DNA of 64,000 nt from contig CAVRET010000001.1 in the NCBI GenBank assembly GCA_963720265.1, positions 389,916 to 453,915 on the forward strand, read 5' to 3'. A model generated the notes under the pieces. It saw only the letters and a list, made by a program, of their open reading frames with translations, did no database searches and was not told the origin of the DNA. A program made the position numbers and the translations under genes. The DNA is from an uncultured bacterium (GTDB lineage Bacteria; Patescibacteriota; Saccharimonadia; UBA4664). Positions within the stretch are counted from its first letter, which is position 1, and every line of letters begins with the position of its first letter. This document shows positions 1 to 64,000 of this stretch, piece after piece.

Positions 1-354
1 TGTGGTAGATCGCCGCCGGCCAGCAATTTTACGCGCCGGTCAGCGTGTTTGATGAGGCCAAATTCGGCGAGTTCGACGGGGCCGACAGTCTGGCCGGCTT
101 TTAGGCGGCCCAAAGCGCTCAGGTTAACCACCTGGTATTCGACTCTGGCAATCGGCACAAAGCCGCGCTTTTTGGGAAGACGTTTGGCAAGTGGGTTTTG
201 GCCGCCCTCAAAGCCGGGTCGCACGCCACCGCCGGTCCTGGCATTTTGGCCTTTCGTACCACGGCCGGCTGTTTTGCCTTGGCCGGCACTAATGCCACGG
301 CCAATGCGCTTGGGCTTGCGGTGGGCTTGAATAGTGAGTTCGTGAATCTTCATG
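1..354 (-). CDS. rplO: 50S ribosomal protein L15, 3' end truncated by window edge
   Basis: Manual minus-strand translation from ATG at 352-354 gives MKIHELTIQAHRKPKRIGRGISAGQGKTAGRGTKGQNARTGGGVRPGFEGGQNP..., a canonical L15 N-terminus; no stop before position 1, so it is absent from the ORF track. Confidence 0.9.
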
Positions 355-362
355 GTACGTTC

Positions 363-875
363 CTATTTGGCCTTGGCCGTTTCCTTCTTCTGTGTACCCT
401 CGGTCTTACTGGATGATTTTTTGTTCGGGGCTGCCTTGAGGCGACTGAGAGCCAGAGCTGTGGCGTAGGCATTATTAACTTTATTGGTGCCACCAAGCGA
501 CTTGGTCAGGAGGTCATGGATGCCGGCTACTTCTACGACGTTGCGGACAGCGCCTCCGGCGATAACACCGGTACCGGGCGAAGCAGGCTTCAAGAGTACG
601 TGCGCGCCTGCAAATTTCACCTGGACTTCATGCGGAATCGTGTGCTCGGCGAGCGGAATGGTATTAACCCGCGCTTTGGCGCGCGACACGGCTTTGGCAA
701 TTGCGGTCATAACCTCGGAGCCCTTGCCGACGCCCACGCCTACTCGGCCTTTGCCGTCGCCCACCACCACTGTAGCGCGGAAGCGGAAGCGGCGTCCACC
801 CTTTACTACCCTGGCCACTCGGTCGATGGCAATAACTTTTTCTTCAAATTCTTTGGGTTGTGCTTCGATTGCCAT
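363..875 (-). CDS. rpsE: 30S ribosomal protein S5
   Basis: 170-aa ORF; [29 protein letters not shown] and [15 protein letters not shown] motifs; position in spc operon. Confidence 0.95.
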
Positions 876-877
876 GG

Positions 878-1237
878 TTAAAACTCCAGTCCACCTTTAC
901 GTGCGGCTCCGGCCAGTGCATGCAGCCGGCCGTGATAAATCCGTCCGCCTCGATCGAAGACCACTTGTTTGACTTTTTTAGCTTTGGCGGCGGCGGCAAT
1001 CTGCGTACCGATCCAGGCCGCGCGTTCGGTCATTGTGCCCTTGGCTTCCTTGTTGCCGACGGTTGAAACGGCAGCTAGAGTGCGGCCGGTTGTATCATCG
1101 ATAACTTGAGCTCGAATGTTGGTCAGACTAATGGTGACCGATAGCCGCGGGCGAGCAGATGTGCCAACCACACGGGAGCGAACCCGGGCGTGTCTGCGAT
1201 TGCGTTGTGCGGTAGTAGATAGTGTCATGATGATCAA
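878..1237 (-). CDS. rplR: 50S ribosomal protein L18
   Basis: 119-aa ORF; RHARVRSRV...[10 protein letters not shown] and [28 protein letters not shown] motifs. Confidence 0.93.
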
Positions 1238-1773
1238 CCCTTGGTTGCGGTCTTACCGGCCTTGCGGCGGATCCGCTCTTCAACGTATTTGATGCCCTTG
1301 CCTTTGTACGGTTCCGGTTTCTTGAGAGCACGCAAGTTGGCGGCGGCTTGGCCTACGACTTGTTTGTCGTGACCAGTTAGCGTGATGATGTTACGTTCAA
1401 CTTTGGCCTCGACGCCTGGCGGCAGCTTAAAGGCGACCGGGTGCGAGAAGCCGAGGCTTAAGTTAATAGTATTGCCCGACACTGCGGCCCGGAAGCCAAC
1501 GCCGTTGATTTCAAGCTGGCGAGTAAATCCCTGCGAGGCTCCCACGACCATATTGTTGATCAGCGTGCGCATGAGTCCGAAAGTGGATTGCGTCTCCGGG
1601 AGTGACTCGTCCTTGGTCAGGCGCAGTACACTGTCCTCGATGTGCGCGGTAAGGCCTGGTAACAGGTCGACTTCGAGTGTGCCTTTTGGTCCGGTTACCT
1701 TGAGATGGCGGTCGGATAGTTCGGCCGTCACGCCGACAGGCAGGTTAATTGGTTGTCGTCCAATTCGACTCAT
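1234..1773 (-). CDS. rplF: 50S ribosomal protein L6
   Basis: 179-aa ORF starting [15 protein letters not shown]; two L6 repeats; 4-bp overlap with rplR. Confidence 0.95.
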
Positions 1774-1774
1774 G

Positions 1775-2165
1775 TTACCACACCTTACAGATTAATTCAC
1801 CACCGAGGCCTTTTTTGCGCGCCTCGCGGCCGGTCATAATACCGCTTGAGGTGGACAAGATGACGATTCCGCGGCCGCCCAAAACCAGCGGAATATCCTT
1901 GACGCTGGTATAGACTCGGCGGCCTGGTTTGGATACACGCACCAGCTCAGTAATGACCTCAGGGTCGGTCGGCAGGCTGAGCTCGAGAGTTTTAAAGCCG
2001 GCCGAGCTAGTTTGCACTTTGACATCGGTTAAGAAGCCGGCGCCGGCCAAAATGCGTGCCACTTGCTCTTTTATGCTTCGAGTACGGCATTATCACTATT
2101 TCGTGACGGGCGGTGCGGCCGTTACGGATGCGGGTGAGTAAGTCTGCAATAGGATCGTTTACCAT
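1775..2165 (-). CDS. rpsH: 30S ribosomal protein S8; frame broken by an apparent 1-bp indel in an A4 run near 2058-2066
   Basis: Frame A (start 2163-2165) reads [32 protein letters not shown], then goes out of frame. Frame B (ORF 1775..2062) continues ...[16 protein letters not shown]...GELICKVW. Total 391 nt = 130 codons + 1. Confidence 0.8.
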
Positions 2166-2175
2166 CTTTGTCTCC

Positions 2176-2361
2176 TTACCAACTGGCCTTTGTTACGCCC
2201 GGAATCTGTCCACGCGAGGCAAACTCGCGGAAGCACACGCGGCAGAGGCCGAATTTGCGAATGTATGCGCGAGGACGGCCGCAGACTTTGCAGCGGTTGA
2301 CCTTGCGAGTCGAAAACTTTGGTTTACGCTCCGCTTTAACGATGAGAGCAGTTCTTGCCAT
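2176..2361 (-). CDS. rpsZ: 30S ribosomal protein S14 type Z (zinc-binding)
   Basis: 61 aa; [23 protein letters not shown] Cys4 motif. Confidence 0.93.
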
Positions 2362-2906
2362 TATGCAGTCCTCCGGAAGGGAAAGCCCATTAATTCTAGC
2401 AGCCGCCGACCTTCGGCCGCGGTAGTTGCGGTTGTTACAATATTGATCTGAAGCCCGTGGCTGGCAGCGGTGCCGTCAAAGCCGATTTGCGGGAAAATGG
2501 TCTGATCCGTAATTCCCAAGCTGTAGTTGCCGTGCGGGTCGAAAGCGTTTGGGTTCAGGCCGCGGAAGTCGCGGATGCGCGGCAAGACAGCGGCTACGAG
2601 CAGGTCAAGAAACTCCTGGGCGCGCTGACCGCGGAGTGTGACCGTGGTGCCGATCTTATTACCTTCGCGCAGCTTGAACGAGGCAATGCTTTTGCGGGCA
2701 ACGGTGGTTACTGGGTGCTGCCCGGTAACGGCAGCCAAAGTTTCATCTGCGGCATCGAGGTGCTTGGCGTCGGCTACAGCCCTGCCAACACCGGCGCTGA
2801 CCACAACTTTGGTAATGCGCGGCACTTGGTGCGGATTGGTGTAGGCAAACTCTTTGGTGAGTGCCGGCACGGCCGTTTTCGTATATTTTTCTTGGAATCT
2901 GTTCAT
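2361..2906 (-). CDS. rplE: 50S ribosomal protein L5
   Basis: 181 aa; MNRFQEKY...[11 protein letters not shown]... typical L5. Confidence 0.95.
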
Positions 2907-3325
2907 GATTTGGTACCTGATTTGGACTTGGGAGTATCAGCTTTGTCGGTCTTGGGCTTCGACTGTTTGGTGGCTGGTTTAGCCTGCTTGTCGGTTTTCT
3001 TTACCTTGGCCGGTTTCGCCTCATGGTTTGGGCTCACCTTGTAGATGCGCTCTTTGGTGCCGTCGGGCTTGATGATATAGCCGATGCGGGCAGGTTTGCC
3101 CGTGGTCGGATCTAGAGCCATAACTTTCGAGGCGGGCATAGGCTTGGCAATCTCCAGGATACCTCCGCGCGGCTGCTTTTGTGACGGCTTAGTGTGGCGT
3201 TTAGCGATGTTGAGGTTTTCCACTACCACGCGACCCGTGGCCGGCAGTACTGCCACAACGGTACTAGTTTTACCCTTGTCTTTGCCCCGGATGACGATAA
3301 CTTTGTCTCCACGCTTGAGTTTCAT
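2903..3325 (-). CDS. rplX: 50S ribosomal protein L24 with Lys/Thr-rich C-terminal extension
   Basis: 140 aa; KOW-type N-terminus [19 protein letters not shown]; roughly 35-aa KPAKVKKTDKQAKPATKQSKPK tail. Confidence 0.93.
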   Translation of the reverse strand: MKLKRGDKVIVIRGKDKGKTSTVVAVLPATGRVVVENLNIAKRHTKPSQKQPRGGILEIAKPMPASKVMALDPTTGKPARIGYIIKPDGTKERIYKVSPNHEAKPAKVKKTDKQAKPATKQSKPKTDKADTPKSKSGTKS

Positions 3326-3693
3326 TACAGCACCTCCGGCGCGAGTGAGACGATTTTCATGTAGCCACCATCACGCAGCTCTCTGGCTACTGGCCCAAAG
3401 ATACGAGTGCCTCTGGGCTGGCCGTCTTTTTGGATTAGCACGGCGGCGTTGTCGTCAAAGCGGATGGAGCTGCCGTCCGGACGCTTGGTGTCTTTGGTGG
3501 TGCGGACGACGACCGCGCGCACAACCTCTTTTTTCTTAACACCCGCTCCGGGAAGCGCGGATTTAACACTGGCGGTGATGATATCTCCGACCCGCGCGTA
3601 GCGCCGCCGGCTGCCGCCGAGCACCTTAATGCACAAGAGTTCCTTGGCGCCGGAATTGTCGGCCACGTTTAATCTGGATTCAACCTGGATCAT
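3325..3693 (-). CDS. rplN: 50S ribosomal protein L14
   Basis: 122 aa; [17 protein letters not shown] motif. Confidence 0.96.
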
Positions 3694-3694
3694 G

Positions 3695-3946
3695 CTACGC
3701 CTCCAGCTCCTTGGCGGTCACTTTTCTGGCCACAAGCCAGCGCTTGTCACGGCTTATGGGCCTGGTCTCGGTAATCTCCACGAAGTCGCCTTCGTGGCAA
3801 GCGTTGTCAGCATCGTGAGCTTTGAACTTGGTGGTGACTTTAAACTGTTTGCGGTAAATGGGGTGTTCTTTCACAGAATTCACAGCCACCACTACCGTTT
3901 TATCCATTTTGGCAGACACAACGGTGCCCTTTAGTGTGCGGGTCAT
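3695..3946 (-). CDS. rpsQ: 30S ribosomal protein S17
   Basis: 83 aa; [16 protein letters not shown]...[15 protein letters not shown]. Confidence 0.94.
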
Positions 3947-4152
3947 CGGGCGGCCTCCTGCTTGGCAATGGCGCGCTCGCGGGCGATAGTCAGGGCCCGG
4001 GCAATGGTTTTTTTGTGAGCGGTCAATGCTTTAACGTTATGCACTTCTTTGGTGCGGCTGTCGATGACAGCTGAAGCCAAAGCAGTGCGTTCAGATTTAA
4101 TCAATTCGGTCAGCTCCTGGTCAGATTTTTTGGCAATTTCAATGAGTTTCAC
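3943..4152 (-). CDS. rpmC: 50S ribosomal protein L29
   Basis: 69 aa helical Lys-rich protein between rplP and rpsQ; [13 protein letters not shown] motif. Confidence 0.9.
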
Positions 4153-4577
4153 GACTGACTCTCCCCGGGGACTTCCCGGACCACAAAACGAGTTCGAACC
4201 GGCAGTTTGTGACCGGCCAGGCGCATGGCTTCCTTGGCTACGGCTTCGGTTACTCCGTCCATCTCAAACATAATCCGGCCGGCCGGTACTTTAGCGGCAT
4301 AGTGGTCGATTGAGCCCTTGCCTGAGCCCATGCGGACTTCAGCCGGTTTTTTGGTAATGGGCGTATCGGGGAAAATGCGAATCCAAATCTTGCCGCCGCG
4401 CTTGACATACCGTGTCATTGCACGCCGGGCGGCTTCGATTTGACGCGAGGTGATGCGCTCGGCAGTTTCAGCCTTTAACGCGTATTGGCCGAAGGCAATC
4501 TCCGTACCACGGGTTGTACGGCTGTGCAGGGTGCCCTTCATGGCCTTGCGGTATTTGGTTTTCTTCGGCATTAACAT
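4149..4577 (-). CDS. rplP: 50S ribosomal protein L16
   Basis: 142 aa; [11 protein letters not shown]...[14 protein letters not shown]. Confidence 0.96.
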
Positions 4578-5215
4578 TATTTCTTCTCCTCGAACTTGGT
4601 ACCCTTGTAGACCCAGACTTTAACGCCAATGACGCCGTAAGTGGTCTTGGCCAAGGCGTGGGAGAAGTCGATGTCGGCCCGGAGGGTGTGCAGCGGAATC
4701 GAGCCTTGCGCAACGCGCTCGCGGCGGGCCATTTCAGCTCCATTGAGACGACCGGCGATGGCAACCTTGGCGCCTTGCGCGCCGGCTTTCATGGCATTTT
4801 CGACTGCCATCTTCATGGCCCTGCGGAAGCTGATGCGGCGCTCAAGCTGGCTTGCTACGTTTTCGGCTACGAGTGTGGCATTGAGTTCGGGTTTCTTAAC
4901 TTCTTCAATTGAAACCTTGAGCCCGGTGCCGGCAATTTTTGACAGCATGGCCTTTAGCTCCTCGGCACCCGAACCGCCGCGGCCGATAACTACACCCGGC
5001 TTGGAAGTGTGGATCGTCACCACGGTTTGGCCGGGTGAGCGCTCAATATCGACCCGTGCGACGCCGGCGCGTTTGGCCAGCTTGCGCTCAATTGCGCGTC
5101 GCATTTTGAGGTCGGCAATCAGGAAGGTGGCATAGTCGCGGTCGGCGTACCAGCGCGACTGCCAATCGTGGTCAACTTGGAGACGCATGCTTCTAGGATT
5201 TACTTTTTGTCCCAT
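4577..5215 (-). CDS. rpsC: 30S ribosomal protein S3
   Basis: 212 aa; [12 protein letters not shown]...KH domain...[10 protein letters not shown]. Confidence 0.96.
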
Positions 5216-5601
5216 TAGTTGGCCTCCTTTGCCGGTTCGTTGGTGGTTTTCTGAGTTACCGGGGTCGGCTTTTGATCAGTTACGATAACCGTAATATGGC
5301 TTGAGCGCTTTTTGATCGAGCTGGAACTGCCTTTGGCGCGGGGGCGGCCGCGTTTGAGCGTAGGCCCGGGACCAATTAGGACCTGTTCAATGACTAAATC
5401 CGAGACCTTGGCCTTCAGATTGTTTTCGGCGTTCGCAACCGCGGAGTTGAGAACTTTACCAACAGGAACCGCGGCCCGCTTGGGCGTATTGGCCAGCATG
5501 TCCTGCGCGTCGATCACCCGGCGGCCGCGAATGAGCGCTGCCACGAGGCCGGTCTTTCTGGCTGATGTGCCAACGAATTTCGCCGTAGCCTTAGTTCTCA
5601 T
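5215..5601 (-). CDS. rplV: 50S ribosomal protein L22 with C-terminal extension
   Basis: 128 aa; VGTSARKTGLVAALIRGRRV...; Ser/Thr/Lys-rich tail. Confidence 0.93.
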   Translation of the reverse strand: MRTKATAKFVGTSARKTGLVAALIRGRRVIDAQDMLANTPKRAAVPVGKVLNSAVANAENNLKAKVSDLVIEQVLIGPGPTLKRGRPRAKGSSSSIKKRSSHITVIVTDQKPTPVTQKTTNEPAKEAN

Positions 5602-5876
5602 TATTTTTGCCCCTTTGCGAGCTTGCCGCCATGGCCGCGGAATTTACGCGTGGGTGAGAATTCACCAAGCTTGTGGCCGACCATGTTTTCAGATACAAAT
5701 ACCGGAACGTGCAGGCGGCCGTTGTGGACGGCAATGGTGTGGCCCACCATTTCAGGTGCAATAGCGGAGCTACGCGCCCAGGTTTTGAGCACGGACTTAT
5801 CGCCGGCCGGCAGCGCGGTAATGTGCTTAAGTAGGCGCTCGTCGACGTACGGGCCTTTTTTGAGTGAGCGACTCAT
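5601..5876 (-). CDS. rpsS: 30S ribosomal protein S19
   Basis: 91 aa; [18 protein letters not shown]...HNGRLHVPV. Confidence 0.96.
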
Positions 5877-6728
5877 CTAGCGTCTCCTTCCTTTTCCGCG
5901 GCCGCGGATGATCATGGCATCAGTGGATTTGCGGCGACGGGTTTTGAGGCCGAGCGCCGGCTTGCCCCACGGGGTCTTTTGACCGTAACGATAAATGGCC
6001 GTGGGCTGAGCACCTTCACCACCGCCATGCGGGTGGTCTACCGGGTTCATGGCCTTACCGCGAACTTGCGGGCGCCAACCAAGGCGGCGGCGGCGGCCGG
6101 CTGAGCCGTATTTAATGTTTTGATGCTGTTCATTGCCAACTGTGCCAATGGTGGCCTGGCAATTCTCGTTAATCAGGCGGACTTCACCGGATGGCAGTCG
6201 CACCTGTACAAACCCGGCCTTGGGTGATTCTTTTGATACGAGAGAGGCCTTGGTGCCTGCGCTTCTTGCGATTTGGCCGCCGCGCCCAAGCACGAGCTCA
6301 ATATTATAGATCTGCGTGCCGGCCGGCATATCTTTGAGGGCAAGACGGTGGCCGGCGCGAATGGCGGCGTCTTCACCTGAAGCCAGCTGATCACCGACCT
6401 TCATACCTGATCCGGCTAGAATGTACGCCGGCTTGCCGGAATCTAAGCGAACGAGCGCGATGTTAGCCGAGCGGTTTGGGTCATACTCGATGGCCTCGAC
6501 TACGGCCGACGTAATATTCTTGAAGTCGAAGTCGACGAGGCGGTAGAAGCGCTTGACCGTGCCGCCGCGATGACGAATGGTGATTTTGCCCTGATTGTTG
6601 CGGCCGGCATTGGATTTCTTGGATACAATTAATGAACGTGTTGGCTTGCGCTTGGTAATCGCCGAAGTGTCGGCGGATGTCATACCGCGGCGACCGGGCG
6701 TGGTTGGTTTGTAGAGTTTTATTGCCAT
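5877..6728 (-). CDS. rplB: 50S ribosomal protein L2
   Basis: 283 aa; MAIKLYKPTTPGRR...; GGGEG motif. Confidence 0.96.
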   Translation of the reverse strand: MAIKLYKPTTPGRRGMTSADTSAITKRKPTRSLIVSKKSNAGRNNQGKITIRHRGGTVKRFYRLVDFDFKNITSAVVEAIEYDPNRSANIALVRLDSGKPAYILAGSGMKVGDQLASGEDAAIRAGHRLALKDMPAGTQIYNIELVLGRGGQIARSAGTKASLVSKESPKAGFVQVRLPSGEVRLINENCQATIGTVGNEQHQNIKYGSAGRRRRLGWRPQVRGKAMNPVDHPHGGGEGAQPTAIYRYGQKTPWGKPALGLKTRRRKSTDAMIIRGRGKGRRR

Positions 6729-7006
6729 TATTTTGCTACCTCAAACAGCGTGATTTTTTGGCCGCGCTTAACGGTAACGATGGCTTTCTTAACGTCCTTT
6801 TGGCGGCCATGGATCTGGCGAAAGCGCTTTAATTTGCCTTTTACCACCACTATGTTGACCGCTGTTACATTAACCTTGAAGGCTGATTCAACAGCGCGGG
6901 CGACTTCAATTTTGTTGGAAGAGATGGGAACTTCAAAAATGTAGGTTCCGCGTTCGGCCAGGGTGATGGCTTTTTCGCTAATTTTCGGGGTCAACATTAC
7001 GCTCAT
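6728..7006 (-). CDS. rplW: 50S ribosomal protein L23
   Basis: 92 aa; position between rplD and rplB; KISEKAI...FEV motif. Confidence 0.92.
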   Translation of the reverse strand: MSVMLTPKISEKAITLAERGTYIFEVPISSNKIEVARAVESAFKVNVTAVNIVVVKGKLKRFRQIHGRQKDVKKAIVTVKRGQKITLFEVAK

Positions 7007-7653
7007 GCCTTGCCTCCAGTGGACTCGCCGAGCCAGCCCATGACAATTTCGAGAGCCGGTTGCGTGAGTACCAGTTTGTCGGTGTTCATGATGTCGTAAA
7101 CGTTTAGGTACTTGGCTGTCACAACCTGCAGGCCCTGGAGGTTACGCGTGGCACGACCGAGCATGTCGGTACGAGCGCCCACGGCCAGCAGTACACTGCC
7201 TTCGAGTTTCATTTTGGTTAGTAATTCGACAGCTTGCTTAACCTTGCCGTCGGGACAGTTAAAATCTTCAATTACAACGATGTCGCCGGCAGCGGCGCGC
7301 AGGCTCAGCGCCTGGCGAATCGCCAACCGCTTGGCGCGAACCGGCATAGACAAGGTGGGGTTCTCGGCGCCGGTTGGTCCAAACACAACGCCGCCGCCGC
7401 GCCAGTGCGGTACCCGAATTGAGCCGACACGGGCACGGCCGGTGCCTTTTTGCCGCCACGGTTTTTTGCCGCCGCCTGCCACTTCACCACGCTTGAGCGT
7501 AGTGGGATGAGCCGTACGGCCGTTGGCCAAGTAAGTACGGTAGGCTTGCCCAACGAGTTCGTGATTTGGCTTGAGACCAAAAACAGCTTCATTAAGTTTA
7601 ACGGCAGCTTCGCGTCGGGTGCCAGTCTTGGAGTAGGAGACGGCGTTTGCCAC
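7003..7653 (-). CDS. rplD: 50S ribosomal protein L4
   Basis: 216 aa; KPWRQKGTGRARVGSIRVPHWRGGGVVFGP motif. Confidence 0.95.
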   Translation of the reverse strand: MANAVSYSKTGTRREAAVKLNEAVFGLKPNHELVGQAYRTYLANGRTAHPTTLKRGEVAGGGKKPWRQKGTGRARVGSIRVPHWRGGGVVFGPTGAENPTLSMPVRAKRLAIRQALSLRAAAGDIVVIEDFNCPDGKVKQAVELLTKMKLEGSVLLAVGARTDMLGRATRNLQGLQVVTAKYLNVYDIMNTDKLVLTQPALEIVMGWLGESTGGKA

Positions 7654-8264
7654 TATGCTGCCCTCACAATAACGAGCCCGCGCTTGGGGCCGGGAATGGC
7701 GCCGGAGATCGCGAGTACGTTTGATTTTTCGTCAATGGTAAATACTTTGAGTCCTTTTACGGTAACTCGATCGTGACCCATGTGGCCGGCCATGTGCATG
7801 CCCCTAAAGACGTGCTCGGGGTAGCCGGAGCCGATTGAACCCGGGCCGCGGTAGTTATGCGAGCCGTGGGTTTTGGGTCCGCGGGAGAAGTTGTGGCGCT
7901 TAATTGTGCCGGCGAAGCCCTTACCCTTGGACGTGCCGGTGACCTGAACGGCATCGCCGGTCTCAAACGTGCTTACGGTCAGCTTGTCGCCGACTTTGGG
8001 CGTATCTTCGGATACTTCAGTCATACGGATTTCACGTAGCATTTTAGCCTCGGTTCCGGCAGCCTTAAGGTGCCCGACCTGTGGTTTGGCTAGATTTTTA
8101 GCCTTGCCATAGCCGAGCTGAACGGCGGCATAGCCGTCGCGCTCAATGGTTTTGACCTGCGCAACAATGCACGGACCCGCCTGCACAAGCGTCACCCGTT
8201 GAGCGTTGCCGGCTTCGTCGAATAATTGTGTCATTCCAAGTTTTGTACCGAGCAGGGCCTTCAA
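7653..8264 (-). CDS. rplC: 50S ribosomal protein L3 (probable TTG start)
   Basis: 203 aa; KALLGTKLGMTQLFDE...FSRGPKTHGSHNYRGPGSIG. Confidence 0.95.
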   Translation of the reverse strand: MKALLGTKLGMTQLFDEAGNAQRVTLVQAGPCIVAQVKTIERDGYAAVQLGYGKAKNLAKPQVGHLKAAGTEAKMLREIRMTEVSEDTPKVGDKLTVSTFETGDAVQVTGTSKGKGFAGTIKRHNFSRGPKTHGSHNYRGPGSIGSGYPEHVFRGMHMAGHMGHDRVTVKGLKVFTIDEKSNVLAISGAIPGPKRGLVIVRAA

Positions 8265-8401
8265 GACAATAGTTACCTTAGGTTTACATAAATAATTTCT
8301 AGGCTGTGGTGGTATCCAATCAGACTAATATATCTGAGCTGGACCTGCCACTTCCTAGCGAGTGCCGCCGTGGACTGGGCCGGGCGGCGAGGTACCAGAT
8401 G

Positions 8402-8486
8402 AGTATAGGATATCTGAGGCGTAATTGTCAACCTTGTTTGCAGCTGGGTTATTAAGCTTGACAATTACGCTTATGTATGCTAATAT
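8402..8486. promoter_or_regulatory. Palindrome carrying back-to-back sigma70-like promoters: one for rplC (minus) and one for the small plus-strand gene
   Basis: Perfect 12-bp inverted repeat CGTAATTGTCAA (8420-8431) / TTGACAATTACG (8458-8469); each arm contains TTGACA. Plus strand: TTGACA 8458-8463, 17 nt, TAATAT 8481-8486. Minus strand: TTGACA (plus 8426-8431), 18 nt, TATACT (plus 8402-8407). Confidence 0.5.
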
Positions 8487-8515
8487 AATGTTTGTTTAAA
8501 CGAGAATGTACCAAC

Positions 8516-8695
8516 ATGCGTAGTTTTGCAGCTCGTCTTATCTGGTTACTCGCGATCGATGTGGCGCTGACCATTGGGTATACTTATACTCCGGCCAACT
8601 TCACGCTGCTGCGCGACGTACTGGACGGCGTGATCCTGATCACCATGGCTACTACTATGCTGATCACGTTTCGCCGCGTACTCGAAGACTATTAA
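8516..8695 (+). CDS. small hydrophobic protein (two predicted TM helices), hypothetical
   Basis: ORF 8492..8695; ATG at 8516 preferred; lies downstream of the plus-strand promoter; LIWLLAIDVALTIGY hydrophobic segments. Confidence 0.35.
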   Translation: MRSFAARLIWLLAIDVALTIGYTYTPANFTLLRDVLDGVILITMATTMLITFRRVLEDY

Positions 8696-8716
8696 ATAAA
8701 CAGATTTTACCTGTAT

Positions 8717-8749
8717 AAAAACTGCTTGGCTTCGGCCCGGCAGTTTTTA
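8717..8749. terminator. bidirectional rho-independent terminator between convergent genes
   Basis: aaaa ACTGCTTGGC ttcg GCCCGGCAGT ttttatt; imperfect 10-bp stem with A-tract upstream and T-tract downstream. Confidence 0.5.
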
Positions 8750-9022
8750 TTATGTCCAGAACGAGATGAAAAAGCCGGCAACGGCCAGGTTCAATAGGGC
8801 TGCCACAAGTAGAATGGCGTACTCAATTTTGCGGTCGATAACAAAGCGGTCGTGCATTGCCAACAAGACGCCGAGTAGTAGACCGATTGGCAGGACGACG
8901 ACGCCGTTTACCTTGATCCACAGTGTGCCAATGACGAAGTAGAGCAGGATTTTAAGAAAGTAAAAGTCGTCGCTTTCGCGCGGACTGGTCTTTTTCTTAT
9001 TTTTTACAGCTGCTTTTGCCAT
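8750..9022 (-). CDS. small membrane protein, hypothetical
   Basis: ORF 8750..9256; likely start MAKAAVKNKKK at 9022; two hydrophobic helices; the upstream part of the ORF looks like GC-rich read-through. Confidence 0.4.
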   Translation of the reverse strand: MAKAAVKNKKKTSPRESDDFYFLKILLYFVIGTLWIKVNGVVVLPIGLLLGVLLAMHDRFVIDRKIEYAILLVAALLNLAVAGFFISFWT

Positions 9023-9540
9023 GCGCTTATTAAAGCATAAGAAATATAACAGCGCCAGTAACTTTTGTCTGGTTGGGACCCGGCGGCCGCGAGGCAACCG
9101 GATCCCAACGCCCCCGACAGGGGAAGCGGCGGCCATTGTGGCCGGCTTCAGTGGTGTGACCGAGACTGGTAACGATGCTTGAATCGCCGTGTGTATCGGA
9201 CCAGAATTACGAGCGACGATGTCGTCATGGCCGCAGCAACACTGCAGACAATCCAAAACGGTGGATTGGGATAGTCGGTGCGGGTGCTACTGGCGACAGC
9301 CATGCTATTGCCGGCTTCACGCTGGGCTTGTAGCCGCTAGCTGCCTCTCGGCATGTTGCTACCGAATTCGTTGCCCATGGCCTTGTCAAGAGCCGTCAGA
9401 CCGAGCACTGTGACGACGACTCCCGCCACAACAACCCAGGTTACCCTGGACCTCAGTACGCGTTCCATCCGGAACTTCCCTTCACCTCGGGCGTCTCGTG
9501 TTACCGAGCGCCAACTGTGCGGACGTTATTACTATAACGC

Positions 9541-10815
9541 CTAGGCTTCTGGATCGACATAGTAGGTTTCGTCTTTCACCTCATCTGGCAAAAAGCCTTT
9601 GGGGTGTTTGAAATCGGCCTGCCAATGGTAGCCCTTGCCGTAGTCGAGCTCCTTCATAAGCTTGGTGGGGGCATTGCGCAAATGAAGCGGCACCTGAGCG
9701 GCTGGGTGCTCGCGGGCAGCGGCAGAAGCTCGGCCTATAGCATCGGTGGCGGCGCGGCTCTTGGGAGCCCCCGCGAGTGCGATGGTGGTGTGCGCGAGTG
9801 TGAGCCGGCCTTCGGGAAGGCCAATGCGTTCTATGGCCTGAAACGTGGCTACAGCCAGTGCAAGCATGGTGTTATCGGCGAGGCCGATGTCTTCGGAGGC
9901 AAAAATAACCATTCGCCTGGCAATAAATTTGGGATCCTCGCCGCCTTCGAGCATGCGGGCAAGGTAAAACAGAGCAGCGTCGATCTGGCTGCCGCGCATG
10001 GATTTGATATAGGCCGAGATAAGGTTGTAATGGTATTCACCGGTTTTATCATAGGCCGCGGCCGGAGTTTGCATGGCCTGCAGAATGTGCTCCTCGGTAA
10101 TGGCGGAGCTCGCGAGTGCGGCGGCGGCTTCGAGACCACCTAGCGCTACCCGGGCGTCGCCGGCCGACAAGCGGGCGAGACGATCACGAGCTGCCGGCTT
10201 GAGCGTTTTTCCAGGTAGTTCGACCATCGCGCGATCTAATATTTGTGCTAGCTGCTCGGGCATGAGGGCTTCGAGAACGACTACCCGGCTGCGCGATAAT
10301 AACGGCCCGATGACTTCAAACGACGGGTTCTCAGTGGTGGCACCGATGAGAGTGATTGTGCCGTTTTCCATGTGCGGCAAGAACGCATCTTGCTGGGCTT
10401 TGTTAAAGCGGTGGATTTCATCCACGAATAGCACGGTGTTTTGGCCCAGGCGGTGGCGCTCCTTGGCTTGGTCAATGACTTTTTTAACATCGGCTAGGCC
10501 ACTGGTGACGGCCGAGATTTCGGCAAAGGCGGCACCCGAACTAGCCGCAATAATGCGCGCCAGGGTGGTTTTGCCAGTGCCCGGAGGCCCCCATAATATG
10601 AGCGACACCGGTTGGCTGCGTTCAATCATGGTGCGCAAGAACTGGCCTTCGCCCACGATACTGGCCTGGCCGATAAAGTCGGCCAGTGTCTGAGGCCGCA
10701 CCCGGTCGGCTAGCGGACGTGTTTCAGATTGGTCGAACAGATTGGGCATATCATTATTATATGCCTGGTGTTCGGATTGACGAATATGCTCGAAAATGCT
10801 TCTATTGTTGCGCAC
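9541..10815 (-). CDS. rarA: replication-associated recombination protein A (AAA+ ATPase MgsA/RarA family)
   Basis: 424 aa; Walker A GPPGTGKTT, Walker B VLFVDEIHRFNK; MgsA C-terminal helical domains. Confidence 0.9.
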   Translation of the reverse strand: MRNNRSIFEHIRQSEHQAYNNDMPNLFDQSETRPLADRVRPQTLADFIGQASIVGEGQFLRTMIERSQPVSLILWGPPGTGKTTLARIIAASSGAAFAEISAVTSGLADVKKVIDQAKERHRLGQNTVLFVDEIHRFNKAQQDAFLPHMENGTITLIGATTENPSFEVIGPLLSRSRVVVLEALMPEQLAQILDRAMVELPGKTLKPAARDRLARLSAGDARVALGGLEAAAALASSAITEEHILQAMQTPAAAYDKTGEYHYNLISAYIKSMRGSQIDAALFYLARMLEGGEDPKFIARRMVIFASEDIGLADNTMLALAVATFQAIERIGLPEGRLTLAHTTIALAGAPKSRAATDAIGRASAAAREHPAAQVPLHLRNAPTKLMKELDYGKGYHWQADFKHPKGFLPDEVKDETYYVDPEA

Positions 10816-10838
10816 ACCTTCGAGAAAGGCGCTTGGCT

Positions 10839-11375
10839 ATGAACCAAGAAGGCAACCTGGGTAGCGTCCCGCAGATAGTAATGCCGGCGGACGTCACGCC
10901 CGATGTGATCCTGGCCCTGAATTTCATCGCAGCAGCAGTCGTGGATCCGCGCATCCGGCCGTCGTTTCAGGCGAACTGGTTGCTGCTGCTGGGCCAGACG
11001 GATGTCGCGATCAATGAGGGAGACCTGATCATTGCACTTCGGCTGATCATCGAGGCGGCAGGCGGCGAGTCGCCGAATGCAAACACGGTGTACAACTATT
11101 TCGATCGTCAGGTGAGTCTGGCCGGCTTTACCGGCTGCGGCAGAAATACCGGTCTGCTCGTGGCCCGCAGGCTGAAACTGATCGTCCCGGTCAGAGAAAC
11201 GCCCGGCACAGCGGCACTGGTGGTGTGTCACCGGGGCCCCACGGCCAGCTCATACTGGGGCCATGCCGTCCTCCCGGATGGACATGACTGGTACCGGGTG
11301 GTGCGATTGACATCCGATCCGGCCGGTTTTGTCGAGGAGATCAGCGCTTGCGAGGAGCGGCCATACAAGCTCTGA
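10839..11375 (+). CDS. hypothetical protein
   Basis: ORF 10686..11375 overlaps the rarA 3' end; ATG at 10839 preferred; no recognised domain. Confidence 0.45.
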   Translation: MNQEGNLGSVPQIVMPADVTPDVILALNFIAAAVVDPRIRPSFQANWLLLLGQTDVAINEGDLIIALRLIIEAAGGESPNANTVYNYFDRQVSLAGFTGCGRNTGLLVARRLKLIVPVRETPGTAALVVCHRGPTASSYWGHAVLPDGHDWYRVVRLTSDPAGFVEEISACEERPYKL

Positions 11376-11438
11376 ACCGTCGGAGCAAAAGCCCCGTGGC
11401 CGGTTGGCCACGGGGCGCAGTGCGTTTAAGGTCAGAGA

Positions 11439-11774
11439 TTATTGTTTTTCCAGCCGGACAGCCGTGCCGTAGGCGGCGACTTCACTCATGATTTGACCAA
11501 TTTCAGATGTATCAAAGCGCATGGCGAGTACGGCGTTGGCGCCTTTTTCAGCCGCTGCAGCGCGCAACCGCTCGATAGCGTCTTGGCGGGTTTTGCTGAG
11601 CAGCTTGGTGTAACCGCCCACTTCGCCGCCGAAGACGGTGCGGAAATTGGCGCCCATGTTTGAAAAGAGATTGCGCGAGCGCACCACCAGCCCAAATACC
11701 TCGCCGTAGGTTTCGACAATCTTGTAGCCGGGCACGTCATTGGTGGTTACGACCAGGAGTTCCGTGTTACTCAC
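11439..11774 (-). CDS. YbjQ/UPF0145 (DUF74) family protein
   Basis: 111 aa; GEVFGLVVRSRN...GGEVGGYTKLL...ANAVLAMRFDTSEIG...AYGTAV pattern typical of UPF0145. Confidence 0.8.
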   Translation of the reverse strand: MSNTELLVVTTNDVPGYKIVETYGEVFGLVVRSRNLFSNMGANFRTVFGGEVGGYTKLLSKTRQDAIERLRAAAAEKGANAVLAMRFDTSEIGQIMSEVAAYGTAVRLEKQ

Positions 11775-12373
11775 GGCTGTTGCACCTGCGGTGGCTGCGG
11801 GGCGGGATTGCGGCCGGACAGCGCAATCAGCCTGTCCTGATGCGCTGCGTCGTCAGCTACGCGCATGGCCGGCTTCATCATACCGGCGCCGCGCCAGTCG
11901 TCCGCCTGAGGCTCAAACCATTCGTACACAGCCTGGACTAATTCTGGATCAAGTTTTTCCGGTGCCTTAATCGCCCGCGCTAGATCCCAGGCGTGAATAG
12001 TGAGGTCGATAAGCTGATGCTGCAAGTAGGTGCGGGCCGGGATGTCGCCGTAGCTGACGTGTACGATACCGTCGAGAGCGGTGAGACCGGAGGCGGCAGC
12101 TAGCGCCTTGCCTGCGGCATCGGCCCAAGCTGCTCCTGGGTGCTGGCCCAAGATGTCGCCGTCGTATTTCGTGCCGACCTGTTCAATTGTTTTGCCGGCC
12201 AGCAAATCTGGTACCCACAGAATTTCGTATGTCATGTGTTGAACTAGGTCGTACACCGACCAGTCGTCGTTGGGCGTTGGCAAATTCCACTGGACCACCT
12301 GGACTTCGTTTACGTAGCGGCCGAATTCGCCCAACGCTCGGCCCAGCATGATGATTTCTTGTTCCTGATCCAT
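11771..12373 (-). CDS. DinB-like / maleylpyruvate-isomerase N-terminal domain family (TIGR03083/TIGR03086-like) protein
   Basis: 200 aa; 4-bp overlap with the downstream ybjQ-like gene; DinB_2 / MDMPI_N-like helical-bundle motifs. Call made by recognition of the family, not by search. Confidence 0.55.
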   Translation of the reverse strand: MDQEQEIIMLGRALGEFGRYVNEVQVVQWNLPTPNDDWSVYDLVQHMTYEILWVPDLLAGKTIEQVGTKYDGDILGQHPGAAWADAAGKALAAASGLTALDGIVHVSYGDIPARTYLQHQLIDLTIHAWDLARAIKAPEKLDPELVQAVYEWFEPQADDWRGAGMMKPAMRVADDAAHQDRLIALSGRNPAPQPPQVQQP

Positions 12374-12487
12374 AGTGAGCCTCCCGGCGTTACCAACTCA
12401 TTGTCTCACCTCATCTTAGGCAACGCTACCAAAGGCTTCGCCATTTCCATGCCGTATAATGTCCACACGTAATGAAGGGCCAACACT

Positions 12488-12829
12488 ATGAAGTTTCTGA
12501 TTCTTTACCGGTCTCCGAAAAGCGCCGAGACGATTATGCGTGAATCAAGTATGGATCAAATGCAGGCGAGTATGCAGGCGTGGATGGAATGGAAAAACCG
12601 TAATGGGGATGCGGTCGTGGACTTCGGCTCACCGCTGAGGCCGGACAACTACATTGTTGACGGTGAGATTAAAGATAGTGACAGTGACGTGACTGGATTT
12701 ACTATTATTCAGGCTGATACAGCTGATGAGGCGGTGGAGATTCTCAAGGATCATCCGCATTTTAAGACGCCAAACTCCCCGGGTATGGAGCTGTTGGAAT
12801 TCTTGCCAATGCCGGGAATGGAAGCCTAA
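12488..12829 (+). CDS. YciI-like / Dabb-fold small protein
   Basis: 113 aa starting MKFLILYRSP; ferredoxin-like fold pattern; TATAAT box about 30 nt upstream. Confidence 0.5.
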   Translation: MKFLILYRSPKSAETIMRESSMDQMQASMQAWMEWKNRNGDAVVDFGSPLRPDNYIVDGEIKDSDSDVTGFTIIQADTADEAVEILKDHPHFKTPNSPGMELLEFLPMPGMEA

Positions 12830-12869
12830 GACAGGTTTGATAATTGCTTGGGCGGGTGCCCGAGCCCCG

Positions 12870-13295
12870 TCAGTTCGTGGGGCCCGGGCGCATCTGTGTG
12901 AGTAGAGCTCTAAGTAGTTCGCGCTGGCCTTCTTTGTGCGCGAATTGGTATGGCTGCTCGTTTCGCGCTGCCCTCGGGCTGCCGTTCACTGCTATCCAGA
13001 CTTCCCAGAGGCCGCTTTTCGGGCCGATTGGCACTACGCACCGTATTTGGAGCTTTGGCCCCGTTGGGTTGTTCAGTAGCGCTATTCCGAGTGAGCTCCC
13101 AGGCGGCCCGCTTGAGGAAAGCCCGTACCATTGACGACCGTCGATTTCGAAATCCGCGCAGTCATCTTCCCGGTAGCCGTGTTGCTGCAGCATTTCGCAG
13201 AAGTGCAGCGCGGTGAGGCGTTGGATCGGCGGCACGCCAGTTGCATTTACGCGAGTGAGTAGCCGCCTAACAACGCTGTTGATATCCGTGGTCAT
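12870..13295 (-). CDS. hypothetical small protein, paralog set member 1
   Basis: 141 aa; shares the segment ...DFEIDGRQWYGLSSSGP... with the 13448..13864 product (PFEIDGYKYFGVGPG). Confidence 0.5.
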   Translation of the reverse strand: MTTDINSVVRRLLTRVNATGVPPIQRLTALHFCEMLQQHGYREDDCADFEIDGRQWYGLSSSGPPGSSLGIALLNNPTGPKLQIRCVVPIGPKSGLWEVWIAVNGSPRAARNEQPYQFAHKEGQRELLRALLTQMRPGPTN

Positions 13296-13447
13296 GTCAG
13301 TCCTCTCGTGTATCGATACTTGATTGAGTCGTCCACAGATGGTATAATTATATTATAATTACTAAAGATTTGCAATAACATGCGACGGCCGCCCAGGTTA
13401 GCCCGGACGGCCGTTAATCGCGCAGAAATGTGGCGAGGCTTGACCCG

Positions 13448-13864
13448 TTAGGTAAGCAACCCGGCCAGGGGTACTGCGAACACATGTTCGTAGTCATCGT
13501 GGAGCTCGTAGAAGCCGGCTTCGATCCCGTCGCGTGTCACAGCGATCACGCTGATGTCGCTGCGGGCGACCCACGACCCCGCTTCCCGGTCACCTGCCAC
13601 CTCGGCGTGCCACTCGAGTTGGTCGTTTGCGCCGCAGGTGAGGCCGACCCAGCCTCGCTGAAGCCGCCCGGGTCCGACGCCGAAGTACTTGTAGCCGTCG
13701 ATCTCGAAGGGCTGGAGCCAGTCAAACGGCACATCGTGTGCCAGGAGCGCCTGCAGGAGCCCGCCGGCAAATATCCAGTCGGTGGGCGTTAGCTCACGCC
13801 CGAGCGCTTCGCACACGCTCTGCCTGAGCGCCTGCCCTTCTTCGGAAGTCATCCGTGCGTCCAT
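13448..13864 (-). CDS. hypothetical small protein, paralog set member 2
   Basis: ORF 13448..13942; start MDARMTSEE preferred; FEIDG motif shared with the upstream neighbour. Confidence 0.5.
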   Translation of the reverse strand: MDARMTSEEGQALRQSVCEALGRELTPTDWIFAGGLLQALLAHDVPFDWLQPFEIDGYKYFGVGPGRLQRGWVGLTCGANDQLEWHAEVAGDREAGSWVARSDISVIAVTRDGIEAGFYELHDDYEHVFAVPLAGLLT

Positions 13865-13896
13865 TCTCACCTTCCCTGGTCTTGGATACTTCACAT

Positions 13897-14310
13897 TTAT
13901 GAGTCGCCGGGCATGTCGTTGGCCGCCTGGATGAGCCGGCATACGAGGTTTTCTGGTTCGCCGGTCGCTTGTGTGTCCAGCTCGCCGTTGCAGTGGAACT
14001 CGATGCCGCCCCCTTCGCCCACGCGTACGTCCCAGTCCTCACCGCGCTGCGATATGCGGATCTTGATGACCGGTACTCGATCTTTGCCTGTTCCTTCCAG
14101 CACGAGGAGAACATAGCCCTCGCCGCTGCTGTCAGGGACTTCACTCGGATCGTGCAGGTCGACGGTTGTCTGACTCAGCAATGCCTCGAGCTCCCCGATA
14201 ACGTCGAGGCCACGCACGTAGTAGGTGACGAGATCGATCTCCGTCGGGCTCCACTCTCTACCGATGGCGAACATCCCCAGCAGCTGTTCGATTGCGGGTT
14301 GCGCGTCCAC
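13897..14310 (-). CDS. hypothetical small protein
   Basis: 137-aa ORF in tandem with two similar-size genes; no recognised domain. Confidence 0.45.
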   Translation of the reverse strand: MDAQPAIEQLLGMFAIGREWSPTEIDLVTYYVRGLDVIGELEALLSQTTVDLHDPSEVPDSSGEGYVLLVLEGTGKDRVPVIKIRISQRGEDWDVRVGEGGGIEFHCNGELDTQATGEPENLVCRLIQAANDMPGDS

Positions 14311-14440
14311 TTCAACCTTCTTCCCTTGGTGTCGGCTAAAACCGATCTACTTTATACCATTTGGCAGCGTTTTGCGCAATTAGTGCGACCCCGACTACCC
14401 AACCGACTTCGTCGAGGACGAGGGTCTGAATGGTAACGCG

Positions 14441-14719
14441 GTGGTTCGTGGATGGTTGGTTTATTTGTCCTCTGAAGGAAGTTTATACCCCTGGGATTTA
14501 AAGATTGCGTCAAAGCCAAAGATTAGCTGCGACGAGTATTTATCTGCGATCTGCATTACTAAGGCGTCTACAAACGACACCGAGGCCTTCAACGAATTTA
14601 GTCTGACCGCGGCAGCTCGCAAAATTGTGGAGTTAGAGCTTTCAATTGGGAATTTTGAGTCTAGTAACCCTCCCAGAGACCCCTGGGCCTTTAGGCCAGG
14701 GATGAATGGGTCCGCTTAA
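14441..14719 (+). CDS. hypothetical protein (low-GC ORF abutting the IS200 left end)
   Basis: 92-aa ORF; GC clearly lower than surroundings; no homology recognised. Confidence 0.25.
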   Translation: MVRGWLVYLSSEGSLYPWDLKIASKPKISCDEYLSAICITKASTNDTEAFNEFSLTAAARKIVELELSIGNFESSNPPRDPWAFRPGMNGSA

Positions 14720-15250
14720 GGCGGTAGCGCCAAGGCAAAACCGGGTGACGTCCAACCTTGGCGCTGGCGCCGACAGTCTGGCATGCTGGGTATGTGAAGT
14801 CAGGTAAAAAATATTATTCCGGTGCGCATACGCTATATCGCCTGCAATTTCATATCGTCTGGATACCCAAGTACCGCAAAAGCATCCTGCGGGGCGAAGT
14901 CGCCACTGACCTGAAGCGATTATTCTTTCAGTGCGCAGAGATGAACGACTGGTGGATTGAGCGGCTGGCAGTGATGCCCGACCACATTCATATGCTTATT
15001 GAACTACCTCCCAGCATCTCGGTGTCACAGGTAGTACAAATATTCAAAGGTGGCTCAAGTCGGGCTATCCGCCAGACGCATCCTGAACTGGAAGAATGGT
15101 TATGGGGAGATAGCTTCTGGGCGGATGGCTACTTCGCCGAGAGTGTTGGTCGTAACACGGAGCAGGCGATTAAACGGTATATCGAAAATCAATGGAAAGC
15201 TAAACCCAGCATGCCGCCCCAAGGAAGCCTCGGGCTTTAGCCCGAGGTGG
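14712..15250 (+). mobile_element. IS200/IS605-family element (tnpA only) with subterminal hairpins
   Basis: Y1 transposase gene flanked by hairpins: GCGCCAAGG (14727-14735) / CCTTGGCGC (14756-14764), and CCTCGGGC (15228-15235) / GCCCGAGG (15240-15247). Exact ends not determinable from sequence alone. Confidence 0.6.
14758..15240 (+). CDS. tnpA: IS200/IS605 family transposase TnpA (HUH Y1 transposase)
   Basis: LYRLQFHIVWIPKYRKSIL...PDHIHMLIELPP...FKGGSSR...GDSFWADGYFAESVGRNTEQAIKRYIENQ; HxH and catalytic Tyr motifs; the start could instead be the GTG at 14794. Confidence 0.85.
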   Translation: MALAPTVWHAGYVKSGKKYYSGAHTLYRLQFHIVWIPKYRKSILRGEVATDLKRLFFQCAEMNDWWIERLAVMPDHIHMLIELPPSISVSQVVQIFKGGSSRAIRQTHPELEEWLWGDSFWADGYFAESVGRNTEQAIKRYIENQWKAKPSMPPQGSLGL

Positions 15251-15349
15251 TTCACGATCTTGCCCTCTGCCAGGGCCTTAGTGTGAGTACTATCATCGTT
15301 CTTAACGATCGCGATTAGTCCGCTCGAGTCCGCAATGGCATAGCGCATT

Positions 15350-15607
15350 TCATTCCGACTCGCCATACAAATACTTATCGGCGTTCGTGGAGAGATCTTT
15401 TGGCCCACCGCTGATCCCAAGATCGGCCAGCCCGGCAATAGAGCCTTGTTTTTCGCTTTTCGCCGTAAATTCATTCTCGGAAATGAAAACCAACCTAGTG
15501 AACGGTGGCGCTTGTTGCGTCCTATCCCTTGTAATCTCGATGTCAGTTGGTCCTATTTTGCTTCCACCAGTGACCAAATAATTAGATTGGATGACTAACT
15601 TCTCCAT
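15350..15607 (-). CDS. hypothetical protein
   Basis: 85-aa ORF directly downstream of the DUF3467 gene on the same strand. Confidence 0.3.
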   Translation of the reverse strand: MEKLVIQSNYLVTGGSKIGPTDIEITRDRTQQAPPFTRLVFISENEFTAKSEKQGSIAGLADLGISGGPKDLSTNADKYLYGESE

Positions 15608-15882
15608 TAGTCTGGGTCCAATTCATCTGCAGTCGTAACTGCCTGCGTAAGTGCCTCTAAAAATAGCCGCGCGTGCTTGCGCGTCAAAATGACACGACTA
15701 ACGAGTGTCCCTTCGGGCTTGTCGCTTTCATTCGCGAACACGAAATTAAGCACCAATTCCCCCTTTGTGACATTGATGTTGGCAATGTTTGCATATACGC
15801 CGGACCGGAGTTCGTTAGGTACAAGTACTTCTACATCCTTTGGCTGCTTTTCTTCCATGTCACTATTGTACCAGAAGATCAA
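15607..15882 (-). CDS. DUF3467 family protein
   Basis: 91 aa; [25 protein letters not shown]...[16 protein letters not shown] matches the DUF3467 pattern; lies 38 bp downstream of rpsJ. Confidence 0.6.
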
Positions 15883-15920
15883 AAAACCGCCCTTGCGGGC
15901 GGCTTATTAGCGCGCGGGAA

Positions 15921-16250
15921 TTACATCTTAATTTCGATGTCGACGCCGGCGGGGAGGGAGAGGTTCATGAGGGCGTCGATGGTCTTGGGCGAGGGCTCGG
16001 TGATGTCGATGAGCCGCTTGTGGGTGCGCATTTCGAACTGCTCGCGGGCATCCTTGTAGATGTGCGGGCTGCGCAGGACGGTGGTGACGTTGCGCTCGGT
16101 GGGCAGCGGAATAGGGCCCGCAACATGAGCGCCGGTGCGGGTGGCAGTATCAATTATTTGCTTGGCGGATTGATCAATGACTTTCGAATCGTAGGCCTTA
16201 AGGCGGATTCGGATGCGTTGCTTGTTTTCGGTCTCGGTAGTTGCTGCCAT
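15921..16250 (-). CDS. rpsJ: 30S ribosomal protein S10
   Basis: 109 aa; IRIRLKAYD...LDQSAKQII...GPIPLPT. Confidence 0.96.
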
Positions 16251-16312
16251 AGACAGGTGCGTTAGGGTGGTTACCTAAAAACTCCACTTAGTTACTCTTA
16301 GTGCTGGATTTG

Positions 16313-16342
16313 ATTTAAGCATGAGAACCTGGGGTTTGTCAA
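16313..16342 (-). promoter_or_regulatory. candidate sigma70-like promoter for rpsJ
   Basis: On the minus strand: TTGACA (plus 16337-16342), 18 nt, TTAAAT (plus 16313-16318), about 60 nt upstream of the rpsJ ATG. Confidence 0.4.
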
Positions 16343-16436
16343 TCTGACGGTATGAATAAGAGCTTTTTCGGGCGCACCCGGGACCCCGCGCCGTCTGATG
16401 GCGAGGTCCCGGGGCGGTGGTTGCCGAGGTACTGGA

Positions 16437-17372
16437 TCATGTGGTCAAGGCCGGCATGGACCCCAACATGTATGCCAGCAGCCAGTGGCGTTCCGGCTGG
16501 TCGGCGACTCCCCGCGCCACCTTAAACACGAAGGCTGTTGGTGGCACCTCGAGATTTTGCCGACCCACCTTAAGGAGCGGAATCAAGGCGGGCGTAGGCT
16601 GCCTACCCGTGATGAGCAGCGCCGTATACGAAATGCCGTCGACGACCATCGTGCTGTGCGCCTTGAGAAGCGAGTTGGGTAGCCGCATCCAAGGTCTGAG
16701 GTTGTGCGCATACGGCGGAGTCCCCGGCATGCACAGGCCGACGAGGCCGGTTTGGCCTAGTACCTTTGGGGCGGCTTCTACGAGGGCTTGGGGCGACCAG
16801 GCGTGCATGGCGACATCGGGGCGTCCGGGGAACGAGGCGAGCCGGATGCCGCCGACCTCGTGATCGTTTAGGGGTGTTTCGCGCGCTGCCATGGCAAACG
16901 GCAGCAGGTTGAGCGCGGCATGCCTAAATTCCAGCGCGAGAGCGCCGCCCATTTCTGGGTCGTTGAGGGTGGTGTCGTCGGTTGTGACCACGTACGTCAG
17001 CTCGTTTGGCGGCCATGACGGGTTGAGACCGATGAGCGCAGCTCCGAGCCCGAGGTGGAACGTGACGAGTCCGGGGCCCGTGACAACCGCGGTACTGAGC
17101 CGGTCGACTTGCACTTGGACGGCTGAGAATTGCTGTTGATGCCGGTAGGCGTCGGCTATGCTTCCGGCCTGGGCGAAGTCTTCGGTTATCCAGACGGTGG
17201 CCAGTCGCTGGTAGCGGCTGAGTGCCTCTATCTTGCCGCCCATCGCGGCGGCGTAAGCGTTGAGCCACGTCCAGGGCCAGACATGAAACGTGACCGACCT
17301 ATCTCCTACGACTTGGTCAAGCGCGATGGGACCGCCGGGCGGTCCGGTGTCGGGCGCCGCGCGTTGCGACAT
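16437..17372 (-). CDS. hypothetical protein (very high GC, about 65%)
   Basis: 311-aa ORF; no recognised domain; divergent from the proteasome-like gene. Confidence 0.5.
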   Translation of the reverse strand: MSQRAAPDTGPPGGPIALDQVVGDRSVTFHVWPWTWLNAYAAAMGGKIEALSRYQRLATVWITEDFAQAGSIADAYRHQQQFSAVQVQVDRLSTAVVTGPGLVTFHLGLGAALIGLNPSWPPNELTYVVTTDDTTLNDPEMGGALALEFRHAALNLLPFAMAARETPLNDHEVGGIRLASFPGRPDVAMHAWSPQALVEAAPKVLGQTGLVGLCMPGTPPYAHNLRPWMRLPNSLLKAHSTMVVDGISYTALLITGRQPTPALIPLLKVGRQNLEVPPTAFVFKVARGVADQPERHWLLAYMLGSMPALTT

Positions 17373-17432
17373 GACACTTCCCTTCGTAGAACCTCAGTGG
17401 ACAGTATCAGATTAAAGCGGGCTTTTTGGTAT

Positions 17433-18191
17433 ATGTCAATCGATATGGCTGGCGATTGTACCATGACGTCAAGTGATAATGTTGATATAATACTTGCGCC
17501 TAAAGGACGACTCGATACAATGACACTGGCAACAAACATCAAACAGTGTCACGGCGTAACTGTTGCCTCCGATGGTTTGGCAAAAAGGATCAGCGATGAG
17601 ACCGGCGAATTATCATATCTTGATACGCACCCCAAAGCTTTCATCGTCTCAGAGCGCATAATGCTCAGCCGAACCATGGTTTATATGCGCGAGGAGCGAG
17701 CTGATAACATAAATGCGTTCTTGCAGGGCTATTGCGAGGGCAATCCGATGGCTTCAGTTGAAGACGTGGCAAGAAAGGCCGCCCGTGTTACAAAACGCCT
17801 TGTGGATGAGACGAAAGCCGCAGGCGACCGCCAGGCATCAATGCAGCTTCTGATAGCAGGAGTGGGCGTAGATGGCGAAGTTGAAATATACCATATTGAT
17901 GACGAGGCAAACGGCTACAAGGTAACTCTGGTCGAGGGGAACTTCTGCAGCATAGGTAACAACAAACAAGCTGATGATTTTCTCGACCAACGAATAAGGG
18001 ACGTTAGACTGACACCGAAATCGGCTCTTAGGATAATCCAAAGAGCAATGAAAGAATCTGTAACAAAGCAAAGGCTGGACGGCTACCCACAAACTATCGG
18101 CGGCCAAATATTCGCCTGGCATATCAGCAAGTCCGGCATTACCGAAGTACCAACAACGGAGCTGGACGTAATTCCTATCCAATCCGATTAG
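17433..18191 (+). CDS. proteasome beta-subunit-like Ntn-hydrolase (HslV/Anbu-like)
   Basis: About 252 aa from ATG 17433. TLATNIKQCHGVTVASDG resembles the proteasome N-terminal T..GVVLAADT; LLIAGVGVDGEVEIYHIDDEANGY...FCSIGNNKQADDFL resembles the LIAGxD..GPxLYxIDPSG...AIGSG core. GC is about 47%, against about 60% for the backbone. Confidence 0.55.
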   Translation: MSIDMAGDCTMTSSDNVDIILAPKGRLDTMTLATNIKQCHGVTVASDGLAKRISDETGELSYLDTHPKAFIVSERIMLSRTMVYMREERADNINAFLQGYCEGNPMASVEDVARKAARVTKRLVDETKAAGDRQASMQLLIAGVGVDGEVEIYHIDDEANGYKVTLVEGNFCSIGNNKQADDFLDQRIRDVRLTPKSALRIIQRAMKESVTKQRLDGYPQTIGGQIFAWHISKSGITEVPTTELDVIPIQSD

Positions 18192-18224
18192 CCATAGCTC
18201 CAAAACGCTCATTTCTGCGCTATA

Positions 18225-18788
18225 ATGCCTCTACCAAGGAGATACTTCGTGGAGAGCCCGCAGCCTAAAGAGAAAAACTGGTTTCAGCGCCATCCGGTAT
18301 GGACTGTCGTTTTGGCACTCCTGGCCGTATTTATGATCGTGGGAGCTGCCAGTAACAACTCGCAAAGTACCAACACGGCCTCGTCGTCAACTCCAACACC
18401 AACCCCGGCCCCGGCTGTAAGTTCGACGACCCAACAGGTAGATGCTTGGTTTACCAAGTACGGTGAACCAGTAAGTAGCATTCTTGCCACTGATCTGGGC
18501 AAGCTACGGTCGGATGCCAACAACGAAAACATGGCTGCTTCGTCCAATGACTGCCAGCAAGTTGAGACTGAAGTCACAATCGCCCAGTCGGACCCGGCAA
18601 TTCCAGATAGTTCCATGGAGAAGAACTGGAGCACGGGTCTGGCCTCATGGGAGTCGGGTGCCCAAGATTGTGTATCGGGCGTAGCCGGTATGGATACTGG
18701 CCTAATTACGCAAGGCGGAAGCGAAATGCAGCAGGGCACCACGGCTATAGAGGCCGTGGCGGCGGAAATAAAGCAGCTTAATCAGTAA
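18225..18788 (+). CDS. membrane-anchored secreted protein, hypothetical
   Basis: 187 aa; N-terminal TM helix VWTVVLALLAVFMIVGAA, then a Ser/Thr/Pro linker and a soluble domain. Confidence 0.5.
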   Translation: MPLPRRYFVESPQPKEKNWFQRHPVWTVVLALLAVFMIVGAASNNSQSTNTASSSTPTPTPAPAVSSTTQQVDAWFTKYGEPVSSILATDLGKLRSDANNENMAASSNDCQQVETEVTIAQSDPAIPDSSMEKNWSTGLASWESGAQDCVSGVAGMDTGLITQGGSEMQQGTTAIEAVAAEIKQLNQ

Positions 18789-18792
18789 TGCC

Positions 18793-19770
18793 TGGTATTA
18801 TCACTGTAGAATCAAGGAGCCTTGCAATGAATGACGATAAAGACGCGCCAATCGACGAACGCCGCTTTCGGACGACGCTTGACCGCGCTATTCTAGCGTC
18901 CGATCAACCACAGCGTAAAACAGAGGACGGACATCGTGACGATGAGAGTAGCGAAACGCGAACTCATCAACGTAATGCTGTAGATGCTGTGGACTCACAT
19001 GATGGTACGTCCCCGACAGAGAGCGCTTCAACTGACCCCAAAAACCCTCAATAGTATTTGTGGTGACATTGCCACGCGCATACTCGCGGGCAGCGTGGTT
19101 AACTGATTGATGCAGTCTGAGCCGCGAGACATGGTCGTAAATTCGTGAGGTATCGGTATGAAGCTCGGCTTCGGCCGCTACGTTGGCGTTAATGAAATTG
19201 CGAGCGTTACTGACGCTGGCCGTGTTTACGGCGTTAGCTTTCACGGAACCGCCGCGCTCGACCAAGCCGAGCACCGGAGTCTTAGAGTTAAAACGCTCGT
19301 CAAACTTGTGCTTGCCGCCGATGTAGGTTTCATCAGCCTCGACAATTCCGGATAACACGCCGCCCTCGTCGGTCATTACCTTGCGGATTTGGCGGGCAAT
19401 TCTCCACGCGCACTTATATGTCATTCCGAAGTGCCGTTGCAGCTCCAGGGCCGCTACACCGTTCTTAGCGTTGGTCATGAGCAAGATGCAGTAAAACCAT
19501 GTCCGAAGCGGTGTCTCGGACTTGTGAAAGATAGTTCCAGCAGTTGGGGAAACTTGCTTGCCGCAAACTGAGCAGGCATAGCATTTGCGAGCACGAACGC
19601 GATAGAAGCCGTTAACCTTACCACACTTCGGGCAAGGCTTATCCGCAAACTTCAATTTGAACATATACTCTAAGCAAGCATTGTCGTCGGGGAACTCGCG
19701 TTCAAAATCTCGAATAGTCATACTTTAATACTAATCCAGATATTACTTGATGTCAAGGTATAATTACCAT
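18793..19770 (-). mobile_element. IS1595-family (ISXO2-like) insertion sequence, approximate bounds
   Basis: Transposase ORF plus imperfect terminal inverted repeats GGTATTATCACTGTAGAATCAAGG (left) and CTTGACATCAAG...GGTAATTATACC (right, reverse complement). Ends are approximate. Inserted immediately 3' of the ATP-grasp gene stop. Confidence 0.55.
18888..19721 (-). CDS. IS1595 family transposase (ISXO2-like; N-terminal zinc ribbon + DDE domain)
   Basis: 277 aa; MTIRDFEREFPDDNACLEYMFKLKF..CPKCG...CSVCGK zinc ribbon; ...ETYIGGK...HTDTSRIYD...NTIEGFWGQLKR typical of IS1595. Confidence 0.88.
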   Translation of the reverse strand: MTIRDFEREFPDDNACLEYMFKLKFADKPCPKCGKVNGFYRVRARKCYACSVCGKQVSPTAGTIFHKSETPLRTWFYCILLMTNAKNGVAALELQRHFGMTYKCAWRIARQIRKVMTDEGGVLSGIVEADETYIGGKHKFDERFNSKTPVLGLVERGGSVKANAVNTASVSNARNFINANVAAEAELHTDTSRIYDHVSRLRLHQSVNHAAREYARGNVTTNTIEGFWGQLKRSLSGTYHHVSPQHLQHYVDEFAFRYSHRHDVRPLFYAVVDRTLE

Positions 19771-19774
19771 ATGG

Positions 19775-21094
19775 CTAGACCGTGAGCCGCGATTGGTAGC
19801 GTTCTTGGCCGGCCGTGAGCGGCTCGGTGTCGATTTCGACAGCGCGCTCGATGGCGCGGATGTCGTCACGGAGCTGGGTGCGATTTGGGTTGAACAGCAC
19901 AACCTCAAGAACATGGTTGCCGCCGTGCTTGGCAAACCGGCAGAGGTCGCCTGGGTGTTTGAAGACCTGAAGGCGCTCGATGGACGGTAGCTTGCGGATG
20001 GTGCGCAGGCCGTCGATGTGCCTGAGTCGACCTTCGTGGCGGGGATAGAATTGCAAAAAGGCCGAATAGCCGAGCGGCTCGGTTGGAATAACCGGTTCTT
20101 CGCCCATGCGCACGAGCAGGTCGTTTAAGGCGTGGTTGATGCCAAAGGCTTTGGAGTACATTTCGTGCCGGAAGCCGCCGATGCGCGGACCGAGCTCAAT
20201 GATTTTCCAGCCGTCGGTGGTGAGCATGAGTTCAACGTGACAGGTGCAGCTGCGCAGGCCCAAGGCTTTGACCGCAGCGTCGGCCGCGGCTTCCGCACCC
20301 TTAATTTGCTCGAGTGTAAGTTGAGACGGCGTGGCACGCATATAACCAAAGACGTCTTCATAGCCGATGTCGCGGCCGGTTTTGCCGTAGACCGGCGGCG
20401 CAAACCAGATCCGGCCGCCTGTCCCAACGTAAACGTCCATGGAGAAGTAGATACCGCCGTCCATAAAACGCTCAACAATTACCTCCGGCTGACGCCCCTG
20501 GCCCGCGCCATAGCGAGGCGCGATATGCTGCATTACCTGCCTCAGTGCGGCTTCAAACTCGTCGTGGTCTTCACACACACTAATGAGCAAGCTGGAAGTG
20601 AGGCCGGATGGCTTGACGATCAGCGGATAGCCAATTTCATGCTCAATTCGCTGGACGGTGGCCGGCGTGGCATCCCTCGCAATTGTGAATTTTGGTGATA
20701 GCTTGGGGTCGTAGGCGTCAAATTGAGCTCGCATTTTGGTCTTTTCCGTGGCCCACTCAAGCGTTTCAGGCAGCGGCAGTGTGAGGTGCGGAAGGTGCGT
20801 CGCCAAATGCTTAAAATACGCGGCGCTGGCGTCATCCTTGCAGGTGACGACCAGAATGTCGTCAGCGTACGGCCGGATGGCATTAGCCAGCGCATCAAGG
20901 TCGTCGAAGTCGATTTCTAGCCGCACTAAACCGTGCAACTCATCGGCGCCGGAGGGATCTTCGGTATGTTGATTGCGCAAAAGGATCGGTCGTAAGGGCC
21001 GGCCTAGCATGTCTTGGAGCCGTTCGAAGGCTTGCGGCTGCTCCGGGGCAATGCTGTTAACAAACAGGACACTGCTACGAACAGGGGTATTCAT
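19775..21094 (-). CDS. ATP-grasp domain protein (carboxylate-amine/peptide ligase-like)
   Basis: 439 aa; YPLIVKPSGLTSSLLISVCEDHDEFE...VIVERFMDGGIYFSMDVYV...CHVELMLTTDGWKIIELGPRIGG are ATP-grasp core motifs; about 150-aa N-terminal pre-domain. Confidence 0.8.
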   Translation of the reverse strand: MNTPVRSSVLFVNSIAPEQPQAFERLQDMLGRPLRPILLRNQHTEDPSGADELHGLVRLEIDFDDLDALANAIRPYADDILVVTCKDDASAAYFKHLATHLPHLTLPLPETLEWATEKTKMRAQFDAYDPKLSPKFTIARDATPATVQRIEHEIGYPLIVKPSGLTSSLLISVCEDHDEFEAALRQVMQHIAPRYGAGQGRQPEVIVERFMDGGIYFSMDVYVGTGGRIWFAPPVYGKTGRDIGYEDVFGYMRATPSQLTLEQIKGAEAAADAAVKALGLRSCTCHVELMLTTDGWKIIELGPRIGGFRHEMYSKAFGINHALNDLLVRMGEEPVIPTEPLGYSAFLQFYPRHEGRLRHIDGLRTIRKLPSIERLQVFKHPGDLCRFAKHGGNHVLEVVLFNPNRTQLRDDIRAIERAVEIDTEPLTAGQERYQSRLTV

Positions 21095-21274
21095 GTATGT
21101 TTCGATATCTAATCTTTCTCACTAGGTGTGACAAACGTTCCCATTATGGTCCTGCCACCAACTGATATCAAGAGGTTGACAGTGCATAACTTGTCATTTC
21201 GCTTTAGAACGTTGCGAGCCCCGATCGGCGCAGGCTCGCTACGCGGATCAGGGCTCCTTTGATGTCGGGCGGGG

Positions 21275-21889
21275 TTAGCCGTGTTTTTTGCTCGTGCGGT
21301 TGCGCAGGATTATCACTGCCAGCGCGGCGACGACTGTGGCGATGATCCAGCCGATCAGGTCCAGGAACGTCAGCGCGAGCGCCGCCGGGTAGCCGGCCAT
21401 TAGCGCCAGCCTGACGATGTAGCAAGCGGCCGGGTGATACGCCAGGTTGCGTCCGCTGCGGGCGTACCCGAAAATGCTGGTCACCACCAGCGTAAGACTT
21501 ATCACGAGTAGGGCCGAGCGTGTATTGGGCACGGCATACCCTGCTGTCGTCAGGATAAGGTACAGCGCCACGGCATACGCGCGCTGCCGGAACAAGGCCC
21601 GGCCCTTGTCGTCTAGTACTCGGCCGTACGGCTTCGCCTGCGCCCAGACATTTGCGCAGTCGCGCGCACCCATCGTGTACAGGAATAGCGGCGCGCTGAG
21701 CAGTATGCAGGCCCAGGAGAACAGCTCGGTGTCCAAGCTGTATGTGCGCGAGGCGAGCCTGACGACCATGCCGACCGTGAACAGTGTCACGCCCGCGATG
21801 GCGGTTGTCAGCCTTACCGGCCATCCGACCGGGACTATGCCTAGCGGTAGGCTACGGCTCGTTCTGGGCGGCGAATGGTGAATTGTCAT
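21275..21889 (-). CDS. polytopic membrane protein, hypothetical
   Basis: ORF 21275..21991; start MTIHHSPPR preferred because the upstream part is AT-rich; 5-6 hydrophobic helices. Confidence 0.5.
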   Translation of the reverse strand: MTIHHSPPRTSRSLPLGIVPVGWPVRLTTAIAGVTLFTVGMVVRLASRTYSLDTELFSWACILLSAPLFLYTMGARDCANVWAQAKPYGRVLDDKGRALFRQRAYAVALYLILTTAGYAVPNTRSALLVISLTLVVTSIFGYARSGRNLAYHPAACYIVRLALMAGYPAALALTFLDLIGWIIATVVAALAVIILRNRTSKKHG

Positions 21890-22020
21890 GCTCCGCTGCT
21901 TTCTTTGCAGGCGACACAAGGCCGCAGAGTGATCGAAAGAACTAAACTTGATAAATATAGCGTAATATGTCATTAAATACAACTTATTCAACTTCGGTTG
22001 CTTGTTAAAAATGACATACC

Positions 22021-22043
22021 AAAAAACGGCCCTGGAGGCCGTT
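22021..22043 (-). terminator. rho-independent terminator downstream of tuf
   Basis: Minus strand reads AACGGCC tccag GGCCGTT tttt (7-bp stem, then U-tract), 28 nt after the tuf stop. Confidence 0.6.
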
Positions 22044-22071
22044 TCTTGGCAGTTTGCAGTTTTAAGGCTGT

Positions 22072-23257
<1,186 letters not shown>

Positions 23258-23374
23258 AAGTTGGACTCCTTAAAAATTTTTTTAGACATTAAAAAATAGT
23301 GCCTGACCGCCCAGAGACTAAGCTATTATAGGCAGCCGAAGGGTAAATTGTAAAGGCCTAAGCCTATACAACAG

Positions 23375-23917
23375 CTACTTGATGTGGCCGAGATGAAGGC
23401 CGGCCAGCAGTACGGCAGCGACAGTGGCGCTTTGATTTATCTCGCCGGCTGCGATCATCTTTTTGAGCTGGGTCCAGGTAAAGGCCTGGGTCTTGTTAAT
23501 AACATCGTCGGCTGGTGCGACCTCTTTAGCTCGGTGTAAGCTCTTGGCCACAAACGTGATAATGCGCATGGGCGCGAGCGAAATGAGCGGATATTGCTCG
23601 GCCGGCAGCTGTTCCCAGTTATCGGCGTGTAAACCGGCCTCTTCCGCAAGTTCGCGTTTGGCAGCAGTAAGTTCGTCGTCGGTGTCGGCGCTGCCGGCCG
23701 GGAGTTCCCATGAATCCTGGCCGATGGTGTAGCGGTTTTGACGCACGAGCAGCACTTTGCCGTGCTGATCGACGGCGACCACCATAACGGCCGGTGGCGT
23801 TTCGATCCAGCCGTAAGTGGTTGGCACACCGTCGGGCCGGATGACGCTATCCTCGTGAACCGTGATGTGCGTGTTTTGGTAGACAATTTTCGTGCTGAGG
23901 CGCTGCCATTGGCTCAT
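23375..23917 (-). CDS. NUDIX hydrolase (ADP-ribose pyrophosphatase-like)
   Basis: 180 aa; Nudix box ELPAGSADTDDELTAAKRELAEEAGL. Confidence 0.8.
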   Translation of the reverse strand: MSQWQRLSTKIVYQNTHITVHEDSVIRPDGVPTTYGWIETPPAVMVVAVDQHGKVLLVRQNRYTIGQDSWELPAGSADTDDELTAAKRELAEEAGLHADNWEQLPAEQYPLISLAPMRIITFVAKSLHRAKEVAPADDVINKTQAFTWTQLKKMIAAGEINQSATVAAVLLAGLHLGHIK

Positions 23918-23950
23918 GGGAGATTCCCGTTATGCCTTCATTATAGCGCG

Positions 23951-26043
<2,093 letters not shown>

Positions 26044-26180
26044 AGTGGTTCGTGATTGTCCTTACATTAAAGATTATGAGTGCGCAATAAAAAAGCGCGC
26101 AGGGCGTTTGGTTGTATTTATATTACCGGTTTAAGGCAGCAATTGCAAGCTTCGTAAGCTAGCGCGCGGGTTTACAAATC

Positions 26181-26209
26181 TTGACATGAAATATATTTCT
26201 AAGTATAAT
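26181..26209 (+). promoter_or_regulatory. perfect-consensus sigma70 promoter (TTGACA, 17 nt, TATAAT)
   Basis: TTGACA 26181-26186; 17-nt spacer; TATAAT 26204-26209; 38 nt upstream of the 26248 start codon. Confidence 0.6.
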
Positions 26210-26247
26210 ATTACTTTAGTTCGTACTCAGACAACACGGGAGGCCTG

Positions 26248-26832
26248 ATGGCCGGAAATCCTTCGCAAGCCAGGATAACGATTCCTGGGCCAAGCGTAAC
26301 CACACCTCGGCTGCGGGACCGGCCGGAGCTCTACACGGTCATTGTCTTCGCGGCACTTGCGTGTATCGGAATCGCCGCATGGATCGCGGCGGCGGTTTCG
26401 CATCCGTTCGCGATTCACACGTACGCAGGACCCGGGACAATACCTTGGCCCGTCGCACTCGCGCCCGGCGCTCTCGGCGGCTGCATCGCTGGCTATTTTG
26501 TGAAGCTGTGGCTGTGGCGAATCGAGGCCAAGCAGCCCTACCTGGCTCGCGAGATAGAGATTCAGGGCACTGGTTTGCCATTGGAGAAAGTCATGTCAGA
26601 CACCACCTCGACGGGCCAGTACTGGCTCGTCGAGGTGAAGACCGACGATCGCTACGCGTCGTTCAGGGTCGCTGCTACGGACGTTGCGGGGATTCCGGAC
26701 AGGAGTGACCGGGTGACCTTCGGTCTGGTTCAATCCAAACTGTGGCGCCGTGACAGACGCGGCTGTGGCCGGATTGCGTGTGGCGGCAAGGTTAGGTTTC
26801 TCTTGCCTTCGTCACCGCGTACCGTCATCTAG
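26248..26832 (+). CDS. membrane protein, possibly YdbS-like bacterial PH (DUF304) type
   Basis: 194 aa; two N-terminal TM helices followed by a roughly 100-aa soluble domain; the family call is tentative. Confidence 0.45.
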   Translation: MAGNPSQARITIPGPSVTTPRLRDRPELYTVIVFAALACIGIAAWIAAAVSHPFAIHTYAGPGTIPWPVALAPGALGGCIAGYFVKLWLWRIEAKQPYLAREIEIQGTGLPLEKVMSDTTSTGQYWLVEVKTDDRYASFRVAATDVAGIPDRSDRVTFGLVQSKLWRRDRRGCGRIACGGKVRFLLPSSPRTVI

Positions 26833-26927
26833 CCGGCTGCGCCCGACCGCTTCGGTTCAACTTGTCTCGCTGCTGCTACGCAAGCCTCGTGCCAGTAGGG
26901 GTGGCGAGGCTTCGTAGTTTAGGGGTG

Positions 26928-28328
26928 TTATTTTAAGACACCGGTCAGTTCGCCGACCAGATTGTTGTAACCGGAGACCGTCATGCAAACAATGACGTCG
27001 CCGGCTTCGACGTTGGTTGTTAGCTCGCTGACGAGCTTGTCGCGATCTGGTTCGTAGTGGGCCAGGACGGGCAGGCCGCTTACAATGTCTTGGCCGGATA
27101 CTTCCTGCTTTGCTCCGGCTTCGCGTGCCCCCTCGATTGAAGTAATAAAGACGAGGCCGGCGGCACTGAACGCCTGGTGGTACTGATCTAACAGGGCGGC
27201 CGTACGCGAGTAGGTATGTGGGCGGAAGACGGCAACGATGCGGCGGCCGGCAAAGTGGAGCCTGGCGGCTTCGAGTGTGGCCGCAACCTCGGTGGGGTGG
27301 TGGGCATAATCATCGATGATGGTGATAGGCGCCTCGCGCGGGGTTGCAATCGTGAAGCGACGGTAGGTGCCCTTGAACGAAGTGGCACCGGCGGCGATTT
27401 GCTCGAAGCTGAGGCCTTCGCTGCTGGCTGCGGCTACGGCCGCCAAGGTATTTGCTACGTTGTGTCGGCCATAGAGTTCAATTGTAAGCCGGCCAAGGTC
27501 GTGGCCGTGATGCATGACGTTAAATTCGAGGCCGCCCGGCTGAAAGGCGGCAGCGGCAGCAGTATAGTCCGGTATGATATCGGCTGTATGCAGGCCGTAG
27601 GTGGTAACCGGACAGCGAGCGGCGTTGGCTGCACCCATCACATTGATTGAATCGGCACAGACGATGAGGCGGCCGTTTTCCGGCACGGCCCGGACAATTT
27701 GGCCAAAGCGTTGCTGAACGCTCTGTAGATCGGGAAAGAAATCGGGGTGGTCATGATCGATCGCGGTTAGCACCAGCACGTCCGGGTGATGGTATTGAAC
27801 TTTGGACTTGGTCTCGAGTTGCGAGGCCCGGTACTCATCGCCTTCAGCAATGGCAATTTTGCTTCCGGCGAGCCGGACACTGGTATCAAAGTTGTACGGC
27901 TGCACGCCGATTAGAAAGTCGGGCCGTCGCCCGGCCGATTCGAGTAGCCAGGTTAGGAGCGCCGAAGTAGTGGTTTTACCGTGCGTGCCGGAAACATCGA
28001 TCACGCGCTCGTGGGCCGTGAGTTCGCCCCACAGTTGGGCGTATGACTTAATCTCAATGCGGTGTTTTCTGGCCTCGATTATGGCGGGGTAATCGTCGGT
28101 GGCGAAAGCGCCGGTAACAATGACGGCGGTTACGCCGTCAAGCTGCTTGGGCTCAAATTCGCGCCACCAGGTAAAGCCGTGCTCGTCAACCCAGGTACTG
28201 CCCGGTGGCTCAGCCGGTTCGTCGAGACCGGTTACCGTGTAGCCGAGTTCGCGCGCAGCTAGTGCCAGTCCGCGCATGGTATGCCCGGTGATGCCAATGA
28301 GATAGAGATGCCCCAGTGCCGTTCTCAT
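26928..28328 (-). CDS. Mur ligase family protein (MurC/Mpl-like UDP-N-acetylmuramate-peptide ligase)
   Basis: 466 aa; N-terminal IGITGHTMRGLALAARELGYTVTG (Mur ligase catalytic N-domain); central SGTHGKTTTSALL P-loop; C-terminal Mur ligase domain. Confidence 0.8.
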   Translation of the reverse strand: MRTALGHLYLIGITGHTMRGLALAARELGYTVTGLDEPAEPPGSTWVDEHGFTWWREFEPKQLDGVTAVIVTGAFATDDYPAIIEARKHRIEIKSYAQLWGELTAHERVIDVSGTHGKTTTSALLTWLLESAGRRPDFLIGVQPYNFDTSVRLAGSKIAIAEGDEYRASQLETKSKVQYHHPDVLVLTAIDHDHPDFFPDLQSVQQRFGQIVRAVPENGRLIVCADSINVMGAANAARCPVTTYGLHTADIIPDYTAAAAAFQPGGLEFNVMHHGHDLGRLTIELYGRHNVANTLAAVAAASSEGLSFEQIAAGATSFKGTYRRFTIATPREAPITIIDDYAHHPTEVAATLEAARLHFAGRRIVAVFRPHTYSRTAALLDQYHQAFSAAGLVFITSIEGAREAGAKQEVSGQDIVSGLPVLAHYEPDRDKLVSELTTNVEAGDVIVCMTVSGYNNLVGELTGVLK

Positions 28329-28332
28329 GCGT

Positions 28333-30006
28333 TCATCTTAGCATGGGTGTTTTCCCGGCGATCTCGATGGTGTCGCCGCCAACACTTTCGGCAAAGTAAG
28401 AATCATGCGACACATAGAGGATGGCGCCGGTGTAGCGACCGAGGGCTTTTTCAAGCTCTTCAATACTCGGCAGATCGAGATGGTTGGTGGGCTCGTCGAG
28501 AATGAGCAGATTGGGTTCTGAGCTCAGCATCGCGATGAGCTGGAAGCGGGCTTTTTGGCCGCCGGACAAGCGCTCTATGTCGAGCCGGCCATCTTCACGT
28601 GGATCAAACAGGTAGTCGGCCAGAATTTGGCGTACCCGCTGGTCGTTGATTTCAAGCCCGCGATCGTGATAGACCCGGGTGATAGCAAGTGCTAGCGGAA
28701 GTTTCAGGAAATGTGGTGCGATTTCTTGTTCATAGACGCCGATACTGGTTTTTGGATCGATAGTGACAGTGCCGGTAAAAACCGTTGAGTCGGGCTTCTC
28801 ACTGGCAGCTGTGGCCAAAATGGTTTTTACCAGGGTCGATTTGCCGGCGCCGTTGCGGCCGTGCAGGCGTAATCGCTCCCCTACTGCCAGGTCAAAGCTC
28901 AGTTTTTCAAATAACGGCTGGTCGTAGCCGAGCGACAAATCGTTGATCGCTAGCAATCGCCGCTGGCGGTGCTCAGCCCCGGTGCGGAGGCGAATGTTTC
29001 GAGCTTTGTACTTGTCGTATTTCTCGACAACCCGGTCCTGCATCGTGCTAATCGTCTCCTGGTCGATCCAGAAATCCGGGCGCTTAAGGTTTATAAGCAA
29101 CTCGTCGCGTTCTTTTGTGAGACGACGCTCGAGTAGCATAAAGGGATTGGTTTTGTCGGCTGTGCCGCTCCAACCGGCCTTTTTGGCTTTGGCCTCGCGG
29201 ATTTGTTTTTCAAGTTTCACGATGCGCTTTTGGCCCTGTTCGTAGGTAGAGATGTCCTTGGCCGTGGCGTCGCCGTTTTGCTTGAGGTAGGCTTCGTAAT
29301 TGCCGGTAAAGCTAACCAGGCCGCGGCTTTTGAGCTCGACAATACGGTCGACCACACGCAAAACGTCGCGATCATGCGTGATGACGACTACCGTTTGGCT
29401 AGCAGCCTCAAGCCAAGCGATGAAGGCGGCCTTGGCAACGTAGTCCATGTGGTTGGTCGGCTCGTCGATGAGGGCGAGATCGGCGTTTGAGAGTGTTACT
29501 TTCACCAGTTCGACAAAACGCTTCTGGCCGCCGGATAACCGACCCAGCGGAGCATCGAGTAGATCGGTCGGAATCTGAAAGGCTTCCAACTCAGCCCGGG
29601 CGCGCTGCTCAATATCGTAGTAGCCGAGTTCGCCAAAGCGCGTCAGTGCATCGGAATAGACGGCGATTTTAGCTAGATCGTCGCCCATGCTTTGCGGATA
29701 GGTTTCGATAATATGATGCAAATTGGCGTATTCCGGCAGGGCAGCCAGCACATATTCGAGCACCGGCACGTCCATAACGCCGTGATGCTCCTGGGCGGTA
29801 GAAGCTACCACTAGCCCGCGCCGTCGCTCAAGTTGGCCCGTAAAATCGGTGTCAAGGCCTGCAATGAGGCCGAGCAATGTGGTCTTACCCAAGCCGTTGC
29901 GACCGATGAGGCCAATTTTTTCGCCCGACTGAATGGTAATGCTCAGATCGCCGTACAGCTGTTTGGCGCCGATGGATTTGGCGATGTGATGGAGATTAAT
30001 TAGCAC
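28333..30006 (-). CDS. ABC-F family ATPase (tandem ABC domains, no TMD; EttA/Uup-like)
   Basis: 557 aa; two Walker A motifs (GRNGLGKTT, GRNGAGKST), two LSGGQK signatures, and an inter-domain linker. Confidence 0.88.
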   Translation of the reverse strand: MLINLHHIAKSIGAKQLYGDLSITIQSGEKIGLIGRNGLGKTTLLGLIAGLDTDFTGQLERRRGLVVASTAQEHHGVMDVPVLEYVLAALPEYANLHHIIETYPQSMGDDLAKIAVYSDALTRFGELGYYDIEQRARAELEAFQIPTDLLDAPLGRLSGGQKRFVELVKVTLSNADLALIDEPTNHMDYVAKAAFIAWLEAASQTVVVITHDRDVLRVVDRIVELKSRGLVSFTGNYEAYLKQNGDATAKDISTYEQGQKRIVKLEKQIREAKAKKAGWSGTADKTNPFMLLERRLTKERDELLINLKRPDFWIDQETISTMQDRVVEKYDKYKARNIRLRTGAEHRQRRLLAINDLSLGYDQPLFEKLSFDLAVGERLRLHGRNGAGKSTLVKTILATAASEKPDSTVFTGTVTIDPKTSIGVYEQEIAPHFLKLPLALAITRVYHDRGLEINDQRVRQILADYLFDPREDGRLDIERLSGGQKARFQLIAMLSSEPNLLILDEPTNHLDLPSIEELEKALGRYTGAILYVSHDSYFAESVGGDTIEIAGKTPMLR

Positions 30007-30079
30007 GATGTTCTCATATTACATGACGACGCCCCGGGCGGCTCACCCACATGTTCGGGTGGCCGCCGGGACGCAAACG

Positions 30080-30847
30080 TCAGAGCCGGAGGATTTGGAA
30101 GAACTCGACGGCGTCCGCCATGCCGTGGGCGTAGACGACGAACTGTTCGATATCTTCCTCATCATCCCCTGGTTGATCCGCACTGGTGAGAGCTTCGTAA
30201 CACTCCCTCATGATTACGTGTGTTACCTCAGCATCGAGCAGCCTCGCGAGCTCAACGACCGCTGCTTCGGTGTCATAGAGCATGGCCGTGGCTGCACTTG
30301 TAAAGATAAGGTGGCAGAGCGCGATACCGTAAGTGGTCGAGTCAGGACCGCTACTCAGTTTTTCCACCGCGCCCGTGAAATGCCCATGGGCTTCACGCAC
30401 TTTGCCGTTACTTAGGCTGAGGCGCCCGTCAACGAGCTCGGCCAGCCCGACCATGGACTGTTCCGCAGCGATGACGCGCAGGTACTCGATTTGACGTGCG
30501 GCGCTGCTTCGGTCTGTGTGACGGAGCAGGTCAGCCAGGATAGCCACGGTTCGCGCGTACAGTAGCCTGTCGGCGGTGTCGGCCAGTGGCAGCGCATCGC
30601 GGACGCCGTCCAGGGCTTCTGCGAGGTTGCCCCGAGATAGTATCGCGCATTTGGCTTGCGCGATAAACGTCTCTGCCTCGGCCAGGTCTCTCAGCTCCGG
30701 CCTAGGCTCCTTGGCAGTGGCCAGGTGGATGTCTGCGATGATGCTTGTGACCTCTCCGCCGATTGTTCCTTGTGACATCAGAACGCGGAGCCGCTCCAGC
30801 AGATCGCTGAGAGACGGTTTGGATTCGGGCATGAGGAACTCCCTCAC
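30080..30847 (-). CDS. hypothetical helical protein
   Basis: 255-aa ORF; Ala/Leu-rich; no recognised domain. Confidence 0.45.
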   Translation of the reverse strand: MREFLMPESKPSLSDLLERLRVLMSQGTIGGEVTSIIADIHLATAKEPRPELRDLAEAETFIAQAKCAILSRGNLAEALDGVRDALPLADTADRLLYARTVAILADLLRHTDRSSAARQIEYLRVIAAEQSMVGLAELVDGRLSLSNGKVREAHGHFTGAVEKLSSGPDSTTYGIALCHLIFTSAATAMLYDTEAAVVELARLLDAEVTHVIMRECYEALTSADQPGDDEEDIEQFVVYAHGMADAVEFFQILRL

Positions 30848-30921
30848 GGGATCGTTGGAACAGGATAGAACACTGACGTTCGGTCAGCTACTGTACGTCA
30901 AAATGTTTGAATTAGCAATGC

Positions 30922-31350
30922 CTAGGCTTCAAAATCCCACAGGGACAAGCCGATTTGATCGTTGGGCATTTTGCGATAGCGAGTGGGATAGCCTTCGATG
31001 ATAAGCTCGAGCGTAGCTGAGCACTCCCCTTTTACCAGATGACCGGCAAAAGCTGCGAAATCCGGACCGGCAACCGTGACGTGCAGATGCGCAAAAGCCT
31101 GGTTACTTTGGAGCGCAACATTACCCATGAGGTTCGTGACCTCGTAGATACCTCTAAACTGGCTATGGGTAAAATGTTTGGTTTTCATTGAGTAGTGAGC
31201 CAGAGTTGGCGACTCAATCGAGCCGATGCCACTGACGCTCGCGTTCACGAGGTTGTGTTCAGCGCAAAAATTTTGGATGGCAGTGTGGATGTCGTCGCCG
31301 GGCTCAAGCCGCAAGACAAAGGCGTGATCGCCTAGAGTCGCAGATTTCAT
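30922..31350 (-). CDS. PPC (DUF296) domain protein
   Basis: 142 aa; FVLRLEPGDDIHTAIQNFCAEHN...GIGSIESPTL...GNVAL...HLHVTVAGPD pattern of the PCC/DUF296 domain. Confidence 0.65.
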   Translation of the reverse strand: MKSATLGDHAFVLRLEPGDDIHTAIQNFCAEHNLVNASVSGIGSIESPTLAHYSMKTKHFTHSQFRGIYEVTNLMGNVALQSNQAFAHLHVTVAGPDFAAFAGHLVKGECSATLELIIEGYPTRYRKMPNDQIGLSLWDFEA

Positions 31351-31373
31351 GGCTTACAGCATACCAAAAAAGG

Positions 31374-31850
31374 CTAGTAGCGGGCAAAGTGTGCAAAAGC
31401 CTTGTTGGCCTCGGCCATGCGGTGGGTGTCTTCGCGCTTTTTGATGGCATCACCTTGACCTTGAGATGCAGACAGTAATTCGTCGGCGAGACGAATGTCG
31501 AAGCTGCGGCCGGATTTGTTGCGGGCAGAGGTCAGAATCCAGGTCATAGCAAGGTGAATCTTACGGTCGCCGCGGACTTCCATGGGTACCTGATACGTAG
31601 CACCTCCGATGCGCTTGGCTTTCACCTGAACGGCTGGCGATACGTTCTTGATGGCGGCTTCGAAGATTTCCATGGCAGGCTGCTTGCCTTTGGCTTCAAC
31701 TGCTTCGAGCGAACTATAGACCAGGCTTTCGGCTATGCGCTTTTTGCCGTCGCGCATGACCTTATTGATCATCTTGGTGACTAAGATGTTGTTGTAGCGC
31801 AAATCCGGCGGTAAGGTGCGGTGGAATGATTTGGTAGTCTTGCGTGGCAT
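31374..31850 (-). CDS. rpsG: 30S ribosomal protein S7
   Basis: 158 aa; MPRKTTKSF...NNILVTKMINKVMRDGKK. Confidence 0.96.
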   Translation of the reverse strand: MPRKTTKSFHRTLPPDLRYNNILVTKMINKVMRDGKKRIAESLVYSSLEAVEAKGKQPAMEIFEAAIKNVSPAVQVKAKRIGGATYQVPMEVRGDRKIHLAMTWILTSARNKSGRSFDIRLADELLSASQGQGDAIKKREDTHRMAEANKAFAHFARY

Positions 31851-32269
31851 TACTTTCCTGTCTGCTCTTTCTTGGCGCCGTACTTGGAGCGACCTTGTTT
31901 GCGCTTGGCGACGCCTGCGGTATCGAGCGCACCGCGGACTACGGTGTAACGCACACCGGCGAGGTCTTTGGGGCCGCCACCCTGGATCAGCACAACCGAG
32001 TGTTCTTGCAGGTTGTGGCCGATGCCAGGGATGTAGGCCGTGACTTCCATGCCGTTGGTGAGACGCACGCGGGCAAACTTGCGCAAGGCTGAGTTTGGCT
32101 TGCGGGGCGTCATCGTACCGACCTTCACGCAGACGCCGCGCATAAACGGCGAGTTGAGCTGGTAGGTGCGGTTCTTGAGTGAATTGTGGATGCGGCCCAA
32201 CGCCGGAGTCGACGACTTCTTTTTGGGGTCGCGGCGGGGCTTGCGGAGTAGTTGGTTAATCGTTGGCAT
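31850..32269 (-). CDS. rpsL: 30S ribosomal protein S12
   Basis: 139 aa; [13 protein letters not shown]...[10 protein letters not shown]. Confidence 0.96.
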
Positions 32270-32316
32270 AGTCTTTAGGTTACGGTGATTAAGTTTAGCT
32301 TATCTTGGGACGTCAG

Positions 32317-36249
<3,933 letters not shown>

Positions 36250-36254
36250 TGGGA

Positions 36255-39200
36255 TTAGCCCTCCACTTTAATTTCAGTATCTTCTGGGACGTCGACTTCA
36301 GCGTCGAGATCCATAGCCGCTTCGTCTTCTGCTTCGTCTAGGGTTTCAAATTCGTCCGGGCCCTCGGCGGCCAGGTCAACGAGCGGCATGTCGGCTACAA
36401 CAGCGTCACCTTCGAGGATTTTGTCCGGACCGAAGTCGGTGATGTCGTCGTCGAGGCGCTCGGAGATCACGCGCTCAGCGTCCACCTCTTCCTCGCCGGC
36501 CGGGGCGCTTCTGGTCAGATCGACGGCCAGACCGAGTGATTGCAGCTCCTTAACCAGCACATTAAAGCTCTCAGGGATACGTGGCCCGCGGATTTCCTCG
36601 GATTTAATGATCGACTCGTAGGCCTTGGAGCGGCCGACCACGTCGTCAGACTTGATGGTGAGGATTTCCTGCAGGGTATTAGCAGCGCCGTAGGCCTCGA
36701 GTGCCCAGACCTCCATCTCGCCGAAGCGCTGGCCGCCCATTTGAGCCTTACCGCCAAGCGGCTGCTGCGTAACCATGGCGTATGGGCCGATGGAGCGGGC
36801 GTGGATTTTGTCGTCAACCATGTGCTGAAGCTTTAGCATGTACTTATAGCCGACGGTAGTGCGCTCCTGGAACGGCTGACCGGTGCCGCCGTCGTAGAGC
36901 TGGACTTTGCCGTCTTCGGGTAGACCAGCTTTCTTAAGCTCCCCCTTGATTTGCTCAATGGTGACGCCGTCAAAGACCGGTGATGCTACGGTGTAGCCGA
37001 GAGTGCGAGCGGCCCAGCCGAGGTGGGTTTCGAAGATTTGGCCGATATTCATGCGCTTGCCGACACCTAAGGGGTTTAGAATCATGTCGACTGGGGTACC
37101 GTCTTCGAGATAGGGCATGTCTTCGACCGGCAGGATGCGGGCAATAACGCCCTTGTTGCCGTGCCGTCCGGCCATTTTGTCGCCCATGGTAATCTTGCGC
37201 ATTTGGGCGACTGAGACGTGGTATTGCTCAATCACACCGGCCTGGAGCTCATCGCCGTTTTCGCGGGAGAAGACCTTTACGCCAACAACCTTGCCGCGCT
37301 CGCCGTTGGGCAGGCGCAAGCTGGTATCTTTGACGTCTCTGGCCTTTTCGCCAAAGATGGCGCGGAGCAGTTTCTCCTCGGAGCTAAGCTCTTGCTCGCC
37401 TTTGGGTGTAATTTTGCCGACCAGAATGTCCCCGGCTGTAACTTCGGCGCCGATCCGTACTATGCCTTGCTCGTCGAGGTCTTTGAGCGAGTCTTCGGAG
37501 ACGTTGGCAATGTCGCGGGTGACCTGCTCGGGGCCGAGCTTGGTGTCGCGCACGTCAACGGTGTGGGTTTCGATATGGATTGAGGTGTAGCGGTCGTCTT
37601 GGACGAGGCGCTGCGACAGCACGATGGCATCCTCAAAGTTGTAGCCTTTCCAGTTCATGAATGCTACCAAAATGTTCTGGCCAAGCGACAGCTCGCCGTC
37701 CTTGGTCGACATGCCGTCAGCCAGTACGTCGCCCTTCTTGACCTCCTCGCCGGCGGTTACAAGACACTTCTGATTGATCGAGGTGCCAACGTTACTTCTG
37801 GCAAAGTTGGTTAGTTCGTAGTGCTTGGTTTCGCCGTCCTTGTAGGTTACGGTAATGCCTCTGGCGGTCGCTGAATCCACGATGCCGTCGGCTTCGGCCA
37901 ACACAACCTGTCCGGAGTCGCGGGCTACGATTGGCTCCATGCCGGTACCGACGACCGGCGCTTCCGGCTTAATGAGGGCTACAGCCTGCTTTTGCATGTT
38001 CGCACCCATGAGGGCGCGTTTGGCGTTGTCATGCTCAATGAATGGGATGAGCGAGGCAGACACTGATACGATCTGCTTTGAGCTGACGTCCATAAAATCA
38101 ACGGAGTTGGAATCGACCTCCTCGGCCTCGCCCTTGAGCCGGGCCGGGACACGATTTGAGGTAAAGTAACCTTTTTCATCGGTTTCAACGCCGTAGCCGG
38201 CCACCACGGCCTGCTCCTCGTCGGAAGCGTCGAGATAGGAGACCTTGTCTGTTACACGGGCTTTGATCGGCACACGCTCAATGCCGGCCTTCACAAGCTT
38301 CTTGACATCGGCTTCGGTTAGTTTGTCGCCGGATTTGGCAATAACCGCGTCGCCGGCCTTAATGGTGCCGCGGGCGATCTCGCTGGCCGCGTCCTTGGCC
38401 GCCACTTCGCGGCGCACGATGCGGTAGGGCGTTTCAATGAAGCCGTATTCATTCACATGAGCGTAAGTAGAGAGGTTTGAGACCAGGCCGATGTTTGGAC
38501 CTTCCGGAGTCTCGATCGGGCAGAGACGGCCGTAGTGGGTCTTGTGCACGTCACGAACTTCAAAACCGGCGCGCTCACGACTCAAACCGCCGGGGCCCAT
38601 GGCGTTAAGACGGCGCTTGTGCACGACTTCGTCGAGTGGGTTGATCTGGCTCATGAATTGGCTGAGTTGAGAGCTTGCGAAGAACTCGCGCACACTGGCG
38701 ACAATCGGCCGGACGTTGACGAGCTGACCAGGTGTAACTGTGGTCGTGTCATAGACCGACATCCGGTCTTTGACAATCCGCTCCATGCGCGTGAGGCCGA
38801 TGCGGAACTTGGACTGCATCAGCTCGCCGACCATCTTGAGGCGGCGGTTGGCGAGGTTGTCGATGTCGTCGGCTAGGCCGTTGCCATTGTTGAGGTTAAC
38901 GATCTCAGCCACGATGGCGACCAGGTCTTCGCGCCGCAAGGTGCGGTTTTCGGATGTGTTAGGGATATTGAGCCCTAAGCGCTTGTTGAGCTTGTAACGG
39001 CCGACCTTTGAAAAATCGTAGCGCTTGAAATCAAAGAACATGCCTTCGATGAGGCTCTTGGAGTTTTCAACCGTGGCGAGGTCGCCGGGCCGGATGCGCC
39101 GGTAGACTTCCATGAGGGCTTCAGAAACCGTGGCCGAAGGGTCTTTTTCAAGCGTTTCATTAATATATTTGACCTCGCCGGTGTCGACATCTTTAAAGAG

Positions 39201-39812
39201 CGCCTTAATCTCGTCGTTGGTGGCGTAGCCAAAGGCGCGTAGCAAGGTAGTGATAGGGAGTTTGCGCTTACGGTCGATCTTAACGGAAATAACGCCGCCG
39301 GCCGAGGTGTCGAGCTCAAGCCAAGCGCCGCGGCCGGGGATTACCTTGGCACCAAACAAATCGCCGGCAGCACCGCGATCAGAGGTAAAGAACACGCCGG
39401 GTGAACGTACGAGCTGGCTTACCACAACGCGCTCGGCGCCGTTGATTACGAACGTGCCGCGTTCGGTCATCCACGGGTAGTCACCGAGGAAAATTTCTTG
39501 CTCGCGGACCTCGCCGGTCTGCTTGTTGACCAGCTCGGCTCGAGCCTTGAGCGGCACCTCGAGTGAAGCATTTTTTAGCTTGGCCGTCTTTTCGTCGTAT
39601 TTGGGCTCTTCAAAATGGAAATCGCGCAGATATAAAGCGAGACTGGTGCCGGTGAAATCTTCGATTGGGTTCACTTCAGCGAAGAGCTCGGCGAGCCCCT
39701 CAGTTACAAACCAGTTAAATGAATTAAGTTGGATTTCAATGAGATTCGGCAGTGGCAGAACCTCAGATACATTTTTTAATTGCTTGCGTGTACGATAACC
39801 CGGCTTGGCCAA
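36255..39812 (-). CDS. rpoB: DNA-directed RNA polymerase subunit beta
   Basis: 1185 aa; canonical beta-subunit motifs; intact frame; 5-bp gap to rpoC. Confidence 0.98.
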
Positions 39813-40072
39813 TACAAACTCCTCACAGCTTTACGTGACATTGATATGTGTAGAGGTTTTTCTAAACACATAAAACTAGGGGCGGCTGGCCCTAGTTGTC
39901 CGATTTAAGCATCCTCTTGATATCTATTTTGCCTGATCGTCTCGATGGTGTCAATAGTCTTCTTATCCGAAGTTTAGGCAGTTTGTGTGGTTTTTTTACA
40001 TCGCTTTTCGTCCTTTTGGACTCATCAGTACGAACACGCATTCGTAAAAGCGCCCGACAAGGGTGCGGACAG

Positions 40073-40112
40073 CGGGGCCGCCAAGTCCGGTGAACCGGAC
40101 TTGGCGGCCCCG
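40073..40112. terminator. strong GC-rich hairpin (18-bp stem, tgaa loop) between the upstream gene and rpoB; candidate terminator/attenuator
   Basis: CGGGGCCGCCAAGTCCGG tgaa CCGGACTTGGCGGCCCCG; there is no flanking U-tract, so its function is uncertain. Confidence 0.4.
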
Positions 40113-40116
40113 TAAG

Positions 40117-40728
40117 CTACCGGATGAGGCGCATCTCTACCAGGTCGGTGTCGATGGCCAGGTCGTCGAGAGTGACTGGTATTTCTTCGAAGCGGACGTC
40201 GCAGCGGGTGTTGAGCCACCGCTCGTCGCGCTTGGTGCACTTGTCGTCTGCCTCACATCGCCGGCACCCGTCCTTGCACCTGGCTCGCCTTTCGCGTTCC
40301 GGACAGGACGCGTTGTTGTCGCAATACCGGCACCGGGGGCGCTTATCCGCTGGTATCCGGACGGTGACCAATGCTAGCCTTGTGGGCGGCTTGACCCGAA
40401 ACCGAATCTCGTCGCCAGGCAGCTTCATTGGAAACTGGGGGAACTTGGCCATACGAAGGATGGTTCCCACCAGGACAAGTTCACCCTGTTTAACGCCGGG
40501 CCGGATCTCGTCCAGCTGAACCACTGTTCCACCCGGACCACACTGGATTGGCTGCCCGTCCTCAATGAAGCACCGAAGGTCGGAGTCCAGTGCTTCCGGG
40601 AAGTTCATAAGGATCGCCGGCGGGAGAGCGTCTAGCTCTCCCGAGCCCTCTCGTAGCAAGAGGTCAGCGAGATCCGCAGGATGTTCCGCGAGCCCAAGGT
40701 AGGTATGCGGAAGGTCTACTACAGTCAT
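40117..40728 (-). CDS. hypothetical protein with Cys-rich (CxxC...CxxC) segment
   Basis: 203 aa; CRYCDNNASCPERERRARCKDGCRRCEADDKC cluster; no family recognised. Confidence 0.45.
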   Translation of the reverse strand: MTVVDLPHTYLGLAEHPADLADLLLREGSGELDALPPAILMNFPEALDSDLRCFIEDGQPIQCGPGGTVVQLDEIRPGVKQGELVLVGTILRMAKFPQFPMKLPGDEIRFRVKPPTRLALVTVRIPADKRPRCRYCDNNASCPERERRARCKDGCRRCEADDKCTKRDERWLNTRCDVRFEEIPVTLDDLAIDTDLVEMRLIR

Positions 40729-40847
40729 CGGCTTGCTCCTCTTGATCTGCTCTTGTCGGGTTACATGCTAACGAGCGCCTAGTCCAGGATGTCGCTAACT
40801 ATATATTTATAGCATATTTTATTGTAATATACAAGCATAGCATGGTG

Positions 40848-42155
40848 CTAGGCCAATTTGCCCGTACGGCGCAGCCAGACATATTGGAAAATTGCGAACC
40901 CGAGCAACAAGAGGCCGAGGGCGCCAATCACTGTGTTAACACTCGTGAGGTCGGCCAAAGTGGCGGCGAACAGAATGGGCAGGGTGGCGGCGATATTCAC
41001 CATCATGCCCAAAGCACCGAAAACCTTGCCGCGAGTGGTAGCGGTGGTGTTCTCCTGGAGGATTGTTTGCGACGCTGCGGAAACAAGCGCGTTAACGAAG
41101 CCTAGGGTGAGTACGAGCAGAGCAACGCTAAATCCAGCCAATGCAGCGAGGAATGCCACCCGACTCGTAGCAAGGCTGTGCATTCTACTGGTCAGACCCA
41201 GTAGAACTAGCATGGCCCCGGCCAACATTAGCCCGACCGCAATGACACGGCGCTTGGAGTAACGCTTGACCAGGTGGCCGATAGCGATGACGCCGAGCAC
41301 CATGCCGATGCCGGCTGGTATTACCAAGTATTGCGAGGCGTCTTGAATCGGCCGGTGCAATACGGCCACGGACAGCGCCGGTGCGAGTGCCAAGAGTACG
41401 CCCAGGCTGGCCTGCGTGATGGTGAGCTGAGTGATTGGGAAGGACAGATTGTGGTTGCCGCGGATGAGCCGCCAGTTGCGGTTAATTTCGCGCGCCGTGT
41501 AGCGCACCACCCGTTTGAACGGCAAGCTGACGCTAGCCGGCGCATGCATACTCGGCAAGAACATGACACTTAGACTCGCAAAGGCAAACATGAACGCAGT
41601 CACGAAGTACGGCCCGTCGGAGCCAAACAGCGCAATGACCGGAGCCGAGGCCGAATAGCCAACAATAAAGGAACCGTAGAGCGTAAACACAAATAGTGAG
41701 TTGGCGCGCAACAACTGACCCGGAGTGACGAGCAACGGAATAGCAGCCGCCTCGGCCGGCGCGAAAAACTGCGTGATTGAGCTAATCACAAAACTGAGCA
41801 AGAGCACGAGCGCCAGATTATGCTCAACCGCGAGATAGCCAAGCACTAACACCCCGCGCAAGAGGTTGGCGGTCAGGAGAACAACCTTTTTATTCCAGTG
41901 GTCGACGTACACTCCGGCAGCCGGCGCGAACAGGATCGACGGTACGCCAAAACTCAGGATTAATAGTGCGACCGAAATGTTGGCCAGACGGGTGTGCTGA
42001 GCCAACTGGAAGACGCGAATGATCAGCGCAAAGTTGAGCAGATTCTGGGCGATCTGCGACAAGACCTGGGCCGCCCAAAGCAATGAAAAGTGGGGGTTGC
42101 GGACGACCGACAGGGTATCAGTTGATTCGGTGGTTGGCGTCGGCCGCCGCTTCAC
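40848..42155 (-). CDS. MFS transporter
   Basis: 435 aa; 12 predicted TM helices; MFS-type N-terminal motif region. Confidence 0.8.
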   Translation of the reverse strand: MKRRPTPTTESTDTLSVVRNPHFSLLWAAQVLSQIAQNLLNFALIIRVFQLAQHTRLANISVALLILSFGVPSILFAPAAGVYVDHWNKKVVLLTANLLRGVLVLGYLAVEHNLALVLLLSFVISSITQFFAPAEAAAIPLLVTPGQLLRANSLFVFTLYGSFIVGYSASAPVIALFGSDGPYFVTAFMFAFASLSVMFLPSMHAPASVSLPFKRVVRYTAREINRNWRLIRGNHNLSFPITQLTITQASLGVLLALAPALSVAVLHRPIQDASQYLVIPAGIGMVLGVIAIGHLVKRYSKRRVIAVGLMLAGAMLVLLGLTSRMHSLATSRVAFLAALAGFSVALLVLTLGFVNALVSAASQTILQENTTATTRGKVFGALGMMVNIAATLPILFAATLADLTSVNTVIGALGLLLLGFAIFQYVWLRRTGKLA

Positions 42156-42172
42156 ATGGCTCTCCCGTTTGG

Positions 42173-42778
42173 TTATTTGGTGATGACGCTGTCCACGAGC
42201 CCGTAGCCTTTGGCTTCATCGGCCGACATCCAGTAATCGCGATCGGTGTCTTTGTGGACCTGGTCGACCGATTTACCGGTACGCTCAGCCAAGATCTCGT
42301 CCATTGTTTGGCGCGATTTCAACACTTCGCGGGCGGTAATTTCGATATCTGATGGCGTTCCGGCAAACCCGGCTGAGCCCTGGTGAATCATAACCTTGGC
42401 ATTGGGCAGGGCAAAGCGCTTGCCCTTGGCACCGGCCGCGAGCAAGACTGCGCCCATACTGGCGGCCATGCCCACACAAATGGTTGAAACATCGGGCTTA
42501 ATCACGTTCATGGTATCGAGCATGGCCAGGCCGGCCGTAACTTCGCCGCCAGGTGAGTTGATGTAAATTTTTACGTCCTTGCTGGCGTCTTCCGACTCAA
42601 GAAACAACAGCTGCGCAATTACTAAATTGGCAACGGTATCGTCGATGCCGGTGCCGAGAAAAATAATGCGCTCTTTGAGCAGGCGTGAGTAAATATCATA
42701 CGCCCGTTCGCCGAGAGCGGTTTTTTCGATCACGGTCGGGATGAGAATTTGCGCTGTGTGACTACTACGAGAATTCAT
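42173..42778 (-). CDS. clpP: ATP-dependent Clp protease proteolytic subunit
   Basis: 201 aa; catalytic triad context GMAASMGA...MIHQ; [13 protein letters not shown] motif. Confidence 0.93.
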
Positions 42779-42875
42779 GGTACCTCCATATGTTAACGAG
42801 ACGCAGGTGATCCGGCAATAAGCCGGTGGGTCTTCGTGATCATTTTAGCACTCTCGTACTGTGAGTGCCAATACA

Positions 42876-43496
42876 TCACCAAGCAAGACCGAGGCCATGC
42901 AGGTCATGTTTGAGTTGTGTGAGGTTAACGTAGAGAATTGGCCGAATGCCCAGGGCCTCGACACCGATAAAGGCGGCAGCGCGGTCGTCGATATACACCA
43001 ACGAGGTTGGTGGGACACCGAGCCGGTTGGCGATAATAGCAAAGGCACGAGGATCGGGTTTGGCAAAACCGGTTTCTCCCGACAATGCGACGGCATCGAA
43101 GTGCCGGTCGAGACCACGGCGGTAGAGATCGTCTGACCAGGGCGTGGGCACTGCCAGGTTTGACAGCAGACCGGTGCGGTAGCCGGCGGTGCGCAGCTGA
43201 TCGATGAGCCCAAGCATTGGTTCGTTGGGCGTGGGTAAGCGCTCGGTCGCGGTGCGCCAGATGTCGTCGAAACGACCCGACAGCCCAAGGTCCGCGGCTA
43301 CCCGCCGCCAAAGTGTGGCTTGGTCAATGGTGCCAATCTGAAATTCACGATTATGGCGATGATACATGTCCCGCACCGTGTCCGGGTCGGCACCGGTAAG
43401 CCGGCTGATTTGCTCGAAAATATTTCCGGCCGGCGGGTTTGATGTGACGCCGGTGTAGTCGAAAGCGACGGCGCGAACCGGGGCGAGCAACGGCAT
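42876..43496 (-). CDS. HAD-superfamily hydrolase
   Basis: Start MPLLAPVRAVAFDYTGV (DxD-type motif I: AFDYTGV); ...LLSNL... motif II; late DD motif; start ATG 43494-43496. Confidence 0.65.
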   Translation of the reverse strand: MPLLAPVRAVAFDYTGVTSNPPAGNIFEQISRLTGADPDTVRDMYHRHNREFQIGTIDQATLWRRVAADLGLSGRFDDIWRTATERLPTPNEPMLGLIDQLRTAGYRTGLLSNLAVPTPWSDDLYRRGLDRHFDAVALSGETGFAKPDPRAFAIIANRLGVPPTSLVYIDDRAAAFIGVEALGIRPILYVNLTQLKHDLHGLGLAW

Positions 43497-43503
43497 CGCG
43501 ATA

Positions 43504-44784
43504 CTATTTGCCCTCGGCGTAACCAATGAGCTTTGCAATGACCTTGGACGCCAGGAGGTGATTATAGACTTCTTCCCGCGTACGGGGGTTGTCTAGCTCG
43601 GTCTGGGCTTCGGGGTCGGGATAATCCTGGCGCAAACGGTCAATCTCGGCATTTAGCTCAGATGCGGTGACCGTTAAACTTTCGGTCGTAGCGACCTCGG
43701 TGAGCAAGAGCGCCAGCCCAACCCGGCGCTCGGCTTCGGGACGTAAGTCAGCCGCCAGTTCATCGGCTGACTTACCGGTCAGGTGAGCGTATTTTTCGAG
43801 ATTGAGTCCGCTGGTGGCCAGGTTCTGTTCAAGATCAATGCGCAGGCGCTCAAGTTGCTGGCTGATGAGAGTTTCTGGAAGTTTGTAATCCGAATCCTTT
43901 AACAGCTTGTCCAGCACGAGTTTTTCATACTCGCGGCCGGCGGCGGTAGTTTTTTCGCCCTCCAACTTTGCCTTAATGTCCGCCTTAAGCTCGTCTAGTG
44001 AGCCAAAGGGGCTTACCTGGTTCACAAACTCTTGATTTTCTTCCGGCAGTACAAGCTCGGTAATCGAGTTAAGTTTGATTTTAAACCTTACCGACTGATC
44101 GGCCAGCGACTGTTCGTGGTAATCGGCCGGGAAGCGAATCTCAAATGTCTTCTCCGCGCCGGGTTTTAGGCCAACGAGTTCGTCTTCGAAGCCGGGAATG
44201 AACGAGCCGGAGCCAAGCGCTAGCGTTTGGTTTTTGGCGGCGGCGCCGGACACAGGCTTGCCGTCTTTGGTGCCTTCAAAGTCGAAATTTACTTCGTCGC
44301 CGATTTTGGCTGGACGCTCGACTTGCAAGCGCGAAGCCACGCGCCTGCGCAGGTCCTGAATTGTGGCTTCTACTTCGGCGGGCTCAACTTTGACTGGCGG
44401 CCGTTTGATCCGAAACTTTTGGTAGTCAGCCAGCTTCACCTTGGGAATAAGCTCCACTTCGATGCGATATTGCAGCTCGGTATAGGGCACGAATTTTTCC
44501 AGGGTGACCTTGGGCGAACCCACCACCGGTAGCTCCAGTTCTTTTACGGCTTTGGCGTAGGTCCGCTCGAGCGCGTGTTCGACAAACTCAGATTGTACCG
44601 TGGCTGATCCGAGCTCACGGTCGACGATGGCGTCTGGGGCACGGCCGGGCCGGAATCCGGCGGCTTTCACGCGGCCGCGCAAGTGGCCGTAAACATCGGC
44701 CTTGATGCGGCGCAGCTCGGTTTCGTCGAGCGTAACACTAAATTGAACCTCGGTGTCGTGTCGGGATATGAGCTTGGTTTCCAT
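43504..44784 (-). CDS. tig: trigger factor
   Basis: Start METKLISRHDTEV at 44784; N-terminal ribosome-binding domain GFRPGRAPDAIVDREL; PPIase and C-terminal domains; a HAD gene lies between tig and clpP. Confidence 0.88.
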   Translation of the reverse strand: METKLISRHDTEVQFSVTLDETELRRIKADVYGHLRGRVKAAGFRPGRAPDAIVDRELGSATVQSEFVEHALERTYAKAVKELELPVVGSPKVTLEKFVPYTELQYRIEVELIPKVKLADYQKFRIKRPPVKVEPAEVEATIQDLRRRVASRLQVERPAKIGDEVNFDFEGTKDGKPVSGAAAKNQTLALGSGSFIPGFEDELVGLKPGAEKTFEIRFPADYHEQSLADQSVRFKIKLNSITELVLPEENQEFVNQVSPFGSLDELKADIKAKLEGEKTTAAGREYEKLVLDKLLKDSDYKLPETLISQQLERLRIDLEQNLATSGLNLEKYAHLTGKSADELAADLRPEAERRVGLALLLTEVATTESLTVTASELNAEIDRLRQDYPDPEAQTELDNPRTREEVYNHLLASKVIAKLIGYAEGK

Positions 44785-44867
44785 AGTGTCTAAGGGTACC
44801 ACGAAGCGGAGTCGCGAAAAAGAGGCAAAGCGGTTATGATGTGGGAAGTAAGTGAGAGAAACGTGTT

Positions 44868-46142
44868 GTGAGGGTTGAAAAAAGCCGTAGTTCGCTGCTC
44901 GCTGTGTCGTCACCGATTCAGGCTGTGGCGCTGTGTGTCATGGTACTGGGCGCGGTAGGTTTGGGATATGCCGTGGTGCATACGTTTGCCGCCAGCCGCT
45001 TCATTGCAACGCTGTCGCTGTCGCCCTCGACCGGAGCGTATCAGTCTAGTAAGCCCGGCCAGAACGTGAGCGTGAAAGTGGAGGCAGACTCCGACGGCGC
45101 GCTGGTGAACGCGGTGGAGGCAGATGTTTCATACCCTTCAAGCTTGCTCAAATTTGTCAGCATCGACGATACCGGGTCGGCTTTTGGTGTTAAGGCGTCT
45201 GAAACCGGCGGTAACGGCACGGTTAAGATTTCGCGTGGTAGTCAGACGCCGATCTCGGGCACAGCAATGTTGGTTGCAACCATAAACTTTACGACTGCGG
45301 CCAGTGGCACGGCCAACTTGGATTTCCTGAACTCATCGGCACTGGTGAGTAGTGCGACTCATACGAGCATTTTGACCTCGACGACCGGTGCAGTGTATAC
45401 GATTAGCATTACCGGCAGTACGTCGTCTCCAACGCCCACGCCCCGTCCTACGGCCACACCAACGCCAATTCAGTCGGCCACACCAACACCGTCGGCCGCC
45501 ACGCAGCCTACGCCGTCGACGAGTCCACTGGCTGGTGCGGGCACTCCTAGTGCTTCCCCAACGCCGAGCGAGAGCCCATCGCCAAGCGTGAGCCCGACGC
45601 CGGCCGGTACTGTTACAGCTGAGGCTTCTCCCACACCGACCATGCAACCAGTTACGCACCACACTGATGTGCTCGGAGTGGCAACCGCGATTGGCATTCC
45701 GGTACTGGCCATCATTATCGGCTTGGTAATCTTCCTGGCGTCCAAGAATCATACGCCCGGCGCGGGCAGTGGTGGCTCGGCTGAACCCCCAACTCCGGGT
45801 ACTCCTCAGGCTCCGGTGGCTGACGGTGGTGCGCCAACACCGGCCGAACCTGTAGCACCGCAGCCGCCGACTGACGACGATAATGAGCCACCGGCACCGC
45901 CGGCAGGCCCCGATGATGATAGCCAAGTGCCGCCGCCCGAGGCTAACGTGCCGGACCAAGCGCCCAACGAGGCTCCGACGGTAGGTGATGATGGCTCGTT
46001 AAACCCACCTACCGAGACACCTGATGAACCAATCCAACCGACCGAGCCATCGGCACCGTCGCAGACGGATGCGCCAATTTCCGGTAACAATGACCGACCA
46101 CCGAGCGAGACTCAGCCACCGACACCGCCCAACTCAGCTTAG
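44868..46142 (+). CDS. surface protein with cohesin-like domain, TM anchor and Pro-rich C-terminal tail (GTG start)
   Basis: 424 aa; N-terminal signal/TM; a roughly 120-aa block VSVKVEADSDGALVNAVEADVSYPSSLLKFVSIDD...GNGTVKISRG...ATINFT, cohesin-like; PT-rich linker; TM helix IGIPVLAIIIGLVIFLA; then a Pro/Asp-rich tail. Confidence 0.7.
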   Translation: MRVEKSRSSLLAVSSPIQAVALCVMVLGAVGLGYAVVHTFAASRFIATLSLSPSTGAYQSSKPGQNVSVKVEADSDGALVNAVEADVSYPSSLLKFVSIDDTGSAFGVKASETGGNGTVKISRGSQTPISGTAMLVATINFTTAASGTANLDFLNSSALVSSATHTSILTSTTGAVYTISITGSTSSPTPTPRPTATPTPIQSATPTPSAATQPTPSTSPLAGAGTPSASPTPSESPSPSVSPTPAGTVTAEASPTPTMQPVTHHTDVLGVATAIGIPVLAIIIGLVIFLASKNHTPGAGSGGSAEPPTPGTPQAPVADGGAPTPAEPVAPQPPTDDDNEPPAPPAGPDDDSQVPPPEANVPDQAPNEAPTVGDDGSLNPPTETPDEPIQPTEPSAPSQTDAPISGNNDRPPSETQPPTPPNSA

Positions 46143-46176
46143 CGCTAGCTAGCTTCTTGTAGTCGATGAGACGATT

Positions 46177-46203
46177 AGACCCCAGGCAATTGGCCTGGGG
46201 TCT
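46177..46203. terminator. bidirectional hairpin terminator between convergent surface-protein genes
   Basis: AGACCCCAGGC aattg GCCTGGGGTCT, 11-bp perfect stem, followed by TTTTGG on the plus strand. Confidence 0.55.
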
Positions 46204-46227
46204 AATCCGTTTTGGTAGAGAACTTGG

Positions 46228-48375
46228 CTATTTGCCAGAGCCGTCATCCTGGGAGACCCCAGCAGGAACGGCACCGAATCCCCACAGCTGGCTTTGATCG
46301 CCCTGGCATGGCTCCAGCTGCAGCAATGTGCCAGGATCCAAGCTATTGTCAACCGTGGTAACGCATTCGCTCGTGTCGCCGTTGTACGCCAATTCACCGC
46401 TGCTGGTGATCTGGTAGAGACCGTCCCCGTTGAGTGCCGCCGAGCAGGCCTCCAGCACTGAACGACTGGGAGTTCCATTATCGGCGTCGGATGGGGTTTG
46501 AGCGAGACAGTTTGAACCTCCGTTGAGTTTGAAGGCGTATGCGACAACCGGGTTGGCGGCGGTACCGGCATTGGTGCTTACGCTTGTTTCCGTCCAGGCT
46601 TGAGCGCTACTATTCGGCGTGCACGTGTTTACATGTACAACACTCCCGGTGGTGTCGAGGCAGAGATTGTCTGCCCCCATGATTTGCTTCGTCCCGGCGG
46701 CCGCGCCGCTACTGCCACTCCCGCCGGTGCCGGCTGTGGTGCCGGCGTTTGTGGTGAATGTCCATTTTTGGGCATTGGTGCCGTTGCAGGTGTAGATCCA
46801 CAGCTGCGTACCATCGGTTTTCGTTGAGTGCGGGTCGTCGAGACAGAGGTTTGTGCCCGTTACCTTTAGAGTGCTGTTGGTGTAAGTCCAGAGCTGGTTG
46901 GCGTAGCTGTTTGTCTTGCACGGGTAAAGGTCGACCGGCTGCTGCGACTTGAGGGTAGCGTGGTATACATCCAAGCACTCGCCGTCATGCGTAACGCGTC
47001 CGCTCCCGATGCTCCACAACTGGGCGGCGGTGTTGTTGCAGGTATAGATATCAACTTTGTTAGCTGGTTTGCCGGCAGCGGGCACATTGTTTTTGAAATC
47101 ATCCAAGCACTTGCCGGCGATTCCGGAGTCCACGACGTAGGTGGAGTTGGCAATATTGACCGTACCGGAACCGGAACCAGAGCCGGAACTCGACCCACTC
47201 CCGCCGGATCCAGAGCTGCTACCTGTAAACACTGTGGTGTACCACCGCTGGTTAGCCGCGCCGCCCGCAACACACGACTGGATTACCAGCTGGGTACCGT
47301 TGGCGCTGCTTGGCGCAGTCAGGCATTTCCCGGATTGTTTGCCAACGTAGGTCTCGGTTGCGCCGTTATATGTCCATTGCTGGTTGGTACCGTTGTTGCA
47401 GGTAAAGAGCTCAACCTTTGAACCGTCTTTAGTACCTTGCTGGAAGACGTCAAGGCATAGTCCGCCATGCGTGATGGTGCTGTTCGAGTTGACGGCCCAC
47501 TTTTGAGCGGCCGTGCCATTGCAATTGTAGAGATCGACTACTGCGCGGATGTTTGGGCTGTCTTTAAGGTCATCAAGACACATGCCGCTAATTCCTGATG
47601 CTACTTCGGCTGTGGTATTGGCAACCGCGCCACTGCCCGAACCCGAACCGCTGCCTGAGCCCGAACCACTACCGCTTCCAGAACCGGAGCCGCTACCTGA
47701 ACCACTGCCGCTGCTCACATCCGTGGGTGGGTAGTCGTTAAAGTGCCAGACCTCACTAGCGTAGTTGTCGCTGCAGGCCACTACCTCCAGTTGTGAACCA
47801 TCGGTCGATCCTGAAGTTCCAAGACACAACGGTACGGAGCTGTTATAGACTAAGTCACTAATTAAGTGGCCGTTAGGGTCTTGCGTCCAGACTTGGTTGC
47901 CGGTTGTGTCATTCTTGCATGGATAGAGATCGACTGGGGTGCCCGGGGTCGTTTTGTTCTGGTAGACATCAAGGCATTGATTGCCGTGAATCTTGACATA
48001 TTGACCGCTAATGGTCCATTGTTGCGCTGCTGAACCGTTGCACTTGAATAAGTCGACTTTGGTGGCCGGACCCTTGGCATTGTAAAGGTCCTTATAATCG
48101 TCAAGGCACATGCCCTTGTAACCACCGTTTTCAACTTCAGGTGTGGCAGTCGCAGCCAAACTGTGCGCGAGCAGCACATAGCCGCCGATTACTACGAATG
48201 CCGCCACGACAATGGCGGTTCGGCTGCCAAACGGGCTACGCCGGCCAAGAAGTGCGCCGCCTTTCTTTTTCTTCTTTGAGGACGATTTTACGAGCCGCGA
48301 CCAGAGTGATTTGCTGGACTTACTGCTGGTTTTACGCGGCTTTTTGGTTGATTTGGGTTTTGATGTGGTCGCCAT
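46228..48375 (-). CDS. membrane-anchored protein with four ricin-B (beta-trefoil) lectin domains separated by (SG)n linkers
   Basis: 715 aa; Lys-rich N-terminus plus TM; repeated CLD...QxW/QLW beta-trefoil signatures (QQWTISGQ, QKWAV, QRWYT, QLWS, QKWTF, QAWTE); (SG)13 and mixed S/G linkers. Confidence 0.8.
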   Translation of the reverse strand: MATTSKPKSTKKPRKTSSKSSKSLWSRLVKSSSKKKKKGGALLGRRSPFGSRTAIVVAAFVVIGGYVLLAHSLAATATPEVENGGYKGMCLDDYKDLYNAKGPATKVDLFKCNGSAAQQWTISGQYVKIHGNQCLDVYQNKTTPGTPVDLYPCKNDTTGNQVWTQDPNGHLISDLVYNSSVPLCLGTSGSTDGSQLEVVACSDNYASEVWHFNDYPPTDVSSGSGSGSGSGSGSGSGSGSGSGSGSGSGAVANTTAEVASGISGMCLDDLKDSPNIRAVVDLYNCNGTAAQKWAVNSNSTITHGGLCLDVFQQGTKDGSKVELFTCNNGTNQQWTYNGATETYVGKQSGKCLTAPSSANGTQLVIQSCVAGGAANQRWYTTVFTGSSSGSGGSGSSSGSGSGSGTVNIANSTYVVDSGIAGKCLDDFKNNVPAAGKPANKVDIYTCNNTAAQLWSIGSGRVTHDGECLDVYHATLKSQQPVDLYPCKTNSYANQLWTYTNSTLKVTGTNLCLDDPHSTKTDGTQLWIYTCNGTNAQKWTFTTNAGTTAGTGGSGSSGAAAGTKQIMGADNLCLDTTGSVVHVNTCTPNSSAQAWTETSVSTNAGTAANPVVAYAFKLNGGSNCLAQTPSDADNGTPSRSVLEACSAALNGDGLYQITSSGELAYNGDTSECVTTVDNSLDPGTLLQLEPCQGDQSQLWGFGAVPAGVSQDDGSGK
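47626..47706 (-). repeat. coding microsatellite encoding an (SG)13 linker inside the lectin gene
   Basis: Tandem GA(A/G)CC(G/A)-type hexamer repeats on the plus strand; a second shorter S/G block lies near 47141-47230. Confidence 0.7.
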
Positions 48376-48463
48376 ATGTTTAGCAAGGCCTTTGTTAAGC
48401 GCTTATGCTTAGCATGGTAGCGTAGTCATGGCCGGTCGTCAAATCTGCTGTCTGGGGCGGCGC

Positions 48464-48841
48464 TTACTTAAACGAATCGATGATCTCAAGCAGGTCGGAG
48501 AGCGTGATTTCAGCTTTTACAACATAGCCGTCCATGTCGCGGTTAACCTCCGGTGTAACCTTGGACGGGTCGCCGAGGTTGGTGAGGATGACAATGCGCG
48601 TTTTGGTACAACCATACTGGGGGTCATGACGGAGCTCTTTGAGTACTTGGAAACCGTCTTTTTTGGGCATCATAACGTCTAAGAAAATAAGGTCCGGCTG
48701 ATACGATTTGGCGACCGCAAGTCCCTCTTCCCCATCGCCTGCCACTCCGACCTGATAGCCGTGAGACTTTAGGTACAATTCATAGAGATTGCGTAGCTCA
48801 ATATTGTCCTCAACGAGTAGTATTTTTCGTAATCCAGCCAC
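48464..48841 (-). CDS. stand-alone response regulator receiver domain (CheY-like)
   Basis: 125 aa; LLVEDN...D..MP..DG..KELR receiver motifs; no output domain. Confidence 0.85.
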   Translation of the reverse strand: MAGLRKILLVEDNIELRNLYELYLKSHGYQVGVAGDGEEGLAVAKSYQPDLIFLDVMMPKKDGFQVLKELRHDPQYGCTKTRIVILTNLGDPSKVTPEVNRDMDGYVVKAEITLSDLLEIIDSFK

Positions 48842-51002
48842 GACGCCTCCTCACAACGTTACCCTCTGCCTGGTCTGACTGCAGGCCGGCCAGCCGCTCT
48901 TCAGTTAACTTCGGAATGGTGAAAGAAAATGTTGAGCCTTTGCCTTCTTCGGATTCGACCCAAATGGTGCCGTCATGGCGCTCGATAATGGACTTAGCGA
49001 TAAACAGGCCGAGGCCGGTGCCGGTGGATCCTGAGTCGAGGCCGCCGTGCACACGGAAGAACTTGGTGAAAAGGTGGGGCTGGGCGGCTTTGGGGATACC
49101 GACACCGTTGTCCTTGACAGCCACCGTGTAGCGGTCGCCGCTGTCTGTCAGCGAAGCCTCGATGTGGCCGCCGGGCTGTGTGTATTTAACGGCATTGGTA
49201 AGTAGATTGGTGATGACTTCGCGCAGCGCGATTTCGTCAGCCACCACGAAGTTGTCGTGGTCCGGGCCGCCGTAGCTTACGTTCATGTTTCGCTCTTTAG
49301 CCTGGAAGCCGACATCCTTAATGGCCTTGGCCACTGAGGCGGCGAGATCGGTCTTCTCCATATTGAGGGTGAGCGTGCCGCGCTCGATGCGGCTGACGTC
49401 GAGCAAATTATTAATGAGGCTGGAAAGTTCCACCGAGCTTTTGAGTGCCTGGGCCAGATAGTTTGAAATGTCGGGCGGCGCTTTCTTGAGCTTAAAGGTA
49501 ATGAGTTCAATGTAGCCACGGATGGCGGCCAGCGGCGTGCGCAGTTCGTGTGCTGCCATAGATACGAAGTCGAGCTTCATGCTTTCGAACTCACGGCTCT
49601 TGGTTTCGTCACGAATAGTGATGATGGCTTGCCCTGGCTGGAGTTCGGTGCCGGCGAGCCTGGCGACAATAAGCTTGAGGTAATGCCTGGAGCCGGTGGT
49701 GCCGACGTACTCGATGTTGCTGTATGTGTTTGAGCCGGGTGACGCAAAGTCGATGGCAAACGGGGTCTGGTTCGAGGTGAAAGCAAAAATGTCGTGAATG
49801 GAACGGCCGATAATAGCCGAGGCCGGTTTGCCGGCGAGCTCGAGTGCGGCGCGGTTGGCGGTCGTAATTGTGCCGTCCTGGAGCACGGCCAGAATGGAGT
49901 CCGTGGTGGTGTCAAGAATGATGGCAAGGTGATTGCGTTGCGACTCGATGCCGGTCACAAAAGCTTTGAGGCTCTCACGCATCGTGTTGATGCTACTCGC
50001 AAGCACTCCAATTTCATCGCCGCTCGTCACCTCCACCGGCACACTGAAGTCGCCCATACCGATGCGTTTTGATGCTTCAGCAATACGCAAGATTGGGTTG
50101 GTGAATAGGCGGGCTAGATACCAAGCCAGACACATAATTGCCAGGGTACTGAGGATTAAGATCACGATGAGCGCGTTGCGCAGAGCGGCGATTGGCGCCA
50201 GAGCTTCACCGGTTTCAATCATGGTACCAATGGTCCAGTCGGAAAACCCTATTGGCCGGCTCGACACCATGACCGGGTGTCCGGTGTAATTTACGTCCTG
50301 CCCGCGGACAACCGAGTATGGCACAATGTCGCTGGCTGATGTGTTAAAGCGCAGGGGAAACAGTGACACTTGCCTGCCGTCGCTGCCGGGGGCTGTGATG
50401 ACCGTTTCACCAGTGCTACCAAGACCGGTATAGTCGCCTAGCTCTGCTACGAGGTCGTTTACGCTATATACGGCTCGTAGAATGGCCTGATACTGGTCGT
50501 TAATACTTAAGCTTGTGGTGATGTAGAGCTCCTGAAGTCCTGACGATGGGTCAGCCACAACGGCGATATCGGGCCCTTGGTACGTGGCGCTGGCAGACGG
50601 TTTGTTCGGCAATTCTTGGCCGCTTTGACCTGATTCAGTAGAAGCGATGATCGTGCCGCCCTGGTTCGCAACGTGGATATATTGTAGTCCCGAAACTTCT
50701 GACAACCGGCTGTTTAAAATACCGACCACGGCATTTTGGCTGGCCGCTGTGGGCGAGGTTAAGAGCTGTTGGAGTGCTACCTGGAAATCATATTCCTCAG
50801 CCAGCTTGATGACTTCCTGCTGCTTGGCTTGCAGCAGGGCACTAATAGCCTGTTGTTGCTTAATGTCGATGCTGGCAAGTTGGCTTTGAGTGCGCTGGTT
50901 GAGCTGGGTTGAGATAGTGAAAAAGGATACAAGGCTGACGACCAGAGTCGGCACCAGGCCAATGCTTAAGAGAGCGGTAATGAACTTCTGCTGAATATTC
51001 AT
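48810..51002 (-). CDS. sensor histidine kinase (extracytoplasmic sensor domain, HAMP, PAS, HisKA, HATPase_c)
   Basis: 730 aa; two TM helices flank a roughly 250-aa periplasmic domain; H-box SMAAHELRTPLAAIRGY; N, G1 (DNGVGIP) and G2 (GTGLGL) boxes. Confidence 0.9.
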   Translation of the reverse strand: MNIQQKFITALLSIGLVPTLVVSLVSFFTISTQLNQRTQSQLASIDIKQQQAISALLQAKQQEVIKLAEEYDFQVALQQLLTSPTAASQNAVVGILNSRLSEVSGLQYIHVANQGGTIIASTESGQSGQELPNKPSASATYQGPDIAVVADPSSGLQELYITTSLSINDQYQAILRAVYSVNDLVAELGDYTGLGSTGETVITAPGSDGRQVSLFPLRFNTSASDIVPYSVVRGQDVNYTGHPVMVSSRPIGFSDWTIGTMIETGEALAPIAALRNALIVILILSTLAIMCLAWYLARLFTNPILRIAEASKRIGMGDFSVPVEVTSGDEIGVLASSINTMRESLKAFVTGIESQRNHLAIILDTTTDSILAVLQDGTITTANRAALELAGKPASAIIGRSIHDIFAFTSNQTPFAIDFASPGSNTYSNIEYVGTTGSRHYLKLIVARLAGTELQPGQAIITIRDETKSREFESMKLDFVSMAAHELRTPLAAIRGYIELITFKLKKAPPDISNYLAQALKSSVELSSLINNLLDVSRIERGTLTLNMEKTDLAASVAKAIKDVGFQAKERNMNVSYGGPDHDNFVVADEIALREVITNLLTNAVKYTQPGGHIEASLTDSGDRYTVAVKDNGVGIPKAAQPHLFTKFFRVHGGLDSGSTGTGLGLFIAKSIIERHDGTIWVESEEGKGSTFSFTIPKLTEERLAGLQSDQAEGNVVRRRRGWITKNTTR

Positions 51003-52472
51003 TTATTGTGCACTTACAAACGATCCGTCCTTGACTTGCAATAAGGCGTACTGGTAGTTGGTGCCGTCTTCGTCGCCGTTCGCGTCAAACTTAATGTGAG
51101 CCGATACCCCATTGAACGAAATGCTTGGTAGTTTGGACTTGATTTCCGGCCCGGTGGTGGCGCCGTCCTTAACTGCCAGATATAGCGTTTCAAAGGCATC
51201 GTAGCCTTCGGCTGCGGCATACAGTTGCTCTCCTTGATCGTTGGTGTAGAGCAGCTGCTTAAAGGCAGCGGTGCCGGTGGGGAAGGTCGTGAGCGTGAGG
51301 CCCTGAGCGGCAGACTGAGCGCTTGAAATCAGAGTTTGGTCATAGAGGCCGTCACCGCCGAAGAACGGCGCGGTGATGCCGGCGTTCCGGGCGAGCTGAA
51401 TGGCGGCCGCGCCGGTTGTAACTGAGTTTGAAACAAACACTACGCCTTGCGGCTTGGCGGCTTTGATGGCAGCAATTTGTGTTGCCAGGTTGATCACTCC
51501 GGATGGCGCATTAACCGAGGTGAGCACTTTACCGCCTAACGATTGAAACTCCTTGGTGAAGACCGAGTTCATGTTAATGCCGTAGGGCTCGTTGGTGTAG
51601 AAAATGCCGACGGTCTTGACGCCCCGCGCGTAGACGGCCTTGGCAAGATAGGCGCCCTGGTACGTGTCCGGTGGCACCACGCGGAAGAAATAGTCGTTCG
51701 GGATGCTTAGGGACGGGCTGGAGGCCGACGGTGAAAGCATGGGGATTTTGTTGGCATTGGCAAGCGGGAGTGCCGCCGTAGAAGCGCTTGAGCAGCCGTC
51801 ACCAATGACCGCCACTACGTGTTGATTAACAAGGCGCTGCATGGCTTGCGGAGCAACTGTGGGGTCGCACTGTGAGTCCATTTGTACGAGCTCGATGTTG
51901 TCGGCACCGAGTTGCTTTTGGGCGAGCTGAATGCCTTTCATCTCGCCATAGCCCATGCTGCTGGAACCACCGGTAAAGGCCATCATAACGCCGATTTTAA
52001 CCGACGGCAGCACCGCGGCAGGCTTATTTTTGGTCGAAAGATAGGCAAAGGCGGCAAATCCGATGGCAGCTATAACCGCAACAACAACGACCGCGGTAAC
52101 AATGGCCTTTACCGAGAGACCCGGCTTGGCCGACGGAGCGCCCGGCGCTGCCGGAACCGGAGCTTGCGGCGAGACCGTCGGTGCGTCTACCGGAGCCTGT
52201 GCCGGGGATGGCTCCTGCGCGGGACTTGCCGGCGGGGGAGGTGGCATGGGGGCGGGATCAGACGGTGACGGTGCAGGCGTGGATGCGGACTCGGCCGGCG
52301 GGGGAGGTGGTGTTGAGTCGCCTGCGGGTGCCGGGTCCGGAGTCGTCGGCGTGGACGTAGGCCCGTCACTTGACGGAGCCGGCGGATTAATTGGGGCAGC
52401 TGCGGAAGATTCCGGCTGACTCGTAGATGGTTGATCTGGCGTTGAATCAGCCTTTGGTGCAGATGAATCCAT
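51003..52472 (-). CDS. periplasmic binding protein, LivK/branched-chain amino-acid type (Peripla_BP_6), with Pro-rich N-terminal region and TM anchor
   Basis: 489 aa; Pro/Ala/Ser low-complexity N-terminus; TM helix; type I PBP fold motifs (VVAVIGDGCSSASTAALPLANANKIPMLSP). Confidence 0.75.
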   Translation of the reverse strand: MDSSAPKADSTPDQPSTSQPESSAAAPINPPAPSSDGPTSTPTTPDPAPAGDSTPPPPPAESASTPAPSPSDPAPMPPPPPASPAQEPSPAQAPVDAPTVSPQAPVPAAPGAPSAKPGLSVKAIVTAVVVVAVIAAIGFAAFAYLSTKNKPAAVLPSVKIGVMMAFTGGSSSMGYGEMKGIQLAQKQLGADNIELVQMDSQCDPTVAPQAMQRLVNQHVVAVIGDGCSSASTAALPLANANKIPMLSPSASSPSLSIPNDYFFRVVPPDTYQGAYLAKAVYARGVKTVGIFYTNEPYGINMNSVFTKEFQSLGGKVLTSVNAPSGVINLATQIAAIKAAKPQGVVFVSNSVTTGAAAIQLARNAGITAPFFGGDGLYDQTLISSAQSAAQGLTLTTFPTGTAAFKQLLYTNDQGEQLYAAAEGYDAFETLYLAVKDGATTGPEIKSKLPSISFNGVSAHIKFDANGDEDGTNYQYALLQVKDGSFVSAQ

Positions 52473-52627
52473 AATGCCTATGCTTTTAATTATGTGGTTA
52501 TCTTAGGAAAAATGACGGTGCGGTGTCAAATGGTTGGCTGCGCTTTTTATGGTTTTGCGATATAGTAGGCCGTGCGTCGTTTGTAGTACCGATTCAGATC
52601 TAGGCGATCCGAGAACAGGAGAGTGCG

Positions 52628-53284
52628 GTGGAAGATATCCCCCCGAGTGGGGTGGCCGAACGGCTCAAGGCGCTGCCTAAGATAACTGCGTATACGCCGG
52701 TGGATTCTAGCACAATGGGGCCGGGTACAGCGGAGCTTTTGATGATGCCGCCAAACCTCAAGCGGGCACTCCTCATGCGATCCGAGCGCCCGAGCTTGCC
52801 GCAGCGGCCGGGGCGTGAAGCCGTTACGTGGTGGGGCGTTCAGGCGCCACTGCTGGCTCACGCGTGCGGTATTGTGTGCGAAACGGCGATTGTTCTCGAG
52901 GGCAGAGGACTGGGCTGGTGCGGGCAGCCCGACTGTCAGCTCGACGAACGTGACCTCTATCCGGTGGCGGCAGTCGCGTTCTACCAGGGACCGCCCGTAG
53001 CGGAGCTCAGAAATCGGGGCATCGATGAAGCAGCGGGGTTCTCGGTGCTCGTGAGATACGGCAAGGCAGGGCCGCGCGGTACCCACTATGTGGTTACCCA
53101 CTGCTCTCCCTTCGCGGTTAGCTACGGCTACTGCAATACGGGAGAAATCCGTGCGCTGTTCGCGGATGCCGAAGGGGTTGATTCATTTCCGAGATGGGCA
53201 TGGACTCACCCCGAGGAGTCGGAGCGGGTGGCCATGGTTACGGCGACACTGCTATTGCGGGAACTGGCCCGCCACATTCAGTGA
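52628..53284 (+). CDS. hypothetical protein (GTG start with AGGAG RBS)
   Basis: 218-aa ORF; AGGAG sits 6 nt upstream of GTG 52628; the overlapping minus-strand ORF is Arg-rich antisense-type junk. Confidence 0.45.
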   Translation: MEDIPPSGVAERLKALPKITAYTPVDSSTMGPGTAELLMMPPNLKRALLMRSERPSLPQRPGREAVTWWGVQAPLLAHACGIVCETAIVLEGRGLGWCGQPDCQLDERDLYPVAAVAFYQGPPVAELRNRGIDEAAGFSVLVRYGKAGPRGTHYVVTHCSPFAVSYGYCNTGEIRALFADAEGVDSFPRWAWTHPEESERVAMVTATLLLRELARHIQ

Positions 53285-53355
53285 TCAAGCTTTACGGCGA
53301 AGGAGGTGCGCCGATGGTCATCCTCCAGGGCCGTCTAGATACTCTAGGCGGTCTT

Positions 53356-53916
53356 TTACAAATATGCGGCCGCTGTGATCAGGACTAGGCCAAAGGCAAC
53401 ACCCGCAACTTGCTGGGCTGCAAACAATACGTGCAAACCGCCCAGATTCAGTGCGAGCAGGCTGGCGCCGACGATTTGCATGACCAGTAACAAGTACATG
53501 AGGCGGTCATGGCGGATTTTTGCCACCAAGTAGATACCAAGTAACAGTTCAAAGCTGACCAGGATCATAAATGTGCGCGCATGGACTTCATTCCAAAAAT
53601 GGTTGACGAGGTAGGGATAGGTGCTCATGAGGACGCAACCCAGGAGGAAAGCGAGTATGTACAGACTTATCCTTACCACATTTACCGGTTTTGGCTGATG
53701 CGGCAAAAGCTTAGCGGCGTAAGCGGTAAGTAGCGCACTTAGCACAAATGCCAGTGTATAGGGTACAACGGTCAGCGGCCGGGTGCCGTAGTTGGACACC
53801 CCGCCTTCGGTTAACACATAATGCGGGATCAGGGCGTAGCATATGACTAGGAAACTAAGCAGACTCGCCTGCCCATAGGCTAGTTTTTGCTGGATGGGGT
53901 TACGGCGCACGGACAT
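53356..53916 (-). CDS. polytopic membrane protein, hypothetical
   Basis: 186 aa; 5-6 hydrophobic helices. Confidence 0.55.
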   Translation of the reverse strand: MSVRRNPIQQKLAYGQASLLSFLVICYALIPHYVLTEGGVSNYGTRPLTVVPYTLAFVLSALLTAYAAKLLPHQPKPVNVVRISLYILAFLLGCVLMSTYPYLVNHFWNEVHARTFMILVSFELLLGIYLVAKIRHDRLMYLLLVMQIVGASLLALNLGGLHVLFAAQQVAGVAFGLVLITAAAYL

Positions 53917-53960
53917 GACGACACCTCTTGTTGTGCGAGATCATTTGTTATCGATGACGG

Positions 53961-54227
53961 CTACCGCTCGAGGTTATGCAGCTCCACTTTTGCCTGTTCG
54001 AGTACCGCCCGATGCTCATCGCTGAGGTTCTTTCCGGCCCGGTTAACATAAAAGTTCAACATGGACATGGCAGATTGGCCCACCGTCCCTTTGCGGCGCC
54101 GACTCCGCTGGGCCGACCGGAGAAGAGATTCTGCGATTTTTTTGGGGTTGTCCCAGGTAAACACTCCCGGCTCTAAGTCGAGGGCGTTACTGTGCTTGAT
54201 AACCTCGCCTGACCATTTCTCGCTCAT
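53961..54227 (-). CDS. DUF3175 family protein
   Basis: 88 aa; KHSNALDLEPGVFTWDNPKKIAESLLRSA pattern. Confidence 0.55.
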   Translation of the reverse strand: MSEKWSGEVIKHSNALDLEPGVFTWDNPKKIAESLLRSAQRSRRRKGTVGQSAMSMLNFYVNRAGKNLSDEHRAVLEQAKVELHNLER

Positions 54228-54273
54228 GGTCCGATGTTAGTTCACAATTTGTAGTACGTCTTTGGTTAATTTT

Positions 54274-54486
54274 CTATTCGAGCCGTTCCCCAACCCATTC
54301 AAAAGTTTCGTTGAAGCTTGCCAAACTGCGATAGGTCATGATCGAACGGCCGGCCCAATCGGGACGAGTGAATAACGGGGTGTAAACGGCGACATCGTCA
54401 TTTACATTGTCGTGATGATGGGCCAGGCCCATGAAGAGATATTTGAGCTCTGGATGCTTCCGGTGTTTGTAGATTCCTGGTTTCAT
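54274..54486 (-). CDS. DUF1653 family protein
   Basis: 70 aa; MKPGIYKHRKHPELKYLFMGLAHHHDN...VAVYTPLF...W.RSI pattern. Confidence 0.55.
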   Translation of the reverse strand: MKPGIYKHRKHPELKYLFMGLAHHHDNVNDDVAVYTPLFTRPDWAGRSIMTYRSLASFNETFEWVGERLE

Positions 54487-54566
54487 GCACTCAAGTATAA
54501 GTTAATGGGTAGATAAATAAGCTGCATTCATTCGAAATCTTTTTGCAATGGTCGGGGGCATTTCGT

Positions 54567-55421
54567 CTATGTGGAGCCTTCTTGATTGTTGCGGTTGCGT
54601 GCTTTCTTGGCGGCCCGACTACCCCTAATCCTGGCCCACAATTTGCCCGCACCAGCAGCCGCATCGGCGGCCACATCGGCGCCCAGCAACGCTCCCGGGG
54701 CGGATATAGAAGAATCCGGCACATCGCCGAGACCTTGCCCTGCTTGCGAGGCGGCTCTCGAAAAACGGCGTCCGCCGCGCTCAGCGTTCGCGGCAGCCTG
54801 CGCAATATCTGGATTGGTTTCTCGCCCGTATTCTTCGATATCGGCACGGGCCAGAGCAGATCTTTGTTCACTATCCAGGCGGTTTAACGCCTCAGCCGCC
54901 GCTTGGCGGCGGGCACGGACTTGTTGCGGGGTCTCCATGGCACTGCCCTGGGGTGTCTCGAGTTGGCGCGGTGCCGGGTCCATATCGGCCATTGCCGTGG
55001 CTATCTGCTCGCGGAAATGAGCTTCCACGTCCGTGTAACGCTTGGCTGACGCCGGATCCATATTAGCTAGTTTTTCGGCTCGCTCCTGAGCTGCACGTTC
55101 AGCATCGCGGGCGCTCGATTCCAATTGGTAGTCCATGAAATCGCCGGGTAGAGTCGGATCTCGTGGCAACCCAAGCTCCTGAGCCCGTTTCGCGGTTAAG
55201 TGGCGCTCGCCGGATTGGTGGAGCTCCGCCAGTCCAGCACGGAGGGGATCGGCAGCTTCGGCCATATCCCTGGCAGTGCTGGGGTCGGTTACGACACCCT
55301 CTTGCGCTACTTTGTTAGTCGCGGCGTATTCGGACGCCATGCCTGCAAGTTCTTCGGCAGAATGGAACTGTGCTGGCTGATCAGTCTCAGTCGACTGGGG
55401 GCCAGATTCGCGATTGCTCAT
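54567..55421 (-). CDS. hypothetical charged, low-complexity protein
   Basis: 284-aa ORF; Ala/Glu/Arg-rich; GC about 62%. Confidence 0.4.
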   Translation of the reverse strand: MSNRESGPQSTETDQPAQFHSAEELAGMASEYAATNKVAQEGVVTDPSTARDMAEAADPLRAGLAELHQSGERHLTAKRAQELGLPRDPTLPGDFMDYQLESSARDAERAAQERAEKLANMDPASAKRYTDVEAHFREQIATAMADMDPAPRQLETPQGSAMETPQQVRARRQAAAEALNRLDSEQRSALARADIEEYGRETNPDIAQAAANAERGGRRFSRAASQAGQGLGDVPDSSISAPGALLGADVAADAAAGAGKLWARIRGSRAAKKARNRNNQEGST

Positions 55422-55931
55422 GGGCCTTAAGCTCCGATTGTAATTGTGGTTATCTTAGCATGTGACTGCGTGGTGGCCTCATCCGATATATCAGAACATA
55501 ACCACACTCATAAATCGTGACTGCTTTTTGTGCCACCGCCTAATGTAAACATAAGCATAATTTCTTGGTGCGCTTGACGCACCTTCATTCGAACACCTTT
55601 TGAGATCGCTTGATTATGGCAAGTGTTCAATTGAGTTTAAACACCCTCGCAAAAAACCTGCCAGGGATTACATATTAGGACGCCGGTACATTGGAGGGCT
55701 TCAATGCGCAAGGACCTTGAAGCCGCCTCTGAGATTAAGCGTGATAGATACGACGCCAGGTATCATGGGCGACACCCGAACTGTACCCCCCCTCACGATT
55801 CTGAATGAAACGTAAGCCATGTCGCTGATCTTCACCGTTTTCTCTTTCGGCCGCGGCCATATAAGACTGCGGATCGTCAAAGTCACCGTACCAAGCTGGC
55901 GCCGGGCGATACCTTGACTCCCTGACGCTCA

Positions 55932-56432
55932 TTAAAAGTTGTTTACAACGGTCCGTGCAATTTGTTCTTCAGTCGGCTGAGAAGGGTTACCGTTTTGGTC
56001 AGACTCACTTATGGTGGCCACGTCATCTCCCTCCACGAATGACAGCTGCCCCTTTCCATAAAAAGCTGTGTCACCTATTCCAGATATGGGTACGTTAGGC
56101 TGAAAGTATGACTTTAATCCGTCAAACTGATTCTGTGGATCCGAATACTTATCCACTTGGACCAGGATGTTGGCGACTTCGCCGGCAGAATAAGTACATG
56201 AACTTGTAGTTGAAGCAGAGGCCGTAGCTGAAGATCCCAAGATAGCCTGGACGTCTGTCAGGGTGAAAAGCTGGCAGGCAGTTTTTGCAGTCGTTATCGA
56301 AGCCGATCCCGATGCCGTTGCGGAGCTACTGTTGGTAGTCGTTCCCGAGGACGTAGATGAAGTTTCGCTACTGGGACTACTTAGACAAAAAGTGTTAGGT
56401 CTACTGGGGCTTAATATAAATCGCGATGACAA
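55932..56432 (-). CDS. secreted Ser/Thr-rich protein, possible lipoprotein
   Basis: 166 aa; hydrophobic N-terminus ending in Cys; long S/T-rich linker; two further Cys. Confidence 0.45.
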   Translation of the reverse strand: MSSRFILSPSRPNTFCLSSPSSETSSTSSGTTTNSSSATASGSASITTAKTACQLFTLTDVQAILGSSATASASTTSSCTYSAGEVANILVQVDKYSDPQNQFDGLKSYFQPNVPISGIGDTAFYGKGQLSFVEGDDVATISESDQNGNPSQPTEEQIARTVVNNF

Positions 56433-56466
56433 CCTTTTGACATTTATACAATAAAGTGTCCAAAGA

Positions 56467-56766
56467 TTACCCTAGTAATGCTGCTACGCCGTGCTCGTGG
56501 ACGATATTCAACAACTTTAGGGCCGCCCCGTCTGGGTGTGTTTTCCCACTCTCCCACTTTTGAGCCGTTGTAACGCCGACGTTCAGCACCTTAGCCCAAA
56601 CACTCCGGCTAAGCTTTAGCTCTTCGCGTAGCTGCCTAATTTGCCCAGGGGTTAGCTCCCGAACGGTTGGTAAAGCCAGCGCTTCAAGCTTGTCCATGGT
56701 AATTTTATCTACCTTGGCATCGTTTGCCGCTTCAAGTACCACTTCCATGACAGTCTTGCCGTCCAT
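56467..56766 (-). CDS. higA: HigA-type antitoxin (XRE-family HTH DNA-binding protein)
   Basis: 99 aa; HTH LTPGQIRQLREELKLSRSVWAKVLNVGVTTAQKWESG; lies immediately downstream of the toxin gene (toxin-first order typical of higBA). Confidence 0.75.
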   Translation of the reverse strand: MDGKTVMEVVLEAANDAKVDKITMDKLEALALPTVRELTPGQIRQLREELKLSRSVWAKVLNVGVTTAQKWESGKTHPDGAALKLLNIVHEHGVAALLG

Positions 56767-56769
56767 TGT

Positions 56770-57150
56770 CTATTCCTTTCCTTTCGTTATCTCTACAATT
56801 GCCTTCGTTTCAAGACGAGGGGTTAAGTCAGCATCGCTTAAATTAAGATAGAATTTCCCAAGCTCCTTTAGTGCAGTTTTCTCTCTTTGGGTAATGTTGT
56901 CGCGATCACTTTTCTCAAATGCGTAGAGGAAGAAAGTTCTCCTGTGGGCTGAGTAAGCGAGTAACGTTCTTACGCTTCCGCTCTTACCTCTACCTTTCGT
57001 TGCTATGCGCTTCTTGAAAAGGTTCCCGCCTAAGTTTGCTTCGACGTTGCCCTTCTCGATGTCATTAACCGCTTCGCACAATAGCCCATCAGTTAATTCA
57101 TTGCTTTGGGCCCAGCTATAAAAACGTTTGATCGCGAATACTCTCATCAT
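56770..57150 (-). CDS. higB: HigB-type RelE/ParE-superfamily mRNA interferase toxin
   Basis: 126 aa; KRIATKGRGKSGSVRTLLAY...FFLYAFEKSDRDNITQREKTALKEL typical of the HigB/YgjN family. Confidence 0.75.
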   Translation of the reverse strand: MMRVFAIKRFYSWAQSNELTDGLLCEAVNDIEKGNVEANLGGNLFKKRIATKGRGKSGSVRTLLAYSAHRRTFFLYAFEKSDRDNITQREKTALKELGKFYLNLSDADLTPRLETKAIVEITKGKE

Positions 57151-57414
57151 TGCCCGCTCTATCCTTAGATACTATATCCTTTAAGGCTATATGTCAAGAG
57201 ATGCGCAGAATAACTGTATGCGTAGCAGACCTTTGCATCCTCACAAAAATACCGCCTCTGACGTGCGGTGTTTTTGTGGGAAGCACTATACTTATTTGGA
57301 TAACTCATTTGGTGCCCTTGAACGACATTCATTTGAACTCTTTTTGCAATGGTTGGATGCTTTTCGTCAAGGTTTTGAGGGGGAATCGCGATGACTGGCA
57401 ATTTGACTTATTTT

Positions 57415-57632
57415 TCAGAAAGTGTCCAAGGATTTTATGCCCAATGCGTCCTTTATGTTTTCCAACTTCTCAAACGAAGGGTTTTCCTCCCCTCTTTCGA
57501 TGCGGGCATAGTAGTTGCTATTAACCCCCGCCTTGGCCGCAACTTCCGACTGTGTCAGGCCGGCCTGTTCGCGGCTTTTTTAAGCTTTTCGCCAAGCTCT
57601 TTGCGCCTATTTTCTTGATCTTTGGTAGCCAT
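57415..57632 (-). pseudogene. XRE-family HTH regulator with a single-base frameshift (near 57560-57575)
   Basis: Manual minus-strand translation: MATKDQENRRKELGEKLKKAANRPA*; the next frame continues GLTQSEVAAKAGVNSNYYARIERGEENPSFEKLENIKDALGIKSLDTF*. 218 nt = 72 codons + 2. Could be a sequencing error. Confidence 0.45.
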
Positions 57633-57729
57633 ATATGGATAACTATACCATTTAGCCCAGGTTCTCATCATTCGTAGGCGGTATCGTCGTCAATCCGGTG
57701 GGGATGTTTGGACGATTATCGGATTATTT

Positions 57730-58228
57730 GTGCTGGGCGCTATTTATCATAAAGGATACATGCACCCGCTTGAAGAGTGGATACTTTTGGCGCTAGGTGC
57801 AGTCGCGACAGTGTCAGTTAGTGTTGTCTTTGCGTGGTTATTGCAAAAGATTCGAAATCAACGCGCACACTCTCAGTATGCCGACGGCTTGGCCTTTGAA
57901 AAATACATATGCTATTCTTCCCCGTCTCGGATTTACTGGCGTAAAGCTAACCGAGCGCTACGATTTGGGCGTCGACATTATTGCACAGAAGGACAGTGTT
58001 GTTTGGGGCATACAAGTTAAACATTATCAGGGGTTAGTTAGGGCTTCTGCTGTGCGGCAAGTGGTTACGGCGTTGCGGACGTACGGATGCGATCGCGTCA
58101 TGGTGGTAACTAGCGGTAGGTTTAGCCGTCCTGCGATTCAGCTTGCCTCAAGCAATAGATGTGTTTTAGTTAGCGGTCACGAGCTGGCCCGGTGGATTTC
58201 AACGTCGCGCACAAAAGCTAAACGATAG
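57730..58228 (+). pseudogene. Mrr-like type IV restriction endonuclease (N-terminal TM + Mrr_cat domain), frame broken near 57905-57925
   Basis: Frame 1: MLGAIYHKGYMHPLEEWILLALGAVATVSVSVVFAWLL...ADGLAFEKYI. Frame 3 continues ...AILPRLGFTGVKLTERYDLGVDIIAQKDSVVWGIQVKHYQGLVRASAVRQVV...VMVVTSGRFS (Mrr catalytic core D..(x)n..VK). 499 nt = 166 codons + 1; the break is in or near a C4 run. Confidence 0.5.
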
Positions 58229-58250
58229 CTATCGAAGGTTATTGTAGGTG

Positions 58251-59198
58251 TTATTTTACTGTTATCTTCTTAAAGCCTAGTTCCAGGGTATATCGGGCCA
58301 GCCTTCTAATGAGTCCTTTCAGCAGGTTCGGGATAAATGAATCGACCATCCATAATGAGACGATGGCAAACAAAACAACGAGGTAATTGTTTTTTATGAT
58401 ATCGATTAACACTCTAGGTTTGTAGTTCAGAATACTAAAGGTGAAATAGGTGAAAAGTACAGCACTGCAGTAGAAAATTATTGACCATCTACTGGCTTGG
58501 TATTCAAATATCCTAAGTTTTTGACCTTCAGATTTTTCGGGAGAATTCTGACCTTCATAAGATGCTCCTGATTGGTCGCTCATCACTATCTTCTCCTGAT
58601 CAAAGAATGGGTCGTAGTCGTACTTTGTTCCAGAGACAACAAAAAGGCATGCCGTAAGTACAGCTACGGTGGCTTTTGAAACAGTCCTCAGAAACCTGCG
58701 CCAAAACCACAGTTTTATCCTGAGGCAGAATCCTAAGAATGGTCTTGTGGTCTTTAGATGCAGATTATAAGCATACGTGAGTACATCAAGACCCGTGACA
58801 GCCTTGTCATTTTTGAATATTTCATTTTGTTCAGGATCGTAGACATAGTCATCTGTCACATTGATATCGATGGGATCATGGGCGGATGTTTCCTCGCCCG
58901 TTCTGATCTTGATTCCGCCGGCGTGCATGACCCCGAATGTTGCATCAACGAAGACCGGGTATAATCCATCCCTTTTATTATCAACCAATGTGACTCTAAT
59001 AAGGCTGGCTTCTTTACGGCCCTTGCGGCTATGCCTAACACTAAAACCAACCTGATCATCCAGATACGGGATAAAGTCTGAGAACTCACTCCCAGCAATA
59101 TCAAAGAGGTCCAGAAAATCAGATTTTATTTTCTTATCGACTAGTACCTTCATGATTCGATTATCCGTTTCACTATTTGTCGTGATCAATAAGTACAC
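58251..59198 (-). CDS. hypothetical two-domain protein: roughly 170-aa soluble N-domain plus C-terminal multi-TM region; lowest GC in window (about 40%)
   Basis: 315-aa ORF; hydrophobic helices near VAVLTACLFVVSG, WSIIFYCSAVLFTYFTFSIL and LVVLFAIVSLWMV; no family recognised. Confidence 0.55.
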   Translation of the reverse strand: MYLLITTNSETDNRIMKVLVDKKIKSDFLDLFDIAGSEFSDFIPYLDDQVGFSVRHSRKGRKEASLIRVTLVDNKRDGLYPVFVDATFGVMHAGGIKIRTGEETSAHDPIDINVTDDYVYDPEQNEIFKNDKAVTGLDVLTYAYNLHLKTTRPFLGFCLRIKLWFWRRFLRTVSKATVAVLTACLFVVSGTKYDYDPFFDQEKIVMSDQSGASYEGQNSPEKSEGQKLRIFEYQASRWSIIFYCSAVLFTYFTFSILNYKPRVLIDIIKNNYLVVLFAIVSLWMVDSFIPNLLKGLIRRLARYTLELGFKKITVK

Positions 59199-59451
59199 AT
59201 GGCTGGGCTGGCTTGCACTCTCTAAGGCGAAGGATTGTTTATTTTACTCTTTTGCGAGCAAGTTTTACCAGCTCTGCGTCGCGTTCGTAAGCACGCAGCC
59301 GACCGCTCAGGTAACCGAGACGATGATGAATTCCGTCGCTCATCAGTCGCCAGTTAGTGTCAGCTAGGGCCTCCTCGACCATCTTCTTGAGTACATTTCG
59401 GCTATCATGGCCGCTACTGCCGTCCGCCCGGAGTGACAGCTACAATGGGGA

Positions 59452-59929
59452 CATGTCAGAACGTGACGTATTTGATCCCGACAAGCGCAGAGCTGTGATG
59501 TCTTCAATCAAGAGCAAAGGGTCTGAGGCAGAGAGTATAGTATTTGCGTACTTACGTGGCGAACGCATCTATTACCAGAAGCACTACCCGAAAGCCCCAG
59601 GATCGCCCGATATCGCGTTACCTCGAAAGCGCATCGCAGTATTTATTGATGGTGACTTCTGGCATGGCCATGACTACGAAACCCGCGTAAAGCCGCGACT
59701 TTACAAAGAATGGTGGCGCAAGAAAATTTCAGAGAATATGGACAGGGATGTGCGCCAGTACGCCGAACTTGAGGCAAGGGGTTGGAAGGTGCTGCGGGTA
59801 TGGGAGAGCGACATTTTGCGGAAGCGCACCAGGCCGGCAGCACTTGAGCTGGTGAAGAAGTTTTTGCGTGGTCAAGCGTCGTCTTTAGCCGACTCCGATG
59901 CTTCAAAGGCTGATTCTGGAACCGATTGA
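59452..59929 (+). CDS. vsr: very-short-patch repair endonuclease
   Basis: Start MSERDVFDPDKRRAVMSSIKSKGSEAESIVFAYLRGERIYYQKHYPKAPGSPDIALPRKRIAVFIDGDFWHGH closely parallels E. coli Vsr (SK.TKPE..VR..L...G.RYR......PG.PDIV....K..IFVHGCFWH). Confidence 0.85.
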
Positions 59930-60510
59930 CCTCTCTCCAATAATTCAATTATTTTTGCTTCAGTATATAGGCCGGGTGGCAACTTATCCGCCCATGCGCG
60001 GCCGGGATGGAGTGTATCCCAAGATGATTTCTTCTGACCGCTTCGACCACCGCCGGGAGCGTGATTTCCGAAGCCGTCGATGCTGACATTCCATAAAGGC
60101 TTGAATCTGTTAATCATTAGGGACTCGGCCAGTGGAATCCAGATATCATCAACCACTAAATATCGGCAATAAAAATCTTCCTCACTGAGGTTTTTCGCAG
60201 ATGTAACAGACCCAAGATGTTGCTTAATCCGTGAGTAGAGAGAGCTTCCGGTAGTGTCGATCTCGAGCCCTTTTCGTGCACCTTTTGGCACAGCCTTCCC
60301 AACGTAAATTGGCGTGGCATCGTCGCCGGTCAGGTCTTTGGTCGAGATGTGCTTGTAAGCTGGAAAATCTCCGGCGTAGTAGATTGCGTATATCCCCGCA
60401 CCACTAAATGGGCGGAGCTGGGTCATTTTCTGCGGTGGCTCAGCGAGAAGCTGGCTAACGACGCTTTCGGCTAGGTTCGTTTTCTCAAGCGGATTATAGG
60501 GCTGGTTCAT
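59872..60510 (-). CDS. Eco29kI-family GIY-YIG type II restriction endonuclease
   Basis: 212 aa; GIY (Y41)...28 aa...YVG (Y69); R94-x3-H98; E129-x11-N141. The spacings match the published Eco29kI catalytic residues Y49/Y76/R104/H108/E142/N154. Confidence 0.7.
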   Translation of the reverse strand: MNQPYNPLEKTNLAESVVSQLLAEPPQKMTQLRPFSGAGIYAIYYAGDFPAYKHISTKDLTGDDATPIYVGKAVPKGARKGLEIDTTGSSLYSRIKQHLGSVTSAKNLSEEDFYCRYLVVDDIWIPLAESLMINRFKPLWNVSIDGFGNHAPGGGRSGQKKSSWDTLHPGRAWADKLPPGLYTEAKIIELLERGQSVPESAFEASESAKDDA

Positions 60511-61660
60511 TAACTAGCAGGTCCTTTACGGATGACGCGACGGCTCGCGCCAAGCCAACGGGTACCGCATTTCCGAGCTGTCTCATACTTTCGGTCCATG
60601 AGACAGGAAAGATGTACTCGTCAGGGAAGGATTGGATACGCGCACTTTCACGCACGGTGAAGTAGCGTACCGAGCCGTTCGGTAATGCTAGCATATTTTC
60701 CCCTCCCGGAACACCATGGCCGCCGGCCTTGATCGTCTTGGAGGGCTCATCATATTCGCTGCCGGTGTGTCCTGGGTAAATCTTCGCGCCAGGATTGAAC
60801 TTGTGATTAAGCACTTTGTTGTGCTTGTGTTGCGGGTGCGGCAGGTCTGAGATCGCGTCACGCACGGTTCGCCAAGCCTTGCCAGCTCCGGTAATCGTCT
60901 CGCGATCAGCGGCTTCGGCGATAACTTCACGAGTGTACGGCATTACTCCCCTATCTTTCAGAGGTACTTTGTGTCGATCCCAGTATTCACCTGTGAGCCA
61001 TTTGTCTCTCAAGAGTGCCGCGCGGGAGTGTGTTGGGCGCGGGAAACTCCATTCGAGATTCAAGTCATCTCGGAAACCAACAAATATCACACGTTCGCGC
61101 TTTTGGGGTACACCATAATTCGCGGCATTCAAAAGTTGCGTAACAACCTTGTACTCAAGTGTCTTGCCCGCCGTAAAGTATCGCTCGAGCCGCGAGAGGT
61201 GATCTTCCCAACTTTCATTATCTCGCCTGCCTAGACTTGGGTACGAAAGCTGTAGTTCAATATACTTGAAGTAACTTCGAAATGACGCCCTAGTCAGGCC
61301 TTTAACGTTTTCAAATATGAAGGCCTTAGGCCGCAGCTCCCGGACGGCTCGGACGGATTCCGGAAACATGTCGCGAGTGTCATTGTACGCTCCGTGTTTA
61401 CCGCCCAGCGAGAATGGCTGGCAGGGCGGGCCCCCGCTTAGCAGGTCCAACTCGCCGGAATAAACTGAGTAGTCGATGTCCCGGACATCCGCCTCTACGA
61501 TGTCCCAGCTGGTAATCGGGTGTACTTTCTCGGCCTGGTTGTGGCGAAGTGTGACACATGACTCACGATCCCACTCGATAAAGGTTTCCGTTTGAAAGCC
61601 CACAGAATCAATGCCCATAGAGAGCCCACCAGCACCACCAAAAAGCTCAATACATCTCAC
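60494..61660 (-). CDS. DNA (cytosine-5)-methyltransferase
   Basis: 388 aa; motif I LFGGAGG; motif IV GGPPCQPFS; motif VI ENV; C-terminal target-recognition domain; 17-bp overlap with the restriction-enzyme gene. Confidence 0.9.
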   Translation of the reverse strand: MRCIELFGGAGGLSMGIDSVGFQTETFIEWDRESCVTLRHNQAEKVHPITSWDIVEADVRDIDYSVYSGELDLLSGGPPCQPFSLGGKHGAYNDTRDMFPESVRAVRELRPKAFIFENVKGLTRASFRSYFKYIELQLSYPSLGRRDNESWEDHLSRLERYFTAGKTLEYKVVTQLLNAANYGVPQKRERVIFVGFRDDLNLEWSFPRPTHSRAALLRDKWLTGEYWDRHKVPLKDRGVMPYTREVIAEAADRETITGAGKAWRTVRDAISDLPHPQHKHNKVLNHKFNPGAKIYPGHTGSEYDEPSKTIKAGGHGVPGGENMLALPNGSVRYFTVRESARIQSFPDEYIFPVSWTESMRQLGNAVPVGLARAVASSVKDLLVNEPAL

Positions 61661-61866
61661 AGCATCCCTCCAGTGTTATCTACAATATAGCATAACCGAA
61701 TGAAAGCCGTACTACAATAGAATAAAGACGAGCCTTTCGGCCCGTTAAGCGATAGCCAAAATAGATTGATAACTTCTGGTACCTGCAAGTACTAAAAAAT
61801 TCCACCTCACAGCGGCCATCACCCTAGTTATAGTGTCTTCCCGATTTAATCACAAGCATTATGGTG

Positions 61867-63876
61867 TTAGGTAACGGCAGCCTGTTCGGGCTGTAAATCA
61901 CTTTTCTCGAGATGATTTTCATTATTAATTGTTTTGAGTAAACTTTCTGATTTTGCGGTCAACTCATCCCGCAGGTATTGGTGATTCAACTCAAAACGCT
62001 CCAGCACTTGTGACCAGGTCAAGGCATAGCCTCGGAAGTTGTCCCCCGCTGTGAAGATCAAATCCGGGTCGCCAGTTACTTTAAGGTTGTCTTTTAGGCC
62101 CTGGATGTAACCATCGGTAGCGTAGTCGTTGCCAATGACGTAGAACTTCCAGTCGCTATCAGGACTATTAAACCTATCTTCTTTGAAGATAAGTTGTTGA
62201 TAGCTGAACAATTGGTCGAAGTCCTTTTTGCTCAAGTTTTTTGAGGCTCTTTTAAGCTCGGTGACCAAATGTTCAAATTTGTGACCATTCTTCCTCTTGC
62301 GGCAGGCGAAGATATCCATCTCTTTGTTCTTATCTTGATGTTCGATCCGTGGTTTTGATTTCGCAGGTGTCTCCCTAAACTCGAGAATTCGCCGGAGCGC
62401 CTCTTCGAAGTCTGGCTCTTCTGCTGTAATCAGTTGATACTGTTCGTCAACAATCCAAAGCTCACTCTCGACTATCCGTTGAATGTCTTTTTCTTTTGAG
62501 GTCTGCTCAAAATCAAAACAGATCCGTTTAAGGTTTTCGTACACTTCGTACCTGTCGCTAACTAATTGTGCCAGTTTTGTCATCCCATCTAACGAGACCT
62601 TGTCGAGCAACCTGACGAGCCTACTTCTATCTCCCTCTTCCATCTCGAGTAGGCTACCAATCACTGTCATTAAATCATCTCTGGCTTTTCCGCTCGCAAT
62701 CATTGAAGACAACAGCCGTCCGAAGATAACGCGCTGTTCGTTGCCAAGGTTTGCGAAAATCCTGGGCTCGATCTTAAAGAGCTCTTCAATGAGCTCTTTA
62801 GTGTATTCAGCCTGTAGGCGCTGAATAGGCGTAGCGCCTTCTTCCAGCCCCAAGATTGCCCCTTCCTTGGCGTATTCGTTCGATGTCTTTTTGGAAAGGT
62901 CTTCAAGAAAAGGCTTGCGTTTATCGCGCAAGAACTTCACAACAACTTCGACTAAGAATTCGTACGCTTGCGACTCCCGGCCGGCGCCAAACTCTAGTGC
63001 GGTTTGCTCCGGTTTATTTTCGCCGAAATCAAAATCATTGAATAGACCACTCCTGATGTAGACAGAGTGGTAGAATTTATCCCCCTTGTTATTCAGCTTG
63101 GTGGTTTCTTTAAACAGTTCAATACTGGACGAGTTCAGATAATAAAAACTGGAGTATTCGGGATGGGGCAAGTGACCCCATTGAACAAAAACTACCTCAA
63201 ATTCATTGCCTGTGGGCTCGTGCATGACCGTAAAGCTTGAGCTGTCGGTAGCAATAGACTTATCGGCCAATACGCAATCTGCATCTATTATTGCCGACCC
63301 AACAGTGATGCTTTTTGTGGGATCAAGGACTAGGAACCAACCAAATTCGCGCTTCACGTAAGTTTCCAAAGATTGCGCTAAAGCATCAGCGCTTGTCTCC
63401 ATGGAGATTTCAGTGAATTCGACAGTGGTTCCTGTATTCGCGGATGACACAGTCGGATCGGTGGGATCGTAATCTTCAAGGTTGCTCGCATTAACTGTTA
63501 TGTTGTATTGCAATTTGTTGGATTCAGACTCGTAAATCGTGTGCCAAACGGCTTGTCCTGCAAACTTGATAAATGCGAATCGTCCGTAGCCATTGTTGCC
63601 ATGGGGAAGCGAGTGATGTTTTTCCTTGGTTTTCTCTGATTCGTAAAAAGGTCGAAACTTATTGCGGAGTTGGTCTGACGGAATGCCGAAGCCATTGTCG
63701 GTGACCTTTATCGCTCCTATTGCACCGAGCTCATTCAGGGTTTCAATCTCAACCTTAATGTGGGTAGCGCCTGCATCGAACCCGTTCCAGCAGTACTCGG
63801 CCAAGGCGTCGTGATAGTGTAGGCCACTAAGAACCTTCTGGATTCCCTGGGTTTTAATCTGGATTTTAGCCATATG
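61867..63876 (-). CDS. GHKL-family ATPase (HATPase_c_3-type N-domain) with large uncharacterised C-terminal region
   Basis: ORF 61867..63957; start MAKIQIKTQG at 63876 preferred; N-box ALAEYCWNGFDAGAT; G1 box VTDNGFGIP; roughly 500 aa of unrecognised helical sequence follows. Confidence 0.65.
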   Translation of the reverse strand, partial: HMAKIQIKTQGIQKVLSGLHYHDALAEYCWNGFDAGATHIKVEIETLNELGAIGAIKVTDNGFGIPSDQLRNKFRPFYESEKTKEKHHSLPHGNNGYGRFAFIKFAGQAVWHTIYESESNKLQYNITVNASNLEDYDPTDPTVSSANTGTTVEFTEISMETSADALAQSLETYVKREFGWFLVLDPTKSITVGSAIIDADCVLADKSIATDSSSFTVMHEPTGNEFEVVFVQWGHLPHPEYSSFYYLNSSSIELFKETTKLNNKGDKFYHSVYIRSGLFNDFDFGENKPEQTALEFGAGRESQAYEFLVEVVVKFLRDKRKPFLEDLSKKTSNEYAKEGAILGLEEGATPIQRLQAEYTKELIEELFKIEPRIFANLGNEQRVIFGRLLSSMIASGKARDDLMTVIGSLLEMEEGDRSRLVRLLDKVSLDGMTKLAQLVSDRYEVYENLKRICFDFEQTSKEKDIQRIVESELWIVDEQYQLITAEEPDFEEALRRILEFRETPAKSKPRIEHQDKNKEMDIFACRKRKNGHKFEHLVTELKRASKNLSKKDFDQLFSYQQLIFKEDRFNSPDSDWKFYVIGNDYATDGYIQGLKDNLKVTGDPDLIFTAGDNFRGYALTWSQVLERFELNHQYLRDELTAKSESLLKTINNENHLEKSDLQPEQAAVT

Positions 63877-64000
63877 GTAGCTCGCTTTAGATTGATTGTA
63901 TGGTATCTGTTCGCATTTGCAAGATGTCAGGGGCTTGTCTCTCCCCTCTCTTCCCATGGTAAGGGCAGCACGTGATGCGTCAAGGTCGTTCCAACCAGGT

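Follow-up and report, generated by a model that had tools for sequence, protein, structure and literature searches.

An old separation of rpsJ from rplC in Saccharimonadia, with a predicted inherited promoter and a conserved leader hairpin upstream of rplC

The window analysed here, a stretch of 64,000 nucleotides from a Saccharimonadia (TM7/CPR, Patescibacteria) bacterium, carries an S10 operon that is split between rpsJ and rplC. Comparison with related loci indicates that this split is old and common to all sampled relatives, its age being bounded by Saccharimonadia loci alone, within Patescibacteria. The locus as a whole is probably best explained by an old division into two units, with an inherited rplC promoter and leader hairpin and a variable space in between. 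Promoters, terminators and transcription start sites (TSSs) are sequence predictions throughout.

The rpsJ-rplC split in the window and in other bacteria

The rplC gene (uL3; 7653-8264, minus strand; ORF and Pfam PF00297) heads a cluster that continues with rplD, rplW and rplB. It starts with TTG in the window and with ATG at the same place in relatives. The rpsJ gene (uS10; 15921-16250, minus strand; PF00338, E 2.5e-37) is solitary and is also present on the Logan contig L163. The distance between them is 7,656 bp according to the ORFs and Pfam, which confirms the 7.6 kb given in an earlier note on this DNA. The genes listed there for the gap (RarA, YbjQ, MDMPI/DinB-like, IS200 tnpA and DUF3467) are also present by Pfam, and the YCII-like one is borderline. 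All top matches of L3 come from Saccharimonadia/Patescibacteria MAGs, at 57-69% in genome contigs and as much as 70% in a metagenome contig, and the RarA matches bear the name Candidatus Saccharimonadia.

A total of 142 loci holding both rpsJ and rplC were compared. The two genes are separated by 767-6057 bp in all 11 Saccharimonadia-like loci, versus 288 bp at most (median 77.5) in the 131 loci from other bacteria. Two close relatives beyond these 11 show gaps of 7.6 kb (L165) and 3.6 kb (L167), and the gap is 0.8-7.6 kb in all 13 Saccharimonadia-like loci with both genes. Hence, the idea that the split is peculiar to this organism did not hold. The synteny comparison that the earlier note proposed answers that the split is lineage-wide, and only the rpsJ-proximal part of about 3 kb is genome-specific.

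Separate transcription of rpsJ and the rplC cluster

An intrinsic terminator is predicted directly after rpsJ (15881-15905, minus strand), with a 9-pair stem and a T-run that the terminator scan placed at 15884-15905, and a hairpin followed by a T-run was found at this position in six of the nine relatives checked (L002, L004, L006, L009, L010 and L086). The predicted rpsJ promoter, TTGACA-N17-TGCTTAAAT (16313-16342, minus strand), is kept in L002, L004 and L005, each with a solitary rpsJ.

Upstream of rplC, the predicted promoter TTGACA-N18-TATACT (8402-8431, minus strand; TSS near 8395) matches the consensus at 11 of 12 positions. On the opposite strand lies a predicted promoter for a small divergent gene, TTGACA-N17-TGcTAATAT, with an extended -10 box (8458-8486, plus strand; 10/12 matches; TSS near 8493). 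These are the top two promoter-like sites between 7600 and 17600, and the back-to-back promoters proposed earlier, with TTGACA in each arm of a palindrome, are thus upheld as sigma70-like sites. TTGACA-N17/18-TAnAnT occurs 105-190 nt upstream of rplC in 22 of 22 related loci; TTGAC and TAnAnT are invariant in the 14 loci aligned and also occur in the 8 further ones. Therefore, the rplC promoter appears to be inherited and not newly gained, and the claim that rplC acquired it inside the palindrome fails, since the same promoter and leader stand in all these loci.

Because of the terminator after rpsJ and the conserved rplC promoter, the rplC cluster is very probably transcribed separately from rpsJ, as had been suggested, both elements being kept in relatives.

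Linkage of tuf to rpsJ together with a separate rplC-led cluster is found in cyanobacteria, plastids, archaea and Thermotoga. The more distant Saccharimonadia (L006, L008-L011, L085 and L086) resemble this layout, with rpsJ 15-45 bp downstream of tuf and rplC starting its own cluster; in the cyanobacterial locus L052, the 10 kb upstream of rplC likewise lack rpsJ. What sets the window and its nearest relatives apart is that rpsJ is detached from tuf too (5.8 kb in the window). Moreover, unlike in the cyanobacterial-type layout, rpsJ and rplC are on the same strand, a few kb apart, with a variable islet between them.

The palindrome between the divergent promoters

The palindrome, described earlier with 12-bp arms (8420-8431/8458-8469), is real but longer. 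Its perfect arms measure 13 nt (8419-8431/8458-8470) around a 26-nt spacer, each arm consisting of the -35 hexamer plus 7 nt, and they extend to 17 nt at 94%. The aligned upstream regions of other rplC genes, another comparison proposed earlier, keep the promoter itself, but the perfect arms are unique to this genome. In the closest relative, L164, which also has the back-to-back layout, the arms are common only over TTGACAA, and in L165 the two promoters are about 155 nt apart. The small-gene homologues of both relatives are preceded by homologous promoters, and in L005 and L002 the -35 box of the small-gene promoter is TTGACAAAACGCA.

From these alignments, the palindrome is read as two inherited promoters, that of rplC and that of the antisense small gene, standing back to back. 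Their -35 boxes lie 26 nt apart, and in this genome the 7 nt following each hexamer happen to match too. It could instead be an operator for a dimeric DNA-binding regulator of rplC and the divergent small gene, given that perfect 13-nt arms are far above chance (about 0.03 such inverted repeats expected per randomised window versus three loci in the actual one) and that each arm overlaps a -35 box. This seems improbable, since the sequence past TTGACAA and the spacing of the promoters are not kept in L164 and L165, respectively, promoter function accounts for both hexamers, and no evident regulator gene lies nearby. For the 6 extra bases that match, the chance is about 1 in 4096; local gene conversion could also explain them.

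Long-resident genes on the rplC side

The small gene antisense to the rplC cluster (8516-8695, plus strand) encodes a membrane protein of 59 aa from its ATG. It was listed as a 67-aa ORF from a TTG at 8492, but it is also called as 59 aa on the Logan contig L161. L002 and L005 have homologues with 38-39% identity, likewise antisense at this position, where L164 and L165 have called genes of 61 aa. It converges with the gene of a 90-aa protein with two transmembrane segments (8750-9022, minus strand; also called as 90 aa on L161, the listing as a 168-aa ORF being too long). Between both genes there is an imperfect hairpin with A-/T-run flanks (8715-8750; inverted repeat of 16 nt at 88%), which is a probable bidirectional terminator, although the strict terminator scan made no call there. 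The 90-aa protein matched no family in Pfam or NCBIfam, and in most Saccharimonadia loci a homologue immediately precedes the rplC promoter.

Further from rplC are the genes encoding the RarA/MgsA AAA+ ATPase (9541-10815, minus strand; PF12002, 8.2e-55), YbjQ (11439-11774, minus strand; Pfam) and an MDMPI/DinB-like protein (11771-12373, minus strand; Pfam and TIGR03086), the last two overlapping by 4 nt. YbjQ is followed by a terminator-like hairpin (11391-11416, minus strand) of 11 pairs, 10 of them G-C, and then TTTTGCTCCG. RarA is within the rpsJ-rplC gap of L002, L004, L005, L008, L164, L165 and L167, and upstream of rplC in L007 too, while the gaps of L164 and L165 also contain MDMPI and YbjQ. 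Thus, MDMPI, YbjQ, RarA (81-85% identity), the 90-aa membrane protein and the antisense 59-aa gene are common to relatives, with RarA and the 90-aa protein recurring more widely than the rest. These genes would be long-time residents near rplC, RarA and the 90-aa protein in many lineages and MDMPI, YbjQ and the 59-aa protein in the subclade of the window.

The rpsJ-proximal islet and the IS200 element

The genome-specific part of the block spans 12870-15900. At its border, the YCII-like gene (12488-12829, plus strand; PF03795, E 9.2e-5, 23.3 bits versus a cut-off of 24) has a homologue with 41% identity in L002, antisense and directly after rpsJ. Then come three ORFs on the minus strand (12870-13295, 13448-13942 or -13864, and 13897-14310), which are present on L161, matched nothing in Pfam, NCBIfam or PADLOC and have no homologue in the fetched relatives. 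They had been regarded as three tandem paralogs; the first two are marginally alike (22.7% over 97 aa, pairwise E 3e-4), but the third resembles neither.

The IS200/IS605-family element (14660-15256, plus strand, boundaries approximate) carries a complete Y1 transposase gene, tnpA (14758-15240, plus strand; PF01797, E 6.6e-41), and both subterminal hairpins, left CCCTGGGCCTTTAGGCCAGGG (14681-14701) and right CCTCGGGCTTTAGCCCGAGG (15228-15247), just as the earlier note had described. As in other members of this family, the hairpins are of related sequence, GGGC(C)TTTAG(G)CC, and short-read assemblies break at both ends, as for a repeated element; the window has a single copy of it. The sequences flanking it are in compatible frames and, when joined, read through as a single ORF that matches PIN weakly (E 0.024). 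Between the element and rpsJ there are an 85-aa ORF (15350-15607, minus strand) and the DUF3467 gene (15607-15858 or -15882, minus strand; PF11950, 4.5e-12), preceded by TGGTACAAT at 15865-15873; both are called on L163. The islet of this genome would then be a fast-turnover one, made up of DUF3467, the 85-aa ORF, a possible PIN gene interrupted by IS200, the three orphan ORFs and the YCII-like gene. In the two closest relatives, a YaaC protein or an Mrr-like nuclease is encoded at this position instead.

Regarding these data, the description of the whole 7.6-kb block as accessory fits the genome-specific 3 kb with IS200 but not the rplC-proximal half, which is syntenic with relatives. The IS200 element, about 0.6 kb of the 7.6-kb gap, is not the cause of the split. 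It is very improbable that the block was recently inserted into a normal S10 operon and that rplC then gained a promoter made by the palindrome. The element and the orphan ORFs, the 3 kb without counterpart in relatives and the perfect palindrome found only here would fit such an event. However, every relative sampled, even at 57% L3 identity, has the split as well as the rplC promoter and leader. Half of the block is syntenic with relatives, the G+C of the block equals the window mean, and no tRNA or flanking repeats mark it as an island. Judging by gene order, the idea of a recent insertion is already largely refuted.

A mis-assembly is also unlikely, despite consensus errors in tuf and fusA of the deposited contig. 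A misjoin of the rpsJ and rplC sides through a repeated IS200 copy could be suspected from these errors and from the two independent short-read contigs, which stop exactly at the ends of the element (14689 and 15226) and leave it unspanned. Nevertheless, the chance of this is minimal: L161 and L163 match the window with 100% identity as far as those ends, and gene order and orientation are the same in relatives (rpsJ ... MDMPI-YbjQ-RarA-membrane protein-small gene-rplC). L002 shows rpsJ-YCII ... RarA ... rplC, and the frame-compatible IS flanks also speak against a misjoin. Furthermore, L161, with an identical L3 protein, by itself places 6.4 kb of genes other than ribosomal ones before rplC, and it lacks rpsJ.

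A conserved structured leader upstream of rplC

The 5' leader of rplC, of about 137 nt (8265-8401, minus strand), is conserved in relatives and has a minimum free energy (MFE) of -45.6 kcal/mol (z = -3.29). It contains a 5' hairpin (8364-8389, minus strand), a conserved three-tier hairpin (8299-8358, minus strand) and an A/U-rich box, UUAUUUAUGUAA (8284-8295, minus strand), followed by the SD AAGG. The three-tier hairpin consists of P1 (CUAGG/CCUAG), P2 (GUGG/CCAC), GG/CC and an apical hairpin with an A-rich 3' bulge (GAUACC). It is a single hairpin of about 55 nt, with the conserved sequences GGAAG, AGGUC and GAAACC in its loops and bulges. Single-sequence MFE folds gave the same hairpin in most of 20 leaders, and RNAalifold on a plain MAFFT alignment predicted this one alone.

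Model R1 was built from seven relatives. In the window and eight further related loci, its top match fell at the corresponding position upstream of rplC; in two other relatives it found nothing. Model R2, built from eight relatives with the window left out, recovered it in the window at 8294-8362 (minus strand; 38.9 bits, E 1.8e-7) as the sole significant match there, and in seven of eight further relatives (E 2e-13 to 4e-4). The most divergent relative, L013, was missed by both models. In the model-fitted alignments of 8-9 related sequences, 95% of the cells are paired, versus 28-50% with slid partners, and both sides changed in 7 and 9 of 14 pairs. No Rfam family matched the motif, even at E <= 10, and no site other than this one turned up in the 64-kb window or the searched loci. 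On this comparative evidence, the hairpin is a conserved structured RNA with compensatory changes, outside Rfam.

Its function is most likely that of an autoregulatory ribosomal-protein leader. The hairpin would be the operator of an autogenous feedback loop, in which a ribosomal protein encoded in the operon (uL4 by analogy with E. coli, or uL3) would bind it when in excess over rRNA. Once bound, the protein would reduce expression by occluding the ribosome-binding site, which lies 20-35 nt downstream, or by favouring termination at the U-rich tract. This tract is seen after the hairpin in relatives and is weak in the window (AAAUUAUUUAUGU), where the terminator scan made no call.

A less likely, though still appreciable, possibility is that the hairpin is another cis element, such as an RNase III/RNase E processing site or stabilising structure, a NusA-/Rho-related pause site or a small-molecule aptamer. 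Its structure and position are conserved, the U-rich tract follows it, and searching E. coli 23S rRNA with the motif model revealed no convincing rRNA mimicry (a weak partial match at about nt 998-1034, 7.4 bits, E 2.3). On the other hand, the conserved loop and bulge sequences fit a specific binding site better than a generic stem, the motif was seen only at this position in the window and the searched loci, and a small single hairpin before a ribosomal-protein operon is like known r-leaders (PMC7247131, PMC3616713).

The autoregulatory leader proposed here can be compared with two known systems. The E. coli S10 leader mediates control by L4 through attenuation and translational repression, and its L4-responsive element is restricted to Gammaproteobacteria (PMC3616713). 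Both leaders place a hairpin and a U-rich tract close to the first ribosome-binding site (PMC3616713), but the one in the window precedes rplC and not rpsJ, which belongs to another transcription unit; the motif has no Rfam match, and its ligand and mechanism are predicted ones. In Archaeoglobi, a candidate L4 r-leader rated as uncertain by its authors ('?') precedes rplC, rplD, rplW and rplB (PMC7247131, Table 1). There too, a conserved RNA structure, proposed to bind L4, immediately precedes a cluster that rplC leads (PMC7247131), although it is archaeal, the window motif is outside Rfam and the likeness noted here is one of position.

Taken together, the classical S10 operon would exist in the sampled Saccharimonadia as two transcription units. 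The first would end with rpsJ, kept beside tuf or alone with its own promoter, with an intrinsic terminator after it in most examined loci. The second would run from rplC-rplD-rplW-rplB onward under its own sigma70-type promoter, with a leader of 105-160 nt carrying the conserved three-tier hairpin. The space between them, 0.8-7.6 kb, would take insertions, with long-resident genes near rplC and a fast-turnover islet after the rpsJ terminator.

Gene content between rpsJ and rplC

The ribosomal-protein genes form a cluster on the minus strand of the window, where the rplC ORF (7653-8264) is followed by ORFs at 7003-7653, 6728-7006, 5877-6728 and onward, in agreement with the gene calls on L161, a short-read Logan contig. 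rpsJ was located by Pfam at 15921-16250 (minus strand), so that 7,656 bp separate the two genes, which confirms the 7.6 kb reported in the earlier note. Hence, rpsJ does not lie directly upstream of rplC, unlike in the classical S10 operon of the E. coli or Bacillus type.

The genes previously read in this interval from the sequence alone were also recovered by Pfam: RarA (9541-10815), YbjQ (11439-11774), an MDMPI/DinB-like protein (11771-12373, also matched by TIGR03086), a YCII-like protein (12488-12829, a borderline match), the IS200 Y1 transposase (14758-15240) and a DUF3467 protein (15607-15882). Regarding the three tandem paralogs that had been proposed, marginal similarity was found between the ORFs at 12870-13295 and 13448-13942, but the remaining ORF showed no likeness to them. 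The three orphan ORFs, an 85-aa ORF, the 90-aa and 59-aa membrane proteins and a 311-aa ORF matched no family in Pfam, NCBIfam or PADLOC. Directly 3' of the rpsJ terminator, the extended -10 element TGGTACAAT is present at 15858-15873 (minus strand) and the ATG of the DUF3467 gene follows 6 nt further on, which suggests a leaderless transcript. Similar elements, TGGTACAAT or TAGTATAAT, were observed 3' of the rpsJ terminator in two related loci, L086 and L009.

IS200 element and assembly quality

The transposase is an IS200/IS605 Y1 (HUH) TnpA covering the full PF01797 profile (E 6.6e-41). The complete tnpA had been described with both subterminal hairpins, and these are present at 14681-14701 (left, -13.9 kcal/mol in context) and 15228-15247 (right, -19.8 kcal/mol), sharing GGGC(C)TTTAG(G)CC. 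An exact-match look-up of the TnpA protein returned no record. The Logan contigs of run ERR11523669 match the window with 100% identity over 4667-14689 and 15226-17480 and end exactly at the ends of the IS200, which no independent short-read contig spans. These breaks at 14689 and 15226 suggest that the element is repeated in the genome; no second copy was found in the window.

Both flanks of the IS200, at 14461-14622 and 15250-15474 (minus strand), are in compatible frames (N-terminal MRYAIADSSGLIAIV..., C-terminal ...FVDALVMQIADKYSSQLIFGFD). Excision of the element in silico, with approximate IS ends, gave one ORF whose PIN match stayed below threshold (E 0.024; 15.7 bits, cut-off 23.6). As judged from these sequences, the IS200 may have disrupted a toxin gene and left intact the 85-aa partner upstream of it (15350-15607).

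A mis-join of the contig, which had been named as one finding that would overturn the claim, is unlikely because gene order and orientation match those of relatives, the flanks of the IS200 are frame-compatible, with the weak PIN match, and L161 alone carries 6.4 kb of non-ribosomal genes upstream of rplC. Elsewhere in the contig, at least three frameshifts were found in tuf (22072-23257) and at least four in fusA (23951-26043); rpoB and rpoC (32317-39812) are intact, and within each frame tuf and fusA are 70-92% identical to relatives. Both could be taken for pseudogenes, but L169, a contig from the same run that differs at 22 other positions, does not have the two indels in its span. It is therefore probable that the breaks in tuf and fusA stem from consensus errors of the deposited contig.

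The split in related genomes

rpsJ and rplC were placed by tblastn in 160 fetched loci, with both genes present in 142. Their distance is 767-6057 bp in the 11 Saccharimonadia-like loci and at most 288 bp (median 77.5) in the remaining 131, which are non-Saccharimonadia. Three closer relatives were reached via RarA: the gap measures 7.6 kb in L165 (RarA identity 81%) and 3.6 kb in L167 (77%), and in L164 (85%) at least 8.5 kb extend beyond rpsJ up to the contig end. With a single genome taken for each species, the closest L3 matches (identity 57-69%) come exclusively from Saccharimonadia or Patescibacteria MAGs, and the named RarA homologues belong to 'Candidatus Saccharimonadia'. A scan of metagenomes with L3 contributed no more than six further Saccharimonadia loci, at 70% or less. 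The synteny comparison argues against a recent strain-specific event, since the split is common to every Saccharimonadia locus sampled.

Part of the gap content is shared as well. MDMPI, YbjQ, RarA, the membrane protein and an antisense small gene are common to the window, L164 and L165; RarA is encoded upstream of rplC in eight lineages or more, and the 90-aa two-TM protein occurs there in a larger number. The variable part is the stretch just 3' of the rpsJ terminator. In the window it contains the DUF3467 gene, the 85-aa ORF, the possible PIN gene interrupted by the IS200, the three orphan ORFs and the YCII-like gene. Among relatives, the same stretch holds a YaaC protein and three ORFs (L164), an Mrr-like nuclease and one ORF (L165), YCII, a pyrimidine-dimer glycosylase, NUDIX and RNase H (L002), HicAB (L005), an FMN dehydrogenase and DUF4870 (L009) or an ABC-F ATPase (L086).

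The whole block could be viewed as a horizontally acquired genomic island; this was rejected, given that half of it is syntenic with relatives, its G+C (0.547-0.556) equals that of the window (0.552) and it contains no tRNA. Absence from relatives holds only for 12870-15900, where the IS200 also sits. The description of the block as accessory is thus correct for this genome-specific stretch, but not for the other half.

Other interruptions were observed outside the gap. A second genome-specific insertion lies upstream of rpsJ (16437-19721) and encodes the 311-aa orphan ORF, a 353-aa protein with a proteasome-subunit domain, a 187-aa ORF and an IS1595-family transposase (18888-19721). It parts an ATP-grasp ligase gene (19775-21094) from rpsJ, to which the ATP-grasp gene is adjacent in L164 and L165. 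Interruptions were likewise found in the str region, at 26248-31350 and 23375-23917: a PCC-domain protein, a 255-aa ORF, an ABC-F ATPase, a Mur-ligase-family protein and a 194-aa ORF are encoded between rpsG and fusA, and a NUDIX gene lies between fusA and tuf. An ABC ATPase is found upstream of fusA in L167 too.

rpsJ as a probable separate unit

A predicted intrinsic terminator was found 3' of rpsJ at 15881-15905, and also in L002, L004, L006, L009, L010 and L086. The solitary rpsJ of the window is preceded by a predicted promoter of its own, GATTGACA-N17-TGCTTAAAT (extended -10), at 16313-16342 (minus strand), which is kept in L002, L004 and L005, three loci that likewise have tuf and rpsJ apart. 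The str-linked arrangement, with rpsJ directly downstream of tuf, is present in L006, L008-L011, L085 and L086, but not in the window, where 5.8 kb separate the end of tuf (22072) from the start of rpsJ (16250). Linkage of rpsJ to tuf with detachment from rplC occurs in cyanobacteria, plastids and archaea, and in the cyanobacterial locus L052 no rpsJ was found near rplC. Whereas the classical S10 operon is one unit from rpsJ to rplC, the window shows a predicted terminator after the former and a predicted promoter before the latter.

The rplC promoter and the palindrome

Each of the 22 related loci examined has the predicted rplC promoter, TTGAC(A/T)-N17/18-TA(T/C)A(G/C)T, at 105-190 nt before the start codon; in L081, whose contig ends within the promoter, only the -10 box is visible. 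The promoter proposed in the earlier note therefore holds up as a conserved sequence element, although an ancestral and not a newly acquired one.

The perfect palindrome reported before rplC was found with arms of 13 nt (8419-8431 and 8458-8470), one more than the 12 bp claimed. Only three loci of the window carry repeats of this quality, whereas 0.03 would be expected after randomisation of the sequence. Besides the palindrome, perfect inverted repeats of at least 13 nt with short spacers occur in the window only at 40073-40112 and 46173-46207; the former, directly 3' of the 1185-aa gene with which the rpoB/rpoC pair ends, is presumably a terminator.

Each arm carries TTGACA at 17-18 nt from a -10-like hexamer, and these are the best two promoter-like sites in 7600-17600, so the back-to-back promoters described earlier are present as predicted sites. 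The pair resembles divergent sigma70-type promoters: the sites are on opposite strands, their spacers fall within 16-18 nt, and each predicted promoter is kept before its own gene in relatives. On the plus strand, this gene is a small antisense gene (8516-8695, 59 aa) with homologues at the same position in L002, L005, L164 and L165. Its promoter, TTGAC(A/T)-N17-TGcTA(A/T)TAT, is complete in L164 and L165; L002 and L005 have the matching -35 box TTGACAAAACGCA, with another ORF between this promoter and that of rplC. The two promoters are about 155 nt apart in L165, and in L164 and the window their -35 boxes stand back to back, 26-27 nt apart.

The arms in L164 have only TTGACAA in common, and the next six bases match only in the window to complete the perfect 13-mer, which leads us to read the palindrome as two juxtaposed inherited promoters, as far as sequence comparison can tell. 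The extra symmetry may be due to chance (about 1 in 4096) or local gene conversion. A conserved operator was also considered, but the non-conservation of the perfect arms argues against it. The convergent small gene and the gene of the 90-aa membrane protein have between them an imperfect hairpin flanked by A- and T-runs (8715-8750), which would shield rplC from transcription coming from upstream.

A conserved structured leader upstream of rplC

The rplC leader is composed of a 5' hairpin, a conserved three-tier hairpin and a U-rich tract ahead of the SD. In the window, the three-tier hairpin (8299-8358) is found between the predicted -10 box (8402-8407) and the rplC start codon (8262-8264), and in most relatives about 20-35 nt separate its 3' end from the start codon. 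In this hairpin an AA/AG internal loop separates P1 (CUAGG/CCUAG) from P2 (GUGG/CCAC); a GG/CC step follows, and the apical stem bears a conserved A-rich bulge on its 3' side. The signatures of the hairpin are GGAAG, AGGUC and GA(A/U)ACC. The U-rich tract, UUAUUUAUGUAA, lies at 8284-8295 (minus strand) between the hairpin and the SD. It was observed to be identical in the window, L164, L165, L001-L005 and L081, L3 identity to L001-L005 and L081 being about 67-70%, and it holds a minimal AUG-UAA start-stop.

Single-sequence MFE folds recovered the hairpin in most of 20 leaders, and the folding of the window leader gave z = -3.29. From an ordinary MAFFT alignment of nine full leaders, RNAalifold predicted the three-tier hairpin and nothing else. 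Two motif models were built. R1 (7 sequences) was seeded from one subgroup only, because plain MAFFT shifts two sequence groups by one column; its top-ranked match was the syntenic site both in the 64-kb window as a whole and in eight other related loci, with no match in L013 and L082. R2, built from 8 relatives with the window excluded, matched the window at 8294-8362 (minus strand; 38.9 bits, E 1.8e-7) and seven of eight further relatives (E 2e-13 to 4e-4), and each model detected the sequences of the other.

In the two model alignments, 95% of cells are paired versus 28-50% with slid partners, and the pairs changed on both sides number 7/14 and 9/14. Such changes are seen, for instance, among CUAGG/CCUAG, CUGGG/CCCAG, CUGCA/UGCAG and CCAGG/CCUGG. 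As in r-protein leaders, the 5'-UTR structure is backed by covariation and sits between a predicted promoter and the ribosome-binding site. On the basis of sequence, an architecture of two transcription units with a conserved promoter and a conserved structured leader is highly probable.

Rfam 15 assigned no family to the leader at gathering score over the whole window, and there was no match at E <= 10 in 8200-8520 or at E <= 1 in six relatives; the scans of the window did not find a known S10/L4 leader RNA. The literature searched gave no account of an rpsJ-rplC split or rplC leader in Saccharibacteria, which is not proof of novelty, nor a description of an r-protein leader in Patescibacteria (CPR). 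Detachment of rpsJ from rplC has precedents, and structured r-protein leaders are also of a known kind. The split with its variable islet, common to every sampled Saccharimonadia locus, together with the leader motif is new as far as Rfam 15 and the literature searched show.

Possible function of the leader and implications

The hairpin could be an autoregulatory operator bound by a protein of the rplC operon. Binding would block the ribosome-binding site about 20-35 nt downstream or, alternatively, enhance termination at the U-rich tract. uL4 would be the first candidate, since in E. coli a leader hairpin with a U-tract allows L4 to control this gene cluster (PMC3616713) and in Archaeoglobi a candidate L4 leader is located upstream of rplC (PMC7247131); uL3 would be the alternative. 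The leader known from E. coli is itself confined to Gammaproteobacteria (PMC3616713). Such leaders often, though not necessarily, mimic the site in rRNA to which their protein binds. In E. coli 23S rRNA (rrlB), the one such sequence compared, R1 gave a partial, noise-level match (L162 1639-1675, about nt 998-1034; 7.4 bits, E 2.3), in which the matching part is apical (UAAGGUC...GAAAC). From this analysis, the chances that the hairpin has a feedback function appear evenly balanced.

A broader picture can be offered tentatively, as one that falls slightly short of an even chance: an old uncoupling of rpsJ and rplC would have left a permissive intergenic 'landing pad' that lineages filled in their different ways with repair, toxin-antitoxin, restriction and IS genes, and the hairpin would be an undescribed Saccharimonadia-specific r-protein leader through which uL4 or uL3 feeds back on the rplC cluster of 20-plus genes. 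The class-wide split bears on annotation, operon prediction and the use of syntenic ribosomal-protein blocks as phylogenetic markers, and in similar scans a 7.6-kb gap with a palindrome should not be taken as a recent strain event. Saccharibacteria are now transformable, so the leader is testable (PMC10633639). The fine-grained picture of r-protein control is limited to a few model phyla, and a conserved, covarying RNA before rplC is a concrete handle on the control of ribosome synthesis in the ultrasmall CPR bacteria.

Follow-up and report, generated by a model that had tools for sequence, protein, structure and literature searches.

A putative, highly divergent member of the proteasome superfamily carried by an IS1595-family transporter insertion sequence in Saccharibacteria

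The locus and its genes

Within the window, by which we mean the whole 64,000-nucleotide stretch of DNA analysed here, lies an IS1595-family "transporter IS" (tIS) of 2,318 bp (17451-19768; 50.7% GC) that contains an IS1595 transposase gene and two passengers, namely, a gene for a proteasome-family Ntn-hydrolase homologue and orf179. The former gene (17520-18191, plus strand; 223 aa, 49% GC; hereafter the protease gene, the catalytic activity of its product being putative) was identified by means of PF00227, colinear alignments with 20S beta subunits, and a public gene call. Its frame is unbroken up to the stop codon at 18191, and the remaining two frames of the strand are stop-rich. The preliminary description of this locus had credited the product with 252 aa, a length close to that of Anbu, but this spurious value comes from counting from an in-frame ATG further upstream, at 17433, which belongs to the flanking DNA, beyond the boundary of the mobile element. 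We place the native start at the ATG at 17520 because the upstream ATG is not within the element, a promoter-like site falls within the longer ORF, and one public gene call likewise gives the 223-aa form. The N-terminus reads M-T-LATNIKQCH-GVTVASDG; GVTVASDG and the core motifs LIAGVGVDGEVEIYHIDDEANGY and FCSIGNNKQADDFL, which had been named as hallmarks of the family, are all found in the product, whereas the literal pattern T-x-x-GVTVASDG is not.

The protease gene has a GC content of 49.0%, the window one of 55%, and backbone genes 56-58% (not 47% against 60%, as first claimed), and both codon-position GC and a codon-usage score rank the protease frame as the best of the frames. The short-read contig L084 is 100% identical to the window over 17451-19058, and the protease ORF is, therefore, no assembly artefact. 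Frameshift errors affect tuf and fusA; errors of this kind were ruled out for the protease ORF, where the short-read contig is 100% identical. The gene is preceded by Shine-Dalgarno-like and promoter-like signals. The latter, a sigma-70-like promoter (17463-17491, plus strand; ATGACG, 17 nt, and a TG-extended TATAAT), is a consensus match only, and such matches occur at chance density; it overlaps the inverted repeat and points inward, to the protease gene.

The second passenger, orf179 (18249-18788, plus strand), starts at a GTG that follows an AAGGAG Shine-Dalgarno sequence and encodes 179 aa, the form that is given by the public gene call and that occurs on three contigs; an alternative ATG at 18225 would yield 187 aa. 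The product is predicted to consist of a single-pass membrane anchor (hydrophobic segment at residues 17-35, Kyte-Doolittle value 2.42), a linker rich in Ser, Thr, and Pro, and a C-terminal domain that contains two Cys, and has no family match in Pfam, NCBIfam, PADLOC, or PHROGs. There is no terminator-like site between the protease gene and orf179, and the two genes are probably co-transcribed.

The mobile element

The transposase gene (18888-19721, minus strand) encodes a 277-aa protein that combines an N-terminal Zn-ribbon with a DDE domain (PF12762, E=1.6e-37, profile positions 2-152 of 153; PF12760, E=1.2e-9) and is 31-42% identical to annotated plasmid-borne transposases of the IS1595 family. 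It is preceded by a sigma-70-like promoter (19728-19756, minus strand; TTGACA, 17 nt, TAGTAT), again a consensus match only, that overlaps the inverted repeat. If these sites function as they appear, the cargo end would drive transcription of the protease gene together with orf179, and the opposite end would drive the transposase gene.

The ends of the element are formed by 28-bp inverted repeats that are identical in 22 of the 28 positions and each begin with GG. The repeat at the cargo end is GGCGATTGTACCATGACGTCAAGTGATA (17451-17478, plus strand), which was compared with the reverse complement of 19741-19768, and the repeat at the transposase end, read on the minus strand, is GGTAATTATACCTTGACATCAAGTAATA (19741-19768). 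The repeats were located by local alignment, an inverted-repeat search with 8-nt seeds having missed the ends of the IS. Immediately outside them stands a perfect 8-bp target-site duplication, ATATGGCT (plus strand; left copy at 17443-17450, right copy at 19769-19776), and the right copy shares two bases with the stop codon of the neighbouring ATP-grasp gene (19775-19777). The probability that the inverted repeats and the duplication occur together by chance is estimated at ~3e-9. An inverted repeat with a duplication on the transposase side at 18789-18887, which would have left the protease gene outside the mobile unit, was not found. For the ends of the ISNwi1 group, we take the consensus to be 'ggnnatTAT'; the ends here are GGTAATTAT and GGCGATTGT. 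Target-site duplications of 8 bp are usual in the IS1595 family (PMC8101967), which is one of the two families with passenger-carrying tIS (bioRxiv 10.1101/2021.05.26.445724; PMC3129680). The composition of the element (50.7% GC against 56-57% for the backbone; GC3 of 0.51 against 0.63-0.72; codon-usage log-odds near zero) also sets it apart from its surroundings.

The site is empty in a close relative. In this relative, L081, the ATP-grasp gene (82% identical) adjoins rpsJ across a gap of 82 bp that holds no insert, and this syntenic site is without the protease gene, orf179, the transposase gene, and orf311, the neighbour of the protease gene in the window; the ATP-grasp gene is, therefore, part of the backbone. 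The element is delimited by its inverted repeats, the target-site duplication, the contig breaks described below, and its absence from the syntenic relative, and it would have inserted at the stop codon of the backbone ATP-grasp gene, between tuf and rpsJ.

Three Logan contigs from run ERR11523669 match the window, L083 and L084 at 100% identity and L085 at 99.9%, and all three break at the element: L083 ends at 17480, L084 starts at 17451, the first base of the cargo-end repeat, and L085 ends at 19739, 30 nt inside the transposase end. The breaks are exact overlaps of 30 nt (k-1, with k=31), and Logan contigs are built with k=31 (Logan paper). Such k-1 breaks at both ends are what a repeat with different flanks would produce, not a site at which some of the population is empty. 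L084 shows no branching along its course from base 1 of the IS across both passenger genes. The orf179 protein is encoded on a >1-Mb contig as well as on a 0.2-1-Mb contig, and an identical protease is found on both of these large contigs, whereas the single-copy neighbours S10, ATP-grasp, and NUDIX are on the 0.2-1-Mb contig only. We infer from these assembly-graph breakpoints and contig records that the element is present in at least two copies.

Relationship to the proteasome family

The Pfam profile PF00227 ('Proteasome') matches the protease with 34.2 bits (E=2.5e-8; gathering score 22.4), and in the controls, one reversed and nine shuffled sequences, PF00227 was never matched and the best E was 0.08. 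The product had been described from the start as a proteasome-family Ntn hydrolase, and this much is borne out. The match extends over residues 86-187 of the protease and positions 83-180 of the 189 in the profile, that is, over the C-terminal half only. A comparison by hhalign with a small 20S-beta profile reaches P=1.7e-4 over the same region, and phmmer and hhalign produce colinear alignments with yeast beta5 and T. acidophilum beta that take in the 'RLDGY'/'HRDAY' (Asp166) pair and the C-terminal strands. The reference sequences of 20S beta, HslV, and CodW in the MAFFT, phmmer, and hhalign comparisons were entered by hand, and we take them to stand for these proteins. In global mode, hhalign against six hand-entered sequences gives a probability of 0.4%, and the MAFFT alignment with HslV is visibly wrong in the middle. 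The predicted order of secondary structure elements, H1-H2-S-S-S-H3-H4-S-S, is consistent with the proteasome fold. By sequence comparison, the C-terminal ~100 residues can be assigned to the family firmly.

The N-terminal half is a different matter. Residues 1-90 alone have no match in Pfam, and the local hhalign and phmmer alignments begin only at residue ~72-109. Since the Pfam match begins at residue 86 and profile position 83, however, the unmatched N-terminal part has the right length for Thr2 to fall at the Thr1 of the family.

The putative active site

Once the initiator Met had been lost from the Met-Thr start, the protein would begin with Thr1 and carry Asp at position 17, the arrangement seen in HslV, Anbu, and BPH; Thr is a residue that permits removal of the initiator Met. 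In the MAFFT alignment, T1, D17, and Gly128 coincide with their counterparts in HslV and the 20S beta subunits; Asp18-Gly19 (D17/G18 of the mature form) falls on the D17/E17 of these proteins, a support that is positional, not statistical. Of the catalytic residues to be sought in this protein, Thr and Asp17 were found by position, whereas for Lys33 there is only a candidate, Lys39 (mature K38), in 'PKAFIV' as against 'KKVIEI', which MAFFT leaves unaligned and which needs an insertion of five residues. Gly47 of the oxyanion hole is absent, there being no Gly in residues 29-70. The GSG motif is replaced by 'SIGNN', in which Gly128 is kept and Ser129/Gly130 have become Asn-Asn. The Asp166 equivalent is retained in 'RLDGY', and Ser169 is possibly Thr.

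If this assignment, which we infer from position, is correct, methionine aminopeptidase would cleave off Met1 and expose Thr1 as the nucleophile, Asp17 and the Lys33 equivalent (probably Lys38) would make up the triad, and the protein would self-assemble into an ATP-independent peptidase whose substrates would be peptides or unfolded proteins. A mode of action without a dedicated AAA+ partner is also assumed for Anbu, BPH, and the majority of the 22 families of orphan homologues (PMC8665760).

The same residues lend themselves to another interpretation, which we regard as possible, if distinctly the lesser prospect, namely, that the protein has a proteasome-like fold but is no threonine protease, being instead a dead scaffold, a decaying passenger, or a repurposed transpeptidase or ligase like the archaeal connectase. 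The missing Gly47, the Asn-Asn in place of Ser129/Gly130, and the unaligned Lys33 candidate could all be read in this way, as could the blindness of the profiles to the N-terminal half and the extreme isolation of the sequence, and the superfamily does include inactive alpha subunits as well as the ligase connectase (PMC8665760). However, the frame is intact and identical in an independent short-read assembly, the gene has promoter-like and Shine-Dalgarno-like signals of its own, the Asp166 equivalent is kept, and Met-Thr and Asp17-Gly18 stand at the exact positions of the family, which would be an odd coincidence for a dead gene.

Sequence isolation

The protease appears to be without close kin in the collections that were searched. 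When 5.8 billion proteins were searched with a word index, at E<=0.001 and then at E<=10, the protease recovered only itself, and an exhaustive phmmer search of 1.84 billion representatives added only the spurious, repetitive, eukaryote-like sequence P0005. With the protease as query, no relatives came to light in species-representative genomes, JGI metagenomes, or viral contigs, nor by tblastn in phages and plasmids; the 50,697 phage genomes and 2.9 million viral contigs held none. A sequence search of the PDB yielded nothing at E<=10, the solved Anbu/BPH chains included, and there was no match in NCBIfam, PADLOC, or PHROGs. Neither the 223-aa nor the 252-aa form of the protease was on record when looked up as an exact protein, and the same was true of the transposase. 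A profile search seeded with the hand-entered HslV and 20S beta sequences collected near-identical HslVs only (3 clusters at 80% identity), which were of no use as an input alignment for modelling the fold. AlphaFold2 gave no confident model, with pLDDT of 37.7 in a single-sequence run and 36.1 in a run with 20 HslV rows, and the fold searches that started from these models were non-significant or meaningless; proteasome chains nonetheless made up about 30 of the 50 best Foldseek matches, all of them non-significant.

Such isolation raises the question of whether the Pfam match could be a false positive, the protein having an unrelated fold or the ORF being no real gene at all. The match covers ~100 residues only, the PDB search is empty at E<=10, AlphaFold has no confident model to offer, and homologues were not found in the searches. 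Nevertheless, we consider this quite improbable: the E-value of 2.5e-8 lies beyond a curated Pfam threshold with negative controls, a separate small 20S-beta profile finds the same region at P=1.7e-4, proteasome chains account for ~30 of the top 50 Foldseek matches even though these are non-significant, and codon-position GC and the codon-usage score are best in the protease frame.

Genomic neighbourhood and partner genes

To the left of the element lies orf311 (16437-17372, minus strand; 311 aa), with a GC content of 64% and GC1/2/3 of 0.67/0.49/0.75, which is coding-like. No domain is recognisable in its product, as had been noted before, and searches of Pfam, NCBIfam, PADLOC, PHROGs, the PDB, plasmids, phages, and viral contigs found nothing; the divergent pairing with the protease gene, by contrast, has lost its meaning, being an accidental juxtaposition made by the insertion of the transposon. 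In the layout before insertion, orf311 lies ~76 nt downstream of the ATP-grasp gene, on the strand opposite to that of the protease gene. To the right lies the ATP-grasp gene (19775-21094, minus strand), of the LAL type and non-permuted by Pfam, so that the early remark that an IS1595 element and a non-permuted ATP-grasp lie downstream of the protease gene was accurate. The protease and ATP-grasp genes are convergent, with orf179 and the transposase gene in between.

The known partners of proteasome homologues had been reported missing from the window, and the Pfam scan agrees: there is no AAA+ protein, HslU, Mpa/ARC, alpha subunit, or Pup/Dop/PafA among the window ORFs, and the Anbu-operon transglutaminase, alpha-E, and permuted ATP-grasp are not found in the window either. 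It seems fairly likely that the protease does not belong to any proteasome system of the chromosome.

The resemblance to HslV that was proposed at the outset does not hold at the level of profiles, where the score of the protease against an HMM of 115 HslVs falls within the range of 2,000 shuffles and the P value from hhalign is 0.34. We accordingly attach very little weight to the view that the gene is a diverged chromosomal orthologue of HslV or Anbu beside which an IS happens to lie, rather than cargo. The Met-Thr start without a propeptide is, to be sure, that of HslV, Anbu, and BPH, and insertion of an IS next to an unrelated gene is common. However, the protein is recognised by neither the HslV profile nor the NCBIfam models, and the window has no hslU or Anbu-operon genes. 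Moreover, the protease gene lies between the two inverted repeats and between the two copies of the 8-bp duplication, L084 passes without branching from the first IS base through the protease gene to orf179, the gene is missing from the syntenic site of L081, and the cargo is present on two large contigs.

Least credible of all, and next to negligible in our estimate, is a tag-and-degrade system of the protease with the ATP-grasp as tagging ligase and possibly the 311-aa protein, an idea invited by genes within 1.6 kb of each other and the absence of classical partners, given that in L081 the ATP-grasp gene adjoins rpsJ without the protease gene, orf179, the transposase gene, or orf311, that the protease gene arrived within an IS1595 element, the duplicated target site of which extends into the stop codon of the ATP-grasp gene, that the two genes are convergent with orf179 and the transposase gene between them, that a second copy of the cargo is on a contig without this ATP-grasp, and that before insertion orf311 stood ~76 nt downstream of the ATP-grasp gene on the strand opposite to the protease gene.

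Discussion

The observations converge on an interpretation that we consider probable, namely, that the protease belongs to the proteasome beta/HslV superfamily of Ntn hydrolases, as a strongly diverged member restricted to its lineage, and is a passenger of an IS1595 tIS. The preliminary description had offered, as one option, a recently transferred orphan, and that option has turned out to be essentially right. What is new is a mobile-element-borne form of a known superfamily, with a catalytic activity that is putative, as judged from the sequence.

Among the known systems, the 20S beta subunits (PF00227, MEROPS T1A; T. acidophilum PsmB, yeast beta5, and M. tuberculosis PrcB) resemble the protease in the profile match from helix H2 to strand S10, in the QLLIAG/QLLVGG segment, in the positions of Gly128 and Asp166, in the C-terminal strand pair, and, by position, in the mature N-terminal Thr and Asp17. 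The identity is, however, ~15-19%, and the protease differs in having no propeptide and no alpha-subunit partner, in being borne by a transposable element, in the absence of Gly47 and the replacement of Ser129/Gly130, and in an N-terminal half that profiles do not see. HslV (ClpQ) is bacterial, starts with Met-Thr, and has an identical T1...D17-G18 spacing (by eye and MAFFT), but it is ~176 aa long against 223 aa, the protease has longer C-terminal strands of the 20S type and is missed by the HslV HMM and by hhalign, and there is no hslU in the window. Anbu and BPH are, similarly, stand-alone bacterial homologues of 200-250 aa that lack both a propeptide and a dedicated AAA+ unfoldase (PMC8665760), but the protease matches none of their solved chains at E<=10 and has no Anbu-operon neighbours.

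The diversity of proteasome-like proteins reaches well beyond HslV, Anbu, and BPH, and phages carry some of the families (PMC8665760). Close parallels to the protease are to be found among the 22 families of Fuchs, Alva, and Lupas (2021), especially the phage-spread PPH, AAH, and DAH, which share with it low similarity, detection by profiles only, a narrow distribution, no conserved context, and no AAA+ partner, some of them being mobile-borne as well (PMC8665760). The protease differs from these families, compared here by description rather than by cluster alignments, in that its carrier is an insertion sequence, not a phage, and its host belongs to the Saccharibacteria. The text of that census makes no mention of CPR, Patescibacteria, or Saccharibacteria (PMC8665760), and our literature search turned up no proteasome homologue reported from the CPR/Saccharibacteria lineage.

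The vehicle itself is of a familiar make. The tIS of the IS1595 family (ISNwi1+/ISPna2+) share with the element the Zn-ribbon and DDE domains, repeats that start with GG, the 8-bp duplication, internal passengers, and a size of 2.3 kb. The element differs from them in its cargo, a proteasome-family gene together with a membrane-anchored ORF, and its transposase is at most 42% identical to the annotated plasmid-borne relatives. We know of no described tIS with such a combination of cargo.

The case also carries a caution, in that transposition had made what looked like an operon context, and reading into flanking DNA had made what looked like an Anbu-like length. The target is small, a protein of 223 aa and an element of 2.3 kb, and it poses two questions: of what use is an orphan homologue without an unfoldase, and what does the transposon gain from it?

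One could tentatively go further and suppose that the protease gene and orf179, transcribed together, are a pair of genes kept by selection on a transposon that is active in an epibiotic CPR bacterium, the founding example of a proteasome-homologue subfamily that is spread by insertion sequences and has a specialised role and a changed chemistry; we hold this to be conceivable rather than likely. Were it the case, the role might lie in peptide or protein processing, exclusion or defence, or interaction with the host cell, for example, rather than in housekeeping proteolysis, and the lack of Gly47, together with Asn-Asn in place of Ser129-Gly130, would mean a changed chemistry, as in connectase. 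The present finding would add an insertion sequence to the vehicles, and the CPR/Saccharibacteria to the hosts, of proteasome homologues.

A divergent proteasome-family gene

The protease gene (17520-18191, plus strand) occupies a plus-strand frame that is open from 17130 and ends at 18191, with stop codons throughout the two alternative frames over 17400-17860. Its product matches Pfam PF00227 (Proteasome subunit) at 34.2 bits (gathering score, 22.4) and E=2.5e-8 through residues 86-187 of the 223-aa form, that is, profile positions 83-180 of 189. The family signal is genuine because the controls, in which the protease sequence was shuffled (nine times) or reversed (once), never yielded PF00227 (best E=0.08), and it is confined to the C-terminal half, residues 1-90 alone having no match in Pfam. 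Thus, the "proteasome-like" reading of the preliminary description stands, but the length of 252 aa, counted from ATG 17433, does not. ATG 17520 is the better-supported start on four grounds: one public gene call has the 223-aa form; a Shine-Dalgarno-like AAAGGA lies upstream; a promoter-like site with a TG-extended -10 (17463-17491) falls within the longer ORF; and, decisively, ATG 17433 falls beyond the boundary of the mobile element in which the gene lies. From ATG 17520, the protein begins M-TLATNIKQCHGVTVASDG, and, since residue 86 meets profile position 83 where the match starts, the stretch before it is almost exactly as long as needed for Thr2 to fall on the family Thr1.

Whether the cut-off was E<=0.001 or E<=10, a word-indexed search through 5.8 billion proteins returned the protease itself only, and exhaustive phmmer against 1.84 billion cluster representatives added one spurious repeat protein. 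There was no match among solved structures (sequence search at E<=10) or in NCBIfam, PADLOC and PHROGs, and no relatives were found in species-representative genomes, JGI metagenomes, viral contigs, phage genomes or plasmids. The proposed HslV/Anbu-like affiliation is not upheld. Against an HMM of 115 HslV sequences, the protease scored within the range of 2,000 shuffles, and hhalign gave P=0.34 for the 115-HslV alignment versus P=1.7e-4 (residues 81-211) for a profile built from just three 20S beta subunits, the HslV and 20S beta references for the hhalign, phmmer and MAFFT comparisons being hand-entered sequences. Alignments to yeast beta5 and the T. acidophilum beta subunit by phmmer are colinear with the Pfam match, pair 'RLDGY...GG' of the protease with 'HRDAYSGG' (Asp166), and also align the C-terminal strand pair. 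By these results, the protease is closer, in sequence, to the 20S-beta type than to HslV.

In the MAFFT alignment, Thr1, Asp17 and the Gly128 position of the protease share columns with HslV and 20S beta subunits, Thr1 and Asp17 being present by position. Lys38 in 'PKAFIV' is a plausible candidate for Lys33, at the price of a five-residue insertion; Gly47 of the oxyanion hole is absent, residues 29-70 containing no glycine at all, and Gly-Asn-Asn takes the place of Gly128-Ser129-Gly130. Membership in the proteasome family is well supported; catalytic competence is putative.

The IS1595-family element

The element spans 17451-19768 (2,318 bp, 50.7% GC) and is bounded by 28-bp inverted repeats (17451-17478 and 19741-19768), equal at 22 of 28 positions in local alignment and both starting with GG; directly outside them stands a perfect 8-bp direct repeat, ATATGGCT, at 17443-17450 and 19769-19776. 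We estimate the chance of finding such repeats and duplication together near this transposase gene at ~3e-9. The transposase (18888-19721, minus strand) has the IS1595 Zn-ribbon and DDE domains; 8-bp target duplications are the habit of the IS1595 family (PMC8101967), which is one of two families in which 'transporter IS' that carry passenger genes are known (bioRxiv 10.1101/2021.05.26.445724; PMC3129680). Within the element lie the protease gene, orf179 (18249-18788, plus strand; a membrane-anchored ORF of 179 aa) and the transposase gene, and an inward-facing promoter-like site overlaps each inverted repeat, one before the protease gene and one before the transposase gene. Opposite the 3' end of the transposase gene, an antisense ORF of 88 aa (18788-19054, plus strand; a 75-aa gene call in a short-read contig) has no family match and is probably spurious.

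Three short-read Logan contigs from run ERR11523669 independently confirm the window sequence and bear on copy number: L083 covers 17480-15226 and L084 17451-19058, both at 100% identity, and L085 covers 22119-19739 at 99.9%. The flank contigs end exactly 30 nt within each element end, and the internal contig begins at the first base of the element; by the logic of de Bruijn graphs, built here with k=31, such breakpoints would be expected for a repeat with different flanks. Empty-site polymorphism would instead break the contigs at the duplication, not 30 nt inside the element ends. Contig records agree with a multi-copy element, of which a second copy is inferred from these records and the breakpoints: the protease is on record from two large contigs, as is the orf179 protein (one contig >1 Mb, one of 0.2-1 Mb), with S10, the ATP-grasp and a NUDIX protein on record from the 0.2-1 Mb contig only.

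The insertion site and its neighbours

The S10 protein of the window has its best match (81%) in a Saccharibacteria MAG (L001), and the names attached to its 90%-identity cluster are Candidatus Saccharimonadia and Saccharibacteria. A JGI contig (L081) represents a far closer relative, with 99% identity to the window in S10, 82% in the ATP-grasp, 81% in RarA and 79% in L3, and 82 bp between its ATP-grasp gene and rpsJ downstream. DNA homology between L081 and the window covers 21156-19794 and, then again, 16322-15921; the intervening 3.47 kb is therefore window-specific. The 8-bp duplication overlaps the stop codon of the ATP-grasp gene (19775-21094, minus strand), and the pre-insertion order, all on the minus strand, was ATP-grasp, ~76 nt, orf311, rpsJ. 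It follows that the divergent arrangement of the protease gene and orf311, previously noted, is an accident created by the insertion. The suggestion that the protease works with the ATP-grasp fares no better, this being a backbone gene of the lineage that adjoins rpsJ in L081.

The LAL-type ATP-grasp ligase (PF13535 and LAL_C2) lies with a 238-aa multi-pass membrane ORF between tuf and rpsJ (19775-21991; 61-1377 in L081), behind a strong tuf terminator (22051-22017); in the more distant L001, tuf directly abuts rpsJ.

The 311-aa product of orf311 (16437-17372, opposite strand to the protease gene) indeed lacks a recognisable domain, with no match in Pfam, NCBIfam, PADLOC, PHROGs, PDB, plasmids, phages or viral contigs. 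Its codon-position GC of 0.67/0.49/0.75 is coding-like, and it scores best in its own frame. Because it lay ~76 nt downstream of the ATP-grasp gene on the same strand before the insertion, orf311 may belong with that gene. This ORFan sits in a 1.1-kb segment (16323-17442, 63% GC) that is missing from L081, is distinct from the transposon, and has 'GATTGACA' at both borders.

Other features of the window

The tuf and fusA genes (22072-25975, minus strand) are broken by single-base indels into at least 4 and at least 5 frames, respectively, with rpoB and rpoC intact. As a 98.7% identical short-read contig (L086) keeps intact frames through two of these sites, the frameshifts are probably errors that consensus calling or polishing of the assembly left in highly conserved genes, rather than marks of pseudogenes.

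Some 7.6 kb (8264-15921) separates rpsJ, to which a terminator-like hairpin (15905-15884) belongs, from the remaining S10 operon genes (rplC start, 8264). Its content, unlike that of L081, comprises DUF3467, YCII-like and DinB/MDMPI-like genes, the RarA/MgsA ATPase, several ORFans and an IS200/IS605-type Y1 transposase (14758-15240, plus strand; PF01797). The latter is probably multi-copy too: L083 breaks off within it, at 15226, and several contigs have near-identical proteins. Two adjoining ORFans (12870-13295 and 13448-13942, minus strand; 141 and 164 aa, 59-63% GC) have the common motif 'FEIDG..(W/Y)(Y/F)G' and look like paralogues; they have no match in Pfam, PADLOC or PHROGs and are missing from L081.

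A restriction-modification island (59357-63957) consists of a Vsr mismatch endonuclease (59357-59929, plus strand) and, on the minus strand, an Eco29kI-type restriction endonuclease (59872-60510), a C-5 cytosine methyltransferase (60494-61660) and a 696-aa HATPase_c_3 (MORC/GHKL-like) protein (61867-63957). A 48-nt direct repeat, 83% identical (54525-54572 and 57326-57373, 2.8 kb between), lies among ORFs that have no family matches. A 715-aa protein (46228-48375, minus strand) with four ricin-type beta-trefoil lectin repeats (PF00652, E=9e-68) is notable in an epibiotic bacterium, which has to attach to host cells.

An orphan proteasome homologue as probable mobile cargo

Nearly every ORF of appreciable size in the window was scanned with Pfam; the scans turned up ClpP, trigger factor and the RarA/MgsA ATPase, and none of HslU, Mpa/ARC, Pup, Dop/PafA, transglutaminase or permuted ATP-grasp, in agreement with the preliminary description, which saw no known partners. 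The survey by Fuchs, Alva and Lupas (2021) added 22 families of proteasome homologues, mostly detected by profile methods only, which are narrowly distributed and lack both a conserved genomic setting and an AAA+ partner; among these families, PPH, AAH and DAH are phage-carried, and the text makes no mention of CPR, Patescibacteria or Saccharibacteria (PMC8665760). We found no report of proteasome homologues from the Saccharibacteria lineage in the literature searched. The present protease fits this general description, being a divergent orphan homologue that starts with Met-Thr, but it differs in its insertion-sequence carrier, its CPR host and its lack of Gly47. The putative mode of action would likely be that of an ATP-independent N-terminal-threonine peptidase. 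The suspicion that the protease is a recently transferred orphan stands; the protease is best explained as a divergent new proteasome-family protein that would move as cargo of an IS1595-family transporter IS.

Follow-up and report, generated by a model that had tools for sequence, protein, structure and literature searches.

Convergent but probably independent genes for a four-domain ricin-B lectin and a cohesin-fold membrane protein in a Saccharimonadia genome

Two convergent genes in the DNA analyzed here, a window of 64,000 nucleotides from an uncultured bacterium, encode what are probably two independent envelope proteins, one of which would bind glycans multivalently while the other docks proteins tagged with dockerin, a reading that we hold with a confidence somewhat better than even. 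Both are additional members of already known families. The source organism belongs to the Saccharimonadia (Saccharibacteria, TM7), since the rpoB/C and tig genes of the window are 80-88% and 60-67% identical, respectively, to those of Saccharimonadia MAGs, in line with the earlier guess that the bacterium is epibiotic or ultra-small. The convergent arrangement described in an earlier note made from the sequence was confirmed for both ORFs (44868-46142 on the plus strand against 46228-48375 on the minus strand), which are separated by an intergenic gap of 85 nt. Both genes would lie in a variable stretch of the chromosome, with the conserved rpoBC-clpP-tig block on one side and a low-GC defence island on the other. 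The lectin gene and its product show the following features:

46228..48375, minus strand: gene of the four-domain ricin-B (CBM13-type) lectin, 715 aa, ATG start (ORF and PF00652 match; architecture common to homologues P0001-P0005)
48226..48375, minus strand: Lys/Ser/Arg-rich N-terminal region, aa 1-50 (17 K+R in 50 residues; disordered, pLDDT about 30)
48151..48222, minus strand: hydrophobic segment, aa 52-75, ending in HSLA-A (hydropathy; modelled helix 51-72)
47734..48138, minus strand: ricin-B domain 1, aa 80-214 (64.8 bits alone; alpha and beta subsites intact, gamma degenerate; pLDDT 72-88)
47629..47715, minus strand: linker 1, S(SG)14, aa 221-249 (mixed codons; disordered in the model)
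47233..47610, minus strand: ricin-B domain 2, aa 256-381 (92.3 bits alone; alpha and beta subsites intact; best PDB sequence match the CBM13 of 3wmy)
47164..47223, minus strand: linker 2, mixed S/G, aa 385-404 (composition; model)
46750..47142, minus strand: ricin-B domain 3, aa 412-542 (84.5 bits alone; all three subsites intact)
46705..46725, minus strand: linker 3, S/G core GGSGSSG, aa 551-557, inside a T/A/G-rich linker (composition)
46270..46689, minus strand: ricin-B domain 4, aa 563-702 (40.9 bits alone; divergent; pLDDT 62-81)

On the basis of profile HMMs and of the modelled fold, the lectin is a protein with four beta-trefoils of the ricin-B/CBM13 type. A search with Ricin_B_lectin (PF00652), proposed in the earlier note, matched the whole chain with 226.7 bits (E 8.9e-68), and each of the four units scanned singly exceeded the curated cutoff of 29 bits. 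Every unit shows a three-fold internal repeat (alpha, beta and gamma), with a Cys pair in each, and the QxW motifs and paired cysteines noticed previously were indeed found: the 24 Cys residues form 12 evenly spaced pairs, and QxW is present in 10 of the 12 subdomains, being absent only in D1-gamma and D4-beta. About seven of the 12 subsites combine an Asp at Cys+2, an aromatic residue two positions before the second Cys, and QxW, positions that we take, from the structures of ricin and CBM13, to be sugar-site residues; with this triad as a proxy, the lectin is predicted to bind sugars. Domain 4 has lost most of these residues and, among the family members compared, is common to P0001 only. 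The AF2 model consists of four beta modules with disordered linkers between them, and its low overall confidence at full length (pLDDT 64, pTM 0.29) is the one expected for flexibly linked domains. In Foldseek searches, one modelled domain superposed on the CBM13 of 1knm with a TM-score of 0.90, an rmsd of 1.4 Å and 34% identity, many ricin, abrin and mistletoe B chains were matched with a probability of 1.00, and the best whole-chain match was the multi-ricin toxin 2vse (E 7e-19, about 680 aligned columns). At the sequence level, the closest solved proteins are Streptomyces CBM13s and the B chains of plant ricin, abrin and ebulin (E down to 3e-21), and single domains are at most 53% identical to domains of Kitasatospora and Streptomyces proteins; neither the protein database nor metagenome contigs yielded a relative above about 46% identity.

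The lectin may be pictured as a Sec-exported chain of "beads on a string", with four beta-trefoils on disordered Ser/Gly linkers, which would most likely bind a polysaccharide or a cell-wall glycan multivalently. Both this protein and its convergent neighbour are likely exported, with predicted topologies. The Lys-rich composition of the lectin's N-terminus stands as first described, and a comparable basic region occurs in P0001-P0004. Regarding the membrane anchor that was proposed to follow it, the hydrophobic segment is there, but it could function as a signal-anchor or as a signal peptide that is cleaved: it ends in a signal-peptidase-like SLA-A, so that the lectin may be secreted, and the homologues keep the motif "...GGYxLLxHSFAA" with small residues at -3/-1. 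Left uncleaved, the N-terminal segment would hold the protein on the cell; alternatively, cleavage at SLA-A would release the protein.

A fully secreted, soluble lectin, binding or scavenging polysaccharides from the environment or serving as the targeting part of a secreted effector rather than as a host adhesin anchored to the cell, is a possibility that we rate tentatively, as clearly the lesser one. The "...HS[FL]AA" ending, with its small -3/-1 residues after a hydrophobic core of roughly 16 residues, is shared by the window protein and five of five family members, and the nearest solved relatives are CBM13s of secreted Streptomyces xylanases and arabinofuranosidases, while the whole-chain match 2vse is itself a secreted tandem-ricin toxin. 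On the other hand, a very basic n-region of 50 residues is unusually long for a cleaved Sec signal, the lectin carries no catalytic or toxin domain detectable by Pfam, and, unless retained, it would offer no obvious benefit to a cell with a reduced genome. The CBM13s of Streptomyces lividans Xyn10A (1KNL/1KNM/1MC9), S. olivaceoviridis FXYN (1ISV) and S. avermitilis Araf43A (3WMY) are likewise beta-trefoils of three Cys-pair/QxW subdomains; however, these secreted actinobacterial glycosidases join one CBM13 to a catalytic domain, whereas the lectin has four and no such domain, and its CBM13s are preceded by a long N-region of basic character and by a hydrophobic stretch, in a Saccharimonadia genome. 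Ricin, abrin and mistletoe B chains contain two domains, botulinum HA33 is a tandem ricin-B protein, and 2VSE is the mosquitocidal toxin MTX holotoxin, with four ricin-type domains. The lectin resembles all of them in its multi-trefoil architecture, but it has neither an ADP-ribosyltransferase nor a RIP A chain, and long disordered S/G linkers space its units, which are packed in those proteins. Given the absence of toxin domains and the spaced units, the lectin is not a toxin by any evidence in this analysis. An envelope protein that binds glycans multivalently is the reading that we retain.

The convergent gene encodes a membrane protein with a single module of the cohesin fold:

44868..46142, plus strand: gene of the single-cohesin-fold membrane protein, 424 aa, GTG start (ORF; divergent from tig)
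44889..44993, plus strand: N-terminal hydrophobic segment, aa 8-42, ending in HTFAA (hydropathy; modelled helix, residues 16-39)
45000..45410, plus strand: cohesin-fold beta-sandwich, aa 45-181 (AF2 pLDDT about 88-96; Foldseek)
45423..45662, plus strand: Pro/Thr/Ser-rich stalk, aa 186-265 (P21, T18 and S14 of 80 residues)
45669..45746, plus strand: C-terminal transmembrane helix, aa 268-293 (Kyte-Doolittle 19-residue means to 2.75; conserved in P0121-P0124)
45753..46139, plus strand: Pro/Asp/Glu-rich low-complexity tail, aa 296-424 (37 Pro, 13 Asp and 9 Glu of 129 residues)

The PT-rich stalk, TM anchor and Pro/Asp-rich tail attributed to this protein were all recovered. Its orthologue P0121 (98% coverage at 45% identity) has its start at the matching residue; the homologues carry PT-rich stretches of varying length at the position of the stalk, and their tails share composition and not sequence. 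The N-terminal segment could be either a signal peptide or a first TM helix, cleavage being suggested by the small -3/-1 residues only, and the tail is presumed to be cytoplasmic. The protein would be a type-I membrane protein in which the PT-rich stalk lifts one divergent, non-cellulosomal cohesin from the membrane, most likely so that secreted proteins tagged with dockerin can dock there and stay on the cell surface.

The proposed cohesin likeness was borne out by the modelled fold and by homologues in PF00963, but not by any direct profile match: the 424-aa protein and its isolated domain gave no PF00963 match in Pfam searches at E<=10 or E<=0.1, the Cohesin search on the protein itself thus failing even at the looser threshold, no NCBIfam model matched the protein, and the family profile found no cohesin among the PDB sequences. 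When the modelled domain was compared with the PDB by Foldseek, the best 50 matches were all cohesins, headed by 6kgf_C (E 6.8e-9, TM 0.76), with target-normalized TM-scores up to 0.78. They cover types I, II and III as well as non-cellulosomal examples, including OlpA, OlpC, ScaE and archaeal and C. perfringens cohesins, and the identity of the domain to solved cohesins is 8-23%. A phmmer search with the domain gathered 2,124 related clusters at E<=1e-3 (547 at E<=1e-10); PF00963 was matched by 34 of 60 sampled relatives (best E 5.1e-34) and by three sequences of alignment A1, which has eight. The presence of a cohesin module is therefore supported on two grounds only, modelled structure and transitive homology.

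That the module does not bind dockerin, and is instead a generic beta-sandwich adhesin or spacer with another ligand or a mere role in projection, seems to us possible though rather unlikely. The missing Pfam match and the low identity to solved cohesins favour such an interpretation, as do the many sampled relatives in which the domain is paired with Ig-like modules of the kind typically seen in adhesins, such as fn3 and Big_7, and the lack of a dockerin-like calcium-loop motif, under either a strict or a loose pattern, in the 64-kb window, which leaves no partner in view. The strict pattern did recover, as a positive control, the dockerin-like segment of a related locus (L002), where the gene directly upstream of a cohesin paralogue with this architecture is dockerin-like, its end overlapping the paralogue. 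This arrangement speaks for dockerin binding, even if the product of the upstream gene, which ends in a duplicated segment, scores 18.3 bits, below the Pfam cutoff of 22.9. Furthermore, Dockerin_1 accompanies the cohesin in the same chain in 14 of the 60 sampled relatives, and no other jelly-roll family appears among the 50 best structural matches.

Among known single-cohesin surface proteins and anchoring scaffoldins of cellulosomes are OlpA, OlpC and SdbA of C. thermocellum and ScaE of R. flavefaciens. The 424-aa protein is like them in presenting a cohesin fold on a Pro/Thr-rich linker attached to the envelope, but its anchor is a different one: in place of SLH repeats or an LPXTG sortase signal it has a C-terminal TM helix followed by the Pro/Asp-rich tail, and Pfam detected neither SLH nor any further anchoring domain. 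It is also too divergent for the Pfam cohesin model. Moreover, in contrast to cellulosomes, neither glycoside hydrolases, cellulolytic enzymes among them, nor dockerins were found near its gene in the 64-kb window; at most, and by analogy, it would act like an anchoring scaffoldin. Non-cellulosomal cohesins are represented by Archaeoglobus fulgidus 2XDH and C. perfringens 2JH2, as reviewed by Peer et al. (2009; cited in PMC10066038). A dock for dockerin-tagged proteins remains the reading that we prefer.

The relationship between both genes, and between the lectin and the genes on its other side, involves a further set of features:

46173..46207, no strand assigned: perfect 15-bp-stem hairpin in the convergent gap (terminator scan; RNA fold)
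48414..48442, minus strand: sigma-70-like promoter match TTGACG-17-TACCAT in the 88-nt gap between the receiver and lectin genes (consensus match only, 9/12; matches of this kind are no more numerous in the region than expected from shuffling)
48464..52472, minus strand: SBP-HK-RR cluster (Pfam; genes abut or overlap)
48464-48841, minus strand: receiver-only response regulator, 125 aa (Pfam)
48810-51002, minus strand: sCache/HAMP/PAS histidine kinase (Pfam)
51003-52472, minus strand: membrane-anchored Peripla_BP_6 solute-binding protein (Pfam)
52529-52500, minus strand: promoter-like site before the SBP gene (10/12 match)

The lectin and cohesin protein genes are most likely independent, as indicated by neighbourhood comparison and by the hairpin between them, and the link suggested by their adjacency did not hold up in the relatives' loci examined, where the pair is not conserved. 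The cohesin orthologue P0121 in L007 likewise adjoins tig and has a different convergent neighbour, which is no lectin, whereas the lectin homologues lie next to 6PGD/glyoxalase/GT4 genes, next to L10/L12 or within tandem ricin arrays. As RNA, the hairpin folds at -38.6 kcal/mol on the plus strand (z -5.65) and at -33.2 kcal/mol on the minus strand (z -6.09), with none of 200 shuffles folding as well, and it is likely a bidirectional terminator.

The S/G linkers were initially regarded as slippage-prone microsatellites capable of length variation. Pure and mixed S/G tracts do exist, the pure one being (SG)14 (aa 222-249) and not (SG)13, but slippage is contradicted at the DNA level. The (SG)14 tract uses all six Ser codons and 10 distinct hexamers in its 14 units, and neighbouring hexamers are never identical when read in the SG frame and are so once in the GS frame; its longest perfect 6-nt periodicity spans 14 nt (2.3 units), and TRF detected only imperfect periods of 18/24 nt with 71-88% matches. 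The run of several perfect tandem DNA units by which contingency loci are recognized was not found in the tract. With such heterogeneous codons and so short a perfect hexanucleotide run, the tract is not a DNA microsatellite and the (SG)n tracts are not prone to slippage: they are ordinary flexible linkers, which differ in length and composition among the homologues, and not contingency repeats. Any gain or loss of hexamer units in (SG)n would keep the reading frame.

As for the SBP, kinase and receiver genes, they are adjacent to the lectin gene and on its strand, as had been stated, but lie upstream (5') of it and not downstream. No DNA-binding output domain was found by Pfam in the receiver, and, with this and the position of the genes, its direct transcriptional control of the lectin is not indicated. 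No homologue of the cluster was found beside the lectin family members in L006 and L040-L043. A weak kinase-like match (24% identity) occurs about 1 kb from a ricin match in the high-GC locus L008. The model of the earlier note, in which both proteins form a functional adhesion module with an (SG)n-slippage lectin under the control of the adjacent two-component system, is thus very improbable: adjacency, the shared strand, the lack of a predicted terminator between the receiver and lectin genes and the variable linker lengths of distant homologues are in its favour, but it is opposed by the codon heterogeneity of the tract, by the absence of both the cohesin pairing and the two-component neighbourhood around every lectin family member examined, by the receiver itself, by the promoter-like site before the lectin gene, and by the convergent orientation with a strong hairpin in between.

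A last question concerns the role of two independent envelope proteins of this kind in a Saccharimonadia cell. In the cultured Saccharibacterium Southlakia epibionticum, Tn-seq showed that glycan-binding and dockerin proteins are essential, a dockerin protein being required for epibiotic growth (PMC10633639); these are the envelope proteins SEML1_0315, 0890 and 0891, with glycan-binding/dockerin domains (Wang et al. 2023, PMC10633639), which were speculated there to target host-cell glycans. Both organisms are Saccharibacteria, although that study reports dockerin, VCBS and fn3 proteins and contains no mention of cohesins or ricin-type lectins. A role of both the lectin and the cohesin-fold protein in glycan or host-surface interaction is plausible and would fit these Tn-seq results.

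The two genes lie where the earlier note had placed them and are convergent, with an 85-nt gap between them. The features concerned are the following:

44868-46142, plus strand: gene of the cohesin-like membrane protein (424 aa, GTG start)
46173-46207, in the 85-nt convergent gap: perfect hairpin with a 15-bp stem (hairpin/terminator scan)
46228-48375, minus strand: gene of the four-domain ricin-B lectin (715 aa, domains D1-D4)
52472 to 48464, minus strand: SBP (Peripla_BP_6), kinase (sCache/HAMP/PAS/HisKA/HATPase) and receiver genes, which abut or overlap (Pfam)

Fold energies for the hairpin are -38.6 kcal/mol (plus strand; z-score -5.7) and -33.2 kcal/mol (minus strand; z-score -6.1), none of 200 shuffles folds as well, and the element fits a putative bidirectional terminator. 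The adjacent trigger factor gene (tig) encodes a product 60-67% identical to the trigger factors of four Candidatus Saccharimonadia/Saccharimonadales MAGs, and two large rpoB/rpoC-sized ORFs of the window are 80-88% identical to their counterparts in the related loci L002 and L004, so that the guess of an epibiotic or ultra-small bacterium was right as to lineage. The tig ORF as listed (43504-44913) is over-extended at its N-terminus, and its overlap with the cohesin gene is only apparent: homologues align from residue 42-43 of the listed ORF, so that translation likely starts at 44787 and the divergent intergenic region measures 80 nt.

The lectin assignment is firmly borne out, with a Pfam Ricin_B_lectin match of E 8.9e-68 for the whole protein and scores of 64.8, 92.3, 84.5 and 40.9 bits for the four units scanned singly (Pfam cutoff, 29 bits). 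Its 24 cysteines form 12 regularly spaced pairs, ten of which are followed by QxW. An AlphaFold model built with five family members predicts four beta-rich modules (aa 80-213, 256-381, 412-542 and 563-702), disordered linkers, a disordered basic region (aa 1-53) and a single helix (aa 51-72); its overall confidence is low (pLDDT 64), as expected of domains on flexible linkers. The beta-trefoil fold finds support in the Foldseek superposition of one module on the Streptomyces lividans CBM13 (1knm; TM 0.90, rmsd 1.4 A), and the best whole-chain match is the mosquitocidal toxin holotoxin 2vse, which carries four ricin-type domains as well. Among solved structures, those nearest in sequence are actinobacterial CBM13 domains (3wmy, 1knl, 1isv), followed by plant ricin-family B chains. 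As a proxy for intact sugar sites, a subsite had to combine a QxW with an Asp at position +2 from its first Cys and an aromatic residue at position -2 from its second Cys, and 7 of the 12 subsites passed (D1 alpha and beta, D2 alpha and beta, all three of D3), with the D4 residues largely degenerate by the same proxy.

The four domains are 42-49% identical to one another and have no DNA word of more than 13 nt in common, so that recent duplication or recombination within the gene is unlikely. Recent horizontal transfer was also considered, and the composition (GC 0.558, GC3 0.631) matches that of the neighbours and gives no signal. Family members also occur in arrays, with three adjacent ricin-domain genes in L043 (310-5615). 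A second family, of about 545-570 aa, is present in L042 (4480-6195) and L043; its members have a hydrophobic segment at the N-terminus, a single ricin domain and about 380 C-terminal residues that Pfam does not match.

The Lys-rich N-terminus described for the lectin was confirmed (17 Lys+Arg in the first 50 residues) and precedes a hydrophobic segment at aa 52-75. Whether this segment is the TM anchor that had been proposed is less clear, since it ends in HSLA-A, which resembles a signal-peptidase I site in having small residues at -3 and -1, and may thus be a cleavable signal peptide; all five family members carry '...GGYxLLxHSFAA' at the same place, and the N-terminal segment of the cohesin protein ends likewise, in HTFAA. 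Full secretion of the lectin is a minority reading, favoured by this terminal motif; against it speaks the highly basic N-terminal stretch of 50 residues, uncommonly long for a Sec signal that is cleaved. Ends of the '[HQG][ST][FL]AA' type (HSLAA, HTFAA, HSFAA) lie at 48151-48165 and 44980-44993 in the window and are common to the lectin homologues P0001-P0005 and the cohesin protein homologues P0121-P0123. As a sequence pattern, the motif probably marks cleavage by signal peptidase I, and it may represent an export signal typical of the lineage.

The cohesin-like nature of the second protein found no backing in direct searches: Pfam (E up to 10) and NCBIfam scans of the full-length protein and its N-terminal half returned only noise (MerF, A2M_BRD), and a profile of the family alignment (A1), set against PDB sequences, gave matches in the low-complexity PT region only, and no cohesin. 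Predicted structure and relatives, however, uphold it. The AlphaFold model of aa 1-195, built with seven homologues, reaches a pLDDT of about 88-96 over aa 45-181, and its top 50 Foldseek matches in the PDB are all cohesins, of types I, II and III and of non-cellulosomal kind (archaeal and Clostridium perfringens), the best with E 6.8e-9 and a target-normalised TM of 0.76. A first homologue search with the full protein gave only 10 hits, PT-rich words having apparently crowded the choice of candidates, and a word-index search with the cohesin domain alone gave none, missing even P0121; it was replaced by an exhaustive phmmer search, which yielded 2,124 representative clusters with E<=1e-3, of which 547 pass E<=1e-10; many of the matches carry two to four copies per protein. 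Pfam recognises PF00963 in 34 of 60 sampled relatives (best E 5e-34), and Dockerin_1 as well in 14. Since these lines of evidence converge, the protein is placed, by modelled fold and transitive homology, in the cohesin superfamily as a divergent representative. The rest of the described architecture was also recovered: residues 186-265 form a P/T/S-rich stalk, a strong TM helix spans aa 268-293, and the 129 residues of the tail include 37 Pro, 13 Asp and 9 Glu. This layout is common to homologues P0121-P0124.

A dockerin partner was sought with strict and loose forms of a dockerin-like calcium-loop motif in all six frames of the 64-kb window, with no credible match; the sole loose match falls inside the response-regulator gene. 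The strict motif recovered a positive control in L002, from a related Saccharimonadia MAG, where an 1111-aa protein ends in 'DLNGDGKVNLSDLAVMA...INLSDLAVMAANWG', a duplicated dockerin-like segment that scores 18.3 bits against Pfam Dockerin_1, under the cutoff of 22.9. The last 16 nt of its gene overlap the gene start of a 426-aa cohesin-type paralogue (both genes within 2373-6973), which has a cohesin-type domain, a PT stalk, a CarboxypepD_reg domain, a TM helix and a Pro-rich tail, and is 29% identical to the cohesin protein of the window over 194 aa. The two L002 genes may be a co-operonic dockerin/cohesin pair. In Southlakia epibionticum, a dockerin-domain protein is essential for epibiotic growth, and such proteins are speculated to target host glycans, with cohesins going unmentioned (Wang et al. 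2023, PMC10633639). A membrane-anchored cohesin would be the logical counterpart of that essential protein. That the fold serves here for something other than dockerin binding is a tentative alternative, to which the empty motif scan of the window lends some weight, and the L002 pair and the Dockerin_1 domains among the relatives speak against it.

The model of the earlier note, a slippage-variable pair of genes under two-component control, is very improbable. The tract that had been read as a pure (SG)13 is S(SG)14 (aa 221-249), encoded with all six Ser codons and three Gly codons; 10 of its 14 hexamers are distinct, no adjacent SG units are identical, and Tandem Repeats Finder (TRF) reports only imperfect 18- and 24-nt periods. 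With these heterogeneous codons and a longest perfect 6-periodic stretch of 14 nt, it is not a microsatellite for slipped-strand mispairing, and a change by hexamer units would in any case keep the reading frame. In distant homologues the S/G-rich linkers differ in length and composition, and P0001 lacks domain 2, which, as compared sequences go, is variation on an evolutionary scale and no evidence for slippage. Neither the protein database nor metagenome contigs held lectin relatives above about 46% identity, and a metagenome scan for close relatives or strain variants that would report on (SG)n length found nothing above about 40%.

Synteny argues against a paired module. The rpoBC-MFS-clpP-tig block is conserved in the related loci L002-L004, and the lectin, cohesin and SBP-kinase-receiver genes are absent there within 10 kb upstream of tig. 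L007, the closest relative found (tig 78% identical), keeps the HAD-tig/cohesin arrangement, and the convergent neighbour of its cohesin orthologue is an unrelated 175-aa Cys-rich protein. This protein was considered as a cryptic ricin trefoil and, having no match in Pfam or PDB sequences and only a BLASTP E of 2.2 against the lectin, was rejected as evidence of conserved pairing. A HAD hydrolase gene (42876-43538) lies between clpP and tig in the window and L007, not in L002-L004. Lectin family members are flanked by 6PGD/glyoxalase/GT4 genes (L006, L041), ribosomal L10/L12 genes (L042), other ricin-domain genes (L043) or unannotated genes (L040), with neither cohesin nor SBP-kinase-receiver genes beside them in any of these five loci. 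By coordinates and strand, the latter genes lie upstream of the lectin gene, not downstream as had been claimed. The 88-nt gap between receiver and lectin genes holds a weak promoter-like match and no predicted terminator, so read-through into the lectin gene is possible. Control of the lectin by this system is unsupported, given the absent linkage in the family loci and a 125-aa receiver without a Pfam output domain, and nothing points to this regulator acting directly on its transcription.

Around the two genes, several features are worth recording. Some 880 nt upstream of the SBP gene (52473-53355) contain no convincing gene, only two overlapping opposite-strand ORFs (218 and 184 aa) that Pfam does not match; the whole window scanned for Rfam families and tRNAs gave nothing, nor did a permissive Rfam scan (E<=1) of 52400-53400, and GC skew is locally high (0.136 over 52001-54000). 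ORFs at 40117-40728 (203 aa), 53356-53916 (186 aa, strongly hydrophobic and likely a multi-pass membrane protein) and 54567-55421 (284 aa) have neither a Pfam match nor a counterpart in related loci. Three neighbouring membrane or exported proteins bear low-complexity extensions on the presumed cytoplasmic side: the lectin (50 aa, Lys/Ser-rich, 48226-48375), the cohesin protein (the Pro/Asp-rich tail, 45753-46139) and the SBP (about 120 aa, Pro/Ser/Thr/Ala-rich, before its TM segment, about 52110-52472). From 56000 to 64000, GC falls from about 57% to 46-50%, and the genes are of defence/mobile type: a RelE toxin with an HTH/MqsA-like antitoxin, Mrr-type and Vsr endonucleases, an Eco29kI restriction enzyme with a C5 cytosine methylase, and a 696-aa HATPase_c_3 protein. 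This is probably a horizontally acquired defence island bounding a variable region.

On balance, the favoured reading, held with some confidence, is that of two independent envelope proteins, whose domain identities are near certain and whose functions stand at roughly even odds. Both genes would occupy a variable chromosomal stretch between the conserved core block and the low-GC defence island. The lectin, either cell-anchored or secreted, would bind glycan multivalently through flexibly tethered subsites, up to about seven of them functional, and the cohesin protein would dock dockerin-tagged proteins at the surface. Both domain families are widespread and well characterised; ricin-type lectins and their tandem arrays are already established, as are non-cellulosomal cohesins, according to the citation of Peer et al. 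(2009) in PMC10066038. The two proteins add fairly divergent new members to them from an under-studied lineage and, with slippage, pairing and two-component control unsupported, they amount to a useful annotation and no surprise.

Cultivated Saccharibacteria live attached to Actinobacteria, and few of the recognition molecules in this attachment are known. Tn-seq has found envelope proteins with glycan-binding and dockerin domains to be essential (PMC10633639), and this literature, together with the actinobacterial flavour of the CBM13 domains, makes a host-attachment role plausible by analogy in Saccharimonadia. A bolder and rather unlikely proposal is that the cohesin is the missing surface receptor of a minimal non-cellulosomal cohesin-dockerin display, with the lectin reading host-wall glycan. 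If so, the cohesin protein would keep dockerin-tagged adhesins or enzymes in place where epibiont and host meet, the essential dockerin protein of Southlakia epibionticum would resemble such retained cargo, the tetra-CBM13 lectin would recognise an actinobacterial host-wall glycan, its domains most resembling actinobacterial CBM13s, and both would belong to a variable attachment repertoire setting host range. In any case, the membrane-anchored cohesin is a concrete candidate partner for the essential dockerin proteins and the multivalent lectin of actinobacterial CBM13 type one for host-glycan recognition, and both hypotheses are testable with recombinant proteins.

Follow-up and report, generated by a model that had tools for sequence, protein, structure and literature searches.

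The last part of the 64,000-bp stretch analysed here (the window), from 55.4 to 64.0 kb and continuing past its end, is probably a horizontally assembled patch of accessory genes, and in its overall content it is an ordinary defence island. Four working modules would be present, i.e. a RelE/HTH toxin-antitoxin (TA) pair, a type II restriction-modification (R-M) system with Vsr, a paraMORC3-type nuclease and a 300-residue membrane protein, together with two decayed genes, for an XRE regulator and a membrane-anchored Mrr-type nuclease (Table 1). Its modules appear to have been acquired separately, as a mosaic, and probably not as one unit. A horizontal origin is suggested by the deviation in GC and GC3, the scattered distribution of the GHKL family, a non-syntenic relative, and the location of that relative's RelE/HTH genes elsewhere. 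All the genes named in the initial annotation of this region are present, and their content agrees with its description as typical of defence islands; family assignments are from Pfam, PADLOC and NCBIfam. The host has a small genome and is probably a member of the Saccharimonadales (CPR), judging by the organisms in which homologues of the binding protein occur.

Composition and extent of the region

The GC content falls from 0.564 in positions 1-55421 to 0.476 in positions 55422-64000, which is about 13 SD below windows of the same length taken from the remainder (8579-bp windows in the first 55 kb: mean 0.5636, SD 0.0067, minimum 0.548). In a 500-bp profile it stays within 0.40-0.55 from 55.25 kb up to the end of the window, and in a 2-kb profile it is 0.52-0.59 throughout the upstream part. 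The GC drop at about 55.5 kb in the initial annotation is therefore a real step, but from a background of about 56% and not the 60% given there. The non-uniform GC profile is mirrored in codon usage, with GC3 values of 0.44-0.56 in island genes versus 0.63-0.72 in rpoB, rpoC and the genes for a histidine kinase and a binding protein.

The change at 55422 is one of composition and does not mark a structural boundary, since repeat-delimited units span 54.5-57.4 kb and the nearest available relative ceases to be syntenic at about 52.5 kb already. At the other side the region runs off the window, as had been predicted, since the GC content is still low at the final base, just 127 bp 5' of the GHKL start codon. 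These 127 bp contain short open frames that run off the window end and may represent the 3' terminus of another minus-strand gene further upstream, and the promoter-like sequences TTGCAA-16-TACAAT (63922-63895) and TTGACG-16-TACCAT (63983-63956), which are chance-level evidence. An independent Logan assembly (run ERR11523669), which may derive from the same reads as the source contig, matches the window at 100% identity over 13,434 bp.

What the window has in common with the nearest available relative genome is limited to the block of binding-protein, kinase and regulator genes (48457-51994 of the window); at the place expected for the island this genome carries different genes. That the gene set is absent from the syntenic position is a weak argument, since the comparison is with only one moderately distant genome (68-82% nucleotide identity in shared genes), which shows little synteny with the window overall. 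In this relative the RelE/HTH copy (79% nucleotide identity) is found at a distance of about 38 kb, where the surroundings are different and include IS fragments, and the genome also holds a member of the 90%-identity cluster of the antitoxin.

Neither a tRNA or tmRNA, nor any Rfam family, nor a direct repeat bracketing the island was found in the window. No integrase was detected by Pfam in the large ORFs at 40117-54227 and 54567-63957 (a scan that passed over the short ORFs 54274-54486 and 55735-55932 and the response-regulator gene near 48.5 kb), and twelve recombinase, transposase and reverse transcriptase seeds, a search of limited sensitivity, gave no match to window ORFs. These results are in line with the earlier statement that the window contains no integrase. 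As these searches yielded no integrase, transposase, tRNA or bracketing repeat, the mobility of the region is deduced from its composition and distribution only.

Table 1. Features of the low-GC region and its left flank
Feature	Coordinates	Strand	Evidence or remark
Intergenic repeat, partial copy	54525..54572	-	nhmmer E 2e-8, model positions 64-107; repeat search
Intergenic repeat, degenerate copy	55552..55628	-	nhmmer E 3e-6; blastn 79% over 38 nt
Hypothetical ORF, 65 aa	55735..55932	-	ORF list; gene call in Logan contig
Ser/Thr-rich ORF, 166 aa, TTG start	55932..56432	-	Gene status uncertain
Antitoxin, HTH_3/MqsA-like XRE-type DNA-binding protein, 99 aa	56467..56766	-	Pfam HTH_3 E 3.5e-8
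Toxin, RelE-family PF06296, 126 aa	56770..57150	-	Pfam E 3e-39, full-length 1-120/120
Intergenic repeat, full-length, about 145 nt	57285..57430	-	nhmmer E 5e-40
XRE-family HTH gene, frameshifted	57418..57632	-	Three-frame translation
Small membrane-anchored Mrr-type (Mrr_cat) nuclease gene, frameshifted	57760..58228	+	Pfam Mrr_cat E 1e-20 on 3' part
Membrane protein, 300 aa	58251..59153	-	Soluble N-terminal half, C-terminal TM helices
Vsr very-short-patch repair endonuclease	59498..59929	+	Pfam Vsr E 9e-22; PADLOC Vsr E 4e-17
Type II restriction endonuclease, Eco29kI (GIY-YIG) family	59872..60510	-	Pfam RE_Eco29kI E 6e-61, 205 bits
C5-cytosine DNA methyltransferase	60494..61660	-	Pfam DNA_methylase E 1e-59, 203 bits
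GHKL ATPase, S5-like middle domain, helical linker and PD-(D/E)xK nuclease, 668 aa	61867..63873	-	HATPase_c_3 E 4e-16
Upstream of GHKL gene, to window end	63874..64000	.	127 bp; promoter-like hexamers

Small units at the left end and the toxin-antitoxin pair

Between 54.5 and 57.4 kb, and thus beyond the left boundary set in the initial annotation, units of about 1 kb are separated by a conserved repeat of 80-145 nt. The partial copy overlaps the stop codon of a 284-residue ORF (54567-55421), the degenerate copy sits at that left boundary, and the full-length copy has the XRE pseudogene on one side and the toxin gene on the other, with 83-94% identity to copies in relative L087. Four JGI metagenome contigs carry an identical 34-nt core. 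This lineage-specific repeat occurs both in the low-GC part and in the normal-GC DNA to the left of it, which suggests long residence or a different assembly mechanism. The 65-residue ORF has no PHROG match. The 166-residue ORF (GC3 0.44) shows a weak, sub-threshold Pfam similarity to DUF3558 (E 0.008) and could represent a lipoprotein-like gene that has been truncated; gene prediction on the Logan contig placed an antisense ORF of 63 residues at this position instead.

The TA pair has the toxin-first order and the HTH antitoxin of HigBA modules, as in the HigB/HigA assignment made earlier, but the toxin, with a full-length match to the Pfam RelE family, is not HigB proper. The toxin gene lies 3 bp upstream of the antitoxin gene, and is preceded by a promoter-like TTGACA-17-TAGTAT (57197-57169), a type of site that is not commoner than chance. 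The antitoxin also matches MqsA_antitoxin (Pfam, 31 bits) and, under the cut-off, TIGR03830 (NCBIfam, E 4e-11). Judging from its family, the antitoxin would neutralise the toxin and repress the operon, and the pair may stabilise the locus or stop growth under stress.

Decayed genes and the membrane protein

The XRE gene and the Mrr-type gene are both split over two frames, as noted in the initial annotation. The XRE reading runs as MATKDQENRRKELGEKLKKAANRPA to a stop codon and continues in another frame as KSREQAGLTQSEVAAKAGVNSNYYARIERGEENPSFEKLENIKDALGIKSLDTF, again to a stop codon, with a -1/+2 frameshift near 57570-57580. In the Mrr-type gene the N-terminal TM helix and a GLAFEKYI motif are in a different frame from the 3' part; the shift is of 1 nt at about 57909, and deletion of one T restores FEKYIAILPRLGFTGVK. 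The membrane protein has 300 residues, not the 315 originally given, and has no match in Pfam, NCBIfam, PADLOC or PHROG. It belongs to an unnamed family that is conserved over its full length, as 265 cluster representatives (E<=1e-3), mostly of 290-310 residues, align with it end to end. The genomic surroundings of two family members were short and gave no functional hint.

Restriction-modification operon and Vsr

The methylase and restriction genes form an operon, since the methylase stop overlaps the restriction gene start by 17 bp. The methylase contains the motifs FGGAGG, GPPCQPFS and ENV (PADLOC MTase_II E 1e-125, full length; TIGR00675 180 bits), and the nuclease contains GIY...YVG (PADLOC REase_II E 4.5e-65). 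The Vsr gene is convergent with the restriction gene, the 3' ends overlapping by 58 bp, and its product has the motif FIDGDFWHGH and a TIGR00632 score of 103.8 bits against a cut-off of 97.85 (NCBIfam). The methylase would guard host sites while the GIY-YIG nuclease cleaves unmethylated incoming DNA, and Vsr would repair T:G mismatches arising from 5-methylcytosine deamination. The Eco29kI site CCGCGG occurs 31 times in the window against an expectation of 32.6 and thus shows no depletion, so there is no sign of long-term restriction pressure at this sequence, and the specificity may differ.

The GHKL ATPase-nuclease

The exact 668-residue product (start MAKIQ) is on record. In an alignment with 120 homologues the residues E26, N30, D33, D59xGxG, G92/G95/G97, D520, E539 and K541 are invariant, and E486 is conserved in at least 90%; the C-terminal PD-(D/E)xK nuclease residues are E486, D520 and E539-x-K541. 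In the AF2 model (pLDDT 85) the N-terminal 320-450 residues superpose on Hsp90, GyrB, MutL and MORC, and the closest structures to the C-terminal domain are the nucleases FokI, NucS, HamA and Cap4 (Foldseek). The protein also matches phrog_6203 (E 9e-62). Its architecture is that of paraMORC3, a complete ATPase-nuclease fusion, and its membership of this group is argued from architecture and context. ParaMORC3 proteins combine GHKL and S5 domains with an RE-fold nuclease carrying E-D-ExK, and occur sporadically in bacteria and archaea, either with R-M, Dcm or Vsr genes or standalone (Iyer, Abhiman & Aravind 2008, PMC2292703). The family of the present protein is uncharacterised in the literature searched, where no experiment on it was found.

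The family has 284 relatives among GTDB species representatives, scattered over many phyla and archaea, with members in Bacteroidota, Firmicutes, Pseudomonas and CPR, and with distant copies on plasmids and in Pasteurella phages. The nearest relative has only 53% identity and an unrelated context. Family loci are often within or beside type I, II or III restriction systems; an hsdR-family gene is immediately upstream of the GHKL gene at 14 of 80 loci, with hsdS directly following at seven of these, where stops and starts overlap or abut. Members of the nearest clade adjoin type I and type III R-M genes, are located in a prophage-like region, or lie behind a reverse transcriptase. Partners outside the window, as suggested in the initial annotation, are possible but not required, since the protein is a complete fusion and its relatives are often standalone or beside R-M genes.

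Profile comparison with the VcSduA family (hhalign probability 98.3%, E 1e-14, residues 5-280 aligned to 4-297) covers the GHKL and middle domains only, as the VcSduA-family sequences used for it extend to about residue 400, short of the nuclease domain. The protein is a remote, profile-level homologue of the validated Shedu-type defence protein VcSduA, yet of a separate family. VcSduA requires E27 and K557, protects at every MOI tested, and acts by direct cleavage of foreign DNA, which the host survives (Adams et al. 2025, PMC12137116). We propose that ATP induces dimerisation of the GHKL and middle domains, which would clamp DNA and thereby gate the C-terminal nuclease; the latter would then cut foreign DNA directly with survival of the host, like its remote homologue, and independently of the neighbouring R-M system.

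Alternative interpretations

The visible genes could be the cargo end of a larger integrative element (a prophage remnant, ICE or integrative island), with a recombinase, attachment sites and more defence genes beyond position 64000. We regard this as possible, though on balance doubtful. The low GC up to the last base, only 127 bp upstream of the GHKL gene, is consistent with it, as is the end of the Logan contig at 63927, since a break is expected at a repeat or strain-variable junction. The prophage-like surroundings of one close GHKL-family member (P0005) include terminase, ParB and integrase genes, and another member (P0002) lies beside a large serine recombinase. However, the visible 8.6 kb contains no phage or conjugation gene, and its left side grades into small repeat-delimited units without an att-like end. 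These units themselves might form an integron-like cassette array without integrase (CALIN-like) from about 54.5 to 57.7 kb, extending left past the original boundary, in which the repeat would be the recombination site that lets the units be shuffled between genomes. The window has three clear direct copies and one very weak one, 0.8-1.05 kb apart, co-oriented with the genes and confined to 54.5-57.4 kb; L087 has four direct copies and three short JGI contigs have two each (0.7-1.0 kb apart), and a further 41 kb of the relative's DNA contains no copy. The units carry RelE/HTH, RHH/PIN and MazEF-like pairs, a GNAT and small ORFs, and homology with L087 around the 284-residue ORF stops exactly at the repeat, the next units being different. 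Against this reading, which we consider improbable, the repeat has no convincing hairpin (ssDNA MFE -4 to -17 kcal/mol for 91-167 nt; folding z -2.05 to +1.1 over seven copies, with -2 reached by one copy only), RNAalifold gives 17 pairs without covariation, canonical R''/R' boxes are not evident, and neither the Pfam scan nor the seed search of window ORFs yielded an IntI-like gene.

It is likewise improbable that the GHKL nuclease works only with the adjacent C5-methylase and Vsr, in one composite restriction system of paraMORC type that tells self from non-self by the methylation mark. The GHKL gene lies 206 bp upstream of the methylase gene on the same strand, paraMORC neighbourhoods are enriched in cytosine methylases and Vsr (PMC2292703), and R-M-like neighbours occur within 6 kb at no fewer than 23 of the 80 family loci, the 14 with an hsdR-family gene included, and in some cases the reading frames overlap. 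Yet the methylase is already paired with the overlapping Eco29kI-type nuclease, about 70% of the family loci have no detectable R-M neighbour, a C5-methylase occurs at three of the 80, and the remote homologue VcSduA functions alone in E. coli (PMC12137116). Terminator-like hairpins between the GHKL and methylase genes, and the promoter-like sites upstream of the former, point the same way at a weak, chance level. An autonomous nuclease is therefore preferred. Slightly less improbable, but still rather unlikely, is that the XRE and Mrr-type genes are intact in the organism and that their frameshifts are systematic sequencing or assembly errors. The XRE shift adjoins an A6 run and a C run, a related assembly has Nanopore-style contig names ('_np1212'), and the shared origin of reads considered above would make the Logan contig less informative. 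Nonetheless, the output of this independent assembler shows both shifts unchanged, base for base, and the Mrr-type shift comes from an additional T within ATAT, which is not a homopolymer. We thus retain the interpretation of two decayed genes.

Comparison with known systems

Like CALINs, the left end has direct repeats about 1 kb apart that delimit co-oriented, small, TA-rich units, with neighbouring units varying between related genomes; it differs in that the repeat lacks an attC-like hairpin and clear R/L boxes, and that IntI was not found. The TA pair resembles HigBA/RelE-type type II modules in its toxin-first operon, small RelE-superfamily toxin and XRE-type HTH antitoxin, whereas the closest models of the antitoxin are MqsA-like and NadS-like, all below family cut-offs. 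With the Eco29kI system the R-M operon shares a GIY-YIG nuclease of the RE_Eco29kI family and an overlapping C5-methylase gene, alongside a Vsr gene as is typical next to m5C methylases; in the window, however, the methylase gene is upstream of the nuclease gene.

The GHKL protein differs from VcSduA of Vibrio cholerae (Shedu type I-D) in sequence (about 16% identity), and the signature EYIWNGFDA of its family occurs in none of the 543 published VcSduA matches. It has no Pfam SduA_C/DUF4263 or PADLOC SduA match, and the 50 best Foldseek matches to its nuclease domain include no Shedu structure. The two proteins nevertheless have similar lengths (668 versus 673 residues) and the same domain order, E26 aligns with the essential E27, and the nuclease lysines K541 and K557 are comparably placed. 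With paraMORC3 it shares the N-terminal GHKL domain with intact ATP-binding motifs, the S5-like middle domain, the C-terminal RE-fold with E-D-ExK, and a sporadic spread in bacteria and archaea, standalone or adjoining methylase, Vsr and R-M genes.

Gene content of the low-GC island

The low-GC region at positions 55422-64000 is a small defence/addiction island in a reduced genome, a mosaic of systems of known kinds that is partly in decay. Every gene named for this region in the initial annotation could be located using ORF lists, Pfam, PADLOC and NCBIfam (see table), and the composition typical of defence islands that had been read from it is supported by a toxin-antitoxin pair, a restriction-modification (R-M) system with Vsr, a GHKL-nuclease and two decaying genes. 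The R-M and Vsr genes were also recovered in the PADLOC profile search of the predicted proteins.

Features of the low-GC island and of the repeats at its left edge (window positions)
Feature	Position	Strand	Remarks
Repeat, partial copy	54525-54572	-	
Repeat, degenerate copy	55552-55628	-	
Repeat, very weak trace	about 56.44 kb		
Antitoxin, 99 aa, HTH_3/MqsA-like	56467-56766	-	3 bp downstream of toxin gene
Toxin, 126 aa	56770-57150	-	Pfam RelE PF06296 end to end, E 3e-39
Repeat, full copy	57285-57430	-	
XRE gene in two frames	57418-57632	-	shift near 57570-57580, beside an A6 run and a C run
Small Mrr_cat nuclease gene, N-terminal TM helix	57760-58228	+	E 1e-20; one extra T splits the frame at about 57909
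Membrane protein, 300 aa	58251-59153	-	no Pfam, NCBIfam, PADLOC or PHROGs match
Vsr	59498-59929	+	TIGR00632, 103.8 bits versus cut-off 97.85
Eco29kI-family GIY-YIG nuclease	59872-60510	-	RE_Eco29kI, 205 bits versus cut-off 30.8 (Pfam)
C5-methylase	60494-61660	-	203 bits versus cut-off 22; FGGAGG, PCQ and ENV motifs intact
GHKL protein, 668 aa	61867-63873	-	true start MAKIQ; exact product on record

The toxin-antitoxin pair had been designated HigB/HigA. Its gene order and partner type are indeed HigBA-like, but membership of the HigB family did not hold: no HigB-type model was found for the toxin, its sole Pfam match at E<=0.01 was to RelE (PF06296), and there was no match to an NCBIfam toxin model. 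The second XRE gene and the Mrr-like nuclease gene are both disrupted, as first described, the latter having a clear Mrr_cat domain in a broken frame. The two frameshifts may be sequencing errors; however, both are reproduced exactly in a Logan assembly made independently from run ERR11523669 (100% identity over 13,434 bp), albeit one possibly built on the same reads as the window assembly.

For the 300-aa membrane protein, alone among the island components, no close family has been described. Its homologues form a genuine family with conservation along the whole sequence (265 cluster representatives at E<=1e-3). The alignment of this family varied too much to be used for scanning loci, and the homologues on two contigs of less than 2 kb had no shared neighbours.

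The genes for the C5-methylase and the Eco29kI-type nuclease overlap by 17 bp and, like Vsr, score above their family cut-offs. Together they are predicted to form a type II R-M operon of the Eco29kI family, for which CCGCGG, the Eco29kI site, is only a candidate specificity. With 31 occurrences observed versus 32.6 expected, CCGCGG shows no depletion across the window. Avoidance of the restriction site was therefore rejected as a sign of R-M activity, and both the specificity and the activity of the system are putative. Three other hexamers, ATGCAT, TACGTA and CACGTG, are depleted three- to four-fold in the window, with small counts, which may point to other, unseen restriction systems.

Composition and extent of the island

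The GC content is 0.564 for positions 1-55421 and 0.476 for 55422-64000, the latter lying about 13 SD below upstream windows of equal length (mean 0.5636, SD 0.0067, minimum 0.548). The drop described initially, from about 60% to 40-52%, is therefore real, but these upstream measurements put the background at about 56% rather than 60%, and the uniform profile that would have argued against an island was not seen. In 2-kb windows the first 55 kb vary between 0.52 and 0.59, and in 500-bp windows the GC content falls below 0.50 from about 55.25 kb and then stays at 0.40-0.55 through the last base, in agreement with the proposal that the island runs past the window. GC3 is 0.44-0.56 in the island genes versus 0.63-0.72 in rpoB, rpoC, the histidine kinase gene and the binding-protein gene, so that both GC and GC3 show the compositional deviation of a horizontally acquired island. 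A 25-kb Logan contig (run ERR11523669), independent of and identical to the window, stops at 63927. This break, 54 bp ahead of the start codon of the GHKL gene on its upstream side, hints at a repeat or strain-variable junction just beyond. No exact match to the final 41 nt of the window was found in JGI metagenomes.

Markers of mobility were searched for in the window. Pfam scans of large ORFs at 40117-54227 and 54567-63957 showed no integrase, and a comparison of the window ORFs with twelve tyrosine- and serine-recombinase, DDE, IS110 and RT seeds (a search of limited sensitivity) gave no match, in line with the earlier reading that the window holds no integrase. There are no tRNA or tmRNA genes in the window, no Rfam families at gathering or E<=1 thresholds, and no direct repeats bracketing the low-GC region, so the signs of an attachment site for which a search had been suggested were not found within the window. 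The flank at 40-55 kb encodes an MFS transporter, ClpP, a HAD hydrolase, trigger factor, a ricin-lectin protein, a kinase and a binding protein, with no integrase among them.

Two genes of this flank deserve mention in their own right. The product of the ricin-lectin gene (46228-48375, minus strand) is 715 aa long and contains four to five beta-trefoil lectin repeats of the ricin type (Pfam E 9e-68); it could be a surface protein that binds carbohydrate and matters for host-cell attachment. The periplasmic-binding-protein gene (51003-52472, minus strand) has a possible N-terminal extension of about 75 residues, rich in Pro, Ser and Ala and of low complexity; gene callers took a shorter product of 414 aa, and several overlapping antisense ORFs lie in the GC-rich stretch of this gene.

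Comparison with a related genome

The window probably comes from a Saccharimonadales (CPR) lineage that is poorly sampled: at 90% identity no other sequence among 15 billion proteins clusters with rpoC, and homologues of the flanking binding protein with 52-59% identity bear the names Candidatus Saccharimonadales or Saccharimonas. The nearest relative, assembly ERZ26871208, has only the binding-protein/kinase/regulator block in common with the window (48457-51994, 68% nucleotide identity). On the island side of this block the relative carries unrelated small ORFs. The RelE/HTH pair has a counterpart in the relative (79% nucleotide identity) about 38 kb away amid IS fragments, and the relative's homologue of the window's 284-aa ORF (54567-55421; 82% nucleotide identity) is located at a contig end, adjoining RHH/PIN pairs. 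The island is therefore not conserved as a unit, as judged from a single, fairly distant relative with poor overall synteny; for the same reason, the absence of the gene set beside the conserved block is a weak test of the counter-case originally named, a syntenic occurrence in all relatives. In the relative's RelE/HTH copy (contig L088, 9675-10302) gene calling recognised only the antitoxin; no ORF was called in the toxin region, which is present at 79% nucleotide identity, and this toxin may have decayed. The copy lies between rve and IS110 transposase fragments.

By comparison with ERZ26871208, the variable region appears to start at about 52.5 kb. The left edge initially placed at 55422 stands as a compositional step, but structurally the variable region does not end there, since repeat-delimited units lie across and to the left of it; position 55422 is shown to be a step between such units.

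Repeat-delimited units at the left edge

These units are delimited by a conserved direct repeat with copies of 80-145 nt, on the minus strand in the window; at full length it measures about 145 nt, and its 34-nt core is CCATTGCAAAAAGAGTTCRAATGAATGTCGTTCA. In addition to the copies listed in the table, no further ones were found elsewhere in the 64-kb window. Four direct copies are present on contig L087 of the relative (790-935, 2964-3038, 3965-4110 and 5420-5561) and none in another 41 kb of its DNA, and three of the four short JGI metagenome contigs with the core (L090-L093) carry two copies each, 0.7-1.0 kb apart. The units between copies are 0.7-2.2 kb in length and co-oriented, and contain RelE/HTH, RHH/PIN and MazEF-like pairs, GNAT and small ORFs. 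Collinearity between the window and L087 stops exactly at the repeat.

This arrangement resembles integrons and CALINs, in which at least two direct repeats less than 4 kb apart likewise delimit co-oriented units. In contrast, an attC site is an imperfect palindrome that folds into a structure and carries R and L boxes, and the present repeat has no convincing hairpin: folding z-scores ranged from -2.05 to +1.1 over seven copies, with one reaching -2, and RNAalifold detected no covariation. As neither single-stranded DNA folding nor RNAalifold yielded a convincing structure, an attC-like reading was rejected. The repeat had no match in Rfam or in viral contigs, no integron integrase was seen in the window, and the literature searched held nothing relevant on integrons in Saccharibacteria or Patescibacteria. 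That the left part of the island, together with the DNA to its left, is a cassette-exchange array of a kind undescribed for Saccharibacteria/CPR, with units of about 1 kb that are mostly TA pairs and small ORFs, is a speculative and rather improbable reading. If true, it would imply a divergent integron-like system, or another form of site-specific recombination, by which accessory and defence genes are brought together in reduced genomes. The repeat-delimited units are the one feature of this region that could prove to be new.

Architecture, distribution and context of the GHKL protein

The GHKL-ATPase protein noted at the right end of the window proved to combine ATPase and nuclease domains with intact motifs. 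It has 231 homologues in 5.8 billion proteins; among the 120 listed, length ranges from 646 to 700 aa and query coverage from 94 to 100%, and the nearest of them has 53% identity. Conserved residues were read from alignments of 27 and of 120 sequences. The N-terminal part matches HATPase_c_3 (E 4e-16), and the GHKL motifs E26, N30, D33, D59xGxG and G92/G95/G97 are invariant in the 120 sequences. The same holds for D520 and E539-x-K541 of a C-terminal PD-(D/E)xK motif, of which E486 is found in at least 90% of the 120 homologues; HSDR_N_2 matches were obtained in 18 of 19 family members. An AlphaFold (AF2) model (pLDDT 85, pTM 0.74) superposes over 320-450 columns with the ATPase-plus-middle-domain modules of Hsp90 (N+M), GyrB (43K), MutL (LN40) and MORC3/4. 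When residues 441-668 were modelled separately, the best structural matches were the FokI cleavage domain, NucS, HamA and Cap4, which are all PD-(D/E)xK nucleases, with weak E-values of 0.01-0.2.

The family is carried by at least 284 species representatives. It has a full-length match to phrog_6203, and more remote copies are borne by plasmids and Pasteurella phages. In 14 of 80 loci taken from GTDB species representatives, the GHKL gene is found directly downstream of a gene of the hsdR family; loci with this pair, in most of which hsdS comes next, include L004, L008, L015, L016, L020, L034, L038, L043, L045, L052 and L056, and also L096. In seven of the 14 the order is hsdR-GHKL-hsdS with reading frames that overlap or abut (gaps of -17 to +29 bp), and such contacts between stops and starts suggest that the GHKL gene may be co-transcribed with the restriction system. 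More broadly, an hsdR-like neighbour cluster is present in 17 of the 80 loci and an R-M-like neighbour within 6 kb in at least 23. Within the nearest clade, one member lies between hsdR and a fused hsdM/S gene, another behind a type III Mod-PIN-Res operon, and a third in a prophage-like region.

In the window itself the GHKL gene is located 206 bp upstream of the type II R-M operon. Among its relatives, counterparts of the window's own methylase, Vsr and Eco29kI genes almost never adjoin the GHKL gene (methylase in two of 80 loci by blastp), and they were rejected as conserved partners. Promoter-like hexamers upstream and terminator-like hairpins downstream of the gene amount to chance-level evidence. 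The closest homologue (53% identity; locus L083, 5598-9248, also L084-L086) lies 28 bp downstream of a gene for a 552-aa RVT_1 reverse transcriptase, which as a conserved partner was likewise rejected, being absent from all 80 other family loci. A 520-aa serine recombinase is also encoded near this homologue. On the most likely reading, the GHKL protein acts on its own as a nuclease gated by ATP, and its gene tends to settle beside R-M systems; a functional tie to the neighbouring methylase is less probable.

Relation to Shedu and VcSduA

VcSduA of Vibrio cholerae, classed as Shedu type I-D, protects directly against phages and requires E27 and K557 for this activity (2025, PMC12137116). Comparison of profiles, using the first 400 or so residues of VcSduA and of published family members, gave a match between the GHKL family and the VcSduA family over residues 5-280 (Prob 98.3%, E 1e-14), in which E26 pairs with E27; with the single VcSduA sequence against the family profile the probability was 61%. 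Identity of the GHKL protein to VcSduA is about 16%, and a signature peptide of the GHKL family was found in none of 543 published VcSduA hits. The window protein has no match to SduA_C (PF14082, DUF4263) or PADLOC SduA, and its relatives show sub-threshold PF14082 matches in six of 19 (best E 4e-4) and weak PADLOC SduA matches in eight of 27. Since the match exists only at the profile level, with low identity, no shared signature and no SduA_C match, the GHKL protein is best described as a remote homologue of VcSduA in a separate family, outside the published family model.

A direct assignment to Shedu was rejected, as none of Pfam SduA_C, PADLOC SduA, PDB profiles and C-terminal Foldseek singled it out: there was no Shedu chain among the top 50 Foldseek matches of the nuclease-domain model, and the PDB profile search of the C-terminal domain gave 0 matches at E<=10. 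Mza (MzaB) and the other GHKL-containing systems in PADLOC were also rejected, having no meaningful match to the protein. No experimental study of its own family turned up in the literature searched.

Significance and comparison with known systems

A very small, probably episymbiotic genome spends at least 8.6 kb beside its rpoBC/trigger-factor/ClpP core region on defence and addiction genes, two of which are already decaying. The GHKL protein in this island has exactly the architecture of paraMORC3, a family with GHKL, S5 and an RE-fold nuclease with E-D-ExK, described as sporadic in bacteria and archaea, its members standing alone or accompanied by methylases, Vsr and R-M genes (Iyer et al. 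2008, PMC2292703). Here too a GHKL domain is followed by an S5-like/transducer middle domain and a C-terminal E-D-ExK nuclease, and the family is likewise distributed sporadically over bacteria and archaea, R-M-linked or standalone. On the basis of these sequence features, it is a predicted nuclease and a new member of a known architectural class. Its architecture is also common to VcSduA, and as the family is large, conserved over its full length, widely distributed, often found inside type I R-M operons, and missed by the current Shedu, VcSduA and PADLOC models, it represents a well-defined candidate for experiment.
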